This document shows positions 1 to 64,000 of a DNA stretch of 64,000 nucleotides, in pieces. The stretch covers positions 10,779-74,778 of the IMG/VR virus record IMGVR_UViG_3300029874_000006; one strand, written 5' to 3'. This DNA is from a virus. Taxonomy: Duplodnaviria > Heunggongvirae > Uroviricota > Caudoviricetes. Below the pieces are notes generated by a model. It did no database searches. It worked only from the letters and a program-made list of their open reading frames with translations, and had not been told where the DNA came from. Both the position numbers and the translations under genes were made by a program. Every line of letters starts with the position of its first letter. Positions within the stretch are counted from its first letter, which is position 1.

Positions 1-1
1 A

Positions 2-3000
2 AAAGGCTCATTAGATGAGTTTACTCCAGATATTTATGAAGATGGAGAATATACTGGTGTCTTTGAAGATGAAGAGGTCAGAAAAGCAATAAGAATTTTT
101 GGTTCTTGGGATGCTCAGAAGATACAATCTGATAGAGATACTGATGATTATAAAATATTTAAGAAATGGTTTACTCTAAAGAACTTTGACAACTTTACTA
201 GAATGTTGCTAGGTAAAGCTATTATTATTAAACCTGGAACTGAAAATACATTTAGTAATGAAGATAATTACTCCTTTGCTTCCAAAAATGATGCGGTAAT
301 AACAAGCTGGAGAACTAATGAAGATGTTGTACTAGAATAGGAAATTGGAGCATTAGCACAATCCTTAATTAATTCTACACCATATTATTAGTATAGAAAT
401 GATGCAGAAACAGGCTAGTATATAAAGTTCTCTGATTTCTATTAGATTATAACTAAATTAAAGGAGTCTGTTTATAATCCTGTAACTTCTGATATTACAT
501 TTAGGAGATTAGATAATAGATATTAGAATTTATTTAATTCAGGTTTACTTACTCAGCATGAATTAGATCTTATACAAGGTAAATCTTTAAAAGATTTAAT
601 ATGTAGTATTAGAGAAAATCCCGCATTATATAGTAAACTATTATTTACAGCTATAATTAATGATAAAGATACCCTAGTGAGATTAAATTTCACAGATGAA
701 GATTTAAATAAAATGTACTCTTTATATAAGGGTATATTTGCTCCTAAGGATAAGTCTATTCAGGCTATTTAGGCTAAAGAAGATTATAGAGCTTAGAACT
801 ACTATAACTTAATAACTTAGGTAGTTGATTCTATCAATTCTGTAAAATTCCTATAGTATAATATTGAAGATGGAGTAGTAAAAACAAGACTCTTAAAAGA
901 TTATTCTGCTGAAAACGTAAGAAGATCTATAGAGAATAATATAGCATATACTAATTCTTCTCATATTTTATCTTCTTTATTTAAAGAAAGAGAAGTTAAA
1001 TTATATAATATATAGACATTAGCTGATAAGGCTAACAATTTCTCAGGAATTACATGTACTATTCCTGACATTGGTATAATTGTAGAGGTCAATGAATTGG
1101 GAAATTACATTTCTTACAAAGATGAGTCTGGCAAGCTTTTAAGTTCGGAGGAAATAGAAAGGTTAATCGATAATCCGAAAGTAGAATCTCTATGGCAATT
1201 TATTGATGATAACTTATCTATTGGAGTTTCTTATGATACAGATTTGAGAAAAGCTCTTAAAATGTATTTAGGGAATCGTACTATATAGGATTTATTAAAA
1301 TTAACTTCTACAGTACTTCTTAATAAATATATAGCTAATGTAAAGGGGGAAAGAAGTCATGGTAAAGCTGCATTAAATGACTTATTTGATAATATATATA
1401 AAGGCTATCCTAATAAACCTAAATATAATTCGGAATTAATGGAAATGGGATTATATGGCGATGCTATGACTCCTATTCTTGATAATATAGCTAAAGCTAA
1501 AGCACTCACTTCAGGTATTATGTAGTCTGCTTCAGTTAAAGATGCTGATGGTAAAACCCTATCTCAATAGACTCTTAGTCGTTTATTAGGTAACTTAATT
1601 CCTCAGTATAATTGGATTAAATCTTACAATTGGGTAGGTAATGATAAGGTTAATCCATTCTCTAAGATGTCCCTTATGTAGCCTGGTGTATTTAGAGGTA
1701 TATATACTACAAGAGAGGTTAAATCTCCTTATGGAAATAAACCTCAAACATAGTTTACGGTATCTGAGTTTAGTTAGAGTGCCTTTCTATATGATTTCGT
1801 TGATGGTTTTACTACTAAAAAGGATGTTCGAGGAGATGTAGTTATTGGTAATGGAAAAGTAGGATTACTACCATCTGTAAACTCTGATAAAAATACTATT
1901 AACAGAATGTGTGTAGATTTGATGTAGAAAGTTGATTCTAAGCATCCGGAACTTAATGGTAAACAATTTATAGACCTTGATTCTAAAGAATTACAAACAT
2001 TAACTAGTGAACAACTTGGACACTATTTCAAAGCAGTTAATTAGAATATACAAAAAGATTTTGATAAGTTATTTAATTGGATAAACGGTAAGTATCATTT
2101 AGCTATATATAGTTTAGAAGACATTAATAGTCGTTATAGTAATCCTGCTGATTAGTTATATCAATGGGTAAAAGAGTACAATGACACCCACAATAATGTT
2201 ATATAGTTAATTGATTAGACTCACTATTCTATTGATAAAAAAACTAAGAGACTTAAATCCAATATGCTTTTAAAAGGATTAGAGACTAGATTTTCTGACC
2301 CTAGTAAGCTAGCTAAATTTATGCAGTGGAAGGAGACAGAAGTTTTAAAATCCTTATTAGATGAAAATGTAGAAATTCGTCTTATTGACGGTACCAACTC
2401 TTCTGCTAAGACCTATTTAAAAGACAATTATAAAGATTGGATTCATAATGGTAAAATGGTATTTGCTAAGGTTAACGGTAAGGATATATTAACTAAATAG
2501 GACTTAATTAATTTAGGACTAGATATTAATGATCCACATTCTTGGAATATAGAATTACATCCTATGCTTAGTAAATATAATGCGTTAGACTATTTCTTTA
2601 CTTCTCAATATATGTATGCAGGAGTAGGATGTCATACTAATCATCCTTCTAAGGCAGATTATAATGTCCCTATTATTTATAAGCATCCAAAATTAGGTTT
2701 ATCTACATTCTTATAGAATAATCCTCAAGCTGCAAACTATCTCATGGATTTTGATGACTTCTTTAATGAAAAAAGAGATGCATTTATTGAAGCCCAAACT
2801 CATGTAGAAAAATCTATCCCATTCTCTGATGATGAAGGCTATGTTTACTATGACACTAATCCAGAATGGACAAAAGCTAAAGAAAATTATTTAATATAGA
2901 ATTAGAATAATCCAGAATTTTAGGATTTTGTAAAGAAAGCATGGAATGAAGCTAAACTTATAGCTAAGGAATAGAATAAAATTTTATTAAATTCTAGTTC

Positions 3001-6000
3001 TATTGTATTAAAGATGTTCCCACAGGACTTTAGTAAAGTATTAACCATGTCCTAGGAAGAAGCAGTAGCACGTGGTATGGATCCAGATTGGAAAAATACA
3101 ATTGATACTGCTTTAAATGGTTTAATAGTACCTAAAATAGAATTCAAATCAGGTGAATATTTTGACAAAGCATTTAGCTCTTATTTAACTAAAGAAATGG
3201 ATAAACTTCTTCAAAATGAAACTGAAGATGAAGCATCTCGTTTTGCAGCATAGCATAAGAGAAATGTATCTTATACAGCAGCCATGCATGAGTTTCAATT
3301 AAATCAAATAGATGGTGTGCCTTCTGTCTATAATATGGCAATTATGTCAGATTTGAAGTCTGATGTGTATACAGTATAGGCAGATGTGGATAAAGCTACT
3401 AATTTTGATGGTGCTACCTTTGTAAATCCATTTATAGTTATTTGGGAGAACAACTCCCTTAATGGAGATAAAGCAGGTATAAATAAAAAGCAATTTGTAC
3501 ACTTTTATGATAGAGCCACTGGTACAGGAGGTATTATTAAAACTGCAGGATTTGGTTTAACTAATGACAAAATAAGACAGTTTGACTTCTACCGTAATAT
3601 GATGTATAATATGACCGGTAAGAAATGGAAAAATGCTGATGGTTCTCAATATATTATGCGTGATGGAGGTATTCTTAAAGACTTTGAAGACAACGATATT
3701 GACTATGGTGATTTCTACTATAGAAAAGGGGCTAAATTTTATAAGAGACGTATTTAGTCCTATGATGGAAATAACACTTATTCTATATTAGAGCAAGAAG
3801 TTGATGAAAATGGAGAAGCAAAGGGTAATGAGAATACTATTCAAGTATAGGTAAATTCTAACTATGATGTGTGGCAAATGTTTGGAGGTATGAATTCTGT
3901 AGACTTCTTAGATGGAACTCTTCAAGGTTCTGAAAAGTCTATAGAAATGACTGCACATGCTGCCAATATTTATGGAACTAAAAAAGAGGGTGTTATCAGA
4001 GCGCAGACAGCAGATGACATTATCTAGCCTATGAAGCATTCTGATATACATTATATGCCTACTATAGGTGCTGTTAAACACGGTGCTGCAAACATAAATC
4101 CAGTCTCTTCTTTCTTTAGTAGAAATGGTCTAAGTTTTATGTAGGTAGAAGTGAGATAGGCTGGTATTTAGCTTGATAAGGAACATCAAGCTGATAATGA
4201 AGACTTGTCTCTTATGACTTAGGTTATTTCAGCTGCTTGTTCTATGGGATACACTAAGGGAGAGGCTACTAATCTATATAATGCTTTATATAGTCTATCT
4301 AAATAGGCTACTAAAGCATTTAGAGACGAAATGGGAGACCTATTAAATGGATTCTCTGATAGCTTTAATGCTGCGGTAACAGAAACTATTATGAAGTCTT
4401 TGGTTAATGCTTCAGCTACAGACGGTGATATGCTATAGTTAGTAGCAAAGAATATTATAAAGAAAATAAATGCTGAAAAATAGTTTTCTATCAATAAAAC
4501 TAACTACGCTGACATTGATAAAGAAATTCCTTATAGTGATGCTGCTGTTTCTGCTAAGGTAGTTAGTTCTTTAACCGCTGCATTAACTAAAGCTGGAATT
4601 AAAACTAAAATGCCTGGTCTTTTAGCAGTATTAAATCCAGCTGAAGGTATTATAAAAATGTATAAAGTGCCGGCCAAAGACAAAGATGGCAATATTCTAT
4701 TAAATGAAGATGGTTCTACTGTATATAAATATGTAACTATGGATGCCATAGAAAAAGAGTATGATACAGAGAATGCTTTTGAAATAATGGAATAGTTACA
4801 AGCAGAAACAGAGCCACTTAGTTATAATACTGATGAAACTGGATTAATAACTAGTATGCCTGATGTCAAAATAGGACGTAAATACTTAGTTACTTTCTCA
4901 GATGGGGTCAACAAATCTACTAAGGTTGTAAATGTGACATTACCTCATAGAGTGGAGTCTGATACTAGTACTGTATTTTATAATAATGTTCCATATCAAG
5001 AATAGACTATGGGATATAGAAAGCTTATAGACTATTTAAATGGAGTAGTTAATGAGGAAACTGGAGTTACTAACCAAATTACAGAAGTTAAGGAGTTTTT
5101 AATAGGAGGTCAGGACTTAGATAGTTATGATGTAAAATTTTAGGATTCTTTAGGTAATAGATGGCAAATGTCTGATTTAGATATTGTACAAGATTATTTT
5201 GAAGCAAGAGAATCTAAAGACCCCAGAAGAAAAGTATTAGAAATATTATCTAAGTATGATAAAGACTAGGAATTAAAAGCTGCTATAATTAAGGAATTTA
5301 ATGAGTCTAATAATTCAAATAAAGTTAAGATTGTCAATGATTTAAATGATAATTTTAATGGAATTTTCTTAACTGAAACTCCTATGTATAAAGAGTTCTT
5401 TTAGAAGTATGCATTAAAATTCTTAAATAGAGAAATGCAACGACAGTTGGCCGCTTTAAATCCTGAAAATACAGAGCCTTTAAATGTATTAATTAATAAT
5501 AAAGTAGTTACTGTATAGCCTTCTACTATTGATATAACTAGTTATGGAACAGTAATACCTAAGACAGCTGCTTCCTCTTTTGGTCTTAATTAGTATGACT
5601 AGGTTAGTGATATTGTTAACAATCCTGATTTCTTCTTAGATAGATTAGCTAAGAGACTTAATACTAAAGTTTAGGATTATTATAAGGATGGATAGTTAGT
5701 ATATAATTACCACTTGGAGCTAAAAAGAAATGATGGTAATCATGTTTATATAAGAAGAGGGATTGATAATTCTGACTTCGCCAATGAAATTTAGTGGTTT
5801 AGGTATGTTGATTCTGATGGACATGTATTTAGAGTAAACAGTGATGGAAATATTATGCATCCAATGTATAGTGAGAATGATAAAATATATACTGACTATG
5901 ATGGAAATGAAATAATAGTTACTGAAGCTAAAGATACTTGGAAAGATTCTAAAGGCAATGAAGTAAAGAATCCTGATATAAAGAAAATTCGAGGCATCAC

Positions 6001-9000
6001 CATTGATTAGAAGACTGGAGAAGAAATCCATTTAGATTCTCCATTTACCTTTTACTTAGATAACCTTAATTATAACTTTGTAAATTTAAATGCAAATTGC
6101 TCAGAAGCTGAACTATTAAATTTATTAGATGCAGCCAGAAGTAGCAAATCTAAAAAGGCTAATAATTTTGTAAAGAGACTTGCTAAAATAGGTAATTATG
6201 ATAAATAGGTGGACTATTTAGATAAACTTACTAAGTATGAAGATTTAATAAAAGGAGATACTAAAAATCCAGCATATTTAGCCTTACAAAAGGAATCTAG
6301 ATAGATATGGACTTCTTTTATGAAATATCTTGAAAATGTAGCAGCACGTATCCCTGCTTAGTCTTAGTAGTCTTTCATGGCTCAAAGAGTAGCTATGTTT
6401 GAGAATACAGATACAAATAATGCTTATGTAAGTAAATTCTAGTTCTTCTTACAGGGAAGTGACTTGGATGTTGATGCGGCATCTATACAAACATTTGATA
6501 TAAATAGCAACGGTATTTATGAAACTTATTCTCCGTATGCTAATCTGGATTCACCAGCACTTCTTAAAGTTTCTGAAAAATACTTACCGTTCCCAACTGG
6601 AGATAGGATAAAAGTTGAAGAAATTCATGATCCAACTATAACTACTATGCACTAGTTAATAGCTAAATAGCATTATGATGGTAAAAGATTATTTGGATTA
6701 GCTAATAAACTTAATTAGTAGGATGCTTTATTCTTAATAAACTATACTAGAAATAAGGATGTAATCGTAGAGGTAAATACTAACAGTGAATAGAATATAA
6801 AAGATTTAGCTGATATTCTTGAGTCTATTAATTCAGAGGATTGGTATTCTTACGAAGATGATATATCTAATACTAGAGCCTTAACAACTTTATTATTTCC
6901 AGATAATGAAATGGTATTGGATGTAGATTTATATGATAAAATAGAAAATGGTATAATTGAGGCTATAGATAAACATAATACTTATTTAAAGAATAATTCT
7001 AAAGCTAAGAACGATAGAATATTAAAGAATTTTGCTGTAACTTCACTATTAAATATTATTAAAAATCCAGTTAATCTTAGAGAGGCTTAGTCTTCTGTAG
7101 ATGTTATGACATCAACTGCTAAGAACTTAACTAAGGCTTCTCCTAAAAATGCAGTACAAAAAACCTTTACTCCAGGTAATGTATTTAATAAAATCTAGAG
7201 TATCAATGAGAATATGGTTGGTAAAGATGGTATTGCTATCTGTGCGACAGGTCTTAAATCTTTCTTTGCATTAACTCATATGTATAATACAGTATTAAAT
7301 GATGAAAACACTAGTAATTAGGAAAAAGAAGCTTTAATGTGTAAGGTAACAATTGGAGGTAAAACATATAGAGGACTCGCTAACGTAAATGCTAATTAGG
7401 AGTTAATAGAAAGTTTAGCAGATGCCGAGAATGGTAATTTTACTACTTTACAGAATTACTTATTAGCTCAAGAATGGGAATCTGATGCTGCTAATGAAGC
7501 TTCTGCTTTTCTGTCTCTTTCAACTGATAATGCTAAGGAGTTAGCTTTAGCTAAATTAAATGCAGGTACTCAGACTTTGGGTATGTATTTATATGGGTTA
7601 TCTCTTGGAGTTCCAGTAGACACTTTGTTTAAAATAATGACTTCTCCATTTGCTTTTAGATTAGTAGAATTAGCAAAAGGTGATACATTTAGTGGTAATA
7701 GTGGTTGTGGAACTATAATTGGTGCTCTAGACTACTTACATAAAGACCCACTAGAATAGCTTTCTAGATTTAATACATTTGATTTATCTACATATAACGA
7801 AGGTAAACCAAAAGATTAGAAAATATTAGGTCCAGCTGATTTTGCTTGGTAGTTATTGTAGAATAGTATAGCAGATGATTATAATGAAAAATTACCACTT
7901 CTTAGATAGTTAGCTTATAAAGGTAATGCTATTTAGTTAATTGAAGATTTAAGGTCTAAAGTTAATTAGATTAGTAGTGTTATCTAGACAAAAGATGAAT
8001 TTAATCTCTATTCAACCTTATATAATCAAGCACTAGACTTTATGGAATAGTATATTGCTGATGTCTAGCTAGAATTAGATAGTGGAAGTTACGATACTGT
8101 ATACGGAAAATCCATAATAGCTACAGACTTAGAAACTCTTGCTCTTGGTGCTGATGAATATAAAGAAATAGGTAAAATTCTTAGACTTAATCAAGAAGTA
8201 AATACTAATGCTTTAGATTTACAAAACTAGGTAGCTAATATTGAAGAAGTTATAACTAGAAGACTCAGACAATTAGCTAGAGTTGAAAATAGGGGAAGCT
8301 ACTATAGTCATGGTGCCACAAAAGATGAGTTAAAAAATCCTGATAAATATAAGATTGATTTAGAAAAGTTTTTATATGATGAAGTATACTAGTAGGAAAA
8401 AATAGCGTAGTATGATAGAATTAAACAATCTTATAATGTTTTACGTGTTCTTACTACAGATCCTTAGTATAAAGGTTATATGGAAACCTTATATATGGCT
8501 CATCAAGGTCTGTTAAATAAGTAGTTAAAGTATAGATTTACAGTAGGTAAAATTGCAGATTTTATTTAGAAAAATAAAGTTACTGGTAATTTATAGTAGT
8601 AGGTACTTAAAAATGGTAACAATTATGTTGACTATAAACTAAGACAAAATTGGATGCGAGATAGTAAAATACAGATTACTATTCCAGGCAGTACCGATAA
8701 AATGAAAACTTATGCGTTTATAGGAACCCCAAATAGTTATAGTTAGTTATACTTTGATAAAACTATACAACTGGGCACTGATATGGGAGATGCTAATTTT
8801 AAATTATGGATGGAGCAAACTCTTATTCCTAGACTTAAAGCGGACCCAACATTAAAAGATAATATATTTATATAGCATTTAAGTCCTATAGTTAACTCAA
8901 GAACTAATTTGGGTATGACTGCGGTTTATTATGGATTAAATGGAATAAACATGTTGCCTTAGTCTGACGCTGAAAGAGAAATGTTTGATATACATAAAGA

Positions 9001-9784
9001 CGCTTTTAATAAATTAGCAACCTATGACTTGATTAGGGACGCTAAAGGTCATACTTTTGCCATAAAAGACTTATTTTATCTATATTCTTTAATATGTAAT
9101 AACGGTAAATTTGGTCCTACTTCTCTACATAAAATATTTGAGGATTATCTAGATTCAGGTCTAGCCTAGAGTTATAAACACTTTATAGCAGAAAAAGATA
9201 GAGACTTAGATTTCTACCAGGATTTAGTAAAGACATGTACAGATGAATGGCTTGCACCTATGAGTTCTCCTTATGTTGGAGGTTCTAAAGTACTCAAATA
9301 TAAGGATTAGAACAATGAATAGATTCTACTTTATAAAAAGAAGGAAAAGAAGTCAAAAGGTGGATATGACTATGATGTCGAGTAGGATATGGATGACATC
9401 TTTATGAATGATATGGGATTTGATCCAGAAGGTGGAAAAGACCCTATGGCAGAAATCAACAACTATGTTAAATAGGAATCTAGTGCCCTAGCTAAAAGAG
9501 ACTATAGTTTCTTCTCAAATCCTGAAGTTAAATATAATACATCAGGTTTTCAAGTATTATCAACTAAATCAGAACTAATTAATTAGCATCCTATAACCTA
9601 CGAAGTTAGAGATGGTAAACCTGTATTAGTAAATATAGGGGGTGATGGGGAGATTGCAAAAAAGTTTATGAAATTAATGAAAGATCGTAAGGGAATATTA
9701 CCTACTAAGTAGATTCTTGGAACAGATGGATTTACTGCAGTAATTAATGAAGAATAGATTGAATCAGAATTAAATAGTATAATA
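2..9784 (+). CDS. Giant virion/late protein, 5'-partial (>=3261 aa), translated with in-frame TAG read as sense (probably Gln)
   Basis: Frame 2 is open from nt 2 to TAA at 9782-9784. Every interruption seen on manual codon-by-codon reading is TAG (~85 of them); no TAA/TGA in frame. All frame-2 ORF-track fragments (1097, 2264, 3386, 4610, 6464, 7577, 8981) lie in this frame and end at TAG. Codon usage is coherent throughout. Confidence 0.7.
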
Positions 9785-9884
9785 AATTGTGGATAATTGT
9801 TTAATTAAAGATTTAGAATATCGGACTAAGCTATCTTAGTCTGGTATTCCTGAATCTATATTTTATCCATTTTGCAATGGATTT

Positions 9885-10844
9885 ATGAATAAGTATGGGA
9901 GATTACCTAATCTAGATGAAATTCCAAATGTTGATTCTTCTCAACATATAATTAATAAACTGCATCTAGATGGTAATAGCTCAACATCTATAGATAATAT
10001 CATGTCTTCTACTAATACATCAAGTATTGAAGAAGCTAATGTTAGTTTAAATGATACCTATAAAGATAAAGATATAAATATAATTCCTTTATATAAAGAA
10101 GCTTTAGTTGACATAAAAGATAGACCTTCCGAATATAAAACAATAGAATAGGAAAAACATAAAGTAGATAGAAATCCTAATATGCAGGGAGTATTTAATT
10201 AGTTATTTAATAAGTTAGAGAAATAGTATGGAGTACAATTACATACTATTTCAGATAAAGAACTGGCTAGTGATGAATGGTAGGGAATACCTGAAATTTA
10301 GACAGCTAATGCTTTTATTTATAATGGAGATATATATATAAATACAGACCATGCAAAAGCCGATGCTCCTATACATGAAATGACTCATATGTTATTAGGT
10401 TCTATTAGATTTAAAAATCCTGATCTTTATTATGGAATTGTACAACAAGCCTAGAATTTTCCAACATTTAATTAGTTTATAGAACAAAACCCAAATAGAG
10501 CTATAAATGATAATATGGAAGAATTATTTGTTACAGAAATGTCTAAATATCTAGCAGGGGAATCTAGCATTATTGAATAGTTAGATGAAACCGTTATTAA
10601 TGAGTTACATTATAACATGAAGAGACTATTAGATACTGCACTTATGGGTTAGTATAGTGTAAAAAGTATTCCTGATTCTAAGTTATATAGAATGTCTTTA
10701 GCTGATTTAGTAGAAACTGTAAATTCCCAGATGTTAGAAACAAGTTTTTATGGAAGCCTAGATGACGCTGCTTTGCATAGAGTATTAGCTAATACTAAGT
10801 CAGATTTAATGAAAAAAGGTGATTTAAGAGAAGATTGTGTATGA
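9885..10844 (+). CDS. HExxH (HEMTH) zincin-like putative metallopeptidase, 319 aa, TAG-recoded
   Basis: ATG at 9885 (frame 3), ~10 internal TAGs, ends at TGA 10842-10844. Motif ...DAPIHEMTHMLLG... Stop overlaps the next gene's ATG (ATGA coupling). Confidence 0.55.
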
Positions 10845-13800
10845 AATGTATTTATAGTTATAAAGGAAAACAGTTTTAGTCCATACAATAGTTAGATGAT
10901 TTTCTATTAGAAAAACAAATATATGAAAGTAAATATGGAGATTTAGTATTCTCTATGACTGAAAAATAGTTGTCTGCTTAGAATAGAATTGATAGCATCA
11001 ATAAAGAAGCAGAGGAACTAAATAAAAAATATGCTGAAGCTAAGAAAAACGCGTCATTTATAGACTCAGAAGAAATATTAAAAATGACTCGTCCTTATGT
11101 AGGTGTAAGTGAGTTTTTAATGGATTAGAGAAATGATGAAGGAGAACTTTGGGTGCCTACATTTACTACCGAGTATTGGGCTAAACAATACTTAAATTGG
11201 AGTTAGGGAATTTACTCAAAAGACGAAAAAGATGCATTTTTTGATGGTGATGATTCTAAAGTATAGCCTGTAGAATTAGGAAATCAGGGGGATTGGCGTA
11301 AAGCGGATGGCTCTCTAAAGGATGATTTTGGAACTATTGAATAGAATAACTTCCGTAAAATAATGGAAGATAAGTGGAAACACTAGGCTAAGTATGGTGA
11401 TGATATTCATGCCATTATGCAGAGTTATTTTGCTAGAATAGGCGAAGATTCTGATGGAAATCCTAAGTATCGATATGAATTATGGGAAGGAGATCAAGGA
11501 GCTATGCATTTAGCTAAGAGTATTAAATATATGCGTAATAAAGGAATTATTACTGATGAAATGACTGATGCTAAAATTAATAGTATATTAGAAATAGCTA
11601 GAAATTTAAGAGATTAGTTATAGAGTTAGTATGGCAAAAAATGTATATTTTATCCTGAAATTACTGTTAGTGCCAAATTGAATCATGAATATGAAGGTAG
11701 AGACGATTTAAGTGTATTAGGTCGTCTAGACTTATTAGTTATTGATGAAGATGGTATTCCTCATATTATGGATTACAAAACTTCTCCTAAAAATTACGAT
11801 GACTTTGTCGAAGCTAAGAAACTTACATTTACTTACTAGTTAAGTACCTATGAAAGAATGCTTAGGAGACATGGTTTTAATACTACAGCCACAAGCTTAA
11901 ATATTATACCACTTAAACTAAATAACTTTAGAAAAGAGAATGGTAAATGGACTTACGATGATGTAGTACCTGGTGGTAATTTACTAGAATCAATAACTGA
12001 TAGAGCCAATAAAGATTACATAGCTAATAATCTTGATGAATACATAGAAGCTCCATTATTATTAGATGGGGATTCTAGTAAGATTACAGAGAATGTAACT
12101 GATTTAATGAAAACTTGTTTTCCTGAACATGGTAATGTAGCCACTGATGAATAGATAAAAAAGATGATTGATGGCTAGGGAGGTTTCCATGAAAATAAGG
12201 AAGCGGGTTCTTTGGAGTTTAAGCCCAAGGGATGGACTAAGACTATATCGGTAAAGTAGAAGGAAGGGGCAGAAGCTGAATTATTTAATAAGGTTAAGAA
12301 ATTCTTTACAGGCTAGAGAGAACGTAGTTTAAAGAGAACTTAGGAAATTAAGAGAGCACTTAAACAAGCACAAGCTGAAGACACTAGATAGATTTAGTTA
12401 CCTAATTCTATGAGTGATTGGACTAAAACAAGGCTATCTAAATATTGTAGTAAATCTTGGGAAGTAATGGAAGGTCATGCACAAGATGTTGCTGAGCAAT
12501 TTGGTATGATATTTTTATATAACAAAGCTAATGATTTAGTAGAGGTAGTTAAAATTAGTTCTGCAGATTTATCTTTTTAGCATTCTTGGGGAAAAGGTAG
12601 ATAGAATATTATTGGGGCAAAGGAAGCTGATTTGGGAGAAAATTCCAAGTCAGACAGTTTGATTATTAAAGCTACTAATGGTAACATAGAGCTTATGGAA
12701 GCCATGGCAGTTTTAAATAATATTCAGTTTAATAAGTCTATTTAGTTAGGAAACATAAGTGTTCTTAATCCGGTATTTGGTTAGGGAGCTGAAACTAATT
12801 CTAATAAAGAGCTGCTTTATAACTGGAGAAAACTTAGAAAAACCTTTAACATGGATGGGGAAGATTAGTTTAAATAGGATGGTACTATTAAATTATTGTC
12901 TTTAGCTGAAAGAGCCTATCTGGAGTATGCTGATATAATGGATAGAGTTAATGACAGGTGGCAAGCTCAAGAATTTAGTAAGTTTAAACCTGCTATGACT
13001 GAGTTACAAAGTTCCTTACAACCTAATAATGTAGAAGAAAGTCTTGAAGCTCTTAATTAGCTTAAAACCAAATTGGAGAAAGACTTTGGAATGAATAAGG
13101 ATATTTTAACCAGGGGAGAAAATAAGGGTAAAAGTATATATTCTGAAGTATAGAATTATGACTAGCAATATACTAAGTAGATGTACCAAATAACTCTTAG
13201 AGCCATTGCTGAACTTAGCGGTTTTGATATTAGACAGGAAACAAAAGCACACAGTTCTTTCTTAGTCTTAGAAAATGGTATGTCTGGAAATATGATAGAT
13301 AACCCAGGTAACTTTGGTAATAGACTTCTTAATTAGGTAACTTAGTTAGCTCTTGATGGTTATTAGAATACTCGAGATATGTCAATTAAAAGACTTAATG
13401 CACTATCTGAAAAAGTACGAGAGCTAAAAAGAGGTGAAAACTATGGGGTTATTAGTGAGTATGGATTTGGTAATTAGGCTTCTCTCTATAATGGTATGAC
13501 TTATTATGATACTGATGGTGACTTTAAATTTAAAAATCCTTGGAAAGATAATTCCCTACCTGAACATAAAAAAGAGTTTTTAAAATGGGCATTAACCGAA
13601 ATAGCTAAAAATAAACATCCTGATTGGACTCCCGAAGTTATTAAAGATAAAATAGAAGCAAATGATCCAGATTTCTTTTAGGTTCCTTTAATAAGGGCAG
13701 ATGCCGCATCTAAAATTAATGCAGACGGATGGTTAGGTTGGTTAAAAAGTAAAATGAGACCTTTAATTAGCAAAGATAATGGAGCAACTTTTAAAGAGAG

Positions 13801-15673
13801 AATTCAAAATACTTTAAAAGATATACAATCTAAATATTTATCTGATGAAATAGATTAGTAGCAAAGTATTGACGGTGAAGTATTTAAAGTAATAAATACT
13901 ATGGATTAGGGAAGTGGTCCTGGCAGATTAGACTTAATTAAACATCTACAAGGAAAATACGGATCTAATTGTTTTGAAACGGATATAGAAAAAATATTAG
14001 GTGCTCATATGATGGCATATGCTACTCAACAAGCCATGGAAGATAGAATGCCTTTAATTAAAGCAGCTTATATATCCTTAGCAGTAATGGGTAATAACTA
14101 GGGGGTAGACTATTCTTCTGATGAGAAATATATTAAAGAATATGTTCAAAATAAAATAAATAAATTAGCAATAGATAATCCTTAGTTAAGACATTTAAGG
14201 AGTGCCACTGGAATGTTACAAAAAAGTGCTTCTTGGATGGCATTAGCTTTTTCACCTTTACAAATGTCTTATTAGAGTCTGGAAGGTGTTTGGAAGGCTG
14301 CTAAATTAGTTATAACTAAACCAGATGGTAAAGAAACATTTAGTTTTTCTAATATGCGTAAGGCTATGGGTATTGTATATAAAGAATTGTTTAATTATAG
14401 TGAAACAAATTCTGTAATAGAGGGTTGTAACGCTCTTTATGGTATAAACGATATGGATGCTGCCTCATTTGCCCAAAACAATAGTACTAATAAGCATGGT
14501 CTGTTTAATTTCTTTGACAGAATTGCATATTATTGGTCTTCTCGTCCCGATTTCTATAATAGAATGTCAATATTCACAGCATAGATGCTTGAAGATGGTA
14601 GTTATGAAGCTCATTCAGTAGATGCCAATGGTAACTTAATATACAATATTAAAAAGGATAAGAGATTTGAAGCATTATTTAATAAACCAAAGGGTTCTCC
14701 TGAATATAATAAAGCAAAAGCCTTATTCTTAGCCACTGCTTAGTAGTTAGTGAGGGAAAACGCTAGAAATGCCGATGGTTCATTATACACCATAGATTTA
14801 GATAATCCAAATTTACCTAAAGCCTACTCTAATAAAGAGTCTGAATCTATGAAAGCTATTGGGGATACCATGTATGGATATTACGATAGTTCTAAGAAAT
14901 CATTATGGCAATCTACATTCTTAGGAGGCCTTATGATGCAAATGCAAACATATTGGTCTGGTAAAAAGAATTAGTATCTTGCTCCTGGAGGTATTAAAGC
15001 ACAGGGTAAATGGGTCTAGATGGTAAGTCCTAATGGTAAAAAGTGCTATTATTCTAAAAATGAAAATGGAGATATTGATAACTCCTCAATGCCTGTAGAA
15101 GAGGGAGATCCTAGAGCTAGTGAAGTACCCTTTATGCAATGGAAGGGTAGATTTGAAGAAGGCGCTTTTATAACCTTATATGATGTACTTAAAAGAACTA
15201 TAGGACATAAGGGAAATCTTAAAGCTGCTTGGAAAGAGAAGTTAGATGGAACTGACGAAGACTTATAGAAACTTTATAAGTAGAACATGAAGTTGATAGT
15301 TAGTGACTTACTCGGTATGTTACTTATTGGTTCTTTACTAGGCGGATTATTAGAAGATTTAGCTGATGAAGAAATTAAAAAGGCTAAAAAATCTGCACAG
15401 ATTGGAGATGCTATGGCTGCAACAGCCTTAAGTCTAATAGCTAAGACTGTAAGAAATTCAGCTCTAGATTTTAACATGATAGACTCTTTGTTTGGCTTTG
15501 TAGGGGATTGGAATCCATTCTCTCTTAGTTATGCAGCTAATTAGCTAAGTAATGGTTGGAGTCTTATAACTGGAGATAAAAATTGGGAATAGACTCTATG
15601 CAGTGCCTTCTCTGCAGCACGCTAGATGAGACCAATACTTAATTGCATTAATTAGTCTTTACAAGAGGATTAA
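10841..15673 (+). CDS. Giant virion/late protein (1610 aa) with RecB/Cas4-like PD-(D/E)xK motif, TAG-recoded
   Basis: Frame 2 opens after TAA at 10826-10828; ATG at 10841 overlaps the upstream TGA. Frame open to TAA at 15671-15673 with dozens of TAGs. ORF-track fragments 11417, 11858, 13496, 14354, 14750, 15020, 15287 are all in this frame. Motif LGRLDLLVIDEDGIPHIMDYKTSPK near 11700-11790. Confidence 0.6.
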
Positions 15674-15683
15674 ATACACTAAT

Positions 15684-15869
15684 ATGAAACCTAGAGACAA
15701 TTTATCTACTAAATATCCTAGATGTCATTATAATAAATTAGGTAAAACTAAAATGACATTCGATACTACAGATTTAGCTGAGAAATATCTCAAAAAGATG
15801 CATTTAGATACTTATACTATTTATCAATGTACTTATTGTAATAAGTATCATATATCACACATAAATTAA
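15684..15869 (+). CDS. Small Cys-rich (zinc-ribbon-like) protein, 61 aa
   Basis: ORF directly after the giant gene; Cys at ~aa 14 and a C-x2-C pair at ~aa 49-52; followed by terminator hairpins. Confidence 0.35.
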   Translation: MKPRDNLSTKYPRCHYNKLGKTKMTFDTTDLAEKYLKKMHLDTYTIYQCTYCNKYHISHIN

Positions 15870-15912
15870 AAAAATAGGGGCAAGCTAGCATTTGCTAACT
15901 CACCCCCTATAA
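15866..15912 (-). terminator. Intrinsic terminator for the minus-strand block (hairpin, then U-run on minus strand)
   Basis: ATAGGGGcaagctagcatttgctaactcaCCCCCTAT with A7 immediately 5' on the + strand (U7 on minus). Convergent gene ends on both sides. Confidence 0.5.
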
Positions 15913-15918
15913 AGAAAA

Positions 15919-15975
15919 AAGGGCAAGCCAATGGATTTTACTCCACTGACCTGCCCTTAATTATTATTTATTATA
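15919..15975 (+). terminator. Putative intrinsic terminator for the plus-strand late block
   Basis: AAGGGCA ... TGCCCTT stem followed by a T-rich tract (ttaattattatttattat). The loop is long (~26 nt), so confidence is moderate. Confidence 0.4.
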
Positions 15976-16170
15976 CCATATTACATGTGTATATTCCATA
16001 TTTTTGTTGTTAACCTCATCTAATGTAAAGGAAGAAGGGGATAGCCATTTACCTGTCCATTCTCATTAGAATACTGTCCTTCACCGTTGGCATCAATAAA
16101 CCATCCGTTTTCAACGTTCTCTCTAAATTCATCTCTAGTAAAGAGATCTCCTAAATCTAATTTCTTCATA

Positions 16171-16485
16171 TTAATTATTTTGTAATTGTCTTATTCTCTC
16201 TTGACATATATGAATAATCTTTTCATAGTCTTCTATTCTAGCTTCACTCTCAGTCTTTCCTTGTAATACTTTAGTTCTATATATACGTTTAACTATATCA
16301 GCATCCCAAGGATTTAATTTCCAATCTTGCCATACAGACCAAGGCTGAATTATAGACTTAGAATAGTTACTTTCTCCAATATTTTTATCTCTTACATTAG
16401 AATCATCTGGAAGTATTCCAATCTTTTGCAAATACTTAAAAAGATCAAGATTATTATTTATATATTCAGGAGTTATTAATTGCAT
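16171..16485 (-). CDS. Hypothetical protein (104 aa)
   Basis: First ORF of the minus-strand block; adjacent to the next gene; TAA stop. Confidence 0.4.
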   Translation of the reverse strand: MQLITPEYINNNLDLFKYLQKIGILPDDSNVRDKNIGESNYSKSIIQPWSVWQDWKLNPWDADIVKRIYRTKVLQGKTESEARIEDYEKIIHICQERIRQLQNN

Positions 16486-17054
16486 TATTTGATATGTGCT
16501 TTATAATGAATTTTATCTAATAATTCTGCCAGATTTACAGGTGTGAAATTATTATTATCTACACCCACATCATACTGATTATCGAAATAATTCCATGGTT
16601 TATCTGGTGTACTATGCACATGACCATGTAATTGAATTATAGGACGATTAGTAGCTGGATCTGGTAGAGAACCAAAGGGAAAGTGGTTAAGAATTATAGT
16701 TTTCTTTTCCACCCTAATTACTTCTTCCCAAGATACTGTTTCGCATCTAAAAGGAGTCTCAAAACTTTTCATAATATTCAAATTATCATGATTTCCCATA
16801 ATAAAGCTTATATGTCCAGTTAGACGTCTTATAAAATCAGGGATGAGTGATTTATCACCTAAAGCGAAATCTCCCAAGTGATAGACTATATCACCCTTAG
16901 AAACTACTTTATTCCAATTTTCTATTATAGTTTCATTCATTTCCTCAACAGAAGAGAATGGACGATTACAATACTTAATTATATTAGCATGATTAAAATG
17001 GGTATCTGAAGTTACCCAAATATGTTTTGCTTCTTCTTTTGTATATTTAACCAT
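16485..17054 (-). CDS. Calcineurin-like metallophosphoesterase
   Basis: Motifs SDTHFNH, GDF, GNHD, GHVH in canonical order. Confidence 0.7.
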   Translation of the reverse strand: MVKYTKEEAKHIWVTSDTHFNHANIIKYCNRPFSSVEEMNETIIENWNKVVSKGDIVYHLGDFALGDKSLIPDFIRRLTGHISFIMGNHDNLNIMKSFETPFRCETVSWEEVIRVEKKTIILNHFPFGSLPDPATNRPIIQLHGHVHSTPDKPWNYFDNQYDVGVDNNNFTPVNLAELLDKIHYKAHIK

Positions 17055-17065
17055 TTATAATATAT

Positions 17066-17779
17066 TTATTTCTTGAAATAAAAGCAAATATCAGGTCTGC
17101 CAAAAACTAAGCTTGTATCTATACTACAAAGGTATTTAGTTTTACCGCCCTGTGTATTGACAACATCATAGTTGATTCCACGACCTACTCCTATTATATT
17201 TGTTATTTGTCTTTTATTCCAAATGTTTTCATAATACCCAACACCTGGATAAAAATCTATATAGATAGTTTTTTCACCCTCTCTTAATAAATATTTACCA
17301 ATACATTGTGGAACCCTTGATTCTATTAGAGCTTTAATTAGGGGTCTCAAATATAATTTATTAAATCTTTTCTGATTCTCGTTATATTTATTAATTATTT
17401 GATAATCACTCCCTTTAACAGGCTTTTTATAATTAAGAATACCATTAGTTACATAAAACCCACCACGTTGAGAATCTATATCTTCTTTATCTTGAATAAA
17501 GCTATAAAATTCTTCTTTAGGATTAAATTTACTCAGATTATTACATCTAGATAGGAACTTAGAAAATACTTTATTAACTGGATATCCTACATGGCATTTT
17601 AAAAATTTTTCAATATCACCATTAAGATAGGTATAGTCATCATCGTTCCAATTATGCTTACAATACCCCCATTCTTTTAAATTTCTAGGAATAGCTGTAA
17701 AATCCTTAAACTTATATCTGGGAAATTTCTTATGAGTTCTTTTACTTTTAGTACTACTTCTTTTTAAACCGAATGTCAT
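17066..17779 (-). CDS. Hypothetical protein (237 aa)
   Basis: Long ORF, tightly spaced in the operon. Confidence 0.45.
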   Translation of the reverse strand: MTFGLKRSSTKSKRTHKKFPRYKFKDFTAIPRNLKEWGYCKHNWNDDDYTYLNGDIEKFLKCHVGYPVNKVFSKFLSRCNNLSKFNPKEEFYSFIQDKEDIDSQRGGFYVTNGILNYKKPVKGSDYQIINKYNENQKRFNKLYLRPLIKALIESRVPQCIGKYLLREGEKTIYIDFYPGVGYYENIWNKRQITNIIGVGRGINYDVVNTQGGKTKYLCSIDTSLVFGRPDICFYFKK

Positions 17780-17830
17780 AATAGTTTTATATTAATGTTC
17801 TCTGCTTTTCCTACTTTCTTATTAGAGATT

Positions 17831-18181
17831 TTAGTCAAATTCTTTTAAAACAAAGCACTTAATTTCACCTTCAATTTCGTAGAATACAACATCGAGTTCA
17901 TTCAGCCAGTTAAGCATCAAATGTGAATCGCCTTCACTAATTTCCTTGTATTCTTTTAACCATCCTTCTAATTCTCGAATTACATACCCATCCATTTGAT
18001 CAGGACCTCCAAAATGATAGTAACCATCAGGATTAATGAATGTAAAGCCTCCTTCAATTTCTACTAATTCATTTTTAATCTTAGTAACTAATTCACGTTC
18101 CAAAATAAACTTATTAGAGAAGTACATAATTAATATTGATTTAGCTAAATCTAAATTATTCACAAATCCATACTCGTCCAT
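17831..18181 (-). CDS. Hypothetical protein (116 aa)
   Basis: ORF in operon context. Confidence 0.4.
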   Translation of the reverse strand: MDEYGFVNNLDLAKSILIMYFSNKFILERELVTKIKNELVEIEGGFTFINPDGYYHFGGPDQMDGYVIRELEGWLKEYKEISEGDSHLMLNWLNELDVVFYEIEGEIKCFVLKEFD

Positions 18182-18315
18182 ACTTAATATAGTTATTAAT
18201 TGATTAAAATTTTAATTAAATTCTTTTGATTATTATTCAATCTCATTGGTTTTTATTTATATAAATAAATTTCTCAATGAATTCTGCAGTACTGGCTTCA
18301 TAAAACTCTGAAGAA

Positions 18316-18689
18316 TTATTTTGATTCATATTCAGTTACGGTTACTTCCTTTGGAAATACTTCTGTTAAATCTGCATTTGCATCTACTTGGTCTTCAAAA
18401 TCCCAATTCCAAGTATAATACCAATCAAAAGAATAATATTTATCTTCAATCTTTATAATAGCAGTATAATTAATATAAGACTTTTCTAAGTCAATATAAT
18501 TAGTACGATATTGTGTATCTATTATTTCTATATGTGAATATAGGTTTTCTAAATAATCAAAAGCTTCCTCGGGGTATGAGATTCTCTAAATTTATCTAAT
18601 TCTTCTACCATATACTGAGGCATATAGTCTTCTATTTCATCAAATTCATCACTAATTATATAGTAATATTCGTCCAGTCTTAATTTCAT
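18316..18689 (-). pseudogene. ~123-aa gene interrupted by a 1-nt frameshift in a C4/G4 homopolymer (sequencing error or pseudogene)
   Basis: ATG at 18687-18689 overlaps the upstream gene's TGA (ATGA). Frame breaks at + strand GGGG 18571-18574. One extra C would give one continuous ORF: MKLRLDEYYY...HTPEEAFDYLENLY...TEYESK. Confidence 0.4.
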
Positions 18690-19201
18690 AATTCTAAAAA
18701 GTCTCTAACGTCAATATAATCTATACCAAAATTCTCAGCGCACTTCTTATCAGAATCTGAAAAATCCCCTGGTTTACCAGAAGCATCTCCTATCATAATA
18801 CATTCATCTTTAGACTCTACTTTGTATTGATAGTATAATTGTTCTAGCATTCCAGTATTAGGTTTTCGATAAGTATCATTCTTATCCATAGAACAACAAT
18901 ACAAGCTATCACTATATGAAAAATTATTAAGTTTATTAATAAAATAGTCATAACATATACCTTCTACAGCCCATATCTTATAATTAAAAATACGTTTATC
19001 TGTAAGAGTCTTTAAACCTCCTTGATTACTTACTATAAAAAACATATTAAGATTAGGCATCTTTTCTATTATTTTATCTAATACAGGAAGTTGTATTCTA
19101 AAATCAGTAATGTCTTCAGGAAATGTTTTACCTGAAATAGTCTTAATTAAAGTACTGTCCAAATCAATGAACAGTACTTTTTTAGTTTCAAAATCAATCA
19201 T
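18686..19201 (-). CDS. HAD-superfamily polynucleotide 3'-phosphatase (PNKP-like)
   Basis: DxDxT motif FIDLDSTLI; C-terminal IGDASGKPGDFSDSDKKCAENFGI resembles the PNKP phosphatase signature (GDAAGR...KDFS..D...N.G). Confidence 0.6.
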   Translation of the reverse strand: MIDFETKKVLFIDLDSTLIKTISGKTFPEDITDFRIQLPVLDKIIEKMPNLNMFFIVSNQGGLKTLTDKRIFNYKIWAVEGICYDYFINKLNNFSYSDSLYCCSMDKNDTYRKPNTGMLEQLYYQYKVESKDECIMIGDASGKPGDFSDSDKKCAENFGIDYIDVRDFLEL

Positions 19202-19488
19202 TCACAATATTGCTTAATTAATACTTCATCAGTTATAGCATCCTTTTGATAACCAGTATTAAGTTCTTTCATAGCCAAGCTATAACCCTCCCAATTATCA
19301 ACTCCTTCAGCCTCTAAAGCAGCTAATTTTTCGGAATCTTTTATTAATTGTAAAAGAGTATCTACATCTATAGATATGGCATTATTTATAACTTCAATAA
19401 CACTGTCACCCCAAGGAATAGACCTTTCTTCACCGCCTATAGGAATTTTACTTCCATCCCAACAAGGACAAGGCATATCGGAATCCAT
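19198..19488 (-). CDS. Hypothetical protein (96 aa)
   Basis: ORF overlapping neighbours by 4 nt. Confidence 0.4.
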   Translation of the reverse strand: MDSDMPCPCWDGSKIPIGGEERSIPWGDSVIEVINNAISIDVDTLLQLIKDSEKLAALEAEGVDNWEGYSLAMKELNTGYQKDAITDEVLIKQYCE

Positions 19489-19565
19489 TTCTAAGGCATC
19501 ATATACTGAACAGAAGTCATCGCTATCATCTACGAGATATTAAAAAGTCTCTTTAACTCTATACA

Positions 19566-19799
19566 TTATACCAAGATACTCTTAAGATTATCTACAAATT
19601 TATTTGCCTGAGCTTTGATATTCTCGATATCCTTAATTTCAGACTGAATCTTCTTTACTTCCTCTTCTTTTTCTGAAATCTTATCATTCATTTTGGAGAT
19701 TAAAGTAACTGCTTTATCGTGAGCAGTCTGAAAAGAAGACTGAATACTATTCAACTTAGAGCTAAAAGAAAGACCAAATAAATCCTGTAATGAGTTCAT
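19566..19799 (-). CDS. Hypothetical coiled-coil protein (77 aa)
   Basis: ORF; K/E-rich heptad-like sequence. Confidence 0.35.
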   Translation of the reverse strand: MNSLQDLFGLSFSSKLNSIQSSFQTAHDKAVTLISKMNDKISEKEEEVKKIQSEIKDIENIKAQANKFVDNLKSILV

Positions 19800-19859
19800 A
19801 TAACAATATACTTTAAAAAATAAATAATTGATCTTATTAATACTAATCTAAATATTTAA

Positions 19860-20432
19860 TTATTCATAAGTTACTTTTATTGTATCCAGTACATAATTAT
19901 GGTAATACTCCTCTAATTTAGGTATAATTTCATTTAAAAGAGTTGACTTATGATTAAATGCCCAGTTATAATTAGGAATTTCTTCTATAGGCAACCATTT
20001 AATTCCATCAACTTCATCTTTCTCCCCGCCTTCTTGAAGTTTACCAATAGGTTTTCTAAGACCTAGGATACATAAATGTCTTAAAGTAACATTACCTTTA
20101 TTACACTTTTTAGGGTCAGTCTCCACGTTAATTAATGCAAAAGCTTCTGAAGGAATACTAACCCCACATTCTTCAGCAACTTCTCTAGAACATGCTTCAG
20201 TGGCAGATTCGCCACCATCTAAATATCCACATGGCATATTCCATTTACCTTGGTCATCAGGTGTTCCTCTACCTCTTTTATTAATTAATACATACCATTT
20301 ACCATCTTTTTCTTTAGCTAACACGACACAACTAACTGCACAATATCTACCACTCCAAATGGTTTCTCCTTTATGAGGACCATCTGGAATAGTATAAGAA
20401 TAAGATTTTTCTATTTTACCTATTTGATTCAT
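19860..20432 (-). CDS. NUDIX hydrolase
   Basis: Nudix box GGESATEACSREVAEECGV (GX5EX7REUXEEXGU). Confidence 0.8.
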   Translation of the reverse strand: MNQIGKIEKSYSYTIPDGPHKGETIWSGRYCAVSCVVLAKEKDGKWYVLINKRGRGTPDDQGKWNMPCGYLDGGESATEACSREVAEECGVSIPSEAFALINVETDPKKCNKGNVTLRHLCILGLRKPIGKLQEGGEKDEVDGIKWLPIEEIPNYNWAFNHKSTLLNEIIPKLEEYYHNYVLDTIKVTYE

Positions 20433-20611
20433 TTACTTAAAAATAATGAAATTTTTTCGAGACATTTATCACATATATATCTACGCCTATTGAGTGTCCA
20501 CCTCTCATCTATAGAGTTTACTGCACTGCAGTAATCTAAGATTCCTACTTGCTTATCTAAATCTATAGTAGAGCCACAGAAATCACAAGTATAAAGAATT
20601 CTTTTACCCAT
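20429..20611 (-). CDS. Zinc-ribbon protein (60 aa)
   Basis: CDFCG ... CDKC pairs. Confidence 0.4.
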   Translation of the reverse strand: MGKRILYTCDFCGSTIDLDKQVGILDYCSAVNSIDERWTLNRRRYICDKCLEKISLFLSK

Positions 20612-20620
20612 TTAATTCCT

Positions 20621-20890
20621 TTAATAAGTTTCTATATAATAGTTCATGTTTCCCCAACCTCCACTACAGTTAGCATTTCGTATATGTTTACTTCGAATTT
20701 CTTCAGGCACATTCATAATAACATATTTACCTGAATAAAACCTTTCACCATTAATTACGAAATTGCCCCATTCATCGTTTTCTGTAGCGTGATCTATAAT
20801 ATCACCAACAGTATCTAAAGGGGAATGGATTATCTCATAATCAGAAGTACAATCCCCATATATATTTGATATTGATACTAGTTCTATCAT
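20621..20890 (-). CDS. Hypothetical protein (89 aa)
   Basis: ORF in operon. Confidence 0.4.
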   Translation of the reverse strand: MIELVSISNIYGDCTSDYEIIHSPLDTVGDIIDHATENDEWGNFVINGERFYSGKYVIMNVPEEIRSKHIRNANCSGGWGNMNYYIETY

Positions 20891-21396
20891 TTATAATATT
20901 TATATAAAGAAGTTACATTAGGGTCTTTACCACCATCATAAATACACACAGTCTGAATGATTTTACAACCTTGACGAATTTCTTTGAGGGCTTCCTCTAT
21001 TTTATTTCTAGTAGTGCCTGAATAAAAAGAATCATCAAATAAAATAAAATCATCAACGTCTATTTGATTAACTAATATTTGTGCTTTAGTATCTTCTTGT
21101 CGCAATCCCCCATTAACTAGTATTACCTGTTCAAAAGTCTTACGTAATTCATAAGGCATATAATTAAATACAGCTCTTCCGAAGGCACCTGTGAGAATTA
21201 GACCATTCCAACCAAATGTAGGAATGCCTCTATTTACCCACAGATGCTCATCATAACACCATTGAACCAACCTATCCCAGGTAGCATCAATAATACTCTT
21301 GTGTCCACGAATCATATCATCCAAGTGATTAAAGAAATCTTCATCACTAGAATGATTTTTAAGAATCTCTTCTACTTTTTTATCTAAAAAGTTCAT
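20887..21396 (-). CDS. Type-I phosphoribosyltransferase-domain protein (APRT-like)
   Basis: PRPP-binding signature VDDFILFDDSFYSGTT. Confidence 0.55.
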   Translation of the reverse strand: MNFLDKKVEEILKNHSSDEDFFNHLDDMIRGHKSIIDATWDRLVQWCYDEHLWVNRGIPTFGWNGLILTGAFGRAVFNYMPYELRKTFEQVILVNGGLRQEDTKAQILVNQIDVDDFILFDDSFYSGTTRNKIEEALKEIRQGCKIIQTVCIYDGGKDPNVTSLYKYYK

Positions 21397-21644
21397 TTTC
21401 TTTTATATTTAATTAGTTTTATAAGAGGTTTATTAAACTTAGAAAGAAATCTATCATTTATATAACTTAAAAATTTACCTAATTCATACACAGCTACAAC
21501 AGAGTTTAATGCTGGACATAAAACCAAAAGTAATATACCATCTGATTCGTCAGGATAAGTTTCATCATACTCTGAATCGTATCTAATATATAAAATAGCT
21601 CCTATAGCTGAAATTATATAAATAGCTAACCTAATTGTTACCAT
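21393..21644 (-). CDS. Small membrane protein, tandem paralog 1 (83 aa)
   Basis: IYIISAIGAILYIRYD... closely similar to the neighbouring ORF; hydrophobic helices. Confidence 0.45.
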   Translation of the reverse strand: MVTIRLAIYIISAIGAILYIRYDSEYDETYPDESDGILLLVLCPALNSVVAVYELGKFLSYINDRFLSKFNKPLIKLIKYKRK

Positions 21645-21871
21645 TTTTTATGAGTTTTATAAGTAATCAAATTATACAATTTTTTATTAAGATATGATAA
21701 ACTAATGGGCAAGAAGTCCATTATTGCTATTAAGCATATACCACTATTTACTATGGGACAGAATACTAAAAATATAGTCCAACTATCCTCATCAAATATG
21801 GCTTGATCATATCTAATACTTAATATGGCTCCTATAATAGATATTATGTATATTATAATTAAGATAACCAT
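21638..21871 (-). CDS. Small membrane protein, tandem paralog 2 (77 aa)
   Basis: IYIISIIGAILSIRYD...; paralog of 21393..21644. Confidence 0.45.
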   Translation of the reverse strand: MVILIIIYIISIIGAILSIRYDQAIFDEDSWTIFLVFCPIVNSGICLIAIMDFLPISLSYLNKKLYNLITYKTHKKW

Positions 21872-22692
21872 TCCGCTTTAGTTAACTTAAAAAATTCTTT
21901 GTGCATTGGATTAGCTATTTCCTGAGCCATTGGGTGTGCATCTGGAGCATCTCTTCTCTTAAAGAAATTTTCCCAAGCATCTTTAAATCCACAAGAGATA
22001 AGTTCAGACTTAATGCCTAGAGGAAGTACAGAACGAGCTTGTTGAGGTGTCCAACCATTCTTTAACATTCTAAAATAGCCCCACTCAGCGTGTTGTAAAA
22101 AATCAATGTAGTTACTACCTCTAATATCCCAACAAGGTTGGATAAAGGTTAATTCATTACCAAACTTATCCTTGGAATAATTACAATAACGGGTACTTTC
22201 AGCCAAATGGGACAATCCTACATGAGTTCTAAACTCATCCATAACTCCACGATCGAGAATCATATGAGCTGTATATCTTTTATAATGATACTCTGTAGGC
22301 TCACAAAGATATTGTAAATCATCCTCCCAATGATGCTCTTTAATCACTCTGTAATTAGTAGTCACATAAATAGTATTCCTAAGTTCTCCATTTATTCTAG
22401 TACTACCATTCCCAAAACTAAATTTACTCCAAGGATTATAAGCATATTTGTCAAGCCATTCCATATTATCCTCTTTTTGAGAAGTTCTAGATAAATACAC
22501 AGTGCCAAACTCAAGAGGTCTATCATGCCCTCTAGACTCTAGCATATTTACAAACTTCTCATAAGAGGTATCTGTAATCTTATTTTCACTTTTATAACTG
22601 ACTCGTGCACATCTTTCAATATGCTTTTTGATTCCCACTAAAGAGAAATCTGTTTGATTGATAAATTCAAATGACTGTTTAATTAACTTCAT
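21859..22692 (-). CDS. thyX: Flavin-dependent thymidylate synthase ThyX-like
   Basis: EFRTHVGLSHLAESTRY (RHR-x7-S-like) and QQARSVLPLG (ThyX AR..LP motif). Confidence 0.55.
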   Translation of the reverse strand: MKLIKQSFEFINQTDFSLVGIKKHIERCARVSYKSENKITDTSYEKFVNMLESRGHDRPLEFGTVYLSRTSQKEDNMEWLDKYAYNPWSKFSFGNGSTRINGELRNTIYVTTNYRVIKEHHWEDDLQYLCEPTEYHYKRYTAHMILDRGVMDEFRTHVGLSHLAESTRYCNYSKDKFGNELTFIQPCWDIRGSNYIDFLQHAEWGYFRMLKNGWTPQQARSVLPLGIKSELISCGFKDAWENFFKRRDAPDAHPMAQEIANPMHKEFFKLTKAEWLS

Positions 22693-22693
22693 A

Positions 22694-23110
22694 TTAAGAT
22701 TGATTATTTAATTTATACACTAATTCAGAAACAGAAGCCTTTAGACTTGTATTTTGCTTAGTCAAAGCCTTTACCTCTTTCTGTAATTCGAGTATTTTAA
22801 CTTCGGCTTTAGCTAAATCAAAGTCTTCTGGAACTTCAAGTTTAGACGCTTTAATCAAAGCACTCAAGTTAGTTATAGTTTGCTTCTGAGATTGTATTTT
22901 GCCCCGTAACTTAAATTCTGGATCAGTTTCATCTATCCAAGATTCTAGTTCACCAAGACGCTGCATAGCTTTACTATAATAAACTTTTCGATTAGCATCA
23001 TACTTCTTAAAGTTATCAACTTTATGTTCTAAACTTTGAATTGTACTTTTTAATTTACCAACGTATACTCTAACTGGATCTAGCAGTAGAGGATTCATTG
23101 ATTTTACCAT
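22694..23110 (-). CDS. Hypothetical coiled-coil protein (138 aa)
   Basis: ORF. Confidence 0.4.
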   Translation of the reverse strand: MVKSMNPLLLDPVRVYVGKLKSTIQSLEHKVDNFKKYDANRKVYYSKAMQRLGELESWIDETDPEFKLRGKIQSQKQTITNLSALIKASKLEVPEDFDLAKAEVKILELQKEVKALTKQNTSLKASVSELVYKLNNQS

Positions 23111-23484
23111 AACCCTATTGTCTTTCCTACTTCATTATCTATTAAACAATACTGAGAACCATCTGACAATGTTTGAATAAACTTCTTACAATGTTCAGCA
23201 ATCTCAGCTTCTTTTTTAACACCAACAATTTGTCCTGTTCTATAAGGGTCTGTTGTAGTAGATTTAGAGGCATCTATACCTACAAAAAATACAGCTTTAT
23301 CTTTATAAGTGGCACACTCTTTACAAGCATGGTCAGCATATCCAATAGCCTTATTATGTAACTTCTCTACTTCTTTAGCATTTTCCTCAGTAAGCAAAGA
23401 GTTCATAATAATTCCATTGTCTGCTTCCTTACCACAAATCGGACACAAATATTTAACTATTGAAACTCCTAATTTATCAGGCAT
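23104..23484 (-). CDS. Hypothetical Cys-rich protein (126 aa)
   Basis: CPICG ... CKEC motifs. Confidence 0.4.
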   Translation of the reverse strand: MPDKLGVSIVKYLCPICGKEADNGIIMNSLLTEENAKEVEKLHNKAIGYADHACKECATYKDKAVFFVGIDASKSTTTDPYRTGQIVGVKKEAEIAEHCKKFIQTLSDGSQYCLIDNEVGKTIGLW

Positions 23485-23791
23485 TTCCTATAATTTCATA
23501 ATTCATAAAATTTTGATCTTTATATTTAATTAAATTATCTAATTGCCAACAAGTACAAGGTTCTATTTCAGGATACATATAGCTAGGAATTATTGCTAAT
23601 TCTCTAGCATTTACCCAACAATATCTTCTAGAACATCCCCAATACTTTGTTGGATTATCTTCTTTAAGCTCTAATTCTGGTGTATCATAAAATATGTGTA
23701 ATTTACCTTTATGCTTTTGACCATAGTCATCATTGGGGTAATCATACGTTATATAATCAGAATCTCGAGCTATCCATAATTTTTTACTCAT
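23477..23791 (-). CDS. Hypothetical protein (104 aa)
   Basis: ORF. Confidence 0.4.
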   Translation of the reverse strand: MSKKLWIARDSDYITYDYPNDDYGQKHKGKLHIFYDTPELELKEDNPTKYWGCSRRYCWVNARELAIIPSYMYPEIEPCTCWQLDNLIKYKDQNFMNYEIIGNA

Positions 23792-24392
23792 TTGAATAAT
23801 ATAGAATTGTTGGATTGTCCTTATGTATATCTATATTATCTAATTTAGCTATAGCTAATTCTTGTTTAAATTGCTCTAAATCAAATCCTAGAGTAATTAC
23901 ATGAATACCATTTACTGTAGGAACATAATATAATATTTTATTTACATTAGGTCTACATTTTCTAACTAAATCTAAATACTTATTTATAAAACTCCAATCC
24001 TTAGTATCAAAATCTAATATCCATTTAGATTTATACTTATTACACCGTTTTCTGCCAAGAGCCCTAGATACACATTTAAATAATTTATGAGTTCCCAGTT
24101 CTATAGCCTCTAGAGCTTCCCTGATTATTTCATATTGTACTTCTTTACAATTTCTAGGGTTTATCCAAAAATAAGCTCTAGCATTAAAGGCTTTGCACAA
24201 AGTAGTAATTTCTTCTTTCTTAGATAAGAATGTTTCTTTATCAAAGAAATGATAGTCTTTAATTACGTAACCACTACTACCTACATTATTTTTTTCTTTA
24301 TTTCTTTGCATTACTTGTACAAAGAAGAAATCTCCCTGGTCTGAGAGATTGTCAAACCAGGGAGCCACTGCATTAAAATTATCTATTGTCAT
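23784..24392 (-). CDS. Hypothetical protein adjacent to PNK kinase (202 aa)
   Basis: ORF abutting the kinase gene by 1 nt; possible HxT-type motif (NGIHVITLG); function unknown. Confidence 0.45.
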   Translation of the reverse strand: MTIDNFNAVAPWFDNLSDQGDFFFVQVMQRNKEKNNVGSSGYVIKDYHFFDKETFLSKKEEITTLCKAFNARAYFWINPRNCKEVQYEIIREALEAIELGTHKLFKCVSRALGRKRCNKYKSKWILDFDTKDWSFINKYLDLVRKCRPNVNKILYYVPTVNGIHVITLGFDLEQFKQELAIAKLDNIDIHKDNPTILYYSNE

Positions 24393-24827
24393 TTAATTAC
24401 CATTCAAAGGATATTTATCCTTATAATTATTATAAAAACTTCTAATAACTCTTTCTGTAACTTGTAAATCTCTGTTTTTATCACGCTCAATACATACAGA
24501 TAAAGGAGTATCAAAGAAATCCTTAAATTCTATAGCATGATTTCCATGAGCTATAACTAGAGCACGATAGTTATCTAACACTTTTTTATTTAAATTAGTG
24601 TTATCAATAACTATGTCATAACCTTTAAGTAAGGCTTCAATTAGAGCTTCTTCTTGTATGTGTTGTACAAGAGGTTCTCTCTTAGGAACCCAATACTTAC
24701 CTAACATAAGACGAATATCATCTTGATTAATTCTAACTCTATGTTCAGGGTCTTCAAGAACCCATTGCTTAGCCCATGTAGACTTCCCACTTGCTGGAAG
24801 ACCTCTTGTTATAATTAATTTACTCAT
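24393..24827 (-). CDS. Polynucleotide 5'-kinase (T4 Pnk kinase-domain-like P-loop kinase)
   Basis: Walker A ITRGLPASGKSTWA, close to T4 Pnk GCPGSGKSTWA; size of a standalone kinase domain. Confidence 0.6.
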   Translation of the reverse strand: MSKLIITRGLPASGKSTWAKQWVLEDPEHRVRINQDDIRLMLGKYWVPKREPLVQHIQEEALIEALLKGYDIVIDNTNLNKKVLDNYRALVIAHGNHAIEFKDFFDTPLSVCIERDKNRDLQVTERVIRSFYNNYKDKYPLNGN

Positions 24828-25011
24828 CTTCTTCTACACTAATGCTTTCTGGTTCACCTTCTAATTGTACATCATCAAAGAATTCATCTGTACTAATTAC
24901 TTCTCCAACTTTAGCCAATTCAATAGCCTCATCTTCTGACTCGGCTTCTACTTCATATGTAAGGTAGCTTTTACCTTTACACTTATATACCATATTTACT
25001 AAATACCTCAT
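24820..25011 (-). CDS. Small acidic protein (63 aa)
   Basis: ORF; D/E-rich. Confidence 0.3.
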   Translation of the reverse strand: MRYLVNMVYKCKGKSYLTYEVEAESEDEAIELAKVGEVISTDEFFDDVQLEGEPESISVEEDE

Positions 25012-25141
25012 ATTATACTGGCAAAGATTAAAAATAATATCATTAATACAACTATAAACATACTTACAATTATACCTTTCTCATAAAAATACGCATCTTT
25101 CCAATTTTTATTCCATCCAATATTATTAGCTAATTTAATCA

Positions 25142-25375
25142 TTAAACATTCTTTAGAATTTCAGTTATAAGTTTCTTTGTATCTTCTACTGCTTGTGCAA
25201 TAGTTTCTTCATCTAAAGTAATGTCTAATCCAAAATCTTCAATTAGTCTATCTATTATACAGTCCCTAAATAATTTAGGGGTTCGTGTATCTTCTTCTAG
25301 ATAATCTGTAAATGCTAATTCTAAACTTCTTTTATAATAAGTTTCTTCAATTTCAACCGTTCCTTTTAATTCCAT
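25142..25375 (-). CDS. Hypothetical protein (77 aa)
   Basis: ORF. Confidence 0.35.
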   Translation of the reverse strand: MELKGTVEIEETYYKRSLELAFTDYLEEDTRTPKLFRDCIIDRLIEDFGLDITLDEETIAQAVEDTKKLITEILKNV

Positions 25376-25388
25376 AATTATTTATTTA

Positions 25389-25715
25389 TTAGTGAACCCA
25401 ATGGTCATTTATATCTATATCTGCTCCTAAAAATACATTAGGACAGAATGGTTTACCTCCGGCTATCATACAATCAATCAACACTTTACCCACTTGTTCT
25501 TTAATTGCTGCTGGACACTCCAAGTTGAATTCATCATGAGCTGGTACACACATCTTTACCTTATCTATTAGCTTATGATCCACAATCCAATTAAATAGTT
25601 TAATAGAAGATAGTTTAAAGCACATTGCTCCTCTATTTTGTATCAATGTTTGGACTATTTCATTATCCCATAGGGATATTGGGCGCTTATAGGATATTAT
25701 TGCTTCAATACTCAA
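25389..25715 (-). CDS. DNA polymerase I (family A) C-terminal fragment, palm motif C to C-terminus
   Basis: NRGAMCFKLSS (QGSAAD-like), CVPAHDEFNLE (motif C, VHDE), C-terminal ...INDHWVH (Pol I-type end). No ATG: the ORF opens after TAA and the earliest start-like codon is TTG. Confidence 0.65.
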   Translation of the reverse strand: MSIEAIISYKRPISLWDNEIVQTLIQNRGAMCFKLSSIKLFNWIVDHKLIDKVKMCVPAHDEFNLECPAAIKEQVGKVLIDCMIAGGKPFCPNVFLGADIDINDHWVH

Positions 25716-25830
25716 TCCTTAGTCTCTGAACCTTCTTACTACTTTTACTTGATTCATAAGCTTGGCTGCAGATTATTCTAATATTAGACCTTCCTGCAAT
25801 TCACCCAATTTACAGTAGATAATTACTTAT

Positions 25831-27780
25831 CTACGCCGCATACATTTTACGGTAATTAATAGATTGTTTCTCAGAAGCTGCTTTACGCTGCATATAGTGT
25901 CTTACTTCTTGTACAATCTCATCCTGTGGATTGCGTTTTCTTGCATTCTGATAATATTCCCAAAATCCGGGTTCCTGCATCTTGTTATGAGTCTCTTTTA
26001 ACTCCTCGGCATCATAAATATGTGCTCTATGTCCAGTAAGGGGATTAAGTAATATATAACCATCTCTCATAACAGCTGCTCTGCAATAATCTTGATATCT
26101 TTTTATTCCTGGAAAACCTTCCATAAAATTATCATAAATTTCTTTTGCTTCTTCTACAGGAATACCATCATTTTTGGAGATAGTATTATAATCTCCTCCG
26201 TAGTTTATCGCGAATTCAATAGATTTAGCTTTTTGTCTCCAATTATGATAGAGCTTCTTTATATCCTCAATCTTAGTGTCTCTTGGAATTATATTAGGAT
26301 AACTCATATAGGCTACCAAAGAATGGACATCACCACAACCATGTTCAAATAGGTCTATCATCTTCTCATCTTTAGAAACAGATGCAATAATACGAGATTC
26401 CTGACTTTGATAATCAGCAGATAACCAAGCATTACCTTCTTCAGATGTAAAACATGCTCTAGTTTCTGGATCATTCGGTAAGTTTTGAATGTTCAGTTTC
26501 CAAATACCGCCACCAGAGCTAACTCTTGCAGTATCTGTACCTATAGAATGAAAATCTGCATGTATTCTACCTGTTTTAGGATTAATTGCATTTAGCCAGT
26601 TTTGTCCATAGGTAGATACGACTTTGGCAGCTTCTTGATATTCCAAAAATATAGGAATAATTGGAAAGTCATTCTTTTGAGGTTTTAAAACATTTGCTTC
26701 AATAGACTTCTTTTTCTGTTTAGTCTTTTTGTCAAATGTCTCCACATTAATTCCAAGTAACTCAAATAGAGGTATTACTTGTTTTTGACTACTCCAATTT
26801 ATCACACATTTAGGTTCAGTATCAAATCCTGTAAATAAGTCACCTTGAGTATCAATTCGTGTAAACTGATTCTTAATTACTTTCTTATAAGCATCAACCT
26901 TACCATCAGGGGTTTGTAAGTCTTCCTGAGGGAACCTTTTATATCCATCTTTAATTAGTCTCTTTACCTCAGCAGGATAATCTGCAGAATACTTTGGATA
27001 TTTAAGTTCAGGATATTGAATATCATAGCCATTATGAGGATTTTCTTTATCCCAAGCTACTACCCAAGCATTTAATTCTGAAATAGCCTTATCAAGTTTA
27101 GCTTGATCTTTAGTCATTTTAGCTTTCCACTTCGTAATATCAAGATGAACTCCACAATATTTAAAGTAAGCAAGGGATTTAACAAATTCACATTCCAGCT
27201 CTACTGCGAGTTTCATGCCTTGTTTTTCTATTTCAATATCTTGTTTTTCTTTTATATCCTCTATATACGTAACATCTCCTGCAGCATAAATAACGACCTC
27301 AGTAGTTAAACCATCATTAACAATTTTACCTCGAACAGTTTTATCAATGTTAATATTTAAGTAATTCCATGCAGCTGCTTTCAAGCTCTTTTCACGCATT
27401 TGAGCTGGATACCCTAGATATAAGAGCTGTTCTACTATCATACCATCCCAAATATGCTTAGGATAGATACCCTGAACATATAAAAAGGTTAAATCAAACA
27501 TTAAATTCCATCCCAGAAACAATCTGTCTGATTCTAGGTAGTTTTTAACTATTTGCTTTTCTCTTAGAGTTAGAGTAGTCCAATCAATAACTACTTGATT
27601 ATCTTTATTACCTAACTGTATAGTCAATAAAGCTTTGGTATGACAGTCGAGACCCTTAGTTTCTGAATCTAACTGACATAGTTTGAGCGGCAACAGAACA
27701 GACATTGCCTGCTCCATTGTCGCTTCTATATATATATCCGTTTGAAATAAACTTTTATTATGACTAACTAAATAAATCAT
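25831..27780 (-). CDS. DNA polymerase I (family A) N-terminal part: 3'-5' exonuclease plus palm motifs A and B
   Basis: Exo I CQLDSETKGLD; Exo II YAAGDVTY; motif A LSADYQSQESRIIA; motif B RQKAKSIEFAINYGG. Lacks motif C. Terminates at TAG 25831-25833. Confidence 0.85.
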   Translation of the reverse strand: MIYLVSHNKSLFQTDIYIEATMEQAMSVLLPLKLCQLDSETKGLDCHTKALLTIQLGNKDNQVVIDWTTLTLREKQIVKNYLESDRLFLGWNLMFDLTFLYVQGIYPKHIWDGMIVEQLLYLGYPAQMREKSLKAAAWNYLNINIDKTVRGKIVNDGLTTEVVIYAAGDVTYIEDIKEKQDIEIEKQGMKLAVELECEFVKSLAYFKYCGVHLDITKWKAKMTKDQAKLDKAISELNAWVVAWDKENPHNGYDIQYPELKYPKYSADYPAEVKRLIKDGYKRFPQEDLQTPDGKVDAYKKVIKNQFTRIDTQGDLFTGFDTEPKCVINWSSQKQVIPLFELLGINVETFDKKTKQKKKSIEANVLKPQKNDFPIIPIFLEYQEAAKVVSTYGQNWLNAINPKTGRIHADFHSIGTDTARVSSGGGIWKLNIQNLPNDPETRACFTSEEGNAWLSADYQSQESRIIASVSKDEKMIDLFEHGCGDVHSLVAYMSYPNIIPRDTKIEDIKKLYHNWRQKAKSIEFAINYGGDYNTISKNDGIPVEEAKEIYDNFMEGFPGIKRYQDYCRAAVMRDGYILLNPLTGHRAHIYDAEELKETHNKMQEPGFWEYYQNARKRNPQDEIVQEVRHYMQRKAASEKQSINYRKMYAA

Positions 27781-28040
27781 TGATAATTACAAATAGTTAA
27801 ATTATTTAGAACTATATCTTCATTATCAATATTTAATTTGTCTTTTATAGCTTCTTCTACAGCTTCTTTTAATTCTTCTTCATTAATAACTAAATGCCTA
27901 CCTTCTTTATACTGAGGAATGGTAATATCTACAAAAGTACCTAATTCAACATTTACTTCTACAGTAATATTTCTATTATTAGGTTCATTCCAAGGTGCAC
28001 TTGGGTCATTATAAGCTCCTGCTGGATAATTTTCTGTCAT
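27777..28040 (-). CDS. Hypothetical protein (87 aa)
   Basis: ORF, 4-nt overlap. Confidence 0.35.
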   Translation of the reverse strand: MTENYPAGAYNDPSAPWNEPNNRNITVEVNVELGTFVDITIPQYKEGRHLVINEEELKEAVEEAIKDKLNIDNEDIVLNNLTICNYQ

Positions 28041-28360
28041 GCTAAATAGTCATTTAACCACTCTATTCCATATTCATCTATTACCTTTTCATCTATCTTT
28101 ATAGCTTCAAGTTCTATATCCTCAAGCTGCTGTTCATACCAATCTTCAAATTGATCCTCATCATCCTCGTCTATATCTGGACTATCTAAATAGCTAAATG
28201 AGTTAACACACTCGTCTCTTAATTCATTTGCATAACTCAGTTCTAATGTAGGATCTTCTTCACTTTCAATTACTTCATTTATTGAAGCATCACAAGCAAC
28301 TGGATACTTAGCAATAACTAGCCACCAATTCCCATTAAGAAATTCTTCCTTAGATATCAT
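28037..28360 (-). CDS. Hypothetical acidic protein (107 aa)
   Basis: ORF. Confidence 0.35.
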   Translation of the reverse strand: MISKEEFLNGNWWLVIAKYPVACDASINEVIESEEDPTLELSYANELRDECVNSFSYLDSPDIDEDDEDQFEDWYEQQLEDIELEAIKIDEKVIDEYGIEWLNDYLA

Positions 28361-29205
28361 TATATTAATTTAGATAACTGTAAATTGCATCTTTTTCTTA
28401 TTTTATCTAAAGCTTTTTCTTTTATTTGTCTAACTCTTTCAACACCAATGCCAAACATATCTCCTACTTCTTGCTTGGACATAGGATTCATTCCTATGCC
28501 AAATAACATAATAATAATATCATGTTCTCTGACAGGAAGTATATCTAGACATTTGCATAGTTCCTTATTAATAAAGCTTTTATTAACTTGTTCGTCAAGA
28601 GAAGGCTCTCCGTCCGGTATCACATCACATACTTGACTATTTTCCTCATCCCCACCAATAAAGTCATCGACACTAACTAATCTGTTAGAAAATTGTGCCA
28701 AATAGTCTATTTGCTTTTCAGGGATATTAGTTAAAGTATGTAATTCATTTGTAGTTGGATTTCTACCATTCTTTTTAATAAACTCATTAGTAGCTCTTAA
28801 TATTTGAATTACTTTTAAGTGTTGAGTTACTGGCAATCTAATCTCACGACCATACCAATATATAGTAGTATAAATACATTGTTTTATCCACCAAGCAGAA
28901 TAATTAAGAAATTTAACACCCCTAGTTGGGTCAAATTTATTTACAGATTTACATAAACCTTCCAATCCTGAGGATATTAAATCCATAAGGGGAATACCTC
29001 TATTTTGAAACTGCTTAGCTATAGTTACTACAAATCTTAAATTAGAAGTAATTACTTTTTCTCTAGCCTTTTCATCCCCATTTTGAGCTTCAACAATTAG
29101 CTTGTTTATTTCTTCATTATCTAATATTTTATATTTAGATATATCTCGAAAATAACTCTGAAGTAGAGAGTCAGACTTGTCAGAAAAAATAATTCTTTTA
29201 TTCAT
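28360..29205 (-). CDS. Sigma-70 family RNA polymerase sigma factor
   Basis: Region 2: NLRFVVTIAKQFQNRGIPLMDLISSGLEGLCKSVNKFDPTRGVKFLNYSAWWIKQCI. Region 4 HTH: SKQEVGDMFGIGVERVRQIKEKALDKIRKR. Confidence 0.8.
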   Translation of the reverse strand: MNKRIIFSDKSDSLLQSYFRDISKYKILDNEEINKLIVEAQNGDEKAREKVITSNLRFVVTIAKQFQNRGIPLMDLISSGLEGLCKSVNKFDPTRGVKFLNYSAWWIKQCIYTTIYWYGREIRLPVTQHLKVIQILRATNEFIKKNGRNPTTNELHTLTNIPEKQIDYLAQFSNRLVSVDDFIGGDEENSQVCDVIPDGEPSLDEQVNKSFINKELCKCLDILPVREHDIIIMLFGIGMNPMSKQEVGDMFGIGVERVRQIKEKALDKIRKRCNLQLSKLI

Positions 29206-29461
29206 TAATTGTGGACTTAGCTAGTGCTTTAGCTTCATCTAATTGTTTTTCTTCTTGGGTTGGTTGATTAAGACCTATACGTATACTAAGAATAGTGAGA
29301 TAAGCTTCCATTGCCTTGAGTTGAGCTATCAATAAATCTTTATTAAGATTATCTATAGAAGTCTTATCTATTTTATTAATTAAGAAATCTCTAAGCTTTG
29401 TAGTTTTAGTTTCCAATTCTTTGTACTCTGTAAGTAGTCTGTCAAACACGCTCTTTTCCAT
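29198..29461 (-). CDS. Hypothetical coiled-coil protein (87 aa)
   Basis: ORF. Confidence 0.35.
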   Translation of the reverse strand: MEKSVFDRLLTEYKELETKTTKLRDFLINKIDKTSIDNLNKDLLIAQLKAMEAYLTILSIRIGLNQPTQEEKQLDEAKALAKSTINE

Positions 29462-29529
29462 GTTAATTTTTATTTTAGTTAAAGTAGAATCTAGAACAGT
29501 AAATATCTAATATATTATCTTCTTCTTTA

Positions 29530-30219
29530 TTAATCGATTTCCAAATACTTAGGTTCATAACTAATATGATAATCATTATCAAGAATAGAAACATTATATA
29601 TTTCTGTATTATCCAGTTTCAAATATTTATCTTTACAAGTATGTAGGTGCCCACAAAATACATATCTAGGTTTAATTCTCTGAATAGCTTCAGCTAAACT
29701 TTGACCTCCAGCATGGATAGATTCTTGACTCCATCGACTCGGAGGTAATAAATCTAAATCTTCCAAAGCGGGAGTATCGTGGGTTAACCATATATCTATA
29801 TCATTTGGAACTTGATTATATAGACCTTCTAAAAATTCCTCACTGTGCATAAATGCCCAATTCCCAAACATGTGACATTGTGGAGACCCATATACCTTAT
29901 AATTTTTACCATCAGGAGCTCTATAATTAGTATAATCATTAAGTAAATAAGTAAACTTAAAATCAGAAAGATACTCTAAGGCTTTCATTACTGGATATTC
30001 TGAAGCACATATAAAATCATGATTACCTGCTACCATATATACTTCTTCACAAGGCAATTCCTTAATCCAAGGTAAAAAATCTTGAAAGAACCATACAATA
30101 GATTCTACTCTATTTTTCTGTATATTCAAGGGTACAACATCTCCTGCAATTAAACATAAATCACACTTCTGTATATGGATAAGATTACCATGTAAATCAG
30201 ACATTGCGCATATTTTCAT
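29530..30219 (-). CDS. Calcineurin-like metallophosphoesterase
   Basis: SDLHGN, GDVV, GNHD, GHLH. Confidence 0.7.
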   Translation of the reverse strand: MKICAMSDLHGNLIHIQKCDLCLIAGDVVPLNIQKNRVESIVWFFQDFLPWIKELPCEEVYMVAGNHDFICASEYPVMKALEYLSDFKFTYLLNDYTNYRAPDGKNYKVYGSPQCHMFGNWAFMHSEEFLEGLYNQVPNDIDIWLTHDTPALEDLDLLPPSRWSQESIHAGGQSLAEAIQRIKPRYVFCGHLHTCKDKYLKLDNTEIYNVSILDNDYHISYEPKYLEID

Positions 30220-30724
30220 ATTCTATTAAATATTCAAAGAATCCATCATAAGATAAGTTATCTTTTATTGTAATAACTTCCTTTCTATTATCTACAGATT
30301 TACACCATTGGTGCCTATTAACTACCTGATAAAGAGTTTTATTATTGTATACCATATCTAACATAGCTTCCCAAGTAGCTATATTTCTAGTACTAGAATC
30401 TTCATCGTCTTTAGTTATATAGTTAAAAATAAATATCAATTGCCACTTTTTAAACAAAGTAATAGAAATATAAGGGTCCCATTCATGTTCGATTCTCTCA
30501 TATTTCCATTTCCAACCAACGGCGCTAAATCTAATATCTAATATTCTATTATAATATCTATCTGTTATAGGTAATCCAAAGAACCATATTTTCTTGCCAC
30601 AATAAATATGACAGTTAGGTCTATGGAACCAGTCTTGGCACTTCCACCAAACATAGAATGGATTATTATATTCATTCCAATGCTTGGTAAAAGTGCATAT
30701 TTTATTAATTAAATTAACCTTCAT
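30197..30724 (-). CDS. Hypothetical protein (175 aa)
   Basis: ORF. Confidence 0.4.
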   Translation of the reverse strand: MKVNLINKICTFTKHWNEYNNPFYVWWKCQDWFHRPNCHIYCGKKIWFFGLPITDRYYNRILDIRFSAVGWKWKYERIEHEWDPYISITLFKKWQLIFIFNYITKDDEDSSTRNIATWEAMLDMVYNNKTLYQVVNRHQWCKSVDNRKEVITIKDNLSYDGFFEYLIEYENMRNV

Positions 30725-32084
30725 CCTCTAGATCCATTTCTGGATGTGTCTGAGACATATCTAAGAATTTGAAACATTTTAATTTCCAAGCGTGACCAAT
30801 CATATCCTCCTTTTTAATAACTATACCTTCATGAGGTACCTTATTAGCACAAGAAGGTGATTTACATTCCATATAGAAACGCTTATCATTAGATAGTTTA
30901 TCCAAAAACTTTTTTGTCCAGTCTTCATCCCTACTATCTAATTCAGGATATAAATCCTTAGCATATCCATAATAATATTCAGTTACAGGAGTTAGTCCTA
31001 CTGATTTACAATATTGCTGTACTTCTCTTGCACTAAACTCGTGCACCTCACCATCTACATTAGTTAGTGTGATTCTATAAGGTCTTACCTTAAAATGTTT
31101 TTCTGGCTTATATATCAAATTGTCTATAATAGCGTTAGGCTGTTCACAACCATAATCATATCCCTTTTGAATATATGTGCCAGTTGGATTGTATCCCACA
31201 ATCTCTGCATAAATAGTCATACCCTTTTGAATATATGGACGTAGATAATCATCAGCATACTTCCAAGTATCGCAACCATAAAATCCTGGTGTCACATTAG
31301 GATTATAATACTGGTTCTTAATTACATTCTTTGAAGCATATAGATGGTCATAAATATCGAAGTTATTACCTGTGAGCCATTTAGCTAATTTCTCTTTCCA
31401 AGTAAGTTCTTTATGACACATTACATATGCTGAGATATGAGAAGTACCATGTATTTTCTCAGTAATACTAATTAAATCTTCAGGTTGAATTACATTAGGA
31501 CATTTCTTGATAATAACTGTTTCGTAATGATATCTAAATTGAGAAGGGATGACTTTATCGAGTTCCTTCTTAACTTTACGTGTCTTTTTTGAGCCTCCTC
31601 CAGGAGTTCCCTGTGATCCTTTAACGATGAATTTCTTATTAACCCAAAATGTCTTGCCTTCATGTTCTACTGTATCAAATTCAGTTCCGTCAATTAATTC
31701 AATATCTCTATTAGTTATGGATATAAGCCAGTTAGTAAATTCTACAGCAGGTACAATAAATCCTTCTGATAATTCACCTCTTAATTTAACGGCTTTAACC
31801 TTACCATTATCTTCAAATAGACCAGTTTTATGTGGATCATTGTTTTTCTCTGACTTTCTAAATAAGTTATTATAGGATAAAAAATCAGGATTAATACAAC
31901 AAGCTGTTGGGAAATATATATATAACCCTGGTTCAGCATCTATTGAAGTAATGATATTAAATCCATCAATAGTACAACACTTGAGTTTAGTTACTTCTGG
32001 ATTTGAATGCTTTCTAAAAACTTTAATATTAACTACTTTAGCTAAGTAATTAATGTTACAATTTTTACTCTTGATTAGTTTCAT
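30714..32084 (-). CDS. ATP-dependent RNA ligase (Rnl2-like nucleotidyltransferase) with N-terminal extension
   Basis: Motif I ITEKIHGTS (T4 Rnl2 EKIHGTN); motif III-like IYAEIVGY; motif IV HEGIVIKKED; motif V KLKCFK. Confidence 0.55.
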   Translation of the reverse strand: MKLIKSKNCNINYLAKVVNIKVFRKHSNPEVTKLKCCTIDGFNIITSIDAEPGLYIYFPTACCINPDFLSYNNLFRKSEKNNDPHKTGLFEDNGKVKAVKLRGELSEGFIVPAVEFTNWLISITNRDIELIDGTEFDTVEHEGKTFWVNKKFIVKGSQGTPGGGSKKTRKVKKELDKVIPSQFRYHYETVIIKKCPNVIQPEDLISITEKIHGTSHISAYVMCHKELTWKEKLAKWLTGNNFDIYDHLYASKNVIKNQYYNPNVTPGFYGCDTWKYADDYLRPYIQKGMTIYAEIVGYNPTGTYIQKGYDYGCEQPNAIIDNLIYKPEKHFKVRPYRITLTNVDGEVHEFSAREVQQYCKSVGLTPVTEYYYGYAKDLYPELDSRDEDWTKKFLDKLSNDKRFYMECKSPSCANKVPHEGIVIKKEDMIGHAWKLKCFKFLDMSQTHPEMDLEDEG

Positions 32085-32391
32085 TATTAATTAATTCTTG
32101 AGAGAACTTAATATTATCTAATGAAATAATCTCAGATACCCAAGGACACTTATCTAAGATTGCTAATCTAACCGCTTCTTTAACTTTAGATATTACTTGT
32201 TCTTTAGTTAAATTGGTATATTTACTTTTATCTACTTTGATACACCAAGGTAGGGCTGATTCAAACCCTCCTTGATGTATTTTTATAGTAGCATCGAAAT
32301 TAACAGCATATTCCTTTAACTTAGAAACATACTTAACTTTTGGTTTCTTTTCGATAACTACTGGTGGAACAACTATTTTCTTTTTAGGCAT
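32065..32391 (-). CDS. Hypothetical basic protein (108 aa)
   Basis: ORF. Confidence 0.35.
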   Translation of the reverse strand: MPKKKIVVPPVVIEKKPKVKYVSKLKEYAVNFDATIKIHQGGFESALPWCIKVDKSKYTNLTKEQVISKVKEAVRLAILDKCPWVSEIISLDNIKFSQELINNETNQE

Positions 32392-32708
32392 TATGCAAAT
32401 TCATCATCCGAAGCCACAGATTTGAAATATTCACACAGAAAGTTGGCATATACTTGTGATTGTGCTTCACTATAGCTATTATCGAAATAGAACTGAAAAC
32501 AATGGAGGAGTTCATGCCAAAATGTATTGGTTATTTGATCTTCTGTCAACTTCACCACAGTTTTATCTTCTAGTTCTACGGTCTTAGCTATAGTTATAGT
32601 ATTAGTAGTATCACACCAATTTCCGTAATTATTATTATTTGTTTTTTCTACTAATTCTACTTTAATAGTATTTCCAGCACACTTAAACTCACTTGGCAAT
32701 TGCATCAA
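32391..32708 (-). CDS. Small HExxH-motif protein (105 aa)
   Basis: FWHELLHCF; minimal zincin-like motif, function unknown. Confidence 0.35.
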   Translation of the reverse strand: MMQLPSEFKCAGNTIKVELVEKTNNNNYGNWCDTTNTITIAKTVELEDKTVVKLTEDQITNTFWHELLHCFQFYFDNSYSEAQSQVYANFLCEYFKSVASDDEFA

Positions 32709-33087
32709 TAATTTTCATTACTTGTTCGGGAGTCATCTTACATATGTCTTCAGGATCTTCTAAATTTGCTCTGTTTTCTAGATAGTTAAGTAAATCATCC
32801 ATTACATCTAAGGTGCCTATTGGTAGATGATTTTTAATAACAGAATATTCTATATCAGAGAGTTCTACTGGTTCAAATTGTAATAAATCTAAACCATATT
32901 CTCGACCTTGGTATATCTCATATTCCCAGGCTTCATTACTACCAAATCCTTTTGTAGTAAATGCACTACCTAATTTGAGTTTAGCATACATATAGATGCG
33001 ATACATATTTTCATCTAATAGTTCATAGAAAGGCATATCAAATTCATCACACCAATCTACACTATAATTAATTAAATAATGTTTCAT
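32689..33087 (-). CDS. Hypothetical protein (132 aa)
   Basis: ORF. Confidence 0.4.
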   Translation of the reverse strand: MKHYLINYSVDWCDEFDMPFYELLDENMYRIYMYAKLKLGSAFTTKGFGSNEAWEYEIYQGREYGLDLLQFEPVELSDIEYSVIKNHLPIGTLDVMDDLLNYLENRANLEDPEDICKMTPEQVMKIIDAIAK

Positions 33088-33722
33088 ATACCTGTTTGTG
33101 CTGTATAAAAGTTAATACTTCCAGTTCCAACTATGTGAGCTTCTTCATCTACTTTATCTATATAGTACTCTACTTCACCCTCAAAATCCTCAATTATAGT
33201 AGCACACCAAGAATGCTCTTCTATCCAAGATTTCCAATCAGGGTTATATGCAAGTATCTCATCAAGTAGGAACACTCCTACAAGACCTGCACAGAATCCT
33301 CCTATAGCTTTACCTTCATCAGGAATAGGGAGTTCGTCATCTCCATATTCCTCATCTTCGAGGTTATCATTCAGAACTCGTAGAATGCTTTCTAGAAGTT
33401 CTTTTGGTTCCTCCTCTGTTTGATAAGTAGTACAACTCCAATCTCCATAAATAGTAGATTCAGAAATATAATTATGGATACCTAATACTTCCATATTCTC
33501 TCCAAAATCACATTTACCCCAATCGTCATATTTACGAGACTCACTGAAGTAATAATCTAGAGCAGCTTTGTAAGCTAACTCTTCTGGGGTAGAGTAATCC
33601 TTAAATGGTTTACTACTTATAGACGCCAGAAGTCCAAAATCCTCTTCATTAGGACACTTAATAGGATTCTCCTTAATTATATAACATGGGTCTGTAATTA
33701 CAATGGTTCCTTTAAAGTACAT
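33084..33722 (-). CDS. Hypothetical protein (212 aa)
   Basis: ORF. Confidence 0.4.
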   Translation of the reverse strand: MYFKGTIVITDPCYIIKENPIKCPNEEDFGLLASISSKPFKDYSTPEELAYKAALDYYFSESRKYDDWGKCDFGENMEVLGIHNYISESTIYGDWSCTTYQTEEEPKELLESILRVLNDNLEDEEYGDDELPIPDEGKAIGGFCAGLVGVFLLDEILAYNPDWKSWIEEHSWCATIIEDFEGEVEYYIDKVDEEAHIVGTGSINFYTAQTGI

Positions 33723-33877
33723 TAGTCTGCAAAATTTAGAGTTGCCCCTACTTGAGCATTATTTAATGTATCTAAATCATATTTATCAAATCTACCTATG
33801 GATTTGCCTTTATAAATTACCTCGTAGTGTCCTTTACCTATCAGTTTTATTTTCATATATAAGATTATTAATAAAAT

Positions 33878-35101
33878 TTACTCCAAATCGAAGCGGAAGA
33901 TTCTCAATTTTGGCTGCGTCGGGATATTATCATCTGAATAGTTAAAGAAAGTACATTCAGCTTTATGCCCTTTGTACTTAGTTTCAAAGTTCTCAACATA
34001 TTCAGCCTTAATTTCCCTATTACCTACTGGCATAGCTTCAAAAGTACGTCCATCTTCTAATTCGCAAGTAAATGTCATATCTTCAGAACCTCTAAGTCCC
34101 AATTTATATCCAATTACTTTAAAATCCTCAGACTTATATTGTTTAATCTTTATAAGATTATTACAACGAGAACCTACTTTATAAGGCTTGGAAGGGTCTG
34201 TAATTACAGCCCCTTCAAATCCTGCAGAAACCCATTCATCGTGAAGTTTCTTCATATTATCCCAACCAGATACATATTCATGTCCCAAGAGTCTGATTGG
34301 TGCTTCTGATTCATCCTCACTACTTCTATAAATAGGGAAATTATGAGCCTCTGCAAATTTATCTTCTAAGAACTTATAACGTTCTGAAGCTATCATGTCA
34401 ATATCTGCAGAGTTATAACAATCATATACCCAATACTGCAACCAATCACAATCATAAGCATTCTTCTCCATTCTAGCAGCTCCTGAAAGTTGCTGAAGAG
34501 TCTTACCTCTTACGAACAACTCACCATCAAGAATAACAGTAGGATTTTCTTTGAAGAAAGCGAGCAAAGAAGGGTTAGTACGCAAGTGAACTGTACTATA
34601 GTCGTAATGTTCACCACCACGGCTAGCTGTATGAATTTCTTTACCATCCCAGTAGAATAATGCCTTTACACCATCGAGTTTTCTACTAATTAGCCATTCT
34701 TTATTAAATATCTTAGGATTTGTAACCTTATCAGCTTGTTTAGCTAATTGAGGTTTAATCACACCATACTGATTGGTCTTAACATCTCCAAATATACTAA
34801 GGAGTTCATCATCAGTATATTCATTAGGATGTTTGTTAATTTCCTTATAGCCTTTATCTAAATATTTCTTAACTTCGGAGTTAAATTGTAAAGTATATTG
34901 TTCTTGCCAATTTCTCTTCTGTTTAGTTCTATCTACAATAATTTGAGGTGAGAGGGTTGTTTTTCCCCTCACCTGACCATAACTACGTTGAATTATATAA
35001 CCAGCTCGTCCATCGCCAATTGAATGCCATTCTTCATCACATTCTACAACTGCAAAACGAAACTTACCAGTACTAGCGCGTCCTAAAAGATATTTAATCA
35101 T
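33878..35101 (-). CDS. ATP-dependent DNA ligase
   Basis: Motif I KLDGVK; III ILDGELF; IV EGAVITD; V LIKIK. Confidence 0.85.
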   Translation of the reverse strand: MIKYLLGRASTGKFRFAVVECDEEWHSIGDGRAGYIIQRSYGQVRGKTTLSPQIIVDRTKQKRNWQEQYTLQFNSEVKKYLDKGYKEINKHPNEYTDDELLSIFGDVKTNQYGVIKPQLAKQADKVTNPKIFNKEWLISRKLDGVKALFYWDGKEIHTASRGGEHYDYSTVHLRTNPSLLAFFKENPTVILDGELFVRGKTLQQLSGAARMEKNAYDCDWLQYWVYDCYNSADIDMIASERYKFLEDKFAEAHNFPIYRSSEDESEAPIRLLGHEYVSGWDNMKKLHDEWVSAGFEGAVITDPSKPYKVGSRCNNLIKIKQYKSEDFKVIGYKLGLRGSEDMTFTCELEDGRTFEAMPVGNREIKAEYVENFETKYKGHKAECTFFNYSDDNIPTQPKLRIFRFDLE

Positions 35102-35415
35102 TACTTACGAAACTTTTTAACAATGTTCCAAAGGTCATCTACTGTTTCTGTTGGAATTTCTGAACCATCTTCATTATAGGCTTTATTTACTTCATCACCT
35201 TCAAACAAAGCAGGTCTTTCATATATCCACCAGTTAATCCAATCTACTCCATCTTCATCGAATGTAATATCCCAAATTGATTCGGCAAGATCAGCTACAG
35301 TATCTCCTATAGGAAGTTCCCACAGATTAATACCAAAATCATCCCATCTATCGTATTCTTTATTCAATTTCAATGTGTCTTCAATAACCTTTGTGAATTG
35401 TTCCTTAGTAATCAT
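35101..35415 (-). CDS. Hypothetical protein (104 aa)
   Basis: ORF. Confidence 0.35.
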   Translation of the reverse strand: MITKEQFTKVIEDTLKLNKEYDRWDDFGINLWELPIGDTVADLAESIWDITFDEDGVDWINWWIYERPALFEGDEVNKAYNEDGSEIPTETVDDLWNIVKKFRK

Positions 35416-35469
35416 ATTAATTAATATTAAATATTAAGTATTTATCTAATTAATCTAATAAATCTAATA

Positions 35470-35970
35470 TCAATTACGAACTCCAGTGTGCCCATAACCA
35501 CCTTCTCCACGTTCCGTTTTATCGAGTTCATCAACTAATGTAAATTCAGCTTGTTCACATTTATAAATAATACCTTGCCCGATTTTATCCCCCTGCTGTA
35601 CTGTAAATGGTTCAAATCCGTTATTCTGTACAATAAGACCAATGTCTCCACGATAATCAGCATCTATAACTCCGAAAGAATTAGCCATAGTCACTCCTTT
35701 CTTGAGACCAAGACCACTTCTAGTTACAACAGCTAACATATATCCTTTTGGAATAGCCATGTGCAAACCAGTTGGAATTAAAGCACGACCACCTGGATAA
35801 ATTGTAATCTCAACAATCTTTCCATTTATATTTCGTGAAAGAGAACAATTCCAAGTAAGCTTTTCCTTTACTTCAGTTACATTGGCACAAAAATCAAATC
35901 CAGCAGAGCCAGATGTTGCATATTCAGGGAGAGCATTGTTAGACTTATTAATTACAGGTACTTTCAACAT
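35470..35970 (-). CDS. dut: dUTP diphosphatase (trimeric dUTPase)
   Basis: AGFDF, RSGLG, GVIDADYRGDI, RGEGGYGHTG. Confidence 0.9.
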   Translation of the reverse strand: MLKVPVINKSNNALPEYATSGSAGFDFCANVTEVKEKLTWNCSLSRNINGKIVEITIYPGGRALIPTGLHMAIPKGYMLAVVTRSGLGLKKGVTMANSFGVIDADYRGDIGLIVQNNGFEPFTVQQGDKIGQGIIYKCEQAEFTLVDELDKTERGEGGYGHTGVRN

Positions 35971-36238
35971 TACAATAACGATTTAAAATTTCAGAAATAT
36001 TATCTAAAGTGCATTCATTTGATTCACTATAAAAAGGAATCTCATGATTATTATCTTTAAATAAAGCAAATGGAGTTAATCTAGCACTATAACCACCTTT
36101 TAATCGGTATGCTTTCTTTTTCTCTAGATAATGAGACTCATTATAAGTTTTTATAGTGACACTATAAATAGTAGCTAAGTCCTCCAATTGTTTTTTAAAA
36201 TCTAAAATATCATTATTATAAGCTAATTCTAAAGTCAT
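35948..36238 (-). CDS. Hypothetical protein (96 aa)
   Basis: ORF. Confidence 0.35.
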   Translation of the reverse strand: MTLELAYNNDILDFKKQLEDLATIYSVTIKTYNESHYLEKKKAYRLKGGYSARLTPFALFKDNNHEIPFYSESNECTLDNISEILNRYCNVESTCN

Positions 36239-36714
36239 TAATTACTTTTATGCCAAAAATAACTAGTTATATCTTTAGTTATTGATCTTCCACAAGTATT
36301 ATCAATTTCCAACATTACTTGATTTGTATTAGGATTATCTAATCCTCCTCTTTCTTCTATATAAGGACCTAATTTCACATAATCAAAATACTGTAAATCA
36401 ATTTCTGGAGCTAAATGATTTCTACCACTATACCAACCAACTTTTAAGTTATACTCTGTTTTAATATATTGTGCAAGAGCATTAACACTTTTTGGCTCTA
36501 TGTCTCCACCCATAAACCCTACACAAGTAATACCTTTATTTTCTGTAATTAACTTATGTAAAGTTAATTCTCCTAAAGGTTCTCCTATGTCCTCAGCAAG
36601 ATAAGATGAATGGCAACCAGGACAACGGCAAGGACATTGACTAATATTGATACACAAACTAATTTCGTTAGGAAACTCTGAGAAAGTAACCATCGAATTG
36701 ACATATTTAATCAT
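36238..36714 (-). CDS. nrdG: Anaerobic ribonucleotide reductase activating protein (radical-SAM, NrdG-like)
   Basis: Cys cluster QCPCRCPGCHS, then VGFMGGD; small T4-NrdG-like size. Confidence 0.65.
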   Translation of the reverse strand: MIKYVNSMVTFSEFPNEISLCINISQCPCRCPGCHSSYLAEDIGEPLGELTLHKLITENKGITCVGFMGGDIEPKSVNALAQYIKTEYNLKVGWYSGRNHLAPEIDLQYFDYVKLGPYIEERGGLDNPNTNQVMLEIDNTCGRSITKDITSYFWHKSN

Positions 36715-36952
36715 TTAAATAATCATTACATTCTTCCCAGAGTTCATCTATTCCGTCTCCCCATTCTACATCTCCATGTTCTACTCCTAATGTATCTAAA
36801 TATCTCAGAACAAGAGTATTTATATGCTCATAAATGAACATTCGTAAATCTTCATCAGACATTGAAGCACATTTAGAATCTAAAGACCTTACAAAGTCAA
36901 TAAGTTCTCTAGCTTCTATTTCTTCATAAACATTAAGATTTATATATGCCAT
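36707..36952 (-). CDS. Hypothetical protein (81 aa)
   Basis: ORF. Confidence 0.35.
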   Translation of the reverse strand: MAYINLNVYEEIEARELIDFVRSLDSKCASMSDEDLRMFIYEHINTLVLRYLDTLGVEHGDVEWGDGIDELWEECNDYLND

Positions 36953-37641
36953 TCTTCAATTTTATTGGTTTCTGTGTTTAGCACAAATGGTTTACAGCAA
37001 TCTAACATAGCATACTTATCTGTAATTAAAGGTTTAGTTCTTCCTCCCCAAGAGTGTCCAAATATTTGATAATAACCTTTATATGGAGTTTGCAGTTGAA
37101 AATCTTCTAAATCATTCCAGACACAAGAGCCATATTTATTATATCCTCCTCTAGAATAAGGGATATGATCAAGAGCACTAAGATTAGTTATATCTATACT
37201 ATCTAAGTCTTTTAATTCTAGATTATTATAATCTAACCAGTCTTTAGTAATGCCTGCATGAGAGAATAAGTATTTATGAGGCTCTTTAAGAGTTAAATCT
37301 TCATATATGTAATATAATTGAGGATTTAAACTACTAATTAGCTCCTTTACTTCTTTTTGTTGCCAGTAATCAAATCTGCATTTACCATTTCCATTGAAAT
37401 AAACTAAATCGTGATTACCTAATAGGCATATAACATCAGAAATCTTACGTCTATTCTCTACAAAAGCAACTAATTCTTTAAGATTAGTTAAAGATTCTAC
37501 TTTATCAGGCTCTTCTACTATATATTCTCCGTAAGGGTCGTGATAATCTCCTAAGAATATAATTTTACCTTCCCAATTATTGCATGGTTCTTTCCAAAAA
37601 CCACGACCATGCACATCAGGCACAATTAATATTTTAGTCAC
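36940..37641 (-). CDS. Calcineurin-like metallophosphoesterase (Ser/Thr phosphatase-like)
   Basis: PDVHGR, GDYHD, GNHD, GHS. Confidence 0.7.
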   Translation of the reverse strand: MTKILIVPDVHGRGFWKEPCNNWEGKIIFLGDYHDPYGEYIVEEPDKVESLTNLKELVAFVENRRKISDVICLLGNHDLVYFNGNGKCRFDYWQQKEVKELISSLNPQLYYIYEDLTLKEPHKYLFSHAGITKDWLDYNNLELKDLDSIDITNLSALDHIPYSRGGYNKYGSCVWNDLEDFQLQTPYKGYYQIFGHSWGGRTKPLITDKYAMLDCCKPFVLNTETNKIEEWHI

Positions 37642-37648
37642 TCAAATA

Positions 37649-37921
37649 TCACTTTTTAAATTTTTCTAAGAACTCATCTTCGGTAACTAACTCTGTAATA
37701 TCTTCAGCATCTATATCACCATTAGAATAATTATAAGGAGAAGCTTCTTTAATTAATTCCTCTATGTAATTTTCTATATTGTCTTGAATGCCTTCAATAA
37801 TCTCGTCTATGCTATCGTCTTCAGTTCCTATATAGGTGCGATATACGTAAAGTAAAGCTGAATAAAGGGTATATTCATCAACAAATACTTGTCGAATTTC
37901 ACGCCATGTTAAGTTTATCAT
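37649..37921 (-). CDS. Hypothetical protein (90 aa)
   Basis: ORF. Confidence 0.35.
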   Translation of the reverse strand: MINLTWREIRQVFVDEYTLYSALLYVYRTYIGTEDDSIDEIIEGIQDNIENYIEELIKEASPYNYSNGDIDAEDITELVTEDEFLEKFKK

Positions 37922-38014
37922 TTTTGAAGTTCTTTTAAACGTTTAGTATAGTAATCTACTAATTTATCTCCTGCTACTTCTTTTATTTGTTCAGCAATAT
38001 CTTCAGAATACATA

Positions 38015-38329
38015 TTAATATGGTTCGAATTGTTGTTTTACTAACTTACCTTCTTTATATTCAAATGTGCGTTCGCCTCTTACTGAATCATCAGGCTCAT
38101 ATCCTTCATAATAGTATTTACCGTCTTTGAAAAATATTTCATCTTCTACGATGGTACAATTATAAGGAAGCCAATCTGCGTCTAGATTTTTTTCAAAAGG
38201 TATGTAAACATCATATATTGATACAGCTTCTTTAGTAGTATAATAAATATCATCATACTCTTCAAAAGCTTTCAAATTATAAGATATTTCAGTAATAGCC
38301 TCACCATCAAATTTTCCGTATAACTTCAT
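38015..38329 (-). CDS. Hypothetical protein (104 aa)
   Basis: ORF. Confidence 0.35.
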   Translation of the reverse strand: MKLYGKFDGEAITEISYNLKAFEEYDDIYYTTKEAVSIYDVYIPFEKNLDADWLPYNCTIVEDEIFFKDGKYYYEGYEPDDSVRGERTFEYKEGKLVKQQFEPY

Positions 38330-38769
38330 TACAGTAAAGATTTAAATATTTTGACAATAGTACCTTTCTGAGCAGTAGGAAATTTACGTTGAATATGTGT
38401 AATAACCATTTTAGTATCCTTAATAGTCAGAGTCATTATTTTCATTAACTCGGAAATAAATTCTCTAATTTCTTGTTCTGAAGGTTCTACAGGCATTATT
38501 CCTCGAATATAACCAATTTCTTTAACCTCCTTAAGTGCCAAATCTTTACGACCCGCCTTCTCATAAATAGCCATAGCTTTTTCACGCTCTTTAACCATCT
38601 TATGTAAAACATCTAGTTCAGAAACTGGTTTCTCGGAATGCTGATTATTAATCAACGCAGCTTTAATTAATTTAGCTGTTTCTAACATAAGGGTATTAGA
38701 AGTTTTTCTAGCACCTTCAATCAAGATATCAACTGTCTGTTCTATTGTTATTTTATTATCGTTCATCAT
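38329..38769 (-). CDS. GatB/YqeY-domain protein
   Basis: YEKAGRKDLALKEVKEI...GIMP...KGTIVKIFKSLL follows the YqeY pattern. Confidence 0.5.
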   Translation of the reverse strand: MMNDNKITIEQTVDILIEGARKTSNTLMLETAKLIKAALINNQHSEKPVSELDVLHKMVKEREKAMAIYEKAGRKDLALKEVKEIGYIRGIMPVEPSEQEIREFISELMKIMTLTIKDTKMVITHIQRKFPTAQKGTIVKIFKSLL

Positions 38770-38931
38770 TAATTGTAATATTAGGGTTAATCATATAATC
38801 TATTTCATCTAAATTAAAGTCCATTGACTCTAACCAGTCATCTATAGCAGCATCATTCATATTTGGACAGGGAAGTTTATAAATCCATACAGACCCATCA
38901 TAATAATCTAGCACAATTATTTCTTCCATAA

Positions 38932-39153
38932 TTATTCTAAATGAGAGTCATAATCGTAATCTATCATAGCAGTTAAATAATTAATAGCTGCTAATTCTCC
39001 ACTATGTAGACTAATCTGTTTATCGTTAATTGTTATATCCCAGCCATCTCCATTGATCCATTCTGTTACTACTATATAATCAGAATCTTTGCCATATGTG
39101 AAATTGCGTAGAGAACAATTAACTGATTTAAGCTGTTTTCTTTCTACACTCAT
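38932..39153 (-). CDS. Hypothetical protein (73 aa)
   Basis: ORF. Confidence 0.3.
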   Translation of the reverse strand: MSVERKQLKSVNCSLRNFTYGKDSDYIVVTEWINGDGWDITINDKQISLHSGELAAINYLTAMIDYDYDSHLE

Positions 39154-39196
39154 AGATAGAAAAAGGAGACCTAGTTACCTAAGTCTCCTTAACCAT

Positions 39197-39427
39197 TTAT
39201 AAATTGTTTTCTAAATAATCTAAAATATTTTGATGGGTAGAATCATCTATTTGCATACCAACCTCACCTACCAAATTACATACACAAGATTCTAGATATT
39301 CAAGTCCTTTGTCGGTTTCTAAATAGTCTAAAATCTCATCTATGTTTTTAGTGTAAAATTCTTGATGGATAAAGTCTCTTAGAGCTTCTTCATCAAGTGT
39401 TTCTTCTTTAACTAATGTTATTTCCAT
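39197..39427 (-). CDS. Hypothetical protein (76 aa)
   Basis: ORF. Confidence 0.3.
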   Translation of the reverse strand: MEITLVKEETLDEEALRDFIHQEFYTKNIDEILDYLETDKGLEYLESCVCNLVGEVGMQIDDSTHQNILDYLENNL

Positions 39428-39681
39428 TATTTACTAAGTAATTCCTTTATCTTACTAGCTGGAACTGCTCCGGACAATCTGCCTACTTCCATTCCATCTA
39501 CTAAATAGATAAGAGTAGGCATATTTCTAATCTGATACTTTAGTGTTTTCTGTTCTTCAATTTCACAATCTACTATTGTTAACTTAACATCAGGAAAGTC
39601 TTTAAGTACATTATCCAATGTAGGTTTGAGGGCCTTACACTGACCACACCACTCTGCTTCAAACTTTAATAACTCTTTCAT
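39427..39681 (-). CDS. trx: Thioredoxin
   Basis: Active site WCGQC; 84 aa. Confidence 0.85.
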   Translation of the reverse strand: MKELLKFEAEWCGQCKALKPTLDNVLKDFPDVKLTIVDCEIEEQKTLKYQIRNMPTLIYLVDGMEVGRLSGAVPASKIKELLSK

Positions 39682-39702
39682 TAAAAATCAATTTCTGTTA
39701 TA

Positions 39703-39969
39703 TTAATAATTTATTTCAGTAATACTGCCACAATATTCAACTCTAAAATCATCTACTTTCACATCTTCTTCATCCCAAAGCCATTCTTTTTGTTCCTTTA
39801 AAGACAAAGATTTAAATTTCTCAAAATCCTCATCATTTAACTCCATTTCTAAATGACCCATTCGTAAATAACCTTGAACATAATCAAGGTCTCCAAAAAT
39901 TGTATGCATATTAAAGATTTGGTTTATATGTAAAGCTTCTATCTCCACTCTTATACTTACGTATTGCAA
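39703..39969 (-). CDS. Hypothetical protein (88 aa)
   Basis: ORF. Confidence 0.35.
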   Translation of the reverse strand: MQYVSIRVEIEALHINQIFNMHTIFGDLDYVQGYLRMGHLEMELNDEDFEKFKSLSLKEQKEWLWDEEDVKVDDFRVEYCGSITEINY

Positions 39970-40017
39970 ATTCTAGCTGTCTAGGATTACTCCAATTGTC
40001 TACACACACTAAATCCT

Positions 40018-40788
40018 TTATACCCTCTCTTTCGAGATATTTAGTTTATTAATAACATAATCTTTTATTTCAGCTTTTCGTTCATCTGAAATTTTATCAA
40101 TATAAGATTTATATACTGAATCATTAGCTTCATTTCTATACGATTTTAACATATATATTTCACAAAGATACCTTTGATATACTGCTTCTTCTTTTAATGT
40201 ATATTCTTTCATATAATATCTTTGTTTCATATAAGTAAAATCAGTCTTCCATTTGTTACTTTTTTTACAAAAGGAAACTCCTCGTATTCCGGAAGTATTA
40301 GTAGATTTCTTTTGCAGATTTAACATATTTTCTTGTACAGTTACTTCTCTAAGATTAGATTTCCTATTGTCACGAGTGTCACCACTTATATGATCCACTT
40401 GTTTATCAGTAGGCAATACCAGTCTATGAAAGTATATACGCTCTTTTTTCTAATTTCCTGTAAATAAATATGGTTTATCATTTTTATAAACAGTTCTCCA
40501 TTTATGACCCTTTAATTTCGAAATGTCATTTACATCTAGAATAAATGTTTCCATAACATTTCCATAAGAATCATAAGTATCTATTTCTGCAAAATTATCT
40601 TTTAATCTAATTTCATTATCATCAAATACACCTCTTGGATTAGAGTCTTTAAATTCTCCATAATTTTTAAACTGCCTTGCGTGTTTAAGACAGAGTGTTT
40701 TTCCAGCTAAGTTATTAAAACTCACTTGTTTAAATTTTGATGATACACCACATACTTCACAAAAGCGTTCTTCAGTTATTTTTCTCAT
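40018..40788 (-). CDS. HNH-AP2 homing endonuclease paralog carrying one in-frame TAG (recoded Gln, or a nonsense pseudogene)
   Basis: ORF-track pieces 40450..40788 and 40018..40416 are in the same frame, separated only by TAG (at 40450-40452 on the + strand). Across the TAG, ...KPYLFTGN-TAG-KKERIYFHRLVL...VDHISGDTRDNRKSNLREVTVQENMLN aligns with the intact paralog ...KKYFVHRFLMG...VDHINGDSLDNRKSNLRICTQQEN. Confidence 0.55.
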
Positions 40789-41075
40789 ATTGTCAAAATT
40801 GTGTTAATAATAAGGGAGTGGACTATACCATCAACCGATTAGGTTGCGCATTGGTAGTCTCTGAGACCCATAAATTTTTATCTATGTCAAGTATGTACAC
40901 GACTTGTATATACCACAATAGTATTAACATAAATTAACAATTTATATGTCTGCTGATTGCCCAATCCTAAGACTTGTTCATTTTTGAATTAAATTCAAAT
41001 ATACTTAGGCTCTAAGGGGTTTCCAGCATATTCTGCGTTTTCATCATAACATTACTGTTATAAGGGGCGTTTATT

Positions 41076-41486
41076 TCACCCAATAATTCTAGTATAATAT
41101 TTGATGTGTCTACAATGACAAATAGGACACTCATCAATAGGGGCATTTACTACATGTCCGCATTCTCTACATTGAGACATTGGGATATTAAATGTGAAAT
41201 AACTAGTACCCTCATCCTTAGCTACATCTAACAGATGTAAATACTGTTGTTTACTTAAATGAGCATCAAGATTTGCATGAAGTGCCTGACCTCCATCACA
41301 ATACTGAGCTACTCCTCTACCATGAAGCTTAAATTTATCAAGAATAGAGGTCTCATCCCATGGATTATAGAAATAACAATTATACAGATTCTGATTTTCA
41401 GGTACTGCATAACCATCCTTCTTATCCCAATTATAGAGTTTTACACCTAATCCTTCCCCCGATTCTATTACACCCCTTCTAAAGAA
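41076..41486 (-). CDS. nrdD: nrdD 3' exon: C-terminal zinc-ribbon and glycyl-radical region of anaerobic RNR (no start codon)
   Basis: Frame open from just after the HNH gene: ...GGQALHANLDAHL...DEGTSYFTFNIPMSQCRECGH...CPICHC...KYYTRIIG then TGA. No ATG until deep inside. Exon boundary approximate. Confidence 0.6.
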   Translation of the reverse strand, partial: FFRRGVIESGEGLGVKLYNWDKKDGYAVPENQNLYNCYFYNPWDETSILDKFKLHGRGVAQYCDGGQALHANLDAHLSKQQYLHLLDVAKDEGTSYFTFNIPMSQCRECGHVVNAPIDECPICHCRHIKYYTRIIG

Positions 41487-42442
41487 TTAATATATTTATG
41501 TAATTCTTTAATCGGTGAAGGGTGATTTAATACATAATACAGGTCTTTATTTGGACCGTATTCACCACAAAGTTCTTGCTCTTTTTTAAGCCTAGCAAGT
41601 AAGGCTTCTTCAGCTGTGTTATAATATCCCAAATAGATAGTTTTGTAATTATGACAAATTCGTGCAGTCCATTTAGATTTATCAGTTCCATTATAGTTTT
41701 TAATAAAGGAAATTCCAACAATTCTATTAGTTTTTCTTCCATTTTTAGAATTTTCTTGTTGGGTACAGATTCTAAGATTAGATTTTCTATTATCTAGGGA
41801 ATCGCCATTTATATGGTCTACAACTTCGTTAATAGAATATTTACTATCTTTTAATCCCATTAAAAATCTATGTACAAAATATTTTTTACCAGTACCCTTT
41901 TCTGAAACTAAAGCATACCATTTGTCTGTTTGATGACGTGCATAAAGTTTAAAGTCTTTTAGTTTGTCATAATCTTCCTTATCTATTTTAGTTCTAGCTA
42001 CTTCATTAGAGTTTTTGTCTTTTAGTATACATTCATAATAATCACCACAATCAATCCATTCATTCTCCTCATATATAGTATTAAATGTTTCTCCGTGTCG
42101 AGTTATTTGTAAATAATGTCTTCTACAATAAGGTTTTCCCTCAAATGAAGCCATTTTTAAATCGCCACATACGCAACATTTAAGTTCATCTTCGGATTTT
42201 TTTCTTTGTCTAGGAGTAGAATCAGTAATTTTATGATATTTATCTAATTGATTGTAATGCTTTTCACATAAACAATACTCATTATACCTTCTTAGTTTTA
42301 CATAATCACGCCCACAGCCACAAACATAACATTTAGCATCTTTAGGCATAACTATTCTTTTTAATTTTTGTTTTTCAAGATTTTCTAATTCAGGAAATTC
42401 GCTCATAATTATTTTAAATTGATTATATGCAATTATAAGCAT
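41468..42442 (-). CDS. HNH-AP2 homing endonuclease (intron-encoded)
   Basis: N-terminal CxxC repeats; HNH VDHINGDSLDNRKSNLRICTQQENSKN; AP2-like VGISFIK...WTARICHNYKTIYLGYYNTAEEA. Confidence 0.8.
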   Translation of the reverse strand: MLIIAYNQFKIIMSEFPELENLEKQKLKRIVMPKDAKCYVCGCGRDYVKLRRYNEYCLCEKHYNQLDKYHKITDSTPRQRKKSEDELKCCVCGDLKMASFEGKPYCRRHYLQITRHGETFNTIYEENEWIDCGDYYECILKDKNSNEVARTKIDKEDYDKLKDFKLYARHQTDKWYALVSEKGTGKKYFVHRFLMGLKDSKYSINEVVDHINGDSLDNRKSNLRICTQQENSKNGRKTNRIVGISFIKNYNGTDKSKWTARICHNYKTIYLGYYNTAEEALLARLKKEQELCGEYGPNKDLYYVLNHPSPIKELHKYINSLEGV

Positions 42443-42680
42443 TCCAAAATTAAAACAAAATTTACACTTTGTGATTTTGTATTAAACGAATTGATATTTC
42501 TATCAATTTCTTAATGTTACCATTAAGTCTCGACTATTGCATATTTAGTACTATGTACTAAATCCTCTTTACTTAGTCTGTCACGCTGCACACAGTATTA
42601 ATCAATACCATTGCTTGCGCCTCGTTGTCCTATATATAGGTGAATATAGGAGTTTCGAGTCAATCAAAAGAGGTTTTACA
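41468..42680 (-). mobile_element. Putative group I intron (ORF in the 3' peripheral region) interrupting nrdD
   Basis: ~230-nt ORF-free segment just 3' of the nrdD exon-1 stop holds P7-like elements ACAGACUAAG (R-like) and AAUAGUCGAG (S-like) on the minus strand (+ coordinates ~42574-42582 and ~42531-42540), then the HNH ORF, then the nrdD continuation with no start codon. Same arrangement as T4 nrdD/sunY with I-TevII. Confidence 0.5.
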
Positions 42681-44421
42681 TCCCCAGAGATTTAGGGATG
42701 GCTTCACTATTAAACAAGAATGGTCTTTTACTATCGTGGATAGAGTTTTTCTTATTTTCTTCTTTAACAGTACCAAATACTAATTTAAGAAAATCTTTAT
42801 ATTCCTTATTATTAGATACCGATAGTCCCAAGAATTGTGCAGCTTCACAATAACCTATCAATCCAATGGTAGAATACAATTTACGCATATAAATATATCC
42901 TGCATTACAATCAGAAAACATTTTAGCGTCTTCCATTTCATAAAGCATTGTCTTATATGCAATATGATACTTATATACTCTTTTAAGAATATTAATAAGA
43001 TAATTTTTTAAGTCTGAAAAACTCTCAGAAAACCACTCAAAAGGAAAGGCACACTTACCATCAACAATATGATCCTCCCAATTTTTCCATGTATGTATAT
43101 AATCCTGAACAATTCTATTAATATTAAGAGTAATTACATTACAAGAACCAGTCATAACTCCAGTCATACCTGTAGTAGAACTAAAGGTATTATCAGACAT
43201 TTCATTTAGGACTCTACAACATGATGCCAAAGATGTAGGATTATCACTAGTATAGCAGAAGAAACTTCCACCTTTAGCCCACTCTTCGGCACATAACTCT
43301 TTGTATTCATGATCAAGATACTCTTTACCATTATGTACAAGAGCCATAGTAGTTACTGGAAATGTGAGAGGTTTAATTAATCTGATTTCTCTTAAAAGTT
43401 GCATAAAGATTCTCTGCAACTTATCTATAGCATTCCATTCAGGTTGTGTTCCATCAGGATAATAAAATTCTCCAAAGAGTGATTTAAAATATACTTTATC
43501 ATAAAAAGATACATTAGAGAAAGGTGAATTGTAGCTTCTATTGCCTGCAGGTTGATTAACTCCATAAATAAACTGCTTCATACCCTTTCGGATATAATGT
43601 CCAACAGTATACTGATGCAGAAAGTGGGAATTAGTTACAACTTCATCCACCTTATCATACCATACAGGTCCAAACTCTTGAATTACATAATAATTAAGAG
43701 CTATAAAATAATCTCCAAGAGCAACCGCTCCCTTACACTGAGAACTAAACAAAAACACAGCATTAGTTACCTGACCACTAAAAGACTGAATATCATTTGG
43801 AGCACTAGGAGTAACTCCATCAATATTACCTACACCCTTAAGCATTAATGGGTACAATGTAACTGCTTTACAATAAGGTTTAAGTACCGGAGTACTTGCC
43901 TCATCATGAGTATAAATAATATGATTTTCCAAATCCTTAATATACTGTCTTCCAAGTTCTTGACCTGGATACAATTTATTAAGTTTATCTTTCATTCGTT
44001 GTCTTTGGATAATTCTATTAGTTACTTTATATACTTCACCCTCAAGATTAGCTACATTCTTAGAAGCAACATTAGCATTAGCATCTGTTTCTGAAGAAGT
44101 AGATGCATTTACACCAGAATCTTTATAAGTGTCCATGTAATTAAGTCTACTTCTAATAAATCTAGCTTTCTTGTGTTCTTCTCTATAAATGGAATAAGCT
44201 CTGGCTACATCAAAATATTCGTAATTATATAAAGTCTCTTCTACTTCATCTTGAATTTCTTCTACAGTAATATTATCCCAGAATCTCATTTCTGAAACCA
44301 TATCCCGAATAACATTTTCAACAGAAGTATAACCGCAAGCTTTAAATGCCTTAGTTAAAGCATTAAATATTTTATCTGCATTAAACTCTTCCTTTGTTCC
44401 GTCTCTTTTTATAATGACCAT
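42676..44421 (-). CDS. nrdD: Anaerobic ribonucleoside-triphosphate reductase NrdD, 5' exon (ATP-cone plus catalytic barrel; lacks glycyl-radical C-terminus)
   Basis: N-terminal ATP-cone VIIKRDGTKEEFNADKI; 581 aa of class III RNR-like sequence ending ...AIPKSLGM without the C-terminal Zn-ribbon/Gly-radical region, which is found downstream at 41076..41486. Confidence 0.8.
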   Translation of the reverse strand: MVIIKRDGTKEEFNADKIFNALTKAFKACGYTSVENVIRDMVSEMRFWDNITVEEIQDEVEETLYNYEYFDVARAYSIYREEHKKARFIRSRLNYMDTYKDSGVNASTSSETDANANVASKNVANLEGEVYKVTNRIIQRQRMKDKLNKLYPGQELGRQYIKDLENHIIYTHDEASTPVLKPYCKAVTLYPLMLKGVGNIDGVTPSAPNDIQSFSGQVTNAVFLFSSQCKGAVALGDYFIALNYYVIQEFGPVWYDKVDEVVTNSHFLHQYTVGHYIRKGMKQFIYGVNQPAGNRSYNSPFSNVSFYDKVYFKSLFGEFYYPDGTQPEWNAIDKLQRIFMQLLREIRLIKPLTFPVTTMALVHNGKEYLDHEYKELCAEEWAKGGSFFCYTSDNPTSLASCCRVLNEMSDNTFSSTTGMTGVMTGSCNVITLNINRIVQDYIHTWKNWEDHIVDGKCAFPFEWFSESFSDLKNYLINILKRVYKYHIAYKTMLYEMEDAKMFSDCNAGYIYMRKLYSTIGLIGYCEAAQFLGLSVSNNKEYKDFLKLVFGTVKEENKKNSIHDSKRPFLFNSEAIPKSLGM

Positions 44422-44780
44422 ATATTCTTTTTATTCATTAATTTTTTAGTATCTGAAGATAATTTATCTGGATTATAGTTATCTAAATCTATTGTGAAAT
44501 TAATGAGTTTAAAATTATCAGCAACTTTATCCTTTATAAGCCATTTAACTAAATCTGTCAGGGATTCGTCAGCATAATCACCTCCTTGAGCATTTTTAAC
44601 TATCATAGTATTATCCATACTATTAAAGAATGCCCAAGGGACTGCTTCACCACATGTATAAGCTATGTAACCGACAGCATCGTTACCTTTATAAGATATA
44701 ACTATACCTCCAGTATTATCATCAATAGCACCCAAATCAATAGCATCTGAGGTTTCACTTGGCAATATAATATCTTTCAT
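44409..44780 (-). CDS. Hypothetical protein (123 aa)
   Basis: ORF. Confidence 0.4.
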   Translation of the reverse strand: MKDIILPSETSDAIDLGAIDDNTGGIVISYKGNDAVGYIAYTCGEAVPWAFFNSMDNTMIVKNAQGGDYADESLTDLVKWLIKDKVADNFKLINFTIDLDNYNPDKLSSDTKKLMNKKNIWSL

Positions 44781-44785
44781 ACTAT

Positions 44786-45394
44786 TTATTTTAAAGACTC
44801 TAAAAACTCATCTACAGCAGGATACTCATCATCATAGATAATATCATCAATCTTGAAATCCTTAATAGTAAAGTCAGGTCTCCCATGAGATTGCCAATAC
44901 TTTGTTACATACTCGGCATTAGAATTAGGACTTCCCACACCTAAAGCCATAGTCATGTCAAACTGATTAGACTCTCTAGAATGTCCACAATAGAAATTCT
45001 GACACTTTTTAATATGCTCCAGGCACTTATCGGTAGCTTCCTTACCAATCAGAGTATCTAATGATGGAACCTTTTTATAATCTCTATAAGCAGGTCTATC
45101 TTTAGTGGCAGGTTTATAATCGTCTTCCGTGCCCCCTTTGACTAGATAATCTATTAGTAATTCAAAAGTGTCATTCCAATCATCGGTAATTCCATAAGCA
45201 TCTTTATATATGTCTCTCAGATAGATAAAATTCTTTTCTGACAAATAGTGTTTCTTATATAGGGGATCTTCCTTAGAATCTTTATATCCATCTGCAATAA
45301 GTTTATCTAAGTCTATAGCTGGTTGAGCCCATTTATACATTTCAACCAAGCATTTATGAATTGCTTCACTTAAAATATCACTTCTTGTTAACAT
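44786..45394 (-). CDS. Hypothetical protein (202 aa)
   Basis: ORF. Confidence 0.4.
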   Translation of the reverse strand: MLTRSDILSEAIHKCLVEMYKWAQPAIDLDKLIADGYKDSKEDPLYKKHYLSEKNFIYLRDIYKDAYGITDDWNDTFELLIDYLVKGGTEDDYKPATKDRPAYRDYKKVPSLDTLIGKEATDKCLEHIKKCQNFYCGHSRESNQFDMTMALGVGSPNSNAEYVTKYWQSHGRPDFTIKDFKIDDIIYDDEYPAVDEFLESLK

Positions 45395-45425
45395 GCAGTA
45401 TTTGTTTTCCTTATTAAATGCTAAT

Positions 45426-46943
45426 CTAGTTATTTCCCTTAACTGTTCCCATCAACATATCATCCTTTGTAACTACAGAATAATTAATACTCCATTTAGT
45501 ATGTCCAAAATTAGCAACAATATAATTACTACTTCCATACATACTACCTACTGAAATATAATCAAACTGCTTACCGGTAGTATAAGCATAATTATGTAAA
45601 TCTCCCTTTACTACATAGATATATTTATTACTGATATTCTGTTCTGCTATATAGTTAGCAAAATATAATTCAGTTTGAGGATTAAGTGTAAGTGGAAATT
45701 GACGAGACTGATTGTTATTGTCTTTGCCATGCATGAAAATCCATGAATGCTTACCAATAGTAAAATGGTCAATGGGAAAGTTACTGATAAAACTCTTAAC
45801 CCCTTCATTAGCTAAATATGCAGCTAATAACTTATTATTTAACCATCCCCAATTGCCATCATGATTACTTTCACCTATACAGAGATAATTAAACTCATCA
45901 CTTCTTACATTAGCTTTAAGAGCTTTGAAGAACTCCATCATACACTCTATATAAGTCTCGCTAATTTCTTTATCATCCATTACCTCAGGAAGTTGATGTC
46001 CACCTCTAGTAGTTTCTTTATTATAACCATCAATAGAATCGCCAAGATTAACTACATAAACTGCTCCATAAGACTGTCCAGCAAATGTCCGTACAATCTT
46101 AGTTAATCTAGCTTTAATCTCCTCTTTATCATAATTAGGAAGAGTTACGAAACTACTATACTTAGCATTATAAGCTCCAATATGTAAATCAGACAACCAT
46201 ATAATTAATACTGGATATGTTGGATTACTGCTATTAATGTTAACTGGAAGCTCTTTATAGTCTTTATTAGTTTCTTTAATTAATTGAATTAGTTTTTCCT
46301 CACTAATAGAACTTTTCATTTGTTCTTTAGTGAGTTTAATAACTAGTTGTTTGAGGTCTCTTACCTCATTCTTTTCTACAGCTTTTAAGAAGTCATTCTC
46401 CTTCTCTCTAAGTTGCATTTCCTGAAGTTCTTCTGGCGTATGCTCTTCAATTACATGAGGGGCAAATGGACTAGAAGCTTTAGTTATATTAAAAGCCCGT
46501 AAAATTCTCTTAAAATCAACTAAAGAATAATCAGGAAAATGTCTACTTACTTGTCGCTGTGTGAGACTAGAACCATAATAAGAATAAAGTCTATAGATAA
46601 GATTCATTTCATCTCTAGTTAAGGCTCCTATCACAGGAGTCTTATCACGACGGAATACTTTAAATCTATAACTAACTATTGTGCCATCCTCATTACGAAT
46701 CTGTTCAGTCTCTGCTCTTTCATCAGTATCAATATGCTCTACAGAATTACCTGTAGGCTTTTTTACAGAATCATATAGAGAAATAATATCTTCATCTTTA
46801 CCAATACTACGAGTATATTTAATAGTATTCATTAAAGTACTATAATTATAGTTCTTTGCAATACAAGCTGCTTTTACACTACAATTATTCTCTTTAGCAT
46901 AGTTCAATACTTTCTCAATACGATTTCTGGTTTCCTTTTTCAT
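45426..46943 (-). CDS. Metallophosphoesterase-domain protein with N-terminal HTH-like region (SbcD/Mre11-like nuclease possible)
   Basis: C-terminal half: WLSDLHIG, NLGDSIDG, GESNHDG, GDLH. Confidence 0.5.
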   Translation of the reverse strand: MKKETRNRIEKVLNYAKENNCSVKAACIAKNYNYSTLMNTIKYTRSIGKDEDIISLYDSVKKPTGNSVEHIDTDERAETEQIRNEDGTIVSYRFKVFRRDKTPVIGALTRDEMNLIYRLYSYYGSSLTQRQVSRHFPDYSLVDFKRILRAFNITKASSPFAPHVIEEHTPEELQEMQLREKENDFLKAVEKNEVRDLKQLVIKLTKEQMKSSISEEKLIQLIKETNKDYKELPVNINSSNPTYPVLIIWLSDLHIGAYNAKYSSFVTLPNYDKEEIKARLTKIVRTFAGQSYGAVYVVNLGDSIDGYNKETTRGGHQLPEVMDDKEISETYIECMMEFFKALKANVRSDEFNYLCIGESNHDGNWGWLNNKLLAAYLANEGVKSFISNFPIDHFTIGKHSWIFMHGKDNNNQSRQFPLTLNPQTELYFANYIAEQNISNKYIYVVKGDLHNYAYTTGKQFDYISVGSMYGSSNYIVANFGHTKWSINYSVVTKDDMLMGTVKGNN

Positions 46944-47057
46944 TGTTAAATGTTTAAATAAGCTATTAAGCCGTTAAAAATATAATCTATTTATAAACAT
47001 CTAATTATTACTGAATCTATATTATATTTTATTATTTAGCTAATTCCAAATATTTCT

Positions 47058-47834
47058 TTACTTAATACCTAAAATGTCTTTAACTAAATAAATCTTCTCA
47101 AATTTATTAACTATATCTCTACCCTTATCATGAGTAATAATATCTGTAAATGCCTGATAAGCATCGAACATACAAATATCCTCATTATTAGGTACAAAAT
47201 AGTCAGACTTCTCGTCAATTACTAATTTTTTATAAGCATCAATAGCTGTAGATTCTGCCAACTTTACAGTACCAAATCCCGAATTAAATTTGCTACTAAT
47301 ACAATTATCTACCCAATGTCCCAAATTGTCATAGAGTTCATTTCTCTTAATATATGTATTAGCTAAATTCTCTAACATCACCTTTGTATTATCAGTCATT
47401 TCCATAACTTGATTTACAAAGGTATATTCCATAGCTGTTTCTGGCTCTAATTCCCTAACTTGCAGCATATTTGGAGAGAATACACACATATTTAAACAAG
47501 CACTACGTACTGCATTTTGAAATATCTTATACACTGGTTTACGGGTATCTAAAGCATACAGAAGACTAACTGACTGAGTATGACCTTCATAAGCATATTC
47601 TCCTGGAAGTTGTGCTTCTACCCACACCCTATTATATACAATATTTTCAAAATTAACTTCACCATCATTAGTTAGACTAATCTGATCTGCAGGCTTAACC
47701 TGAATTTCAAACTTATCTGTAAACTTAGACATCCTGTCTATAAATGGCATTACATATTGCTTAGTTGTAAAATACTCCTTTTCTTTAATTCTAGTGGCTT
47801 TTCCTGAATAAAGTTGCTCTAAAGTTACTTGCAT
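47058..47834 (-). CDS. Hypothetical protein (258 aa)
   Basis: ORF. Confidence 0.4.
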   Translation of the reverse strand: MQVTLEQLYSGKATRIKEKEYFTTKQYVMPFIDRMSKFTDKFEIQVKPADQISLTNDGEVNFENIVYNRVWVEAQLPGEYAYEGHTQSVSLLYALDTRKPVYKIFQNAVRSACLNMCVFSPNMLQVRELEPETAMEYTFVNQVMEMTDNTKVMLENLANTYIKRNELYDNLGHWVDNCISSKFNSGFGTVKLAESTAIDAYKKLVIDEKSDYFVPNNEDICMFDAYQAFTDIITHDKGRDIVNKFEKIYLVKDILGIK

Positions 47835-47884
47835 TTAATTTAATTACTTAATTATTTAAAGTAATCTAGCTATTAATGTATCTA

Positions 47885-47925
47885 AAGAAAAAAAGGTGAC
47901 TATCCTCACGGACAATCACCTTACT
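47885..47925 (-). terminator. Strong intrinsic terminator downstream of 47962..48543
   Basis: + strand reads A7-AGGTGActatcctcacggacaaTCACCT; on the minus strand a 6-bp stem is followed by U7. Confidence 0.6.
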
Positions 47926-47961
47926 TAATTCTAACAATAATGTTAGTTACCCAATATATGA

Positions 47962-48543
47962 TTATGCATTTTCAATACCAAAAGCAATGTATGAACCTGG
48001 CTTAGTATTCTTAGAAGGAGTATACTTAGCTGTAGCTACAACTGCATTACCCTCTACTACATCCTTTGTCTTTACCAACTTAGCATCACCTCTAAATGCG
48101 CCACTCTTATAGAGTTCCTTGATTGCATTCTTAGCGTCTGCCTTATTAGTATCAACCTGACACACTGTCTTACCTTCAGCGTCAATCCACTTGTACATTG
48201 ACTTAAACTTTCTCTTACCCTCGCTCTTTACATCTTCAATCTTATATGGACGCTCACGAGTGTCACCAATAGCAGCCTCTACTACAATAATGTAACCAGC
48301 ACCTGGGCAGCTCTTACCTTTCTTCTCCAAATAATCCAACTTAAATGCCTTGTCATCACGCTCTGTCCAAACACCCTGATGCTTAGCCTTTGTGTTCTTG
48401 TAAGCCTGAGTTGCATCACCATTAATATGGAAATACTGCTCTTCAATGTTTGCGATTGCTACATCCTTAGACTCTGCTGATACTGCTACACTCTTAAAAT
48501 TCAAAACCTTTGTACTCATAATTATTAAATCCTTATTAAACAT
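47962..48543 (-). CDS. Lysine-rich hypothetical protein (193 aa), likely abundantly expressed
   Basis: ORF with its own terminator and a 150-bp upstream intergenic region. Confidence 0.4.
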   Translation of the reverse strand: MFNKDLIIMSTKVLNFKSVAVSAESKDVAIANIEEQYFHINGDATQAYKNTKAKHQGVWTERDDKAFKLDYLEKKGKSCPGAGYIIVVEAAIGDTRERPYKIEDVKSEGKRKFKSMYKWIDAEGKTVCQVDTNKADAKNAIKELYKSGAFRGDAKLVKTKDVVEGNAVVATAKYTPSKNTKPGSYIAFGIENA

Positions 48544-48695
48544 TAATCATTTTCATATCATCTACGAAATACTTATCTAAAACCAGTTTTCTTGACTGAT
48601 GTAAACAACAATAATCCATTTAGGAAATTATCCAAGGATTATAGTGTTAATTAATGTTAATCTAAATAATTGTACAAATTTTTGATAAAATATTA

Positions 48696-49043
48696 TCAAA
48701 ATGGTACATAAGAATCTAATAATTTTTTAAGCTGTTTTGGCATATTTTTGAGGGACACTCCATAGTCCGGAAAGTCTTTAACTCCGTACATAAAGTCCTC
48801 ACAAATAGCACCAAGTGATTTCAGAAAGGTTTCCTTTTCTTCTTTTCCGAAATCTTTCCCTACTTTCAATAAAACATCATAACAAGTGATTTCTTTGTCT
48901 TTTTTCCTGAGTTCATTAGTTATATAACAAGTTAAGGCTATTACAGCTAATTTATCACCCAAGTTACTATTTAAAAAATGAACACTAAAGAATTTTTTAT
49001 ATATTGCTAGAGTTTTATTAAAGTCTAAATCTTTAAGTTCCAT
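48696..49043 (-). CDS. Hypothetical protein (115 aa)
   Basis: ORF. Confidence 0.35.
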   Translation of the reverse strand: MELKDLDFNKTLAIYKKFFSVHFLNSNLGDKLAVIALTCYITNELRKKDKEITCYDVLLKVGKDFGKEEKETFLKSLGAICEDFMYGVKDFPDYGVSLKNMPKQLKKLLDSYVPF

Positions 49044-50068
49044 TAAAGAGAATATCCTTTATAGCAAATTAGATATGCTACATGACGTAACAAAGTTCCC
49101 AATTCATACATACCTTCCTGTATTTCTTTATTGGTTACAGGTCTAACTTTAGTATAGTATTGTGGAATGGTAGATACTACTAAATAATTAGCCTTTATTG
49201 AAGGTTTTGATATATTATACTCCTTTGCTACATACAAATTTAACAGATATAAATATTCAGCTAATTCTCTACTATAGTGATACCTATTAATATTATCATC
49301 GATAGCAGACACTACTTTACTAATAGTCTTAACATCATTTACAGTAATAATGTCTTGCTCTGTATCAATAGTAAAATTATCCAGTTTAGCTTTTAAATGT
49401 AGTATGGTTTTATTACCATTAGCACATTCAGCTTCTATATCTAGTAGAAATGCTTGTTCATTCATAGAAAGAGGAGGGTCTAAGAGTCCTGAAGGATTAA
49501 GTAACTCTTGAATTTGTGGATTCTTAGTTAATGCTTCTACACAATTATATACAGTATCACGACTCTTATCATCTAAATAGATAAGTTCTTTAGTACTATT
49601 TAATTGCGCATTCTTTCTAGCTTTCCAATATGGAATACATTGCTCATTTACCCTTTTAATGATATCTGGAGTAAGCTTATTTTTATAGTAATTAACCTTA
49701 CTTGAAGCTTCTTCAATATCAGAAGTTCTAATGGGATGTTGCAACCATACTGGATAAAGTTCATCTGCCATAGCTCCCAATTTAGCAGTAGGTTTACCTA
49801 GAGCATGAGCAAGTTCAAACTGGTCACCCTGCAAAGAGAGACAATGAACTGCGGAACCTATAACTAAACTAGAAACAAACCCTTCGTCTTTGAACCCAGC
49901 AAAGAAGGCATCTGTTGAACCTCCTTGAAATGGATTAAGTAATCCTAATCTTGAATTACTTATGTAACTTCCATACTTAGAAGAGAAATACTCTGCATCA
50001 TCAATTTTAACTAATTTAAGAGTGTCAATTAATGGAGTAAGTTTAACTATGTCTCTTAATTTTGCCAT
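49043..50068 (-). CDS. Hypothetical protein (341 aa)
   Basis: ORF; no confident motif. Confidence 0.4.
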   Translation of the reverse strand: MAKLRDIVKLTPLIDTLKLVKIDDAEYFSSKYGSYISNSRLGLLNPFQGGSTDAFFAGFKDEGFVSSLVIGSAVHCLSLQGDQFELAHALGKPTAKLGAMADELYPVWLQHPIRTSDIEEASSKVNYYKNKLTPDIIKRVNEQCIPYWKARKNAQLNSTKELIYLDDKSRDTVYNCVEALTKNPQIQELLNPSGLLDPPLSMNEQAFLLDIEAECANGNKTILHLKAKLDNFTIDTEQDIITVNDVKTISKVVSAIDDNINRYHYSRELAEYLYLLNLYVAKEYNISKPSIKANYLVVSTIPQYYTKVRPVTNKEIQEGMYELGTLLRHVAYLICYKGYSL

Positions 50069-50616
50069 CCTAAGACATTTAACTCATTCATATATGCATC
50101 TAGGATTTCTTCATAATCTAAATTGTAAACGCGAAATTCACACTCCACATTTTGATTGTGTGGTCTATCAATAAGAAGGGCAGGTAACCCACTCTGTATA
50201 GCTTTAGTTACATTAAATAAACTATCATCTATAAGAACATCACACCTTCCCTTTATTTTATCAGCTTTATTACCATTTTGATTATAAGTCTGATAAATAG
50301 GTTTTATTGGTAAACCATTTTTAATTAAAGAATTACGAGTGTAACTCTTTTGATTTATACGCTTAGTTGAATAAATATGAGGTTCAAAATTAGGACGCTC
50401 TAGTAACTCTAGATTTTCCCAAAATTCTCTGTCATATTGTAACTTACGTACATTTCTGGTAATTATATGTTGCACCAAATTACGTTCACCAGGGAAACGT
50501 TTTTGATAAGCTTCAAACCACTTTAAAATGGTATCATCTATATCTAGTGCAATACGTAGGTTATTCATATTCTTCAATTTCATGAATGCTTCCCAAGAAA
50601 ATATCGTGATTATCAT
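50056..50616 (-). CDS. HAD-family 5'(3')-deoxyribonucleotidase-like
   Basis: IALDIDDTIL (DxDxT) and VLIDDS motifs. Confidence 0.5.
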   Translation of the reverse strand: MIITIFSWEAFMKLKNMNNLRIALDIDDTILKWFEAYQKRFPGERNLVQHIITRNVRKLQYDREFWENLELLERPNFEPHIYSTKRINQKSYTRNSLIKNGLPIKPIYQTYNQNGNKADKIKGRCDVLIDDSLFNVTKAIQSGLPALLIDRPHNQNVECEFRVYNLDYEEILDAYMNELNVLGWQN

Positions 50617-50788
50617 ATATCAACTGCATAAACTCTTCATAATCAGTACACTCTGCTAAAGCATCTGAATCAAATTCTTCTGCATAATGTTTAATTACTT
50701 TATCTACACAGTCTTCATAACTATTTGCAGTAATTTTGAGAATATCACACTCTCCTGGGTCACTCCAAGGAATCAAATAAGTATTCAT
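50561..50788 (-). CDS. Small acidic protein (75 aa)
   Basis: ORF partly overlapping the neighbour. Confidence 0.3.
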   Translation of the reverse strand: MNTYLIPWSDPGECDILKITANSYEDCVDKVIKHYAEEFDSDALAECTDYEEFMQLIYDNHDIFLGSIHEIEEYE

Positions 50789-51234
50789 TTTAATTTACTA
50801 ATTAGTTGGTAAAAGTAATCTATCGGTATAACGGCAACTGTACCAGGACTTTGCTCTCCATCTTTGCCTGCCTTCTTCCAACACATTACAAAAGGCTTGT
50901 CCTTTAAACTACAGGCATCTCTAATTGTAAAATAATTAGGCATGTTCTGAGTATATTTAGCTTGTATATAACAAGGAACTTCCTCATCACAAATATCCAC
51001 TTTGTTAGCGTCTAAAGTTTTATCTTTGTTACGGCTAGTCATGCAATTAGGATATCCAATTTCCCTTAATTTATGTACAATATCAAGTTCAAAGCTAGAT
51101 CCCTTTTTCTTACTCTTTTTAGCAGTAAGACTCCTCCTAACAGCAGGATCTGCCCATTGAAATGTCATTCCATCTTTAGATTTAGCTCCAGAGCCAGGTT
51201 TATTAGCTCTAGACTTAATTGAATTAATTGTCAA
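50785..51234 (-). CDS. Holliday-junction resolvase (Hjc-like PD-(D/E)xK)
   Basis: KKKGSSFELDIVHKLREIGYPNCMTSRNK...KVDICD matches the Hjc pattern G..ERELV..L...G...R......DII. Confidence 0.5.
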   Translation of the reverse strand: MTINSIKSRANKPGSGAKSKDGMTFQWADPAVRRSLTAKKSKKKGSSFELDIVHKLREIGYPNCMTSRNKDKTLDANKVDICDEEVPCYIQAKYTQNMPNYFTIRDACSLKDKPFVMCWKKAGKDGEQSPGTVAVIPIDYFYQLISKLK

Positions 51235-51314
51235 TTTAGTTACTTCGGAAGCTTCTTCTATTGTTTGGAATGTTTGTGTGTCGCCATTCTTATATTTTAC
51301 TGTTACACTAGTAT

Positions 51315-52319
51315 TTAGCTATGTCTTTCCCATTCTTTTATATATTTAATAGATTCTTTAATAAATTTAATAGTTCCCTTTCTCCCATACTTCTTATAGA
51401 AATCACTAATATCCTTAGCCCCATACCTTCTAGGTATAATACAAGGAATTAAGAAATCATATTTCCTACGCAGTACATTAGTATAATGTATTCCTGTAAG
51501 ATCTGAATCAAATAAAAGTACTATTTTATCAAATCTCTGCCTTAAATCTTCTAAGATAGTATTAGAAATAAATTGAGTTTCACTTTGTGGAGCACATGCG
51601 GGTATTCCCATACCATATAAGCAAGCACAATCTTTTAAACTCTTAGTTATTACTAATAACTTACCATTTTTGGGTAATTGTCTATAACCTTGAATAGTTT
51701 TAGTAGATATATTACCTATAAATCTGTAATCAGACCTTTTCGGATAATATATTTTCCACTGTTCTACATGTTCTTTCTTTCCAAAATAATATCCATAACT
51801 AGGACACTTTGAAGTAGATTGACTAAATATAGAACCATTTAAAAAGACTGTTCTACAACTAAATATTCTATACTTATTTAATATAGGTTTAGTTATACCA
51901 TACTGATTCCACCATTTTAATTCCTCTTCAGAAAATTCTTGTGCCTCTATTTGAATGAAAGTTTGTTTGCCCCCTTTAAATTCAGCTTGCTTAACTACAG
52001 GTTTAGATATAGGAGATTCTCCCTTAATAAATCCGAAGTCTTTAGCTATAATTCTCAAAGCCTCATGGTAGTTACAATTAAACTTTTTCATTACAACATT
52101 TTCAAAGGCAAAGCATTCCCCAGTAGCAAAATCTTTAAAGTAAAGTCTGCCAGATTTACCTCTAAAAAATCCACAAGTTTTATGATGGTCAGAACGTAGA
52201 GGAGACACATACAAGCCTTTATCTACAGGTATTCCTAGATAATAACTCATATATGTCTCCTCATTGTTTTCATTTAGAAGAAACTCCCTAGTAACTTTAG
52301 GTTCAAAACTAAAGTCCAT
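51315..52319 (-). CDS. DnaG-like DNA primase (degenerate zinc-binding domain plus Toprim-like region)
   Basis: SPLRSDHHKTCGFF...YFKDFATGECFAFENVVM...NYHEALRIIAKDFG resembles the DnaG ZBD; LLVITKSLKD...VLLFDSDLTG is Toprim-like. Confidence 0.5.
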   Translation of the reverse strand: MDFSFEPKVTREFLLNENNEETYMSYYLGIPVDKGLYVSPLRSDHHKTCGFFRGKSGRLYFKDFATGECFAFENVVMKKFNCNYHEALRIIAKDFGFIKGESPISKPVVKQAEFKGGKQTFIQIEAQEFSEEELKWWNQYGITKPILNKYRIFSCRTVFLNGSIFSQSTSKCPSYGYYFGKKEHVEQWKIYYPKRSDYRFIGNISTKTIQGYRQLPKNGKLLVITKSLKDCACLYGMGIPACAPQSETQFISNTILEDLRQRFDKIVLLFDSDLTGIHYTNVLRRKYDFLIPCIIPRRYGAKDISDFYKKYGRKGTIKFIKESIKYIKEWERHS

Positions 52320-52333
52320 AGAGAATTATTTAA

Positions 52334-53023
52334 TTAAAGCAAGCTATCGAGATCCAAATCATCCTTAGGAGCTTCATCTACTCCTGCTGTATCTGCGACA
52401 GCTTTATCTGGGTCAGTAGGAGTTGACTTCAAATACTCATCACGCTTACCTACCTCATAATCAGACCAGAAAAGCTTTGGACCAATATAATTGTCACAAA
52501 TAAATGCTTCTCCCTTCTTATTCAAAGCCAAGATACGTGGAATCTGAGCAACTACCTTACCGTCACGATTCTTACCTGTCAATTTAATTTTAATATCTGT
52601 ATCAATAGCGGGTGTAGTTACTTTAATAAAAGTCTTTGCAACATCATCAAAGCTCTTAAATTTAACACTCAGCTTTTGCATCTGTTCAAAACCTTTAGGG
52701 TTAAGAACCTGTGCAGTCTGTTTTACTATTGCCATAGTGGTCTCAAATGAGGAAGCCATCTGAACTTTACCACCATTAGCACCATCAAATTCTGGTCGTA
52801 CGTCATCACCATCTTTAGGGAAGAACAAATCTACATTAAAGTAGCCATCCTCATTCTCATATTTAATAGAGAGCAACTTATAATGAGCATTAGGGTCTTT
52901 CTTACCGTTAAACTCACGAATTTCAGCTCCTTTAAACTTTACATCATGGATTTCCCATGGTGTGAGTGGACGACGACTGTTACAAACTGCAGAATCAGAT
53001 GAAATAGCAAAATTAAATGACAT
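52334..53023 (-). CDS. Putative ssDNA-binding protein with acidic C-terminal tail
   Basis: C-terminus ...EAPKDDLDLDSLL, typical of SSB tails; placed in the replication module. Confidence 0.45.
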   Translation of the reverse strand: MSFNFAISSDSAVCNSRRPLTPWEIHDVKFKGAEIREFNGKKDPNAHYKLLSIKYENEDGYFNVDLFFPKDGDDVRPEFDGANGGKVQMASSFETTMAIVKQTAQVLNPKGFEQMQKLSVKFKSFDDVAKTFIKVTTPAIDTDIKIKLTGKNRDGKVVAQIPRILALNKKGEAFICDNYIGPKLFWSDYEVGKRDEYLKSTPTDPDKAVADTAGVDEAPKDDLDLDSLL

Positions 53024-53104
53024 ATATTATATAATTTTCAAAATTTAAGTAATCATAATCTAATAAATTAATTGTTATCTAATATATTTAATTAACTCTA
53101 TTTA

Positions 53105-53665
53105 TTAGAGAGTATAACTCAGACCAGATAGGTCTGTAGATTCCTCTTCTATAGTATCCAAGTTAGTTATATCAAGCTCGTCCTCAATATTAACTAACTC
53201 TTTTGGAACCTCTTGTTCTTCAGGCATTTTGTCTCCTACAAGCCAATAAATACCCTCATCTTCAGTTGGTTCCATTTTAAAGGTAGTACCATATCCTGCT
53301 AACTTCTTATTATTAGCACCTCCATATCGTACAGTATTCTTACCTGAAAGTAAATTACCTCCCTTAGATTTAAAAGCAGCATCTGTTCCAATCTTTGGAA
53401 GCAACTGCTTGCCTTTCTTGTCATACTTGATATCTATACGACAGTCTTCACAGACTTGTAATAAATCAACTGCTCCTTGGGTAAGCGTTAATTTAGTAGA
53501 ATCAAGTGTTACAATAGGCTCAGGGTTTTCGTCTTTCTTAGTAGAACTCTTTCTAGAGGTAGAAGTTTTCTTAGCAGTGTCTACCTTAATCTCATCTTTA
53601 CCAATAAAAGTGATTTCTCCTGTTGCTTCATCAACAGAATAGTGCATTACAATGTCCAGCTTCAT
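53105..53665 (-). CDS. Hypothetical protein (186 aa), acidic C-terminus
   Basis: ORF. Confidence 0.4.
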   Translation of the reverse strand: MKLDIVMHYSVDEATGEITFIGKDEIKVDTAKKTSTSRKSSTKKDENPEPIVTLDSTKLTLTQGAVDLLQVCEDCRIDIKYDKKGKQLLPKIGTDAAFKSKGGNLLSGKNTVRYGGANNKKLAGYGTTFKMEPTEDEGIYWLVGDKMPEEQEVPKELVNIEDELDITNLDTIEEESTDLSGLSYTL

Positions 53666-53702
53666 ATATTCAATAATTAGTTAATTAGTTAGTTAAATAG
53701 TC

Positions 53703-54398
53703 TTAATCTTCGTTTTCAAATGCATTGATAGTATCTATAACTAGTTTCATATCAGGCTCAATATATTTTTCATCAAAACAGCCTGCTACACTTCTACAAG
53801 TATCATTACCATCTGTTCTAGTCTTAAAACGATAATGTACTTCCCCATCTACATCATCCACAATTCTTTCTGAATAAATAATGTATGAAAACATTCCATC
53901 CAAATTAATCTGATTGGTTAACATCTTACCTGTTGTCCAAAGACGATATTGTGGGTCCAAATCAGTTCCAAAATTTTCAGTATGTGAAATAACTACAATA
54001 GTTAAATCATCACGAAGAAGTTGACACCCTGCTAGCAAATCATAATAATTCTTTGCCATCAATGTAAACTTCTCATATCCTTTGGTAGTAGCATTCTCAA
54101 AGGTTTCATTAGATAACAGATAATTAATATCATCAAGAACTACTACCTTTATATCTGGTCGAGAATCAGAAATCATATGCAATACATTCTCAATTTTAGT
54201 ATAATTATTCTGAATATACCAATTGCCAATGAGCTTTTTATCTCTAATGGCTACTTTAGGATACTTCTTACGAAATCCTGGAATTTGAAGCTGCTTATTA
54301 GTACAACTTATAATGAATGTAGACTCTGGGTCAAGGGTACGAAGACTAGTTGATTTTCCACTATTTGATAAACCTGCCAAGCAAATAAGATTACTCAT
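53703..54398 (-). CDS. P-loop NTPase (RecA/Sak4-like or helicase-loader-like)
   Basis: Walker A GLSNSGKST; Walker B VVVLDD. Confidence 0.55.
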   Translation of the reverse strand: MSNLICLAGLSNSGKSTSLRTLDPESTFIISCTNKQLQIPGFRKKYPKVAIRDKKLIGNWYIQNNYTKIENVLHMISDSRPDIKVVVLDDINYLLSNETFENATTKGYEKFTLMAKNYYDLLAGCQLLRDDLTIVVISHTENFGTDLDPQYRLWTTGKMLTNQINLDGMFSYIIYSERIVDDVDGEVHYRFKTRTDGNDTCRSVAGCFDEKYIEPDMKLVIDTINAFENED

Positions 54399-55534
54399 AA
54401 TATAAATGAATATTTAGAATTTTGATTATCGTCATCTATTTCTTCTTCATCTATATGATTAAGTTCAACATTTAATTGCTGAACACCATCTTCTAATAAA
54501 TAATTAGGACTAGTATATTTCTCCCAGTCAAATATATTCTCAGGTTTAGGTAAATCTGCATAATGACTACAATCACCATAAAAACCAGTAGGAATCATTA
54601 AGTCAGAAGAACCAAATCTACTCTTTAAGATAAATACACCAATAAAACACTGCTCCAGTATCTTGATATTATATTTCTTATAAGTAGATAATTTATATTT
54701 ATGTGGACTAAATAAACCTATAGCTACTTGTGAATCCTCAAGTAATGATCCACTGTCTTTATAGTCTTCCATAGATGGGTCTTGTAGACCTTGTTTCATT
54801 CTCTCTTGACCATTAGCATTTCTATTAAACTGAGAAATCATTATAGGAGATACAATTTTAGTATTATTTCTGATTTGAACAGAATCTCTAGAAATTGCAT
54901 CAATTTCATCTTTCTTAGTTCGACCGCCACTTGCCTTTACCAAGGTCATATGGTCAATCATAATACCAAGGAACATGTTAGGATTATTTGGAATGTATTT
55001 GCCATTCTCAAATTTACCCCATTTCAATAATTCCTCATTTACTTCCTTTAAATAGACTGCCTCTGTAAGACTACCCTCATAAAAAGATAATCTTTCATCA
55101 AGAATTCTAATAAAGTCAGTACTCTTAGTTAGGAGTTCATATTCTTCATCAGATAATACACAGTCCTTTCCTCTAGAGAATATCTGCTTAAATCGCAGTT
55201 CAACTCCATAATTGTCAAATATGTACATACTAACTAATTTAGCATATACTTGACTACGAGTCATCTCTAGTGAGAATAATAACCATCTAGGGTCTCTTTC
55301 TGGATTATCCCCATTTAAATAATGCATTAATGGTTGATATACATAAGTCCAGAGCGCCCAGGTAGATTTACCACTGCCTGAAGCACCTCCTATTAAATAA
55401 GAGGTACCTGGAAGAACTCCATCAGTATATAAATCTAACTTAGGTGAACCTGTACTAAGTCCTATATTGTGTCCTTCTCTTCCTTCTTTAACTAATTGAA
55501 AGAACTCCTCTAAACCACTAATTTTCTCTGCCAT
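54395..55534 (-). CDS. DnaB-family replicative DNA helicase
   Basis: GSPKLD...LIGGASGSGKSTWAL (H1), IMIDHMTL, FILKSRFGS; RecA-like C-terminal domain. Confidence 0.7.
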   Translation of the reverse strand: MAEKISGLEEFFQLVKEGREGHNIGLSTGSPKLDLYTDGVLPGTSYLIGGASGSGKSTWALWTYVYQPLMHYLNGDNPERDPRWLLFSLEMTRSQVYAKLVSMYIFDNYGVELRFKQIFSRGKDCVLSDEEYELLTKSTDFIRILDERLSFYEGSLTEAVYLKEVNEELLKWGKFENGKYIPNNPNMFLGIMIDHMTLVKASGGRTKKDEIDAISRDSVQIRNNTKIVSPIMISQFNRNANGQERMKQGLQDPSMEDYKDSGSLLEDSQVAIGLFSPHKYKLSTYKKYNIKILEQCFIGVFILKSRFGSSDLMIPTGFYGDCSHYADLPKPENIFDWEKYTSPNYLLEDGVQQLNVELNHIDEEEIDDDNQNSKYSFIL

Positions 55535-55543
55535 AATATTTAA

Positions 55544-56149
55544 TTATACAACCTTAATGGCATCAAAATTAGTATTAGCTAAATCTCCATTACGAAGAGC
55601 TTCTAATTCATCCCATCTATGATCTATTACAAAGTTACACAGACTTACACAGAGAATATTATTCTCTCGAGCCCATTTAACTAATTCAATAATATGGTCA
55701 TGAGTTTCCTGTTTCCACCTAATAGTCTTTCCATAGAAGCGATAAAAGTCTTCTAGACTATCAAACTTCTTAGAAACACTACGTATACCAACTGGATTCC
55801 CATTGATAAAACCGAATTGAGGATATTCTTCAAATAATTCTTTACCTAATTCAAAAGAACACTTATAAAAGTCTTTTACAAGATTTCTATTAATAGGAAT
55901 ACTAAATAAATCTAATCGTTCACCTTTCTTAGGCAACTTATAAGACTTTAATATTACTCCTACTTCTTGTAATCTAATTAATTGTTCCAATAGGCTTCCC
56001 TTTGCCTCTGATTGAAAATAAAGCTGGACAAGTTCTGCATCGTCACCCTCTTGAGCGATGAGAATAATTTCTAGCAACAATAATTGATTTGCATCAATTT
56101 TATATTTTTCACAAAATACAAGTTGCTGTTTAAGTTCTAAATTCTTCAC
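55544..56149 (-). CDS. Hypothetical protein (201 aa)
   Basis: ORF. Confidence 0.4.
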   Translation of the reverse strand: MKNLELKQQLVFCEKYKIDANQLLLLEIILIAQEGDDAELVQLYFQSEAKGSLLEQLIRLQEVGVILKSYKLPKKGERLDLFSIPINRNLVKDFYKCSFELGKELFEEYPQFGFINGNPVGIRSVSKKFDSLEDFYRFYGKTIRWKQETHDHIIELVKWARENNILCVSLCNFVIDHRWDELEALRNGDLANTNFDAIKVV

Positions 56150-56434
56150 GTATAATTAACATATTTAGATAGTTAACACTAGACTTGTAATACTTGTTAT
56201 AGCTTTAGAGTCTAGTTACGTGAATATTATAGACTTATCTATTCAGCGGTTTCTTCAGCCACTGGATTCATTTCGAAGTCAGGTTCAAAAACAACCTCAT
56301 GTGCATATTCCAAATCCTCTATTTTCTTTTGCAATTTTGAAATTTGCTTCTTCAAGGACTTATTTTCACGTAAAAGAGCACTCTTCATTGAATTATACTC
56401 TTTCTTTGTATAATATATTTCCATTTCTAATGTC

Positions 56435-57718
56435 TTAAAACCTAAATGTAAAATTCTTAATCTTTCTTTTATAAAGCTCGTATGGTTCGCCTTTAAGAAC
56501 ATGCATTAAATTTTCTACATCAATAATTTCAATCTGAGAATCCTTCTTGGCATTTTGCATCCATTTAGTTTCTACAGTATCATTAATTACTAATGTAAAA
56601 AATTCAGCACCTAGTTTACCCTTTGCTAATCGTACTACTCTTCCGAGAGACTGTACAGCTTTAGTTTTACTACTATCTATGCCAGTTTGTATACCTACTG
56701 ATAAATCAGGTACATTTAAGCCTTCAATTGCCATCTTACAGCTGTTTAATACTCCGCTTGGCATTTTAGAAAACTCTTCTAGTGTTATTCTATTCTTCTT
56801 TTTACCTTCTTTACCAGTATAAACATATCCCTCTTTATAAGCTTCAGCCATAGCGGTATTAGCATTAAAAGTAACAATCTTCTTATCACTTCTATACTTA
56901 ATTATCTCTTTAGCTATTCTTATTTTTTCAGGATGATTTTGTACAAACTTCTTTCTAGACTGCATAGTTTTCATAAAACCCATAGCATGAAATGTGACAG
57001 ATTTTAAATAGTCCTTTTGCATAGCATAATCATCAGGATAGGTATCCTTACAATATTGCCATCTATTAGTAAAACCATTTTTACCTGTCATAGACATAAC
57101 CTTGTTGAAGTCCCATTGAAAGAATTCAAAGTGTTCATTAAATTCTTTATTATATTTCTGATAAACATCAATATCAGGAACATCAATGACAACTACATAG
57201 TCTTTATATTTAGCTACCCATCCATTAAAGAGGGCATCTTCCATAGTTATAGTGTCTACAACTGGAGCATATTTAGCTAAAATTTCATGTCTTCCATCCA
57301 GTCTTTCAAAAGTAGCAGTTAAACCAAGTATCAATTTAAACTTAGTATTTGTAAGAACATTACTAAGAACTTCACTATTGATTTTATGGGCTTCATCAAT
57401 AATTAGTAAATCACAAGACCATTCCTTTTTAGATGCTCCCATCATTACTCTTACATCAGTATTAAATCCTAAACCTCTCTCATCAAGTTCTTTAGACCAT
57501 TGTTCTCTTAAATTATCAAAAGGTACTACTACTAGTATTGACATTGCAGGATATTTTGATCGTAATTTAGTTATTGCATTTAAAGCCACTCTAGTCTTAC
57601 CAAATCCAGTACATCCTACAATAGTCCCGTGTCCTTTAGCTTTAATCCAAGCTTTAAGTGCTTGAGCCTGCCTTTCATCTCGAGAAACAGGCTCAAATAA
57701 ATCGTGCATTACTGGCAC
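56435..57718 (-). CDS. SF2 DEAH-box helicase
   Basis: Motif I CTGFGKT; II IIDEAH; III GLTATFER; VI QSLGRVVR. Confidence 0.8.
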   Translation of the reverse strand: MPVMHDLFEPVSRDERQAQALKAWIKAKGHGTIVGCTGFGKTRVALNAITKLRSKYPAMSILVVVPFDNLREQWSKELDERGLGFNTDVRVMMGASKKEWSCDLLIIDEAHKINSEVLSNVLTNTKFKLILGLTATFERLDGRHEILAKYAPVVDTITMEDALFNGWVAKYKDYVVVIDVPDIDVYQKYNKEFNEHFEFFQWDFNKVMSMTGKNGFTNRWQYCKDTYPDDYAMQKDYLKSVTFHAMGFMKTMQSRKKFVQNHPEKIRIAKEIIKYRSDKKIVTFNANTAMAEAYKEGYVYTGKEGKKKNRITLEEFSKMPSGVLNSCKMAIEGLNVPDLSVGIQTGIDSSKTKAVQSLGRVVRLAKGKLGAEFFTLVINDTVETKWMQNAKKDSQIEIIDVENLMHVLKGEPYELYKRKIKNFTFRF

Positions 57719-57751
57719 TTATGACAATATTTTCACTAGTATGCTAACTTA

Positions 57752-58621
57752 TTACAAGTCAGCACGTGTTACATCCCAACCTTTATCTACAGCAACTTTA
57801 TTAATTTCATCAATCTTAGTAAGCCATTGTTTAGCCTGCTCTTCACACTGAATCTGAAAACGATACAGAATTTTATTAGAAAGTAACTTAAGCTGCTCAC
57901 TAGTTAAGTTAGAATATTTATCTCTCTGCAGCATATAGATTGCCTTAAACTCAGTATAAGACAAACCAGTGTCACAAATACGTAAATACTGATTAGGTCT
58001 CAAACTAATCCTAAGTTCTTCCTTAACTACATCAAGACGATTTCTAGCCTTACCAGTCTCAGGGTCTTTACGATACAAATCCTTTTGCATCTCACGTGGA
58101 GTAAACCACAGACCCATTTTAAGAATAAAGTTAAGTGTGATATGGCTATTATCAAAAATTCCCAAAAGGTCAAGACAAGCATCCATTACCAATTTAACAG
58201 GTACCTGCTGATAATCGATAGGAAGACCATCCATTACCTTACTAATAGGGAATGATTTAATAGCCTCTGGGGTTAGTGTATCTTTATTGTTACTAATTAA
58301 CTTTCGTAAATCTTCTAAACATCTTGTGTTAGAATACTGCTTCTCAGACATGAGCCATCTTACAAGAAGTTCTGCTCTACAACGACTAATTTGATCCTGT
58401 ACAATCTCAAGTAAGGTAACTCTTCCTGGATTTTTAGAATCCTCATTATAAAGCATTTGCTGACAATGACGATACCACTGCTTAAGCTGATCAAAGGAAG
58501 CATCAATCATTAAGATTTCTTGCTGCTCTCCATTAACCTTTGGACCTTTCCATGCATAAGTAGTAATATCACTTGCCTTTTTACTCATAGCTGCCTGAAG
58601 CTTATCTCCTAATACTGTCAT
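57752..58621 (-). CDS. Hypothetical protein (289 aa)
   Basis: ORF. Confidence 0.4.
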   Translation of the reverse strand: MTVLGDKLQAAMSKKASDITTYAWKGPKVNGEQQEILMIDASFDQLKQWYRHCQQMLYNEDSKNPGRVTLLEIVQDQISRCRAELLVRWLMSEKQYSNTRCLEDLRKLISNNKDTLTPEAIKSFPISKVMDGLPIDYQQVPVKLVMDACLDLLGIFDNSHITLNFILKMGLWFTPREMQKDLYRKDPETGKARNRLDVVKEELRISLRPNQYLRICDTGLSYTEFKAIYMLQRDKYSNLTSEQLKLLSNKILYRFQIQCEEQAKQWLTKIDEINKVAVDKGWDVTRADL

Positions 58622-58681
58622 ATAATTAAATTCAAATAATGTTTCATAGTAATCTAATAATTAATAATCTACAATATAAAT

Positions 58682-58999
58682 TTAATCTAAAATAATTTCA
58701 CTTATATCAACTTTAGGGTTATCCTCAATAAACTTGAGGAATATGACATTAGTATATTTATAAGGTATTAGGTTCTGACCATCAAACCATGTATCTTTTC
58801 CTCCTTCTACATATCTTATATTTAAATATCCAATTTCATCAATTTCGATACTTTTCTGCTCCCAATTAGGAAATCGGACACACATTATATATCTAAAATC
58901 TTCATCCTTAGGATTTAAATCTTCAAATACATAATTAGTATATCCCATTCCATCTATTTGTTCCGCAACTAGCTTAGCATGAATTGTTATTTGCTCCAT
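58682..58999 (-). CDS. Hypothetical protein (105 aa)
   Basis: ORF. Confidence 0.35.
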   Translation of the reverse strand: MEQITIHAKLVAEQIDGMGYTNYVFEDLNPKDEDFRYIMCVRFPNWEQKSIEIDEIGYLNIRYVEGGKDTWFDGQNLIPYKYTNVIFLKFIEDNPKVDISEIILD

Positions 59000-59172
59000 T
59001 AATGAAACACATTCATATCATCAAAGTGCTTACATCCATATTTAGCAAAATCACTATATAACTTATCCATATTAGCTATACATGGATATTTTAAACATCT
59101 TTTACAACTTCTTTCCGGATGTTTATAGGTTAATCCATTTGGATCTTTATAGTTTACTTTACCAATAGGCAT
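58999..59172 (-). CDS. Small Cys-rich ORF (57 aa), below the ORF-track cutoff
   Basis: MPIGKVNYKDPNGLTYKHPERSCKRCLKYPCIANMDKLYSDFAKYGCKHFDDMNVFH fills an otherwise empty 154-bp gap. Confidence 0.25.
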   Translation of the reverse strand: MPIGKVNYKDPNGLTYKHPERSCKRCLKYPCIANMDKLYSDFAKYGCKHFDDMNVFH

Positions 59173-59522
59173 GCAAGAATGATATTTAATATTATACTAA
59201 TCTTAGTTACAACTTTATATTTTTTGCGTGAACTTTGTAATTGTGTTATTTTAATACTATCCTTTTTAATAATAGTATTATATTGCTTTTCATTAATTCT
59301 TCTTATAGAATCAGTATGTAACCAAGATTTATTTATCTTTTCTAGTGTTTCAATCTTCTTATTTAATAATGGAACTTCTTTTGTATATTTCTCATGCTCT
59401 AGAAATATAAGATTAGTTGTTTTCAGTTGTTCCGGAGTTATTGTAATGGTTGATGTAGTTTGTGAAAAACTGTATGTCGGCAGAAGTATCATTAGACATA
59501 ATAATAGCTTTCTTATCTTCAT
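59154..59522 (-). CDS. Secreted/lipoprotein-like protein with C-terminal TM (spanin-like topology)
   Basis: N-terminal signal MKIRKLLLCLMILLPTYSFS; central coiled-coil; C-terminal hydrophobic ISIILNIILACLLV. Starts inside the upstream gene in another frame. Confidence 0.35.
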   Translation of the reverse strand: MKIRKLLLCLMILLPTYSFSQTTSTITITPEQLKTTNLIFLEHEKYTKEVPLLNKKIETLEKINKSWLHTDSIRRINEKQYNTIIKKDSIKITQLQSSRKKYKVVTKISIILNIILACLLVK

Positions 59523-59730
59523 ACGTCTCTCTTATTTTTACTATTTTAATTGTTAAGGAATCCTTAGTGTGATTTAGAGTATCCCTAACTAAAGAATCTC
59601 TAATTATTTCTTTATTAGAAGGGATACTCTGTATATTATTATTTAATTGTTCTATACGTGCAATTATAAATATGATTCCTACAATTATAAATAGTTTAAT
59701 CAACCAGGCTAGAACCGTTCTCAACTGCAT
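59413..59730 (-). CDS. Type-II membrane protein (i-spanin-like)
   Basis: N-terminal TM LAWLIKLFIIVGIIFIIA; overlaps 59154..59522 by 110 nt. Confidence 0.35.
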   Translation of the reverse strand: MQLRTVLAWLIKLFIIVGIIFIIARIEQLNNNIQSIPSNKEIIRDSLVRDTLNHTKDSLTIKIVKIRETYEDKKAIIMSNDTSADIQFFTNYINHYNNSGTTENN

Positions 59731-60250
59731 CTACTAGAGTCTTTGTTTTATCAATAACTCCCTGCACATCCACCCCTCTAGACATTAAAGTTAATACTGC
59801 TTGTTCTGCAGGAGAAGCATTCTGAATGTACTCTTTCTCTTTCTGAATCTGCTCATATTTAGCCTTGTTAGCATTATAATCCTTAATGACTATCTCAGGA
59901 TTCTTAATAAAGTGATTAATTTTCTCTGTCAGGAGTGCATCAATACACTCTTTAGTAATTACGCCGCCTTTACCAACAAACCAACAAGGATCTCCTGCAA
60001 GAGCCTTCTTATAAGCTTGTTCTTTACCAAAAGTAAGATTAAACTCATCTTCCGGATTATATACTGCAATGCCGATAGATATGGCTCGTACAATCTCGAA
60101 AGAATCCTCAACACCTGGAATATTCCAAGTTGCAGTAAGACCCTCCTTTACTGGCATACTTACAGCACAAGCAACTATCAATCTTTCAACACCCTTAAAA
60201 TCAACAAACTGACCAAGCTTATAACTAGCAATTTCCTTCTTCATTTTCAT
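59696..60250 (-). CDS. Hypothetical protein (184 aa)
   Basis: ORF. Confidence 0.4.
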   Translation of the reverse strand: MKMKKEIASYKLGQFVDFKGVERLIVACAVSMPVKEGLTATWNIPGVEDSFEIVRAISIGIAVYNPEDEFNLTFGKEQAYKKALAGDPCWFVGKGGVITKECIDALLTEKINHFIKNPEIVIKDYNANKAKYEQIQKEKEYIQNASPAEQAVLTLMSRGVDVQGVIDKTKTLVDAVENGSSLVD

Positions 60251-60525
60251 TTACTATTAATTAGTGTATAACCCTCTTTAATTAAGTAAGATTCTGGAGC
60301 AAATTCCAGAGTTAAAAATCTAATAAAATACTCATCTGCTTTTTTCTTTCTATTTATAAAGTCTTTCCTTTTAAGTTTCAAAGGTTTATTAGTACTATAT
60401 TGTTTTTCCTCAAATAAAGAAACTCCACCTTTAAATACTTTATAGATAGAATCTTCATAAATAAAGGAACTATGTGTTTGAACTATTTGACCGTCCTTCT
60501 CGTAAATCGCTACTGAAGTTGTCAT
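60247..60525 (-). CDS. Hypothetical protein (92 aa)
   Basis: ORF. Confidence 0.35.
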   Translation of the reverse strand: MTTSVAIYEKDGQIVQTHSSFIYEDSIYKVFKGGVSLFEEKQYSTNKPLKLKRKDFINRKKKADEYFIRFLTLEFAPESYLIKEGYTLINSK

Positions 60526-60979
60526 ATATTAAATTAATTATATACTTAATAAACTTATTTTTAGCAATTTCGTAAAAAGAGTTCCAAACATTATTGGTAT
60601 AGAAGTTGTATATATCTTGTGAAGTAATATTATTATAATGAAAATATTCTTCCTCACTATATGTACCTACATTTATCCTATACGTATCTTTAATAGGTTT
60701 AGCCTCCAGACATATATGATATACTGAATCATCTAAATCTTCAAAATCATCAGGATAACCATCATCTTCATAACGAGGTTCTGAAACTAATACTTCAAAT
60801 GGAATATCTTCTCTTTCAAGTATTTCTGCTATTACATAGGCTACATAACAACAACCACCATAGTTTGTATGATATATTGTATTTAAACAATCACACAAAC
60901 TATTTATTTTATTAAATAGGTCCGAATAATTATCTTCCGACTTCTTTATAGATCTCCTCTTGAATTTGCTTGAAAACAT
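60470..60979 (-). CDS. Hypothetical protein (169 aa)
   Basis: ORF. Confidence 0.4.
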   Translation of the reverse strand: MFSSKFKRRSIKKSEDNYSDLFNKINSLCDCLNTIYHTNYGGCCYVAYVIAEILEREDIPFEVLVSEPRYEDDGYPDDFEDLDDSVYHICLEAKPIKDTYRINVGTYSEEEYFHYNNITSQDIYNFYTNNVWNSFYEIAKNKFIKYIINLIYDNFSSDLREGRSNSSNT

Positions 60980-61205
60980 TTAAATATTCTTTCAAGGTCG
61001 TAATCTCATCTTTTCCATATTTGCTATTAATAGCATATCTAATTATTCTACCAATAGCAGAATCTAAAGGCATACCATAGCCCTCTAATTGAAATTCTTC
61101 TCTAGGATTAGTTTTACTATTCACTTTTCTAAGCAAATATAAATCCCATAGTGGAGAAGTATCATTTATTGGTTCAATTCGATAAAAATTACCTTGAATT
61201 ATCAT
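60930..61205 (-). CDS. Hypothetical protein (91 aa)
   Basis: ORF. Confidence 0.35.
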   Translation of the reverse strand: MIIQGNFYRIEPINDTSPLWDLYLLRKVNSKTNPREEFQLEGYGMPLDSAIGRIIRYAINSKYGKDEITTLKEYLNVFKQIQEEIYKEVGR

Positions 61206-61460
61206 TTAAATATCGCGATTAAGCATTTTAAAGAATTTAGAAACTGGATTAGAACCTGCAAGGCTCAGCCCATCATGACACCAAATAGTTAATAATACGC
61301 CAAATACTATTACTTCTATGATGTTAAGTACAGGAACAAATAGCAGTAATAATGCTATTATAAATGCATAAAGAGGTATGCCTATCTTAGGCTTTAAATC
61401 TATGACAAGCATAAATTCAATAGCTGCCACAACTAAACAGAATATAAATAAACCAAACAT
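61206..61460 (-). CDS. Small multi-TM membrane protein (holin-like)
   Basis: 84 aa, 2-3 hydrophobic helices. Confidence 0.4.
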   Translation of the reverse strand: MFGLFIFCLVVAAIEFMLVIDLKPKIGIPLYAFIIALLLLFVPVLNIIEVIVFGVLLTIWCHDGLSLAGSNPVSKFFKMLNRDI

Positions 61461-61466
61461 AACAAA

Positions 61467-62246
61467 TTATTTATCAAGTCCTACTAATGTTGATGAGTTA
61501 CCGGTAACCTTAGGAAGATGTCCAGACCATTTTTCAATCCACTGCTTCTTAAGAAGTAATGGTGTAAGAGAAGCATTTACAATGGCATTAGCTTTGGCTT
61601 CTGCCTCAGCTACTACAATCTTCTTTTTTGCTTCTGCTTCAGCTACCTGTACTTCATTAGCTGCTTTCTGTGCTAACTGAATAGCTCTGTTCTTAGCATC
61701 TACAGCTTCTACAATAGTCTTAGGATATTGCAAACCACTAGTAAACTGGTCAAGTACAAATCCTTCCTTGTCAAGAAGTTTAGAAAGACGCTTCTCAATT
61801 GCCTGTTCTACAGCTTCACGATTTGACACAATCTGGTCTGTAGTAAATTTATTAATCTCAATACGACAGGCATCCTTTACATACTTAAATACAGGACCAT
61901 TAATCACATCAGTTAATTCTTTGCGATATTTACGAAATACCTTTGGAGCAGCACCATCCTTAACTTTAAGATTGACATTTGGATCAACTTTAAATTCAGA
62001 ACCGTCCTTAGCATTAATTGTAAATGGCTCATAGTCAATAGTCTGTACATAAGTAGGATACTCATATACTTCCTGAGTAGCTGGATTATAGAATACTCGT
62101 CCAGTTACCATAGATACATCATCTACACCTCTTTCAGAGCCATAGAGATTAACTAAGATACCTTCACAACCAGCATCGATACGTTCACAACTAGTAAAGC
62201 TTAATGATAACATTAAAGCACTCGCAAATAAAAAGACTTTTCTCAT
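61467..62246 (-). CDS. SPFH/band-7 domain lipoprotein
   Basis: Signal plus lipobox LSFTSC; AEAEAKKKIVVAEAEAKANAIVN, typical of prohibitin/HflKC-type domains. Confidence 0.6.
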   Translation of the reverse strand: MRKVFLFASALMLSLSFTSCERIDAGCEGILVNLYGSERGVDDVSMVTGRVFYNPATQEVYEYPTYVQTIDYEPFTINAKDGSEFKVDPNVNLKVKDGAAPKVFRKYRKELTDVINGPVFKYVKDACRIEINKFTTDQIVSNREAVEQAIEKRLSKLLDKEGFVLDQFTSGLQYPKTIVEAVDAKNRAIQLAQKAANEVQVAEAEAKKKIVVAEAEAKANAIVNASLTPLLLKKQWIEKWSGHLPKVTGNSSTLVGLDK

Positions 62247-62500
62247 TTAAATAAACTTTTTAATTTATCAACACTTTCAACAACTAAGGTAACTACTAAC
62301 ACCGCCATAGTTGCTAATATTAACATACCCATAATGCAACAAAATGTACTCTCACTGCTAATTAAGTAAGTACACATACTTATTAAATACATCATAGCTA
62401 TAAAACCAATGACATATTTAATAACTTTAAAAACCAATTTATACTTTCTCAAGAATTTTGGGGTTTCCATAAAATATAATGTTTTCTTTCGGTAAACCAA
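62243..62500 (-). CDS. Small membrane protein (NfeD-like partner?)
   Basis: 85 aa, two TM helices; 4-nt overlap with the SPFH gene. Confidence 0.4.
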   Translation of the reverse strand: MVYRKKTLYFMETPKFLRKYKLVFKVIKYVIGFIAMMYLISMCTYLISSESTFCCIMGMLILATMAVLVVTLVVESVDKLKSLFK

Positions 62501-62582
62501 TTATACCAAATAATTATCTTATCTTGTTGTATGTCTATATAAGGATTTAATAATATAAGACATACTAAAACAATAATTAAGA

Positions 62583-62699
62583 TAATCATCGTGTTTTTAC
62601 TGAACCTGGTTTAGTTGTTGCCTTCTGTACTGAAGCTGGTAATTTTGACCACCAATTCTGCTTCATCTGTAACCACTCACGCTTATGCTTTGCTTTCAT
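62583..62699 (-). CDS. Small basic ORF (38 aa)
   Basis: MKAKHKREWLQMKQNWWSKLPASVQKATTKPGSVKTR in a 234-bp gap; speculative. Confidence 0.2.
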
Positions 62700-62734
62700 T
62701 TTCAAATTAATTAGAATATTTAATTGTAATCTAA

Positions 62735-63154
62735 CTAATCTGCAAAATGACTAGCTTCCACAGCCAATCTATCTGCTAGATTATTATATTCATCTATGTT
62801 ATGTCCCTTTGTCCATTCAAATTTTATATCTGAACAAAACTCTTTAGCTATATTATATACTTTATCAAATAGCTGCCAATAATTCTGGTTCTTCTTGCGT
62901 TTCCATCCCTTATTTATACATCCTAAAACGTATTGTGAATCAGATACTACAGTAATGGAATCAAAGTTTGTACTAATGGCATGCAGAGCATAAATAACAG
63001 CCATTATTTCCATTTTATTATTAGTTACATTTTTGAAGTGTTTATTAAATTGATAAATTACTTCGTTATCTTTAATAAATACAACTCCAACACCCCCATT
63101 ACCTGTAGACACTTGACAAGCTCCATCTGTATATATGGTTAATAATTTCCCCAT
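62735..63154 (-). CDS. rnhA: Ribonuclease HI
   Basis: IYTDGAC..GNGGVGVV, MEIMAVIYAL, VVSDSQYV, WTKGHNIDEYNNLADRLA. Confidence 0.85.
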   Translation of the reverse strand: MGKLLTIYTDGACQVSTGNGGVGVVFIKDNEVIYQFNKHFKNVTNNKMEIMAVIYALHAISTNFDSITVVSDSQYVLGCINKGWKRKKNQNYWQLFDKVYNIAKEFCSDIKFEWTKGHNIDEYNNLADRLAVEASHFAD

Positions 63155-63528
63155 GATTCTACTACGAAGTCAAGAGTTAAATTACCATATAAATAAGTTA
63201 CTTTAAATGGACCTGAGGCTATACCCTGATAATTACTTTTAGGGTTTTTATGTACTTCTTTAATTACATCATTAAGTAATCTTTCTGCACAGCAATATAA
63301 ATCGTAAACACTGGGTACTCTGAGTTCATGCTCTGTAAGTATTTTCCAAGGTTCATATCCAATAATTTCTGGTTTGTCCTCTTCTTCATTCTTATAGATA
63401 GGCAAACATGGAAAAGCCATAATCATAGCTACTTGCTCAAAACGAAAATTACTCAGAATATCCCTTTTTTGATCCTCTAAGCTACCTCTGTAGGCATCTT
63501 CCGAATTAATTACTTTTGGTTTTAACAT
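63139..63528 (-). CDS. Hypothetical protein (129 aa)
   Basis: ORF. Confidence 0.4.
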   Translation of the reverse strand: MLKPKVINSEDAYRGSLEDQKRDILSNFRFEQVAMIMAFPCLPIYKNEEEDKPEIIGYEPWKILTEHELRVPSVYDLYCCAERLLNDVIKEVHKNPKSNYQGIASGPFKVTYLYGNLTLDFVVESWGNY

Positions 63529-63563
63529 AAATAAATAAAAAGAGCTACCCCTTTCAGAGTAGC

Positions 63564-63752
63564 TTAATCAGGACACACCATAGAAAACGATGTGCTATCT
63601 ACAGAATTTACAGTATCAACTTTAGCAGAATCTACTGTATCACAAGTATCGACAGATGTAGAATCTACACTGTCTGTTGTCCTAGAACAACCATTACCAC
63701 AACTTGAACAGAGGGCAATGATTGCGAAAGCAAAAATAAATAATTTCTTCAT
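63564..63752 (-). CDS. Small lipoprotein with D-S/T-V repeats (62 aa)
   Basis: Signal plus lipobox ALCSSC; repeated VDS/VDT units. Confidence 0.45.
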   Translation of the reverse strand: MKKLFIFAFAIIALCSSCGNGCSRTTDSVDSTSVDTCDTVDSAKVDTVNSVDSTSFSMVCPD

Positions 63753-63759
63753 AATTAAA

Positions 63760-63800
63760 TAAATTAAATAAATAATAAAGGGTGGAGAGTTTCTCCACCC
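63760..63800 (-). terminator. Intrinsic terminator (hairpin plus U-rich run on minus strand) upstream of the lipoprotein gene
   Basis: GGTGGAGAgttTCTCCACC, followed on the minus strand by cuuuauuauuuauuu. Confidence 0.45.
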
Positions 63801-63924
63801 CTCGATTGTAGGAAATCAACCTCCCGATTTCTCATCTTGAAAAGTATAGGAATTAAAAGTCACTATAATCTTAATTATAGAAGCACCTACAGTTTAAAGA
63901 AACATAGGACAAACTAAAGAATAT

Positions 63925-64000
63925 CATAAGGATTAGCCGCACAGACTTAGAATGTGTCTTAGCTTTAGACTCGTTCCCACGACTTAGACTTAGACTTAGA
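63925..64000. repeat. Short tandem/dispersed CTTAG/ACTTAG repeats in a non-coding region at the window edge
   Basis: gacttagacttagacttaga (3 x ACTTAG) plus additional cttag copies (gacttagaatgtgtcttagctttagac); stop codons in every frame. Confidence 0.4.

Follow-up and report, generated by a model that had tools for sequence, protein, structure and literature searches.

Late genes of crAss-like phages can be recoded block-wise, with TAG read as glutamine (Yutin et al. 2021, PMC7886860; Borges et al., bioRxiv 10.1101/2021.08.26.457843), and genetic code 15 has been validated in these phages by metaproteomics (Peters et al. 2022, PMC9523058). A PDDEXK nuclease has been described as a component of their structural/transcription block (PMC7886860). 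The survey of the Zeta group, or 'Echekviridae' (PMC12386605), names Bacteroidales and Lachnospira as candidate hosts and describes ctkor1, a phage of 187,612 bp and 31.36% GC that has polA, a CTA suppressor and amber suppression.

The profile of ctkor1 is also that of the phage considered here, which has a genome of ~187 kb at 31% GC (sister contigs span 176-190 kb) and of which a stretch of 64,000 nt (the window) was analysed. Genome features, synteny and a short catalytic-motif match make it most likely a Zeta-group crAss-like phage. Traits of that group found here are a giant multidomain block, including a beta' DxDxD, at the end of the structural arm; a PDDEXK nuclease (in gene C) within the structural/transcription block; a DnaG-family primase, DnaB, SNF2, PolA, Thy1, dUTPase and ribonucleotide reductase; and a genome in the 145-192 kb range with introns/homing endonucleases and large tRNA arrays. 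The crAss-like affiliation proposed in a first-pass annotation of the window is supported by the corresponding hallmarks of the wider group (giant-protein block with DxDxD, PDDEXK, PolA, introns, tRNA arrays). The late block found no counterpart in INPHARED by megablast, and tblastn of the polymerase core of gene A and of gene C retrieved only three unannotated 'Bacteriophage sp.' records and no classified Crassvirales record.

The reading that we favor, with a probability of roughly 0.9, is that of a dual-code crAss-like phage in which UAG of the late arm would be decoded as glutamine by a phage tRNA(CUA), placing a translational lock on the virion genes.

Codon use in the two arms

The features of the window that bear on this reading are the following.

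2..9796, + strand: gene A, its 3' 3264 codons, with 98 TAG and a TAA stop at 9794-9796; predicted virion-packaged two-barrel RNA polymerase
3464..3493, + strand: Lys-rich conserved element GDKAGINKKQ of gene A (conserved columns among homologues)
6347..6484, + strand: beta'-like double-psi beta-barrel catalytic element of gene A, RIPAQSQQSF ... GSDLDVDAAS (DxDxD)
9885..10844, + strand: gene B, 319 aa, 9 TAG, TGA stop
10841..15673, + strand: gene C, 1610 aa, 52 TAG, TAA stop
11381..11896, + strand: PD-(D/E)XK nuclease domain, gene C aa 181-352 (Pfam PF12705, PHROG 1218)
15674..16484, no strand: convergence zone of the recoded + arm and the standard-code minus arm (from ORF maps)
16485..62246, - strand: standard-code arm of replication and nucleotide metabolism, 0 in-frame TAG in 9879 codons
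25633..25859, - strand: group I intron by which the PolA gene is split (81 bits, E 9e-19 on the Rfam model RF00028)

When TAG is taken as a sense codon, the + strand of the window resolves into three ORFs (2-9796, 9885-10844 and 10841-15673); under the standard code, no + strand ORF of at least 150 codons exists in the late block. The 5193 codons of genes A, B and C contain 159 in-frame TAG (98, 9 and 52, respectively) and not one in-frame TAA or TGA. (TAA and TGA together make up 5% and 15% of codons in the two other frames of + strand late DNA, so chance cannot yield open frames of such length.) UAG accounts for 61% of the glutamine codons of the three genes.

Most of what the first-pass annotation had read from these letters survives a recount. 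The three genes are open only with TAG translated; 22 TAG lie within the first 840 codons of gene A in the window; the back-to-back run GCT TAG TCT TAG TAG TCT is found at 6356-6373; and the end of gene B overlaps the start of gene C, at 10841, in an ATGA. Reassignment is limited to UAG, as had been proposed, since UAA and UGA still serve as stops (those of genes A, B and C are TAA, TGA and TAA), and TAA or TGA at a density like that of TAG, which would have spoken against recoding, is absent from these frames. The TAA of gene A had been placed at 9782-9784; it is at 9794-9796.

The minus-strand block of 48 kb had been assigned to the standard code, and this holds: the 36 ORFs of 150 aa or more that were counted there comprise 9879 codons, none of them an in-frame TAG. 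These ORFs end in TAA (27), TGA (6) and TAG (3), and each of the three TAG-ended early ORFs has a TAA or TGA as backup within 4-7 codons. One of the three TAG stops is merely apparent because it lies inside the group I intron of the PolA gene, of which exon 2, with its HDE motif, runs from 25389 to about 25632. The arm encodes PolA, a sigma-70-like factor, RNA ligase, DNA ligase, dUTPase, Thy1, NrdD and an NrdG-like protein, as well as HNH endonucleases, primase, DnaB, an SNF2-type helicase and a Band_7 protein for which the contig index lists 598 blocks. LAGLIDADG ORFs occur in addition to the HNH ORFs, and the phage also encodes a P-type ATPase. The minus arm extends past the window, and two tRNA arrays and a tmRNA belong to it. 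GC skew changes from +0.21 to -0.22 at the convergence zone.

The first-pass annotation had confined recoding to a block of 15.7 kb. That confinement comes from where the window happens to be cut: sister contigs show recoding that continues upstream for tens of kb through structural genes, and the 15.7 kb at the left of the window is where a late-gene arm ends. The recoded block has been read over at least 63 kb, in a survey that leaves out ~25 kb (151.6-176.7 kb of contig 080621) where TerL and portal are expected. TAG counts of the upstream late genes, which include tail, ejection and major-head-protein-like genes, range from 2 to 111. The + arm also encodes fibers and internal proteins, and a helicase-like giant protein of 3079 aa is encoded just outside the window. 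TAG occurs about once per 33 codons in the giant, presumably injected proteins; the major-head-protein-like gene has just 2 in 473 codons, and a few small + strand ORFs of the late arm have none. (The major-head-protein-like sequence matches PHROG 11589 with E 8.5e-8, and finds no match in the PDB.) In view of this uneven density, the picture of a single lock acting on all late genes is too simple.

Glutamine at UAG and the suppressor tRNA

That UAG is glutamine in the late genes is indicated by what stands opposite it in relatives. In codon-level alignments with four recoded relatives, TAG is aligned with TAG 560 times, with CAA 359 times and with CAG 79 times, and glutamine is enriched 7.3-fold opposite TAG. 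The standard-code relative MT835470.1, with ORFs unbroken throughout the syntenic block, provides a separate comparison: glutamine is the top residue at 108 aligned TAG sites (14.8% relative to a background of 3.1%, a 4.8-fold enrichment). In the A-Q-S-Q-Q-S of the catalytic element of gene A (6356-6373), two of the three TAGs align with Gln of RIPNQGQSS in the standard-code phi14:2 polymerase. The glutamine content of the genes is consistent with this assignment: CAA and CAG supply 1.98% of late-gene codons versus 3.28% in early genes, and adding TAG brings the late figure to 5.05%. The first-pass annotation had proposed glutamine as an inference, and both enrichments agree with it.

That UAG might instead specify another residue (Tyr, Lys or Glu, for example, or pyrrolysine) is a very remote prospect. 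Lys and Glu do come next after glutamine in frequency opposite TAG in the recoded relatives, at an enrichment of 1.2-1.4-fold; Tyr is depleted (0.27-fold). ARAGORN labels every CUA tRNA 'tRNA-Pyl'; no gene for pyrrolysine synthesis or PylRS was seen in the annotated parts, the tRNA(CUA) considered below is closest to tRNA-Gln(UUG) and has U1-A72, and the code validated by metaproteomics in crAss-like phages is code 15 (PMC9523058).

The same alignments bear on the proposition that the + strand genes are pseudogenes or fragmented genes, in which TAG would be a real stop and the long frames would be relics. Its one recommendation is the lack of + strand ORFs of 150 codons or more under the standard code. 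Against it stand the absence of TAA and TGA from 5193 codons, when these make up 5-15% off frame; the conservation of TAG sites, or their exchange for CAA or CAG, in relatives of 41-99% identity; the full-length conservation of these proteins across hundreds of contigs; the intact ORFs of standard-code relatives; and the presence of TAGs within invariant catalytic motifs. Codon statistics and homologue alignments in effect refute this proposition, and we give it next to no credence.

No tRNA is encoded anywhere in the 64-kb window. The first-pass annotation had pointed to the rest of the genome as the place to look for a suppressor, and all 11 sister genomes for which the corresponding region was fetched do encode a tRNA(CUA) that is canonical and Gln-like. 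Its 73 nt form a cloverleaf that reaches 61 bits against the Rfam tRNA model and has CU-CUA-AA as its anticodon loop. The nearest phage tRNA is tRNA-Gln(UUG), with which it shares 55 identical positions, U1-A72 and the D arm. This tRNA is known from sister contigs, not from the contig of the window itself; four of its carriers (contigs 079855, 082639, 075331 and 061496) share 98-99.5% identity with the window where their DNA overlaps. The tRNA lies on the late strand, ~48 kb outside the window and close to the start of the late arm, where two TAG-free ORFs precede it, and it was not found in ~60 kb of the late arm, in tRNA array I or in the tmRNA region. No ribozyme was detected adjoining it. 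(An HDV-like match directly 3' of the phage tRNA-Leu in tRNA array II scores 25.9 bits, relative to an Rfam gathering score of 44.)

Two odder candidates for the UAG decoder were set aside once the canonical tRNA(CUA) had been found: one is a conserved tRNA whose anticodon loop has 6 nt (CATTAA), the other a tRNA-like element that carries CCTCTAAAG within a 34-nt insert. Genes for release factor, GlnRS and YqeY are absent from the window ORFs scanned, and no gene for a release factor or an aminoacyl-tRNA synthetase was found in the annotated parts; a YqeY-domain ORF is present in the distant relative L002 only.

An alternative origin of the UAG decoder is the host, which might itself use code 15 or otherwise supply a suppressor, so that the phage would merely be adapted to it and no code switch would take place in mid-infection. 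The lack of tRNA(CUA) in the window fits such an arrangement, as does the detection of suppressors in only ~40% of TAG-recoded phage genomes (bioRxiv 10.1101/2021.08.26.457843). The replication arm, however, has no in-frame TAG and uses TAG to end three of its ORFs, and near-identical genomes carry their own Gln-like tRNA(CUA). Bacteroidales and Lachnospira, moreover, use the standard code, which also counts against a host decoder. We regard host decoding as very unlikely.

The giant late proteins

Gene A continues beyond the left edge of the window. The first-pass annotation had given it at least 3261 aa: the open frame is as described, and the window edge cuts off its 5' end. Its start lies ~197 codons to the left of window position 1, for a full length of ~3460 aa; P0001, its full-length counterpart, has 3460 aa and is 99% identical. 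The family to which gene A belongs comprises 1114 clusters of giant proteins, and the clusters of its homologues bear no functional name.

Gene A is predicted, from its sequence, to be a virion RNA polymerase of the crAss type. The protein had been described as devoid of a canonical RNAP motif, which is not so: an invariant DxDxD (in GSDLDVDAAS, nt 6455-6484) and RIPAQSQQSF align with the catalytic loop of phi14:2 gp66. The invariant columns of this catalytic element are R, P, Q, S, G, S and D-x-D-x-D, and three TAGs fall inside it (6359-6361, 6365-6367 and 6368-6370). Aligned by hhalign with residues 1314-1370 of gp66, the element scores a probability of 80% (E 1.4e-5), and the best PDB match of its profile is 6VR4_A (E 0.021). 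Gp66 was reached solely with a profile restricted to the catalytic element; the full sequence of gene A and a 21-sequence profile found no match in PHROGs, Pfam or the PDB. The Lys-rich element GDKAGINKKQ presumably resembles the beta-subunit barrel motif GDKxAGRHGNKG; hhalign across this region gave no significant match with gp66. An AlphaFold2 model of the 1166-aa polymerase core (10 sequences) has a mean pLDDT of 59.8, with values below 50 in both motif regions, too low there for folds to be compared.

Gene A and phi14:2 gp66 (PDB 6VR4; GenBank KC821624 gp077) are alike in specifying giant single-chain proteins and in sharing RIPxQxQxS ... GSDxDIDxxxV with its D-x-D-x-D. Their genes also occupy comparable places, second or third from the end of the structural arm, among giant virion-protein neighbors and just before the strand switch. 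In contrast, gene A is ~1300 aa longer (3460 vs 2180 aa), similarity is undetectable outside ~60 residues, and the sequence match is limited to the beta'-like element, the second barrel of gp66 having no match in gene A. Phi14:2, unlike the phage of gene A, uses the standard code.

Gene B occupies an open frame of 9786-10844 with its ATG at 9885, and is syntenic in L001-L003. It has no Pfam match and one weak PHROG match of unknown function; its sequence includes a HEMTH (HExxH) motif at 10374-10388. Gene C is the final gene of the late arm. The first-pass annotation had noted a nuclease motif and an FFDGDD in it: the former is confirmed as PD-(D/E)XK (PF12705, 35.6 bits relative to a cut-off of 22; PHROG 1218, exonuclease), and the latter yields no polymerase signal in Pfam and PHROGs scans. 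Standard-code homologues of gene C are found in MT837483.1 and MT835470.1.

Proposed mechanism and comparison with known dual-code phages

The genome can be thought of as two long opposed arms, the minus arm for replication and the + arm for the virion. The minus arm is in the standard code, and host ribosomes are thus able to translate it as soon as infection begins; the late genes would become translatable only after the phage tRNA(CUA) has been expressed. This tRNA, derived from a tRNA-Gln, would presumably be charged by host GlnRS and would have to outcompete host RF1. Since the late genes need tRNA(CUA), recoding would amount to a translational lock that ties virion proteins, perhaps including packaged giant proteins, to the late phase, as befits the role of a lifecycle switch.

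A broader version, in which the phage would deploy a coordinated code-switch toolkit (tRNA(CUA), sigma-70-like factor and tmRNA) and not a suppressor alone, is unlikely. In such a scheme, the Gln-type tRNA(CUA) would sit behind two standard-code ORFs heading a late arm of ~94 kb, the sigma-70-like factor would redirect host RNA polymerase to that arm, the tmRNA would rescue ribosomes that run past host and early UAG stops to mRNA 3' ends, and the uneven TAG load would tune the dependence of each virion protein on the level of suppressor.

Late-gene UAG recoding with its suppressor mechanism is already published for crAss-like phages. The biology (a translational lock via phage suppressor tRNA) being in the literature, the value of the present analysis lies in correct annotation and not in a new principle. 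It offers a fully worked example of a dual-code genome layout in a very common gut phage, of which standard-code gene calling destroys the entire virion arm, and it turns a giant protein formerly 'unrecognised' into a predicted crAss-type virion RNA polymerase. The tmRNA, the sigma factor, the position of the suppressor and the sparing of the head protein from TAG are leads beyond annotation.

With Zeta-group code-15 phages this phage has in common a recoded virion arm, a standard-code replication arm and tRNA(CUA), early-gene TAG stops backed up by TAA or TGA, and introns and homing endonucleases in core genes; there is no fundamental difference from published code-15 crAss-like phages. The cited accounts of those phages do not mention a phage-encoded tmRNA, a sigma-70-like factor, a P-type ATPase, or a suppressor that follows two standard-code ORFs where the late arm begins. 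The HDV-like match 3' of tRNA-Leu, weak as it is, may be compared with the theta ribozymes found beside phage tRNAs (PMC10879173). Unlike the code-change modules of Lak, Jade, Sapphire and Agate phages, the annotated parts of this genome hold no gene for a release factor or an aminoacyl-tRNA synthetase; like those phages (Borges et al.), it places its suppressor tRNA in a standard-code context upstream of the recoded genes.

Open frames and extent of the recoded late arm

The three genes at the left end of the window (A, B and C) form reading frames that are open only when TAG is taken as a sense codon, as the first-pass annotation had proposed.

Late-arm frames in the window
2-9796, plus strand: gene A frame, 3264 codons, 98 TAG, TAA stop at 9794-9796
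9786-10844, plus strand: gene B frame, ATG at 9885, 319 aa, 9 TAG, TGA stop
10841-15673, plus strand: gene C frame, 1610 aa, 52 TAG, TAA stop

None of the three frames contains an in-frame TAA or TGA. Read in its two other frames, this DNA has these triplets at 5% and 15% of codons, and three frames of this length are therefore not open by chance. Genes B and C are joined by an ATGA overlap. The earlier count of 22 TAG within the first 840 codons of gene A is correct, and the run GCT TAG TCT TAG TAG TCT is located at 6356-6373; the stop of gene A had been placed 12 nt off.

The minus-strand block is read in the standard code, also as proposed: between 16.5 and 62.2 kb, the 36 ORFs with a length of 150 aa or more (9879 codons) have no in-frame TAG, and end in TAA (27), TGA (6) or TAG (3). 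Two genuine TAG stops of early genes (window 45426-46943 and 60470-60979, minus strand) are followed 4 and 5 codons on by an in-frame TAA or TGA; such back-up stops would limit the cost of read-through once a suppressor is expressed.

Recoding had been thought to be confined to 15.7 kb, but the plus-strand arm of sister contigs carries TAG-rich genes further upstream. (The upstream arm was read from L001, a fetched sister locus 99.2% identical to the window, and from IMG/VR contig IMGVR_UViG_3300045988_080621, 96% identical and referred to here as 080621; L-numbers denote fetched loci of sister or related contigs in their own coordinates.)

Upstream late arm, all plus strand
Walker A/B protein, 3079 aa, 111 TAG
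623-aa protein, 21 TAG
1565-aa protein, 63 TAG
207-aa protein, 9 TAG
531-aa protein, 32 TAG
transglycosylase, 10 TAG
two fibre-like proteins, 2173 aa with 51 TAG and 1426 aa with 34 TAG
fibre-like protein, 1020 aa, 12 TAG
smaller structural genes, one of them major-head-protein-like (L083 2287-3708), 473 codons, 2 TAG

Genes A, B and C thus close a late arm that has been read over at least 63 kb and whose total length, by contig coordinates, would be roughly 94 kb. Gene A is truncated at the window edge; its full-length homologues (99% identity) are about 3460 aa long. TAG load is very uneven along the arm: a 337-aa neighbour of the sparsely recoded head gene has a single TAG, and the giant proteins of window 2-15673 have about one per 33 codons.

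Decoding of UAG

The assignment of UAG to Gln is upheld by three comparisons. Codon-level alignments were made with four loci carrying homologues of genes A, B and C and of the upstream gene (41-99% protein identity), all four likewise recoded. The codons facing TAG in these relatives are TAG (560), CAA (359) and CAG (79); relative to background, Gln is enriched 7.3-fold, Lys and Glu 1.2-1.4-fold, and Tyr is depleted (0.27-fold). Lys and Glu are the usual substitution neighbours of Gln, and the reading of UAG as some other amino acid finds little support in this distribution. In MT835470.1, a relative with the standard code, Gln is the most frequent residue at 108 aligned TAG sites (14.8% against a background of 3.1%). 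Finally, the back-to-back TAG run encodes A-Q-S-Q-Q-S within a motif RIPAQSQQSF, and the virion RNA polymerase of the crAss-like Cellulophaga phage phi14:2, which is written in the standard code, has RIPNQGQSS at the same place, so that two TAGs of the run fall on its Gln. TAG amounts to 3.06% of codons in the three window genes and CAA plus CAG to 1.98%, which makes TAG 61% of their Gln codons; in early genes TAG is absent and Gln stands at 3.28%.

MT835470.1 also bears on whether the virion genes might be pseudogenes or truly fragmented. Its entire syntenic block is intact (ORFs of 1556, 614, 2970, 2281 plus 991, 809 and 1529 aa) and the TAG sites do not coincide with gene ends, leaving decay or fragmentation a poorly supported account.

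No tRNA genes are found in the window or in the portions of the late arm that were read. Beyond the window, a phage tRNA with a CUA anticodon occurs in each of the 11 sister genomes for which the region was fetched, four of these contigs being 98-99.5% identical to the window across the overlapping DNA.

tRNA genes in the early arm past the right end of the window
array I, variable: Ala, Gly, Tyr, with or without Asp, Ile, Thr, Met
array II: Arg, Phe, Trp, Lys, Asn, Glu, Ser, Gln-UUG, Leu, Met and tRNAs with odd anticodon loops

The tRNA(CUA) gene lies about 8.5 kb past the second array on the opposite (that is, late) strand, near 149.4 kb on contig 080621 and about 48 kb past the right end of the window. 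It specifies a canonical 73-nt cloverleaf (61 bits, Rfam tRNA model) with anticodon loop CU-CUA-AA, and its nearest match among all phage tRNAs collected is tRNA-Gln(UUG), with which it has U1-A72 and the D arm in common. Read in the late direction, the strand switch is followed by a 282-aa ORF, a 132-aa ORF, a hairpin, the tRNA(CUA) and TAG-bearing ORFs; the two ORFs ahead of the tRNA are free of TAG. That the host itself uses code 15 (UAG as Gln), or provides the decoder, is a poorly favored explanation of the recoding beside a tRNA(CUA) encoded in near-identical genomes.

The best-supported reading is a switch of code between the arms through tRNA(CUA), as already published. Translation would begin with the standard-code arm; once the Gln-type tRNA(CUA) is expressed, the virion arm, with genes that could not otherwise be completed, would become translatable as well. 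We infer three parts of this scheme: the timing of expression, the charging of the tRNA by the host's GlnRS and its competition with RF1.

The early arm past the window also encodes a tmRNA (L180 7591-7926; ARAGORN; Rfam RF00023, 59.4 bits), at about 120 kb on contig 080621, some 19 kb past the right end of the window. It is present in eight sister loci, its tag peptide is GEVNNTSVSYAIAA, and it might serve in the rescue of ribosomes that run past UAG stops after suppression starts. A search of the paper library used here found none combining tmRNA with crAss-like phages and suppressor tRNAs.

Other features of the tRNA regions may be recorded. Non-canonical anticodon loops recur (L218 4655-4729, L219 1607-1681, L220 477-551, L221 6783-6857 and others); one conserved odd tRNA has a 6-nt anticodon loop, CATTAA, and ARAGORN anticodon calls in related genomes include 'ta', 'gt', 'ga', 'aggt' and 'gacg'. 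Immediately 3' of tRNA-Leu(UAA) is a weak HDV-like ribozyme match (L218 4129-4318; 25.9 bits against a gathering score of 44). Next comes a tRNA-like element with a 34-nt insert in the anticodon region containing CCTCTAAAG. The layout recalls the theta ribozymes beside phage tRNAs (PMC10879173), with the reservation that the match is below gathering score. One sister genome has a RAGATH-1 hammerhead ribozyme in its early arm (L227 6806-6911; Rfam RF03152, 69.7 bits), and this match is above the gathering score. YqeY-like domains are tRNA-Gln-binding appendages in some GlnRS and GatB proteins; a 155-aa YqeY-domain protein (PF09424; L002 27827-28294) lies beside the end of the recoded block of a distant recoded relative, and has no counterpart among the window ORFs scanned.

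Gene A as a candidate RNA polymerase

The family to which gene A belongs is very large and consists of giant proteins without a functional name: the core profile of gene A collects 1114 clusters (50% identity) at E at or below 1e-3, and the best 150 of these are nearly all 2000-5000 aa long. The gene had been described as lacking a canonical RNA polymerase motif, but an invariant D-x-D-x-D is present (GSDLDVDAAS, nt 6455-6484), with the invariant RIPAQSQQSF 26 residues upstream. A 177-sequence profile of the motif region aligns with residues 1314-1370 of the phi14:2 virion polymerase (gp66, PDB 6VR4; hhalign probability 80%, E 1.4e-5), placing the DxDxD on D1361, D1363 and D1365. The same kind of profile run against all PDB sequences has 6VR4_A, 'DNA-dependent RNA polymerase', as first match (E 0.021). 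Gene order agrees as well: 593, 1797, 2180 (polymerase) and 1421 aa, then strand switch, in phi14:2, and 623, 3079, 3456 (the putative polymerase), 319 and 1610 aa, then strand switch, here. The second barrel of the phi14:2 polymerase finds no sequence match in gene A and the motif regions of its AlphaFold model are unusable, so that a two-barrel polymerase fold for gene A is put forward as an inference.

Gene B has an HExxH motif and no family match in a Pfam scan. Residues 181-352 of gene C constitute a PD-(D/E)XK nuclease domain matching the 'PDDEXK_a' nuclease that Yutin et al. (PMC7886860) place within the block of structural genes in crAss-like phages. The major-head-protein-like sequence has no relative in the PDB.

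The early arm and affiliation of the phage

The early arm encodes PolA, primase, DnaB, an SNF2-type helicase, Thy1, dUTPase, NrdD, an NrdG-like protein and ligases, together with several homing endonucleases. The family A DNA polymerase gene is interrupted.

PolA region, minus strand
25831-27780 and 25389 to ~25632: PolA exons
25633-25859: group I intron (Rfam RF00028, 81 bits)

The TAG at which the 649-aa PolA ORF seems to stop is inside the intron, and the ORF downstream has PolA motif C (HDE). The NrdD ORF (42676-44421, minus strand) aligns to no more than the first ~414 of the 562 positions of its profile, no C-terminal glycyl-radical exon having been located, and is followed by an HNH endonuclease ORF (41468-42442) and HNH/AP2-like ORFs (40018-40416, 40450-40788); this region (window 40018-44421, minus strand) is probably a further intron or homing-endonuclease interruption. 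Directly downstream of PolA is a sigma-70 family factor (window 28360-29205, minus strand; Pfam regions 2, 3 and 4), found also in the relative L003, which could recruit the host's RNA polymerase to promoters of the middle or late phase. Two unusual auxiliary genes of the early arm lie past the window, an 819-aa P-type cation ATPase (L150 5486-7945) and adenylosuccinate synthase (L006 2882-3946); next to the latter some strains, though not L007, have an inserted LAGLIDADG ORF.

The recoding of the late genes is real and its biology is already known for such phages. What is added here is mainly correction (extent of the block, the polymerase motif, gene A coordinates), with possible leads in the tmRNA and the sigma-70-like factor, the location of the suppressor, the scarcity of TAG in the head gene, the ribozyme matches and the odd-loop tRNAs. 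The phage is likely a crAss-like phage of the Zeta group (described in PMC7886860 and PMC12386605): its sister contigs are 176-190 kb long with 31% GC, and the gene content of the early arm, the tRNA arrays and amber suppression with a CTA suppressor agree with that group. The published entry for ctkor1 (187,612 bp, polA, 31.36% GC, CTA suppressor, amber suppression; PMC12386605) presents the same profile.

Follow-up and report, generated by a model that had tools for sequence, protein, structure and literature searches.

A very common human-gut phage was found to carry a set of genes that probably serves the repair of RNA breaks. In the window, i.e., the 64-kb stretch of its ~180-kb genome that was analyzed, a polynucleotide 5′-kinase, a HAD phosphatase, an RNA ligase and a DNA ligase are encoded by separate ORFs, all on the (-) strand, and the coordinates previously given for them were correct (Table 1). 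We favor, with some reserve, the view that the set forms a phage system by which broken ends of nucleic acids are first healed and then sealed, that is, RNA repair of the T4 kind built from different parts. We read this kind of repair as one already known in phages and the combination of parts as new. The proteins belong to end-healing and end-sealing families, their catalytic residues are conserved, and the genes are syntenic with those for Pnkp, Thg1-like proteins and RNA ligases.

Table 1. Features of the proposed end-repair gene set and its neighbors in the window.
Feature	Position	Strand	Size	Assignment or remark
3′-Phosphatase (putative), stand-alone	18686-19201	-	171 aa	HAD-IIIA, eukaryotic PNKP (PNK3P) type, PF08645
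Two small ORFs	19198-19799	-	96 aa, 77 aa	Travel with the phosphatase gene as a three-gene block
Primase-polymerase-like (AEP) protein (predicted)	23784-24392	-	202 aa	Predicted palm fold; large unannotated phage family
RNA hairpin	24332-24364	-	13 bp	Conserved, followed by a U-rich tract; within codons 10-20 of the 202-aa ORF
Polynucleotide 5′-kinase (predicted), stand-alone	24393-24827	-	144 aa	T4 Pnk kinase-domain type; GLPASGKSTWA
Metallophosphoesterase, calcineurin-type	29530-30219	-	229 aa	PF00149 (E = 1e-12)
175-aa protein	30197-30724	-	175 aa	Overlaps the ligase gene by 11 nt and the phosphoesterase gene by 23 nt
ATP-dependent RNA ligase	30714-32084	-	456 aa	Rnl5 (DraRnl/NgrRnl) architecture
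ATP-dependent DNA ligase	33878-35101	-	407 aa	Context gene; PF01068 (E = 4e-19), phrog_114 (E = 1e-43)

The kinase matched PF13671 (E = 3e-18) and phrog_505 'polynucleotide kinase' (E = 6e-31), and its closest solved relative is the kinase domain of T4 Pnk (1ly1, E = 1e-9), besides Pnkp1 of C. gingivalis (4xrp, E = 4e-9), in agreement with the T4 Pnk-like character attributed to it in a preliminary description of this DNA. As with the phosphatase and both ligases, the profile E-values are far beyond chance level. Kinase domains of the T4 type are recognized by a P-loop GxxxxGK(S/T), a general-base Asp with an acceptor Arg (D35 and R38 in T4 Pnk) and a donor Arg (R126). The P-loop of the window protein (G9-S16) as well as D36, R39, R115 and R119 align to T4 Pnk, where the latter four correspond to D35, R38, R122 and R126, and conservation of K15, D36, R39, R115 and R119 is at least 96% among 93 unique phage homologs. 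Judged by its sequence, the protein has kept all essential Pnk residues and is predicted to be a kinase of this type. With the kinase half of a fused Pnkp in the sister phage L101 it shares 49% identity. The polypeptide stops at residue 144 without the PF25109 HAD fusion, and a tblastn search of the window with the C-terminal domain of the L101 Pnkp gave no match to a T4-type HAD phosphatase domain, which rules out a bifunctional T4-type Pnkp in the window.

The HAD protein spanned the whole PF08645 (PNK3P) profile with 82.9 bits (cut-off 22), bearing out the PNKP 3′-phosphatase signature noted earlier, and also scored above the cut-off of TIGR01662. Among solved structures, the phosphatase domain of mammalian PNKP came closest (mouse, 1yj5, E = 2e-6). 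PNKP-type enzymes combine the HAD motifs I-IV (DxDxT, S/T, K, GDxxG) with SGKxFP and D(W/F)R as a substrate-channel signature; among 68 unique homologs of the window protein, DxDxT, SGKxFP, D(W/F)R, NQ, RKP and GDAxG are conserved to at least 90%. On these motifs its assignment to the PNKP type holds at the family level. Like mammalian PNKP and yeast Tpp1 (PF08645), the protein has complete HAD motifs, the SGKxFP and D(W/F)R signature and the capless HAD-IIIA type suited to polymer ends. Unlike them, it is viral and stands alone, without kinase or FHA domain, and its score for TIGR01664 'DNA 3′-phosphatase' (69.7 bits) lies below the equivalog cut-off of 107.65. The best-known activity in PF08645 is that of a DNA 3′-phosphatase, which speaks against RNA repair. 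The JGI annotation of the gene reads 'DNA 3′-phosphatase'. Kinase and phosphatase, fused in T4, are indeed separate genes here, as stated earlier, but the phosphatase does not represent a split-off T4 domain: it belongs to PF08645, not to PF25109, and the window lacks a T4-type domain.

The third protein had been recognized as an ATP-dependent RNA ligase by its motifs KIHGT, EGIVIK and KLK, and phrog_968 'RNA ligase' (E = 8e-33) confirmed this. Profile searches thereby recovered the expected families for all three enzymes (PF13671, PNK3P and RNA_ligase), PF09414 matching aa 206-439 of the ligase with 27.0 bits, exactly its cut-off. The protein consists of an N-terminal OB-like domain, a K-rich linker and a nucleotidyltransferase domain, with its C-terminus 20 aa past motif V and no further domain. 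Residues 26-119 match positions 12-100 of TIGR02306 (DRB0094), i.e., its N-terminus. Motifs I, III, IV and V are represented by K210 (KIHGT), E294, E419-G420 (EGIVIK) and K434/K436, and K210, H212, G213, E294, E419, G420, K434 and K436 do not vary among 36 homologs. A structure model of moderate quality (pLDDT 69) gave 13 NgrRnl entries as best Foldseek matches (E = 4e-10 to 9e-9, ~445 columns), whereas the match to T4 Rnl2 was weaker (E = 4.5e-5, 295 columns). The Rnl2 class, to which the ligase had been likened, was rejected because there is no room for its all-helical C-terminal domain after motif V and because of this weaker match. The signature N-terminal domain and the lack of a C-terminal appendage instead assign the ligase to the Rnl5 type. 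As in DraRnl and NgrRnl (PF21189 + PF09414), the N-terminal domain precedes the nucleotidyltransferase domain and nothing follows motif V. The window ligase differs from them by ~115 additional aa, a lysine-rich, low-confidence linker (aa 152-196) and the motif I KIHG, as in Rnl2, in place of KxDG. PF21189 was not matched at E ≤ 0.01 and the PDB gave no match by sequence, the similarity being too low.

The 175-aa protein encoded next to the RNA ligase gave no match in searches of Pfam, PHROG (named families included) and NCBIfam, but a 197-aa homolog is likewise located between ligase and phosphoesterase in the clade D phage L060. The metallophosphoesterase has MPPED2 as closest solved relative (E = 2.6e-7) and is a candidate 2′,3′-cyclic phosphodiesterase/3′-phosphatase partner of the ligase. 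Its gene comes after the RNA ligase gene in clades A and D, and genes for Metallophos, a kinase-only protein and an RNA ligase recur together as strings in distant phages. In clade B the phosphoesterase is also present without RNA ligase, so the link between the two is not strict. The DNA ligase proved separate from the RNA ligase, as proposed; the two are syntenic in all clades, with the DNA ligase upstream in loci L039-L118. Its gene lies just beyond the interval covered by the preliminary description.

The 202-aa ORF starts immediately past the stop codon of the kinase gene (...AAT TAA ATG...). Almost all genes of the (-) strand block abut or overlap their neighbor, so that spacing by itself is weak evidence of a functional link. 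The tight coupling by which the ORF had been tentatively included in the module is therefore of little weight, but the inclusion stands because of synteny in sister and distant phages. The family was not found in Pfam or the named PHROGs. AEP proteins are recognized by motif I (DxD), motif II (His) and motif III (an acidic residue). D127xD129 and G162xH164, the candidates for the first two, are invariant, and members differ at the candidate for the third, D192 (or D188). Structure modeling predicts an AEP-like palm fold, with the LigD polymerase domain among the fold matches. In seven of eight distant phages examined, 202-aa homologs adjoin RNA ligases, Pnk kinases, HAD or metallo-phosphatases, or Thg1, and they pair with differing polymerases and ligase families. 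The strings found were (i) CCA-like NTase, Rnl1, Metallophos, kinase, 202-aa homolog and PolB, (ii) Metallophos, kinase, 135-aa ORF, Rnl5-type ligase, 202-aa homolog, PIF1 and Rnl1, (iii) PolA, DUF723, 56-aa ORF, 202-aa homolog, Thg1, Rnl5-type ligase, 223-aa ORF, DUF723 and Pnkp, (iv) a fused Pnkp directly after the 202-aa homolog, (v) HAD_SAK_2, 99-aa ORF and 202-aa homolog, and (vi) cREC, 202-aa homolog and Rnl5-type ligase, these three not being contiguous.

In sister phages the genes form compact cassettes. The order in L101 is DNA ligase, RNA ligase (63% identical to that of the window), two small ORFs, fused Pnkp (AAA_33 + PF25109), Thg1-like (PF04446, E = 1e-31), 97-aa ORF, 202-aa homolog and PolA; where sister phages have this fused T4-type Pnkp, the window has the kinase alone and a different HAD family. 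In L017 of clade B the order is kinase, 97-aa ORF, 202-aa homolog, two small ORFs and PNK3P phosphatase, and 0.75 kb separate the phosphatase and 202-aa genes in this clade. The small ORFs of L017 (121 and 72 aa) are homologs, in the same order, of the 96-aa and 77-aa ORFs of the window, of which the former overlaps the start of the phosphatase gene by 4 nt. The window shares this block with L017 and has ~4.3 kb of nucleotide-metabolism genes inserted. The toolkit had been described as dispersed, and the genes for kinase, phosphatase and RNA ligase are indeed spaced 5-6 kb apart, but the compact cassettes indicate that the dispersal is secondary. The phyletic patterns of kinase, phosphatase and RNA ligase differ, which speaks against a single set. 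In clade B, the 202-aa and phosphatase genes have no RNA ligase gene within 10 kb, and the kinase occurs in some members only. In ~100-kb phages the kinase gene closely follows PolA, and neither a ligase nor a phosphatase was found within 6 kb of it. Also against an RNA-repair set, 46 other phage loci encode the PNK3P phosphatase with neither a kinase nor a ligase within 8 kb, and no tRNA genes were found in the window. A Thg1-like gene gave no match in the window by tblastn with the L101 protein, and clade A contigs were absent among the 80 best viral Thg1-like (PF04446) matches.

In the RNA-repair system that we favor, the proteins would share a substrate, possibly RNA cut by a host defense nuclease, for which PrrC, RloC and retron or PARIS effectors had been proposed. 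The kinase would phosphorylate 5′-OH ends, and the phosphatase would remove 3′-phosphates, possibly after the MPPED2-like metallophosphoesterase has opened 2′,3′-cyclic phosphates. The Rnl5-type ligase would then join an RNA 3′-OH to a 5′-phosphate at a base-paired break, for example in an RNA:DNA hybrid or in a structured RNA such as the stem of a tRNA, and the 202-aa protein would most likely act as a nucleotidyl transferase restoring or extending the end ahead of sealing. Characterized Rnl5 enzymes seal duplex nicks with an RNA 3′-OH strand and act poorly on single-stranded RNA (PMC4408790), so that anticodon-loop repair in the manner of T4 Rnl1 is not the obvious reaction and such a target is doubtful. 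The proposal that the T4 Pnk+Rnl pathway is rebuilt here holds for the presence of the enzymes but is doubtful for this reaction, and the earlier interpretation as a whole is partly supported.

T4 likewise encodes a 5′-kinase with the same essential residues (equivalents of K15, D35, R38 and R126), a HAD-superfamily 3′-phosphatase and ATP-dependent RNA ligases, Rnl2 sharing the KxHG motif I. In contrast to T4, the window set is not contiguous, the stand-alone kinase lies 5 kb from its phosphatase, and the ligase has an N-terminal OB-like domain instead of the tRNA-specific C-domain of Rnl1 or the C-domain of Rnl2. In bacterial LigD, an AEP polymerase and an end-healing phosphoesterase are combined with a ligase preferring a 3′ ribonucleotide. 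CthPnkp of Clostridium thermocellum comprises kinase, metallophosphoesterase and ligase, and its calcineurin-type phosphoesterase can heal 2′,3′-cyclic and 3′-phosphates (PMC2190708). The window activities would instead reside on separate small proteins, with apparent homology to both systems at the superfamily level only. Theme and families also agree with the sets of jumbo phages described by Iyer et al. (2021, PMC7824862), i.e., ATP-dependent RNA ligases, PNK kinases, HAD (fused or stand-alone) or calcineurin-like phosphatases and, sporadically, Thg1, and with the association of Thg1 with PNK and RNA ligase genes described by Anantharaman et al. (2010, PMC2904730); an AEP-like component is not mentioned in the passages covered from these papers.

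A rather unlikely alternative is repair of DNA or RNA:DNA-hybrid ends tied to replication. Kinase and phosphatase would clean 5′-OH/3′-P DNA breaks like eukaryotic PNKP, the gap would be filled by a short patch of ribonucleotides made by the primase-polymerase-like protein, Rnl5 would seal the RNA-OH/pDNA junction in a LigD-like scheme (Pol, phosphoesterase and ligase), and PolA and DNA ligase would finish. The DNA 3′-phosphatase typing of the phosphatase family, the LigD match of the 202-aa protein and the constant synteny of the DNA ligase fit this scheme, as does the fact that Rnl5 requires RNA in the 3′-OH strand only, for which sealing of RNA patches in DNA has been suggested (PMC4408790). 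Kinase and 202-aa genes also adjoin a DNA polymerase (PolA or PolB) in very different phages, but this may merely mirror a common early/middle gene block. Against it, the same genes in sister and distant phages stand beside those for Thg1-like proteins, CCA-adding-like NTases, Rnl1-type ligases and cREC, all tRNA/RNA-end enzymes, and the T4-type Pnkp of the sister phages is a known RNA-repair enzyme.

It is still less probable that there is no pathway and that independent accessory enzymes share a 45-kb replication and nucleotide-metabolism block. The HAD protein could then be a nucleotide phosphatase, in line with the adjoining Nudix, PRTase-like and ThyX genes in the window, and the metallophosphoesterase might degrade cyclic-nucleotide defense signals, consistent with its similarity to MPPED2, a cyclic-nucleotide phosphodiesterase, and its retention in clade B without RNA ligase; the discordant phyletic patterns fit as well. 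Against this stand the PNKP-specific signature of the phosphatase, its closeness to the 202-aa gene in clade B and the recurrence of kinase, ligase, phosphoesterase and 202-aa genes as strings across unrelated phages, and a second primase, as which the 202-aa protein could be seen, would join a DnaG-type primase already encoded beside DnaB in the window.

The hairpin within the 202-aa ORF scored as a terminator-like match. Its fold is kept in relatives by paired synonymous changes (CCC..CAG to CCT..CAA) and in a third variant; it may function in attenuation, as a processing site or in the control of translation.

The preliminary description had proposed a polynucleotide kinase, a phosphatase of the PNKP type, an RNA ligase and a separate DNA ligase, and all four genes were recovered, the first three by family matches to PF13671, PF08645 and PF09414 or the RNA-ligase PHROG. 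The coordinates of these genes and of the other features discussed are listed in the table. In T4 Pnk, residues K15, D35, R38 and R126 are essential; the equivalents in the window kinase (K15, D36, R39 and R119) were at least 96% conserved among 93 unique phage homologues. The PHROG annotated as 'polynucleotide kinase' matched the protein over the kinase half of the profile (E 6e-31), and the nearest relatives of the kinase with a solved structure were the kinase domain of T4 Pnk (E 1e-9) and Capnocytophaga Pnkp1 (E 4e-9). The phosphatase could be aligned with the phosphatase domain of mouse PNKP with the motifs DxDxT, SGKxFP, D(W/F)R, NQ, RKP and GDAxG in register, and the motif residues were conserved in 68 homologues. 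Its score lay below the equivalog cut-off for 'DNA 3'-phosphatase'.

Features of the repair genes and their surroundings (window positions)
Feature	Position	Strand	Match or remark
Calcineurin-type metallophosphoesterase	16485-17054	-	
Phosphatase, 171 aa	18686-19201		PF08645 over full length, 82.9 bits
Small ORF ahead of phosphatase	19198-19488		
Small ORF ahead of phosphatase	19566-19799		
Nudix hydrolase (190 aa) and PRTase-like protein (169 aa)	19860-21396	-	between ThyX and phosphatase
202-aa ORF	23784-24392	-	
GC-rich hairpin, 13 bp, with U-rich tract	24332-24364	-	codons 10-20 of 202-aa ORF
Kinase, 144 aa	24393-24827		PF13671, E 3e-18
PolA	25389-27780		
Group I intron in PolA, ~205 nt	25633-25859	-	Rfam RF00028, 81.1 bits, E 5e-19
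Sigma-factor-like protein, 281 aa	28360-29205	-	between RNA ligase and PolA; recognised from sequence
Calcineurin-type metallophosphoesterase, adjoining ligase	29530-30219	-	
175-aa ORF, Trp-rich	30197-30724	-	no family match; overlaps RNA ligase and metallophosphoesterase genes
RNA ligase, 456 aa	30714-32084		RNA-ligase PHROG, E 8e-33; PF09414 at cut-off
DNA ligase	33878-35101		ordinary ATP-dependent
Calcineurin-type metallophosphoesterase	36940-37641	-	
DnaG-type primase near DnaB-family helicase	51315-52319 and 54395-55534	-	primase: phrog_12622, E 9e-45

A simple split of T4 Pnkp into two genes was ruled out, since the window phosphatase belongs to PF08645 (PNK3P, the eukaryotic PNKP type) and not to PF25109, the T4-type HAD phosphatase domain, and no PF25109-like sequence is present in the window. 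The fused T4-type Pnkp of the sister phage L101 has a kinase half with 49% identity to the window kinase, and contigs of the fused-Pnkp clade did not appear among the best 80 of 87 viral matches to the PF08645 phosphatase. This is most simply read as loss of the T4-type phosphatase domain, with a non-orthologous HAD phosphatase in its place. In two loci (L192 and L149) a separate T4-type HAD gene adjoins or lies near the kinase; because such intermediates exist, the complementarity of fused Pnkp and PF08645 phosphatase is a tendency and no rule. Comparison of loci L001-L037 with the kinase and phosphatase genes of the window also revealed strong allelic mosaicism. Phages with PolA, sigma factor and 202-aa genes 97-100% identical to those of the window carried more divergent alleles of the phosphatase (only 67-75% identity) or of the kinase (78-79%), which suggests that these accessory genes are frequently exchanged by recombination.

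Gene order was compared with that of sister phages. In L101, an orthologous RNA ligase (63% identical to that of the window) is followed by two small ORFs, the fused Pnkp (304 aa, AAA_33 and PF25109 HAD_PNKP), a Thg1-like gene (PF04446, E 1e-31), a 97-aa ORF, a homologue of the 202-aa ORF, two small ORFs and PolA. A Thg1-like gene is absent from the window. The phages of clade B (e.g., L017) show the order kinase, 97-aa ORF, 202-aa homologue, 72-aa ORF, 121-aa ORF and PF08645 phosphatase. The window has kept the pair of small ORFs ahead of the phosphatase, and an insert of ~4.3 kb, comprising three small ORFs, ThyX, two small hydrophobic ORFs, the PRTase-like gene, two more small ORFs and the Nudix gene, separates this block from the 202-aa gene. 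The dispersal of the repair genes in the window is secondary.

The 202-aa ORF starts immediately 3' of the kinase stop codon. It had no match in Pfam or NCBIfam, its PHROG is of 'unknown' function, and sequence comparison linked the family to no Pfam or PDB entry. An exhaustive search yielded 1415 clusters at 50% identity, nearly all of them stand-alone proteins of ~200 aa, with R30, K32, R72, D127, D129, G162 and H164 invariant and K191 nearly so. The structural model was confident (pLDDT 86.8, pTM 0.82) and consists of two beta-alpha-beta-beta-alpha-beta units, in which a DxD at a strand end is followed by a hairpin with Gly-x-His and, further on, by an HK(D) strand, an order that would fit that of the archaeo-eukaryotic primase (AEP) motifs. 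A fold search of BFVD with this model returned only uncharacterised phage proteins, with a 'DNA primase small subunit' at E 0.18. The protein is unlikely to be the sole primase of the phage, as a conventional DnaG-type primase is present besides it, near DnaB.

In the phage group of the window, the 202-aa gene lay at most 400 nt from the kinase in 25 of 80 kinase-anchored loci (39 of 80 anywhere in the locus), at most 830 nt from a Thg1-like gene in 23 of 80 Thg1-anchored loci, and at most 760 nt from a PF08645 phosphatase in 12 of 80 phosphatase-anchored loci, counts that are non-independent because the loci are related to one another. We also examined eight distant family members (27-37% identical) in unrelated contigs. 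Two stood in a string of CCA-like nucleotidyltransferase (NTase), Rnl1, Metallophos, kinase-only gene and 202-aa homologue upstream of a family-B polymerase, which followed directly in one case and after two further genes in the other. A third string read Metallophos, kinase, 135-aa ORF, Rnl5-type ligase, 202-aa homologue, PIF1 and Rnl1, and a fourth PolA, DUF723, 56-aa ORF, 202-aa homologue, Thg1, Rnl5-type ligase, 223-aa ORF, DUF723 and fused Pnkp. Of the remaining homologues, one directly preceded a fused Pnkp and lay 3 kb from an Rnl5-type ligase, one came behind a HAD_SAK_2 phosphatase and a 99-aa ORF, and one, among NAD-salvage genes, had a cREC domain gene on one side and an Rnl5-type ligase on the other; the eighth had no annotated gene nearby. 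Repair neighbours in seven of the eight are far above the expectation for a random phage gene, which is our own inference and not a computed rate. Since the family co-occurs with every other known repair activity, namely kinase, each phosphatase type, Thg1, CCA-like NTase and Rnl1- and Rnl5-type ligases, it probably supplies a distinct step. In summary, it is a large, unannotated and probably AEP-like family and a regular neighbour of RNA-repair genes.

The RNA ligase had been described as Rnl2-like, and its motif I (KIHGT) indeed resembles that of T4 Rnl2, but its architecture is different. The nucleotidyltransferase domain comprises aa 206-439, the protein ends just 20 residues after motif V and lacks a C-terminal domain, and aa 26-119 align with the N-terminus of the DraRnl model TIGR02306. 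With the AlphaFold model (pLDDT 69), the top fold matches were 13 entries of Naegleria NgrRnl (E 4e-10 to 9e-9, ~445 columns), followed by T4 Rnl2 (4.5e-5, 295 columns). At the sequence level, neither the single sequence nor a 36-sequence profile matched a solved structure. In other phages, similarly long relatives of the ligase have precomputed matches to PF21189 (PHA02142 N-domain) and PF09414. Given the missing C-terminal domain and NgrRnl as best fold match, membership in Rnl2 was ruled out; the enzyme is Rnl5-type. Overall, the preliminary observation was confirmed and its interpretation found partial support. Rnl5 enzymes seal 3'-OH/5'-PO4 nicks in duplexes with an RNA 3'-OH strand and are feeble on single-stranded RNA, the loop-sealing families being Rnl1 and Rnl4 (PMC4408790). 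For this reason an open anticodon loop would be a less natural substrate than a nick in a stem or hybrid, and a target of anticodon nucleases would be less obvious for this type of ligase.

In the window, the reading frames of the ligase, the 175-aa ORF and a metallophosphoesterase overlap. Clade D has the same string with two additional small ORFs, and there a 197-aa homologue of the 175-aa ORF has the same position in phage L060, and the ORF may be a further member of the module. The ligase-adjoining enzyme is one of three metallophosphoesterases in the block and is closest to the cyclic-nucleotide phosphodiesterase MPPED2 (E 2.6e-7); its role could lie in the healing of 2',3'-cyclic RNA ends or in the breakdown of cyclic-nucleotide defence signals. 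A strict complementarity between metallophosphoesterase and fused Pnkp was not upheld, as clade D has both and clade B has the phosphoesterase without the RNA ligase.

The analysis showed to which families the genes belong, that their catalytic residues are intact and that their linkage is conserved, and the following scheme is proposed on this basis. The kinase would phosphorylate 5'-OH ends, the PNKP-type HAD enzyme would strip 3'-phosphates, and the MPPED2-like metallophosphoesterase may open 2',3'-cyclic phosphates, an activity described for the calcineurin-type domain of C. thermocellum Pnkp (PMC2190708). The primase-polymerase-like 202-aa protein would add or restore nucleotides, and the Rnl5-type ligase would close the healed break where the strand is base-paired. 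The presence of a Thg1-like partner in sister phages suggests tRNA as substrate class (PMC2904730). Our tentative proposal, possible though far from assured, is that the 202-aa family is an unrecognised RNA-repair component of primase-polymerase fold and that the Pnkp phosphatase was replaced in the same lineage, its function being taken over by an unrelated PNKP-type HAD enzyme. As a small nucleotidyl transferase of AEP type, the 202-aa protein might rebuild or extend the broken end before ligation, a counterpart at the 3' end of Thg1-like enzymes at the 5' end; alternatively, it might lay the ribonucleotide patch required by Rnl5-type ligases.

The main alternative, a role in repair of DNA or hybrids, appears rather unlikely. 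In its favor, DNA is the best-known substrate of the phosphatase family, the pair of kinase and 202-aa gene lies beside PolA or PolB in different lineages, and in phages of ~100 kb the kinase comes after PolA and has neither a ligase nor a phosphatase in its vicinity. Moreover, Rnl5 ligases can join RNA-OH to pDNA, and an RNA patch laid by a repair polymerase is a proposed context for them (PMC4408790). That the genes have unlinked functions is quite improbable, despite discordant phyletic patterns and 46 PF08645 loci without kinase or ligase nearby.

The repair kit as such is of a kind already known, since its general scheme, with PNK, fused or stand-alone HAD or calcineurin-like phosphatases, ATP-dependent ligases and sporadic Thg1, is among the features described for jumbo phages (PMC7824862). 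The window set differs as a variant with an Rnl5-type ligase, a kinase-only Pnk, a non-orthologous PNKP-type phosphatase and a secondary dispersal of the genes. RNA-cutting host defences directed at tRNA and other RNAs are coming to light rapidly, and phage countermeasures are much less well mapped. This lineage shows in one place an RNA-repair kit rebuilt from interchangeable parts: a fused or split Pnkp, two unrelated HAD phosphatases plus a metallophosphoesterase, an Rnl5 or Rnl1 ligase, and a Thg1-like gene that is present or absent. It offers a possible physiological context for Rnl5 ligases, and the probably polymerase-like 202-aa family is a concrete candidate for a missing RNA-repair step.

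The window belongs to a phage of ~180 kb that occurs very commonly in human-gut metagenomes. Exact copies of the 202-aa and kinase sequences were present on hundreds of contigs, many of 170-190 kb, and the kinase sequence alone on 537 contigs. Among deposited phages, the only match was the unannotated genome MT835492, which was weak (12% coverage). The window has a G+C content of ~31%, and all genes from 16.4 kb onward are on the minus strand; tRNA genes were not found within it. The repair genes sit in a replication and nucleotide-metabolism block with PolA, a sigma factor, ThyX, a Nudix hydrolase, anaerobic ribonucleotide reductase, DnaB, the DnaG-type primase, exonucleases and a Sak4-like annealing protein. 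The sigma-factor-like gene has the same position in all sister clades (31-100% identity). A host-type promoter scan found fewer sigma-70-like sites than in shuffles and was therefore uninformative; the phage has a sigma factor of its own. The hairpin inside the 202-aa ORF, directly after the kinase gene, is kept in relatives via paired synonymous changes (CCC..CAG to CCT..CAA) and in a third variant, and it might act as an attenuator, mark a processing site or control translation.

PolA is apparently split into ORFs of 649 aa and 108 aa because of an ORF-less group I intron, and the near-identical relatives L125 and L127 have an intron-less PolA of 729 aa. In some other close relatives, insertions of ~1.1-1.2 kb split the DNA ligase ORF (L039, L048 and L050) or the PolA ORF (L134 and L047); these are probably larger introns or homing-endonuclease elements, unlike the small intron of the window. 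The PRTase-like protein beside the Nudix hydrolase has the motif 'DDSFYSGTT' and no Pfam match. In the distant phage L361, a member of the 202-aa family lies among genes for PRTase, NAPRTase and nucleoside deoxyribosyltransferase, which hints at a link of NAD or nucleotide salvage to RNA repair.

Follow-up and report, generated by a model that had tools for sequence, protein, structure and literature searches.

A sigma-70 family gene in a phage replication operon

The minus-strand block at 16.5–64 kb of the window (by which we mean the whole 64,000-nt stretch of DNA analysed here) uses the standard genetic code and encodes, according to Pfam, DnaB-like and SF2 helicases, ThyX, an anaerobic ribonucleotide reductase, DNA and RNA ligases and PolA. 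Within it lies a tightly packed operon with overlapping genes, in the order Sequestin, sigma, a 107-aa ORF, an 87-aa ORF and PolA. The strand of the sigma gene, absent from the initial annotation of this DNA, is minus, like that of the replication block around it. Its ORF encodes 281 aa, from an ATG start to a TAA stop. The operon and the sigma gene comprise the following features:

29198–29461, minus strand: Sequestin / crAss001_48 family gene (PF21825), 87 aa (Pfam, E = 6e-16)
28360–29205, minus strand: sigma-70 family gene (ORF list; Pfam regions 2, 3 and 4; PHROG 351; alignments to SigA in the PDB; dN/dS)
29110–29163, minus strand: degenerate sigma region 1.2, aa 15–32 (Pfam Sigma70_r1_2, weak at E = 0.13)
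28867–29052, minus strand: sigma region 2, aa 52–113, core binding and -10 recognition/melting (Pfam, alignment)
28606–28806, minus strand: sigma region 3, aa 134–200 (Pfam Sigma70_r3)
28393–28551, minus strand: sigma region 4, aa 219–271, helix-turn-helix (Pfam, alignment)
28037–28360, minus strand: acidic protein of 107 aa, downstream of sigma in the same operon (ORF list)
27777–28040, minus strand: 87-aa protein of unknown function, same operon (ORF list, Pfam search)
25389–27780, minus strand: two-exon gene for a family A DNA polymerase (each exon matched by Pfam DNA_pol_A)
25633–25859, minus strand: group I intron in PolA, RF00028 (Rfam, 81.1 bits)

The Sequestin-family gene lies upstream of the sigma gene, and its 3' end has 8 nt in common with the beginning of the sigma reading frame. 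The first nine (MEKSVFDRL) and last nine (ALAKSTINE) residues of its product are identical to those encoded by the cloning primers for SequestinA (bioRxiv 10.1101/2025.07.12.664507), a protein shown experimentally to act as a 3'cADPR sponge against Thoeris (bioRxiv 10.1101/2025.07.12.664507). On the other side of the sigma gene, the window copy of the 107-aa protein had no Pfam match, while its orthologs on three related contigs (L001–L003) carry a precomputed assignment to PF11195 (Tad2-like). The two PolA exons (25831–27780 and about 25389–25715) are separated by the group I intron; for the interrupted NrdD gene, Rfam gave no match for a second intron.

The initial annotation had recognized sigma-70 regions 2 and 4 at this position and concluded that the phage encodes a complete sigma factor. 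Both statements were borne out. The profile search that it had proposed as its own check matched Sigma70_r2 (E = 3.1e-13, 49.7 bits against a curated cut-off of 24) as well as Sigma70_r4 (E = 4.6e-12, 45.7 bits against 24.1), and Sigma70_r3 also passed its Pfam cut-off (E = 5.6e-08, 33.2 bits against 25.3). PHROG 351, 'RNA polymerase sigma factor', matched the protein with an E value of 3e-59, and primary sigma factors in the PDB could be aligned to it from region 1.2 through region 4.2 (best E = 9e-43). Its region 1.2 is alignable with that of Bacteroidales RpoD; just 14 residues lie N-terminal to it, so region 1.1 is absent.

Among NCBIfam models, only the superfamily model TIGR02937 was passed (95 versus 42.9 bits), from which it follows that the protein is neither an RpoD nor an RpoS equivalog. 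The RpoS and RpoD models head the NCBIfam ranking, though far under their cut-offs (201.4 bits versus 378.7 for RpoS_proteo and 180.8 versus 354 for RpoD_Cterm). Public annotations of the gene vary: IMG has 'RNA polymerase primary sigma factor', one GenBank record has 'ECF sigma factor' and a second has 'DNA directed RNA polymerase subunit'. An ECF (group 4) factor would have regions 2 and 4 only, without region 3 or 1.2; this identity was rejected because region 3 scores above its cut-off and the alignment to primary sigma factors is full-length. Judged by its sequence, the product is a phage-encoded sigma-70 family factor that is full-length apart from region 1.1.

The late block and assignment of the phage

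The plus-strand part of the window (1–15673) contains no standard-code ORF of at least 150 aa. With TAG read as sense, it resolves into three overlapping ORFs (>3264, 352 and 1616 aa) that together hold 160 in-frame TAG codons and leave no intergenic space; the comparison of promoter motifs upstream of plus-strand late genes that the initial annotation had proposed was therefore taken to sequence upstream of the window. Two of these ORFs bear on the identity of the phage:

2–9796, plus strand: giant late ORF, candidate virion RNA polymerase (98 in-frame TAG codons; beta-prime-like motif)
10823–15673, plus strand: late ORF of 1616 aa, PD-(D/E)XK nuclease, part of the 'transcription block' (52 in-frame TAG codons; PDDEXK_1)

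The giant ORF begins ~590 nt before the window and has a full size of ~3460 aa. It contains ARIPAQSQQSFM followed, after ~30 residues, by GSDLDVD, with the DxDxD at nt 6461–6475, and the combination ARIPAQSQQSFM...GSDLDVD is conserved in the consensus of 16 homologs. The DLDVD resembles both the DFDGD of the beta-prime double-psi barrel and the DFDID of gp66 from the crAss-like phage phi14:2. Sequence searches of PHROGs and the PDB with the candidate polymerase gave no match, and tblastn with the giant ORFs matched only unannotated fecal contigs. For a 39%-identical homolog, the AlphaFold model was poor (pLDDT 57.8) and its Foldseek matches were meaningless. The candidate phage polymerase has diverged extremely from its cellular counterparts. 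In the 1616-aa ORF, the nuclease was found by Pfam (PDDEXK_1, E = 1.3e-08) and also by PHROG 1218, an exonuclease. Upstream of the window, as seen in near-identical contigs (~24 kb), the late block consists of further giant overlapping ORFs.

Zeta-group crAss-like phages have genomes of 145–192 kb and encode DnaB/SNF2 helicases, Thy1, ribonucleotide reductase, PolA or PolB and a PD-(D/E)XK nuclease (PMC7886860). Contigs carrying the identical sigma or its orthologs represent genomes of about 186–190 kb, and both this size and the Pfam gene content agree with the published description of the group (PMC7886860). Two further Zeta traits, TAG recoding confined to late genes and a group I intron in PolA, are present as well. 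In addition, a 2026 mouse virome catalogue lists 'RNAP sigma factor' among the functions enriched in the Zeta subtype. On the strength of motifs and genomic context, as opposed to a capsid or terminase phylogeny, the phage is likely a Zeta-group member of the crAss-like phages (Crassvirales). Hosts suggested by GTDB MAG labels were rejected, as these look like composition-driven mis-binning of phage contigs with 30% GC.

Conservation and abundance of the sigma gene

The exact 281-aa protein is recorded on >1000 metagenome contigs (2240 data blocks), which places sigma among the core genes of a human-gut phage that is very abundant and widespread. Six contigs that encode the identical protein differ from the window in this gene by two to three synonymous changes each and nothing else, and dN/dS among relatives is 0.01–0.02, indicating strong purifying selection. 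All contigs that encode the identical protein share the gene order, as do relatives with a 66%-identical sigma; in a relative at 43% identity, sigma, the two small ORFs and PolA are still found together. A near-identity DNA search of the window against deposited phages gave no match. Among deposited phage genomes, the best tblastn matches to the sigma protein showed 29–35% identity over at least 81% of its length, and no ortholog above 36% identity was found by tblastn in any deposited phage genome of the collection.

Resemblance to Bacteroidota primary sigma factors

For comparison with cellular factors we used a Bacteroidales RpoD reference that, when checked against a protein collection, proved 94–100% identical to real proteins, including ones named RpoD/SigA of Prevotellaceae and Paludibacteraceae. 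Aligned almost end to end with one of these, a Prevotellaceae RpoD/SigA of 286 aa (P0242), the phage sigma shows 39% identity over 273 aa with only 2 gaps (188 bits), and region 1.1 is missing in both proteins. Over aa 45–271 this comparison gives 42.7% identity and 177 bits, versus 155 bits against cyanobacterial SigA and 140 bits against Firmicute SigA. A rumen phage contig encodes a more basal ortholog that is intermediate, with 46% identity to RpoD and more of the RpoD signatures kept. We also searched 1.84 billion cluster representatives exhaustively with HMMER and examined the best 150; 103 of these were nearer to the Bacteroidales RpoD reference than to two other references, and 91 were 270–300 aa long.

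The phage protein thus shares with Bacteroidota RpoD/SigA (~286 aa) its length class, the lack of region 1.1 and 39–43% of its residues. The two are colinear from residue ~8 to the C-terminal end and have the signatures AKQ(F/Y)QN, FGIG and RVRQIKEKA in common. Unlike the Bacteroidota proteins, it is phage-encoded, falls below the equivalog cut-offs (201 versus 379 bits) and is changed at the equivalents of T440, R441, A444/D445, H455, E458, T583, R584 and the QE.N of region 2.2. The unusual, short sigma-A of Bacteroides was reportedly described in 2005. These similarity comparisons, which do not amount to a phylogeny, consistently suggest that the phage lineage captured a short primary sigma of the Bacteroidota type.

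Residues for promoter recognition and core binding

We aligned nine phage orthologs with cellular sigma factors and refer to equivalent positions by E. coli numbering. In E. coli, F427, Y430, W433, W434 and Q437 (regions 2.3–2.4) function in -10 melting and recognition. Region 2 residues F99, Y102, W106 and Q109 of the phage sigma, the equivalents of F427, Y430, W434 and Q437, are invariant across the phage orthologs and the cellular factors, and W105 is nearly invariant. The same holds in region 4 for E256, R257, R259 and Q260, which correspond to E585, R586, R588 and Q589, the residues needed for the -35 helix in E. coli.

Other primary-sigma residues are not kept. The window protein has Y, T and V in place of T440, R441 and R584. 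The Tyr at the T440 position is conserved across the phage crown group, and A444/D445 are replaced by Tyr/Trp. The R441 equivalent varies among the phage orthologs, as does position 255 (the R584 equivalent), which is V, S, K, R, G or P. The extended -10 contacts H455 and E458 are lost. As far as residue identities can indicate it, this pattern argues for a phage sigma whose specificity differs from that of host sigma-A and whose -35 requirement is weak or absent.

Region 2.2 residues Q406, E407 and N409 are important for core binding in E. coli. The window protein and the crown group have Ser, Ser and Leu at these positions, with the Glu (E407 equivalent) retained in basal phage orthologs. 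These three replacements would count against the binding of host core that our best explanation, set out below, supposes.

A candidate promoter motif

In an unbiased comparison of k-mers between intergenic and coding sequence of the minus-strand block, the TATTAGATTA family ranked highest among k-mers not composed purely of A/T. On the sense strand of this block, 10 of 28 TAGATTA copies were intergenic versus 2 expected (p = 1e-5), as were 15 of 66 TAGATT copies versus 4.7–5.0 expected. An independent stretch of 9.8 kb to the right of the window gave a comparable result (7 of 8 TAGATT copies intergenic, p = 2.6e-4), with sites that follow a terminator hairpin or precede a tRNA cluster or ORFs. 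Antisense TAGATT copies were found in the intergenic regions of neither the minus-strand block nor the 9.8 kb stretch. At about eleven genes, the Sequestin–sigma operon included, the proximal copy lies 23–46 nt before the ATG. Two copies precede the sigma operon:

29488–29493, minus strand: TAGATT, candidate -10-like promoter element of the sigma operon, 26 nt upstream of the Sequestin ATG
29504–29509, minus strand: TAGATA, second copy, upstream of the Sequestin–sigma operon

In relatives with 66% sigma identity, TCTAGATTC keeps its exact distance of 26 nt to the operon ATG amid flanks that have diverged. The late block offers few places for promoters, with only two short gaps in the ~24 kb upstream of the window (877–972 and 1279–1330 of contig L025). 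The larger gap contains two TAGATA copies whose positions are conserved in a diverged relative, and the motif, TAGAT(A/T), is the same as in the minus-strand block. No late-specific motif was found in these two gaps. A Bacteroides-like TTTG-N20-TACTATTG in a late-block gap was considered and rejected for lack of conservation in the diverged relative L030. Since the TAGAT(A/T) motif occurs in both modules, it does not mark a temporal class.

TAGATT retains the T, A and final T of the -10 hexamer. Upstream of 22 aligned TAGATT sites, no -35-like block was found. The Bacteroides-type -7 element has the consensus TAnnTTTG; this was not enriched in the phage intergenic regions, and neither its count nor that of ATTAGAT over the whole window exceeded counts in shuffled sequences. 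A generic sigma70 promoter scan around the gene returned 29 sites versus 34.9 in shuffles, and a terminator scan was likewise unenriched. After multiple testing, the single-window statistics for so short a motif are suggestive only. Copies are often direct repeats 9–19 nt apart and in one instance lie beside a conserved palindrome, so TAGATT could also be a regulator site or a phage polymerase promoter. We tentatively put forward TAGATT(A) as the promoter read by the phage sigma.

Comparison with known systems

A model for gene expression in crAss-like phages is phi14:2. There, the injected virion RNA polymerase (gp66) transcribes the complete replication module as the early class, and host RNA polymerase with its primary sigma transcribes the middle and late genes from sigma70-like promoters. 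The present phage resembles phi14:2 in having two opposed modules and a giant DxDxD protein in the late block (DLDVD here, DFDID in gp66), and its sigma gene belongs to a module whose phi14:2 counterpart is early. It differs in that no phage sigma has been described for phi14:2, whereas here a phage sigma may take the place of host sigma-A. The initial annotation had placed the gene in an 'early block' and had called a full sigma factor notable in phages thought to rely on a virion-packaged RNA polymerase. The first description is sound as to location, in a replication module that belongs to the early class in phi14:2, and presumptive as to the timing of expression in this phage. As for the second, the sigma factor is real and complete, but calling it notable needs moderation, given the use of host RNA polymerase for middle and late genes in phi14:2. 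Its further suggestion, that the sigma redirects host RNA polymerase to middle or late transcription, is plausible. For the same reason, the phage sigma modifies the crAss scheme without contradicting it.

Phage-encoded sigma factors that re-program host core for middle or late genes include gp28 and gp33-34 of the Bacillus phage SPO1 and gp55 of T4. By analogy with these, the sigma described here would be expected to be made early and to replace the host sigma on core. T4 late promoters, like the candidate promoter proposed above, consist of a -10-like element only. The SPO1 and T4 factors are highly diverged or truncated, whereas the present one is complete from region 1.2 to 4.2 and 39–43% identical to a cellular primary sigma. 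Full-length phage sigmas of the group 1/2 type are found in Microcystis phage MaAM05 (rpoD), Synechococcus phage S-CBS3 (rpsD4) and huge gut phages for which Prevotella is listed as host; these, the best tblastn matches mentioned above, are annotated as RNA polymerase sigma factors and belong to other phage lineages and hosts.

Phage sigma factors are common overall, occurring in ~14% of ~3400 phage genomes (bioRxiv 10.1101/2021.11.12.468384), and the same survey found a sigma in only two Bacteroidetes phages (bioRxiv 10.1101/2021.11.12.468384). For crAss-like phages, a phage sigma is unmentioned in Yutin 2021 and its supplements, in the 2023 Crassvirales review and in the 2025 Zeta paper. The phage described here most likely employs its sigma to steer host RNA polymerase onto phage genes, a strategy familiar from other phages but not so far analysed in the crAss-like group.

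A proposed role for the phage sigma, and its alternatives

On balance, we favour a functional sigma factor that is produced from the replication operon, binds host core RNA polymerase and directs it to phage-specific promoters dominated by the -10 element. A sigma-A of Bacteroidota type would have been captured and then remodelled by the phage lineage. Expressed from the Sequestin–sigma–107-aa–87-aa–PolA operon, presumably in early or early-to-middle infection, the factor would bind host core through its retained regions 2, 3 and 4, and the resulting holoenzyme would read phage promoters unlike those of host sigma-A. It would thereby complement the virion-delivered phage RNA polymerase, which would start infection. 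The promoter read would probably be dominated by a -10-like element, for which TAGATT(A) is the best candidate, and the presence of this motif before the sigma operon itself would provide positive autoregulation.

A more far-reaching version of this proposal is speculative. In it, a captured and re-tuned host sigma would replace the host sigma-A step altogether in the Zeta-type lineage, acting at a -35-less TAGATT(A) promoter in both modules and at the tRNA cluster, so that two phage specificities would operate in turn and host sigma-A would be dispensable or excluded.

The sigma might instead read host-type promoters, either substituting for a limiting or inactivated sigma-A or out-competing sigma-A to shut down host genes. 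We consider this unlikely: the protein is closest to, and colinear with, a host-type primary sigma, it keeps the equivalents of E585, R586, R588 and Q589 together with the melting residues, and the middle promoters of phi14:2 are sigma70-like and read by the primary-sigma holoenzyme, but its specificity positions depart from those of Bacteroidales RpoD through changes conserved among the phage proteins, TAnnTTTG is unenriched and generic sigma70 sites are fewer than in shuffled sequence. We give little credence to a role as an auxiliary gene that would switch a set of host genes (stress, metabolism or surface) on or off to the phage's advantage in place of transcribing phage genes. The place next to PolA, unchanged in every relative down to 43% identity, and the very strong purifying selection are both more typical of a core phage function than of an accessory one, and a phage-wide motif exists, even though host-directed phage sigmas are known among sporulation-like factors of Bacillus phages (bioRxiv 10.1101/2021.11.12.468384) and the sigma gene adjoins anti-defence genes.

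That the phage encodes a giant beta-prime-like protein, and that no common motif was found for the early transcripts of phi14:2, would fit a sigma serving as the specificity subunit of the phage's own RNA polymerase, virion or non-virion. This is very unlikely, however, given that all modules for docking to bacterial core are retained in a protein closest to cellular sigmas, whereas the candidate phage polymerase is so divergent from cellular enzymes. We know of no precedent for such a subunit. Finally, GTDB 'genomes' assigned to Bacteroides, Clostridium, Erysipelotrichaceae and other taxa do contain orthologs, as would be the case if a bacterial sigma gene lay on a contig that was mis-assembled or mis-binned. 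These GTDB contigs are phage-like (140–186 kb) or fragments with the same phage synteny, and the identical protein has the same neighbours on its >1000 contigs, with flanks made up of phage genes. A decaying pseudogene is contradicted by the dN/dS of 0.01–0.02. Synteny and selection data together refute both contamination and decay, to which we assign a negligible probability.

Implications for crAss-like phages

The human gut virome is dominated by crAss-like phages, and what is known of how they express their genes comes from two cultured relatives only. In one of the most widespread uncultured lineages, a conserved sigma factor offers a handle on expression that is testable without culturing the phage. 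Should the proposed link between sigma and motif prove false, the sigma gene would still be a useful lineage marker. If the link is true, it would define promoters for the annotation of recoded, intron-rich genomes and reveal a capture-and-retune route by which a phage sigma evolved from a host primary sigma. Under the far-reaching version of our proposal, infection would proceed through two successive phage-supplied specificities, that of the injected polymerase first and then that of host core with the phage sigma.

Candidate promoter and terminator elements

The candidate -10-like promoter motif TAGATT(A) was enriched in intergenic regions of the minus strand across window positions 16020-63752, in a strand-specific manner, usually lying 23-46 nt upstream of a start codon and often arranged as two or three direct copies spaced 9-19 nt apart. 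This intergenic enrichment was repeated on independent sequence, and the motif was retained in diverged relatives. Examples outside the window include positions 1086, 6082, 6217 and 7085 of L031, the stretch past the window's right end, and 911 and 950 of L025, a contig from the upstream late block. Within the window, examples and a terminator-like hairpin were located as follows:

29488-29493, minus: TAGATT(A)
35443-35468, minus: TAGATT(A)
47863-47868, minus: TAGATT(A)
47888-47920, minus: hairpin, GGTGATTGTCCGTGAGGATAGTCACC then a T run
53057-53062, minus: TAGATT(A)
58651-58656, minus: TAGATT(A)

The hairpin directly precedes a pair of TAGAT motifs and the gene that follows them, and looks like a terminator-promoter junction.

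Sigma homologues in other assemblies

Phage contigs of up to 186 kb with this sigma gene were present in MAGs among GTDB species-representative genomes (L010-L019), labeled Bacteroides, Clostridium, Gastranaerophilales, Coprovivens, Erysipelotrichaceae, Anaeroplasmataceae and others; these are probably mis-binned low-GC phage DNA. Sigma-like domains with similar scores were also embedded within very long proteins of the metagenome library (P0297, 7,852 aa; P0306, 2,087 aa; P0289, 927 aa; P0293, 984 aa).

Interrupted replication and nucleotide metabolism genes

One minus-strand gene is interrupted by an intron and a second appears to be interrupted as well:

25831-27780 and ~25389-25715, minus: family A DNA polymerase gene parts
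25633-25859, minus: group I intron (Rfam RF00028, 81 bits)
42676-44421, minus: anaerobic ribonucleotide reductase (NrdD) gene
41468-42442, minus: HNH endonuclease ORF

The group I intron separates the two parts of the polymerase gene, and relatives show the same division. Within 41468-44421 (minus), the reductase gene accounts for just positions 11-414 of the 562 in its profile. The HNH endonuclease ORF comes next and NrdD-like sequence picks up again beyond it, which suggests an endonuclease-carrying insertion; Rfam returned no matching intron model in this region.

TAG recoding in the late block

No standard-code ORFs of at least 150 aa were present on the plus strand of window positions 1-15673, where reading TAG as sense yielded three overlapping ORFs (>3,264, 352 and 1,616 aa) containing 160 in-frame TAG codons. 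Here TAG probably encodes Gln, and its count exceeds that of CAA and CAG combined. Overlapping giant ORFs (~1,570, 640, 3,090 and 2,176 aa) continue upstream of the window (L024 1-7149, L025 1331-12000 and L033 1234-7764), each of which stays open only when TAG is read as sense, and intergenic regions are almost absent from ~24 kb of this late block. The 10 kb of the same phage past the window's right end (L031 1-9776) encodes an 819-aa P-type cation ATPase, adenylosuccinate synthase, RNase H and seven clustered tRNA genes (Ala, Gly, Asp, Ile, Thr, Met and Tyr), with no suppressor tRNA within these positions.

In the minus-strand block the standard code applies, and 10 of the 89 ORFs called on the minus strand have TAG stops. 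Four of these are short ORFs at 40450-41416 (minus), which may be pieces of a single gene rather than real genes.

A probable anti-Thoeris neighbor of the sigma gene

Next to the sigma gene lies a small PF21825 protein gene:

29198-29461, minus: 87-aa PF21825 protein

Its first nine and last nine residues are those encoded by the SequestinA cloning primers (bioRxiv 10.1101/2025.07.12.664507). Very probably, this protein is the 3'cADPR sponge already tested against Thoeris, or a variant nearly identical to it.

Follow-up and report, generated by a model that had tools for sequence, protein, structure and literature searches.

A gut crAss-like phage nrdD gene very probably split into three exons by two unrelated mobile group I introns, one at the glycyl-radical codon

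The window analysed, a stretch of 64,000 nucleotides from a gut crAss-like phage, carries on its minus strand a gene for a class III ribonucleotide reductase (nrdD) in three pieces, with an HNH endonuclease gene in each of the two intervening segments. The features of the locus are the following, in the 5′ to 3′ direction of the gene:

42694..44421, minus strand: nrdD exon 1, 1728 nt, 576 codons, from the open reading frame (ORF) and the empty-site boundary
41460..42693, minus strand: intron 1 (group I), 1234 nt, from empty-site alleles and in-frame ligation
42489..42699, minus strand: intron 1 ribozyme core, from covariation in alignment A1
41468..42442, minus strand: HNH gene 1, 324 aa, Pfam HNH_3
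41078..41459, minus strand: nrdD exon 2, 382 nt, its own start codon absent
40015..41077, minus strand: intron 2 (group I), 1063 nt, from empty-site alleles
40811..41081, minus strand: intron 2 ribozyme core, from covariation in alignment A2
40018..40788, minus strand: HNH gene 2, 256 codons, placed inside the loop of P9 of intron 2
39911..40014, minus strand: nrdD exon 3, 104 nt including the stop, 34 codons
36238..36714, minus strand: NrdG activating enzyme (radical SAM, CPCRCPGCHS), about 3.2 kb downstream of nrdD and on the same strand

The original prediction had described a 581-aa ORF (44421..42676) with an ATP-cone and the NrdD barrel, and a start-less frame (41486..41076) encoding ..YFTFN..CRECGH..CPICHC..YYTRIIG, and both were recovered, the ORF ending in ..EAIPKSLGM and a stop and the frame in a stop after RIIG. 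The exon ends taken from these frames, 42676 and 41486, were corrected to 42694 (18 nt upstream of the ORF stop) and 41459, respectively. Exon 1 encodes the ATP-cone and most of the NrdD barrel (Pfam ATP-cone and NRDD), and its final base is the U that is the partner of G in P1 of intron 1. Exon 2 encodes GEGLGVK.., the Zn-ribbon CRECGH..CPICHC and ..YYTRIIG, plus the first base of a Tyr codon. The start-less frame holds the Zn-ribbon but not the whole C-terminus, as it breaks off exactly behind the radical Gly (RIIG and a stop); the last 34 nrdD codons, which read YLVCVDNWSNPRQLEFAIRKYKSGDRSFTYKPNL and a stop, lie in the third exon (40014..39911), which supplies the rest of the Tyr codon and reads (Y)LVCVDNWSNPRQLEFAIRKYKSGDRSFTYKPNL. 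The two-exon gene first envisaged had overlooked this exon and also the second intron, which is likewise of group I, carries an HNH gene and lies at the radical Gly.

Joining at 42694/41459 and 41078/40014 (predicted ligated junctions GCCAUCCCU to GGGGAAGG and AUUAUUGGGU to AUUUAGUG) gave 2214 nt encoding a 737-aa NrdD with 0 internal stops. The spliced NrdD matched Pfam PF13597 NRDD over positions 11–560 of 562 (E = 1.4e-72) in addition to the ATP-cone, the match being extended to profile position 560 by the addition of exon 3. Both the Zn-ribbon cysteines and the RIIGY glycyl-radical motif are contained in the spliced protein, and its Gly703 was aligned to Gly580 of T4 NrdD, the radical residue of that enzyme. 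The exons, in which neither frameshifts nor stops occur, were 99.5–99.8% identical to those of other genomes that bear introns. The NrdG ORF scored 152.6 bits with NCBIfam TIGR02826 RNR_activ_nrdG3 (cut-off 151.7) and was 59% identical to the protein adjoining NrdD of the IAS virus. NrdG is required for making the glycyl radical on NrdD.

The boundaries of the inserts were set by empty-site alleles, independently of structure. Uninterrupted nrdD was found in relatives with NrdD 93–99% identical (designated L004, L007–L011, L018 and L043) or 82% identical (L019), and the intron-less alleles of L004, L009, L010, L018, L043 and L019 were aligned at the DNA level. The alleles of L009, L010, L043, L018 and L019 were contiguous over 42694/41459, the alignment of L004 ending 1 nt short, at 42695, and all six were contiguous over 41078–41080/40009–40014. 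The junction sequences fix both intron boundaries exactly, with no positional ambiguity. The alignment to uninterrupted nrdD that had been suggested for definition of the splice sites was productive, giving 42694/41459 and 41078/40014. In addition, the tail following RIIG in the intron-less alleles, RIIGYLVCVDNWSNPRQLEFAIRKYKSGDRSFTYKPNL, is identical to the predicted spliced tail.

Near-identical genomes carried neither intron, intron 1 only (L013, L014 and L020), intron 2 without intron 1 (L006) or both (L012 and L015), this presence/absence polymorphism occurring among genomes more than 96% identical. Such a difference between near-identical genomes would be a signature of mobility. Inserts devoid of an ORF, spanning 245–400 nt, were found at both sites in other phages. 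At the Gly site they were present in L001 (308 nt) and Lak-B1 (L003, about 245 nt), where they likewise end in omega-G and their removal restores G-YL in frame; a 1-nt indel just 5′ of the 3′ splice site in L001 leaves G-YL in frame. At site 1 they were present in L016 and L017, and the frame was restored only by their removal. The Gly codon is GGG in the alleles bearing intron 2, in which it pairs with the guide GCCC, and GGU, GGC or GGA in most intron-less alleles. The nrdD genes of L001 and Lak-B1 also contain inteins, at a CC motif.

In both inserts, the preceding U can form a U·G wobble with the internal guide sequence and the terminal base is G. Both cores show P3-P4-P5-P6-P7-P8 in the canonical order with the P3/P7 pseudoknot, backed by covariation, and P7 of both fits the RF00028 consensus AGACUA..AUAGUC. 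Intron 1 starts with AAAUCUCUGGGGAU and finishes with ..AAUAGAAUCG, with omega-G at 41460. Its P1 is formed by exon AUCCCU (42699–42694) with GGGGAU (42685–42680), and its P10 by UCUCU (42690–42686) with GGGGA (41459–41455). The core contains P3 (CCUCUUU/AAAGAGG), P4 (CUCG/CGAG), P5, P6 (GCGC/GCGU), P6a and P8 (AUUUAGUAC/GUACUAAAU), followed by P9 with a GUAA loop and P9.1 with a GAAA loop; P2 and P7.1/P7.2 are absent from the fold. The P7-like strands pointed out in the original prediction, ACAGACUAAG and AAUAGUCGAG at about 42581–42572 and 42538–42529, turned out to be the true P7/P7′ pair (42580–42574 with 42536–42531), C-A(bulge)-GACUA with UAGUC-G, the closing C-G pair of which is changed to G-C in relatives. 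Over family members at two insertion sites, changes in the exon are matched by changes in the guide sequence, the P1 variants being AUCCCU/GGGGAU, GUGCCU/GGGCAC, GUCCCU/GGGGAC, AUGGAU/GUCCAU and AUGGGU/GCCCAU.

Intron 2 is inserted after the radical Gly codon (GGG) and U, before the AU of the next Tyr codon. It starts with GAAAUAAACGCCCC and finishes with ..GGGUAUAAAGG, with omega-G at 40015. P1, of 4 bp only, is formed by exon GGGU (41081–41078) with GCCC (41068–41065), and is followed by P2 (UUAUAAC/GUUAUGA), P3 (CGCA/UGCG), J3/4-P4 (GAAUA-UGCUG paired to CAGCA), P5 (CCC/GGG), P5a (CCUAAG/CUUAGG), P5b, P6 (GAC/GUC), P7 (G-A-GACUA/UAGUC-C), P8 (CAACC/GGUUG) and P9, with the 5′ strand CCCUU and the 3′ strand GAGGG at 40027–40023. 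The closing pair of P7 covaries in the family (A-U/G-C/U-A), and P6 of the window copy has a 59-nt insertion as compared with L001.

Covariation was assessed in alignment A1 for intron 1 (11 distinct family members) and A2 for intron 2 (36 family members). Both-sided, compensatory changes were found in 26 of 53 pairs in A1, across P3–P9.1, and in 22 of 32 pairs in A2 (208 cells), and in neither alignment did any of 500 shuffles match the observed result. Pairs formed in 96.5% of pair cells in A1 (slid controls 38–46% paired, 4–8 pairs) and 99.6% of cells in A2 (slid controls 29–46% paired), percentages that are inflated relative to the slid controls because exact P7′/P9 or P7/P7′ patterns served to recruit the members and the window copy was the template for the structures, the compensatory counts being unaffected.

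The group I model of Rfam, RF00028, reported neither window intron, either at the gathering threshold or at E ≤ 10, so that the search suggested earlier for 41400–42700 gave no match; nor did it match any member of the intron 1 family. The same model matched two homologues of intron 2 over the same core, L130 at 63.3 bits and L193 at 48.2 bits, and it worked on T4 sunY (105 bits) and on the DNA polymerase intron of the window (81 bits). The original prediction had held that the lack of a covariance-model match, joined with two independent mRNAs or proteins, would speak against an intron; the first half of this is what was found. It is read as a false negative, reflecting the limited sensitivity of one general model, and not as an argument against group I introns.

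The 324-aa ORF at 42442..41468 was confirmed as an HNH gene, with 34.3 bits for PF13392 HNH_3 (cut-off 24.8) and a match to phrog_99 'HNH endonuclease' at E = 3.9e-31. It sits in the 3′ periphery of intron 1, past P9.1, its stop being 8 nt short of the 3′ splice site, and the protein consists of N-terminal CxxC..CxxH repeats, the HNH_3 domain and an AP2-like tail. Its top PDB sequence match was I-HmuI (1u3e), a marginal one (E = 0.02). HNH gene 2 scored 37.5 bits with PF13392 (cut-off 24.8) and matched phrog_99 at E = 3e-26; its final codons overlap the 3′ strand of P9 and its stop is 3 nt short of the 3′ splice site. The two proteins are paralogues (32% identity, E = 1e-20). Of the designation 'HNH-AP2' given earlier, the HNH part stands and the AP2 part is tentative. 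For the C-terminal regions the sole Pfam match was the sub-threshold one to PF00847 AP2 (16.2 and 19.3 bits, cut-off 33.3), and the AP2 protein WRI1 was among the PDB matches (E = 0.28). HNH gene 2 contains one in-frame TAG at 40452..40450, where six other copies have CAG (Gln). The endonuclease may therefore be inactive here, unless the TAG is read as Gln, as it may be because TAG is a sense codon in the TAG-rich late genes of this phage.

These results indicate that nrdD very probably consists of three exons (44421..42694, 41459..41078 and 40014..39911), with two mobile group I introns, unrelated to each other, between them. The points that speak against this reading are the missing RF00028 match, the short P1 of intron 2 and the absence of P2 from intron 1. 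The gene would be transcribed as a single precursor, in which each intron would adopt the group I ribozyme fold. The first attack would be made by an external guanosine, behind the U that ends the exon and is held in P1 (AUCCCU/GGGGAU and GGGU/GCCC), and the freed exon 3′-OH would attack past the terminal G of the intron, joining the exons. Splicing of both introns, as predicted from the sequence, would give an mRNA for the complete 737-aa class III ribonucleotide reductase, with the Gly703 radical made by the NrdG encoded nearby. Both HNH proteins are putative homing endonucleases which, like the intron-encoded HNH enzymes that have been characterised, would cut intron-less nrdD alleles of co-infecting phages, and it is proposed that repair of the cut copies the intron in (homing), for which the presence/absence polymorphism and the ORF-less decay products give indirect support.

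In Aeromonas phage Aeh1 the HNH gene mobE lies between two pieces of nrdA, whose fragments undergo separate translation, and no intron is known there. Fission of this type by free-standing HNH genes, with assembly of separately translated fragments and no RNA splicing, had been named as the alternative for the window, where HNH genes likewise sit between pieces of a ribonucleotide reductase gene. It would agree with the missing match to the general Rfam model, and one nrdD gap of the Jug phages is without splicing reads (PMC12880540). Fission is nevertheless highly improbable here. No start codon lies at the 5′ end, or close to it, of exon 2 or of exon 3, which has just 34 codons, and each break, whether inside a codon or between two, is placed precisely so that taking out the insert restores the frame. 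The same sites hold ORF-less inserts in other phages, strongly covarying group I cores lie upstream of the two HNH genes, and the radical Gly and the next Tyr would end up on separate polypeptides. The features that identify the predicted insertion of about 1.2 kb as a group I intron with an HNH gene, namely the empty-site boundaries, U(−1), omega-G, P1/P10 and the P3–P9.1 covariation, oppose fission as well.

It is also improbable, if slightly less so, that the inserts are or were group I introns of which one or both no longer splice, nrdD being a pseudogene here. The premature TAG of HNH gene 2, unique to the window among seven copies, and the 59-nt P6 insertion would fit such decay, as would the ORF-less, degenerate derivatives in relatives, which a cycle of intron invasion and decay predicts. 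However, the window copy preserves every helix of the core together with P1, omega-G and the co-adapted GGG codon, the exons are as conserved as stated above, NrdG is intact, and the TAG may be Gln. Other intervening elements are effectively refuted by the sequence. Inteins are known in nrdD of related phages, as in L001 and Lak-B1, but are made impossible by the host-frame stops and the frame change in both inserts. Against group II introns stand the absence of a reverse-transcriptase ORF and of any Rfam group II match, and inserts of 1.06–1.23 kb far exceed any known programmed translational bypass.

As compared with known systems, group I introns in the window nrdD recall the T4 nrdD (sunY) intron, in which a phage class III ribonucleotide reductase gene is also split by a self-splicing group I intron with a 5′ ribozyme core and a homing-endonuclease ORF in the 3′ periphery, NrdG being encoded nearby. 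The earlier equation with the T4 nrdD/I-TevII arrangement holds only as an analogy, the codon, ribozyme and endonuclease being different. The T4 5′ splice site follows ..UAUGAGU, at T4 residue 180, which corresponds to window residue ~286, whereas the window sites lie between residues 576 and 577 and between Gly703 and Tyr704. Neither window intron resembles that of T4, which RF00028 recognises; T4 I-TevII is annotated as a GIY-YIG enzyme whereas the window ORFs belong to HNH_3, and T4 nrdD has one intron and the window gene two. In I-HmuI-type systems (SPO1/SP82 DNA polymerase introns) and 'HNH-AP2' phage endonucleases an HNH module is likewise encoded within a phage group I intron, but I-HmuI lacks the N-terminal CxxC..CxxH repeats of the intron 1 protein.

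The Delta/Zeta crAss-like phages are dense in introns and inteins, each genome having several group I introns in its core genes, and TAG serves as a sense codon in their late genes, according to the portion of Yutin et al. 2021 (PMC7886860) drawn on here. There, introns were found via endonuclease protein domains, MCP, PolB, primase and TerL being highlighted, and that portion describes no nrdD introns, sites or RNA structures. The window has TAG-rich late genes and three introns in 64 kb, and the phage presumably belongs to the Zeta or Delta group.

In the Jug jumbo phages (360–402 kb; Bacteroides/Phocaeicola) group I introns, about 206 nt long on average, cut nrdD into as many as four pieces, the gaps holding mostly HNH endonuclease genes and also inteins, and metatranscriptome reads support splicing (PMC12880540), a precedent for the splicing proposed here. 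These are also Bacteroidota gut phages with the same kind of split-nrdD architecture, but they represent a jumbo phage lineage and not a crAss-like one, and each window intron holds a full endonuclease ORF. Multi-intron nrdD in gut phages is already documented, and the introns found here are a familiar kind of phage genetic parasite. With the Jug phages compared by architecture, both positions in nrdD would be previously undescribed, one of them lying exactly at the radical Gly.

The nrdD gene of the window was resolved into three exons separated by two inserts, both of which are very probably group I introns whose splicing is required for NrdD. All features of the locus lie on the minus strand.

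Features of the nrdD locus
44421..42694, minus strand, nrdD exon 1 (1728 nt)
42693..41460, minus strand, intron 1 (1234 nt)
41459..41078, minus strand, nrdD exon 2 (382 nt)
41077..40015, minus strand, intron 2 (1063 nt)
40014..39911, minus strand, nrdD exon 3 (104 nt)

Inspection of the sequence bore out the three reading frames named in the original prediction: a 581-aa ORF (44421..42676) containing the ATP-cone and most of the NrdD barrel and terminating with ..EAIPKSLGM, a 324-aa HNH endonuclease ORF (42442..41468, HNH1) about 230 nt beyond it, and an open frame without start codon (41486..41076) encoding ..YFTFN..CRECGH..CPICHC..YYTRIIG. The last had been taken for the missing C-terminus, an observation that was only partly confirmed because exon 2 lacks the complete C-terminus: the frame encodes the Zn-ribbon through the radical Gly and stops directly after the Gly of the RxxGY glycyl-radical motif. 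The remaining tail is found in the third exon, a short frame with ..VDNWSNPRQLEFAIRKY.. located beyond a second HNH-type ORF (HNH2, 40788..40018) that contains one in-frame TAG. A second P7-like strand pair (..UCAGAGACUACC.. / ..GGUAUAGUCC..) is present downstream of the exon 2 frame. The type of element proposed for a single HNH-bearing insertion was right, and the second intron and third exon had been missed.

Joining of the exons gives 2214 nt encoding 737 aa, with the predicted ligated junctions ...GAAGCCATCCCT/GGGGAAGGATTA... and ...AGAATTATTGGGT/ATTTAGTGTGTG... The product matched positions 11-560 of the 562 of the Pfam NRDD profile (E = 1.4e-72) as well as the ATP-cone, and its Gly703 was aligned with Gly580 of T4 NrdD. 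A thioredoxin gene is located directly downstream of nrdD, and the NrdG activase 3.2 kb downstream; the latter was identified with NCBIfam (TIGR02826, above cut-off), a Pfam search on the same candidate showing no match. IAS virus, the nearest relative with annotation, is a crAss-like phage whose 725-aa NrdD (60% amino acid identity) is uninterrupted; alignment to this protein gave junction 1 (SEAIP↓GEGLGVK). For junction 2, the divergent, intein-containing nrdD of L001 (GenBank MT835492) was used, where the frame likewise ends in ..DRIIG and a 308-nt copy of intron 2 without an ORF comes next, 90-93% identical to the window insert. Between the two copies there is a 1-nt indel, immediately 5' of the sole 3' boundary that gives an in-frame G-Y-L.. 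in both; this sets the 3' splice site after ..AAAGG. An exon 3 read as G-Y-K-G-F-S.. was discarded: a stop interrupts it, and the conserved NWS..RQLE..R tail lies in another frame.

The boundaries were also examined in uninterrupted copies of the gene. With the exon 2 protein as query, 80 loci were retrieved from IMG/VR. Uninterrupted NrdD was found in the related phage loci L004, L007-L011, L018 and L043, where the protein is 93-99% identical to that of the window, and in L019 (82%). Six of these empty alleles, aligned at the DNA level, were contiguous across 42694/41459 (42695 for L004) and across 41078-41080/40009-40014. The flanking bases differ at each boundary, so that the junction sequences fix its position unambiguously; the alignment to uninterrupted nrdD suggested in the original prediction yielded the junctions 42694/41459 and 41078/40014. 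According to these boundaries, which were set without recourse to RNA structure, both inserts are preceded by U and terminated by G. Group I introns follow U and end in G. The tail encoded contiguously in the empty alleles was identical to the predicted spliced tail in every letter. Exact spliced-junction strings matched in two loci only, because synonymous differences flank the sites, and blastn alignments replaced them for the empty-site comparison.

The Rfam group I check that had been proposed for the insert region gave no match. RF00028, the general group I intron covariance model, was silent at nrdD at the gathering threshold over the whole window, and no group I match was obtained there at E ≤ 10 on 40900-43000 and 39850-41150; all matches at the locus were of chance level (CRISPR-DR41, TeloSII, SmY, snoRNA/miRNA). 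The same model detected a third intron of the window (81 bits) and the T4 sunY intron (105 bits). The match to SmY, a nematode spliceosomal RNA (39870-39931, minus strand, 27.5 bits versus a gathering threshold of 39, E = 0.0015), covers the last part of nrdD exon 3 together with the start of the next ORF and is almost certainly fortuitous, arising from a AAUUUUUGGAG-plus-hairpin motif. As RF00028 did not recognise either insert, relatives were gathered by pattern scans. Megablast and blastn against GenBank phages returned only IAS virus (exon), MT835492 (intron 2) and the Lak-B phages (intron 1), and the sequence diversity for covariation was supplied by the IMG/VR scans.

The J8/7-P7'-P9 signature of intron 1 was common to 30 loci, and the Lak-B megaphages contain its core at 69% identity. 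Eleven distinct sequences were aligned to a hand-drawn structure comprising P3, P4, P5, P6, P6a, P7, P8, P9 and P9.1, in which P3 and P7 cross, L9 is GUAA and L9.1 is GAAA; P2 and P7.1/P7.2 are absent from the core. In this family 96.5% of the cells were paired (38-46% in slid-partner controls, relative to which the percentage is favoured by derivation of the structure from the window copy), and 26 of 53 pairs showed changes on both sides (4-8 in the controls); none of 500 shuffles attained any of five measures. P1 covaries with the exon (AUCCCU/GGGGAU, GUGCCU/GGGCAC, GUCCCU/GGGGAC, AUGGAU/GUCCAU and AUGGGU/GCCCAU). The HNH1 ORF starts about 45 nt past P9.1 and stops 8 nt ahead of the 3' splice site.

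For intron 2, the P7-P8-P7' signature was found in more than 119 loci, 53 of which also contain J3/4-P4 and P4'. The alignment of 36 sequences (P3, P4, P5, P5a, P6, P7 and P8) showed 99.6% of the cells paired (slid controls 29-46%, with the same advantage of the window-derived structure) and compensatory changes in 22 of 32 pairs (208 cells), and 0 of 500 shuffles attained four of the measures. In both families some columns are invariant because the recruiting patterns fix them; the counts of compensatory changes are unaffected by this bias and by that of the window copy. RF00028 matched two of the aligned relatives on the same core (L130, 63.3 bits; L193, 48.2 bits), which ties the intron 2 family to group I independently of the hand-drawn structure. 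The HNH2 ORF is placed inside the P9 loop, its final codons forming the P9 3' strand. A 59-nt insertion in P6 (about 40874-40932, minus strand), flanked by the direct repeat AAUUUAUG, lengthens the P6 region relative to the L001 copy; it is present in the near-identical locus L224 (equal segment length) and absent from L001 and Lak.

Fission of nrdD by free-standing HNH genes, the alternative offered in the original prediction, is contradicted by the fragments of 127 and 34 codons, which have no start codons, by the ORF-less inserts that occupy the same sites elsewhere, and by the ribozyme covariation. Both inserts introduce in-frame stops and shift the frame, which excludes inteins. It is improbable that the gene is dead and the inserts are relics that do not splice; against this stand the core helices, P1, omega-G (the intron-terminal G), the exons and NrdG, all of them intact. 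The likeness to T4 nrdD (sunY)/I-TevII holds as an analogy only, since site, ribozyme and endonuclease all differ. Window NrdD gave nothing against T4 nrdD by tblastn at E ≤ 1e-3; the T4 junction, mapped by enumeration of T4 splice candidates and MAFFT alignment, falls at residue 180, aligned to window residue ~286, the T4 ribozyme is of the type recognised by RF00028, and the T4 endonuclease is GIY-YIG. The T4 intron is the classic analogue, not a relative, of the two nrdD introns of the window.

Intron-dense, TAG-recoded crAss-like phages are known from Yutin et al. 2021 (PMC7886860), and in the Jug phages of Bacteroides nrdD is in up to four fragments through group I introns and HNH genes, with junction-spanning RNA reads reported (PMC12880540). 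The multi-intron architecture of nrdD was thus already known in kind, and the understanding of group I introns and NrdD is unchanged. New here are an exact model with three exons; two insertion sites now defined, of which one lies at the radical glycine; two intron families that are backed by covariation and largely escape the general Rfam model; and a population snapshot of the presumed homing cycle, in which genomes more than 96% identical have empty sites, introns with an ORF or decay products without one. Gene callers would give a truncated 581-aa NrdD plus orphan fragments, and a standard Rfam scan flags neither intron; with the exact splice positions and the alignments of both families (11 and 36 sequences), this gene and its counterparts in more than 80 related contigs can be annotated correctly. 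Two sites are added to the record of introns that target essential phage genes at their most conserved codons. That of intron 2, exactly at the catalytic glycyl-radical Gly/Tyr pair, is occupied by this intron in at least six NrdD lineages, Lak megaphages included (window/L224, L001/L137, Lak-B1, L172, L155 and L157), and members of the family were found in other phage genes too.

All intron combinations were seen among genomes at least 96% identical over the nrdD locus: no intron, intron 1 alone (L013, L014, L020), intron 2 without intron 1 (L006), and both (L012 and L015, 99.5-99.8% identical to the window). The intron 1 copies of L016 and L017 have lost about 810-855 nt of the ORF. As judged from these sequences, the presence/absence pattern and the ORF-less copies would be consistent with a standard homing cycle. 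The radical Gly codon (41078-41081) was compared at the homologous position in L004-L020, the window being the only intron-2-bearing allele with a printed junction: this synonymous codon varies with intron status, being GGG in the window, where it pairs with the guide GCCC, and in most of the empty alleles GGU, GGC or GGA. In L019 and L020 the site is empty yet the codon is GGG, which may point to precise intron loss or to potential recipient sites. HNH1 and HNH2 are paralogues (32% identity, E = 1e-20); both are above the HNH_3 cut-off and match phrog_99, and AP2 was their sole further Pfam match, below threshold (16-19 bits versus a cut-off of 33.3). The AP2 domain of the original prediction stays putative.

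Comparison of L086-L113 and Lak-B1 (L003, 3490-3700) showed the intron 1 family at two nrdD sites 12 codons (36 nt) apart: the window has the first, ..E(A/Q/F)(I/V)P↓G.., and the second, ..WD(K/S)EDG↓Y.., is that of other crAss-like contigs and the Lak-B megaphages. The core is the same at both, with the internal guide sequence rewritten to fit each exon; the ORF associated with the Lak-B1 homologue encodes a different, smaller HNH protein. The family may be a compact, P2-less group I lineage invisible to the general Rfam model, and may have moved between the two sites solely through the rewritten guide. If so, ectopic retargeting, through reverse splicing or a change in endonuclease specificity, would have left a natural record here.

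At the in-frame TAG of HNH2 (codon 113; 40450-40452, minus strand), each of the six further copies compared (L006, L012, L015, L016, L224 and L084) has CAG (Gln). On the plus strand, 2-15673 contains three long frames (3264, 352 and 1616 codons) open only with TAG as sense, having 98, 10 and 52 in-frame TAGs, respectively; the minus-strand replication module (about 16-62 kb) has almost none. With TAG read as sense, ORFs of at least 200 aa add up to 40.2 kb instead of 23.6 kb. The pattern agrees with a TAG-to-Gln recoding of late genes of the kind reported in crAss-like phages (PMC7886860); a tRNA scan of the 64-kb window found no amber-suppressor tRNA. The HNH2 TAG may be a 'synonymous' change confining the full-length endonuclease to the late phase, or a fresh nonsense mutation; in the former case the amber codon could link homing-endonuclease expression to the late genetic-code switch. 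That this link and the retargeting of the intron 1 lineage both hold is rather doubtful. Within the otherwise TAG-free minus-strand module, a 322-codon frame (28360-29328, minus strand) contains four in-frame TAGs when TAG is taken as sense, with an AGACUA..-type motif nearby at about 28708; it may represent a recoded gene, part of a gene or a further mobile element.

The third group I intron, ORF-less, is located at 25633-25859 (minus strand; RF00028, 81.1 bits, E = 4.8e-19) and interrupts the gene of a family-A DNA polymerase. Upstream of it, the ORF 27780..25831 covers DNA_pol_A profile positions 30-288 together with a 3'-5' exonuclease domain, and the downstream frame (25631..25392) positions 308-380; the reading frame alone gave no unique junction. 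The nrdD gene is itself an insertion hotspot, as seen in related loci (L003, L005, L006, L017, L021, L022, L024, L025, L035-L038, L044, L060, L069, L073, L075, L076, L079, L081 and L082). Apart from the two window sites, it is broken in relatives near window residues ~232, ~302, ~402 (the CC motif, where L001 and Lak-B1 have an intein) and ~593, and in four loci it stops at ..HIKY, ..GYLTCVDN, ..KADGY.. and ..GEGLATKLYN. In Lak-B1 (MK250020.1, 157463-164660; unannotated in the GenBank record) nrdD is in at least four pieces, interrupted by the intein, an HNH-bearing intron 1 homologue, further ORFs and, at the Gly site, an ORF-less intron 2 homologue.
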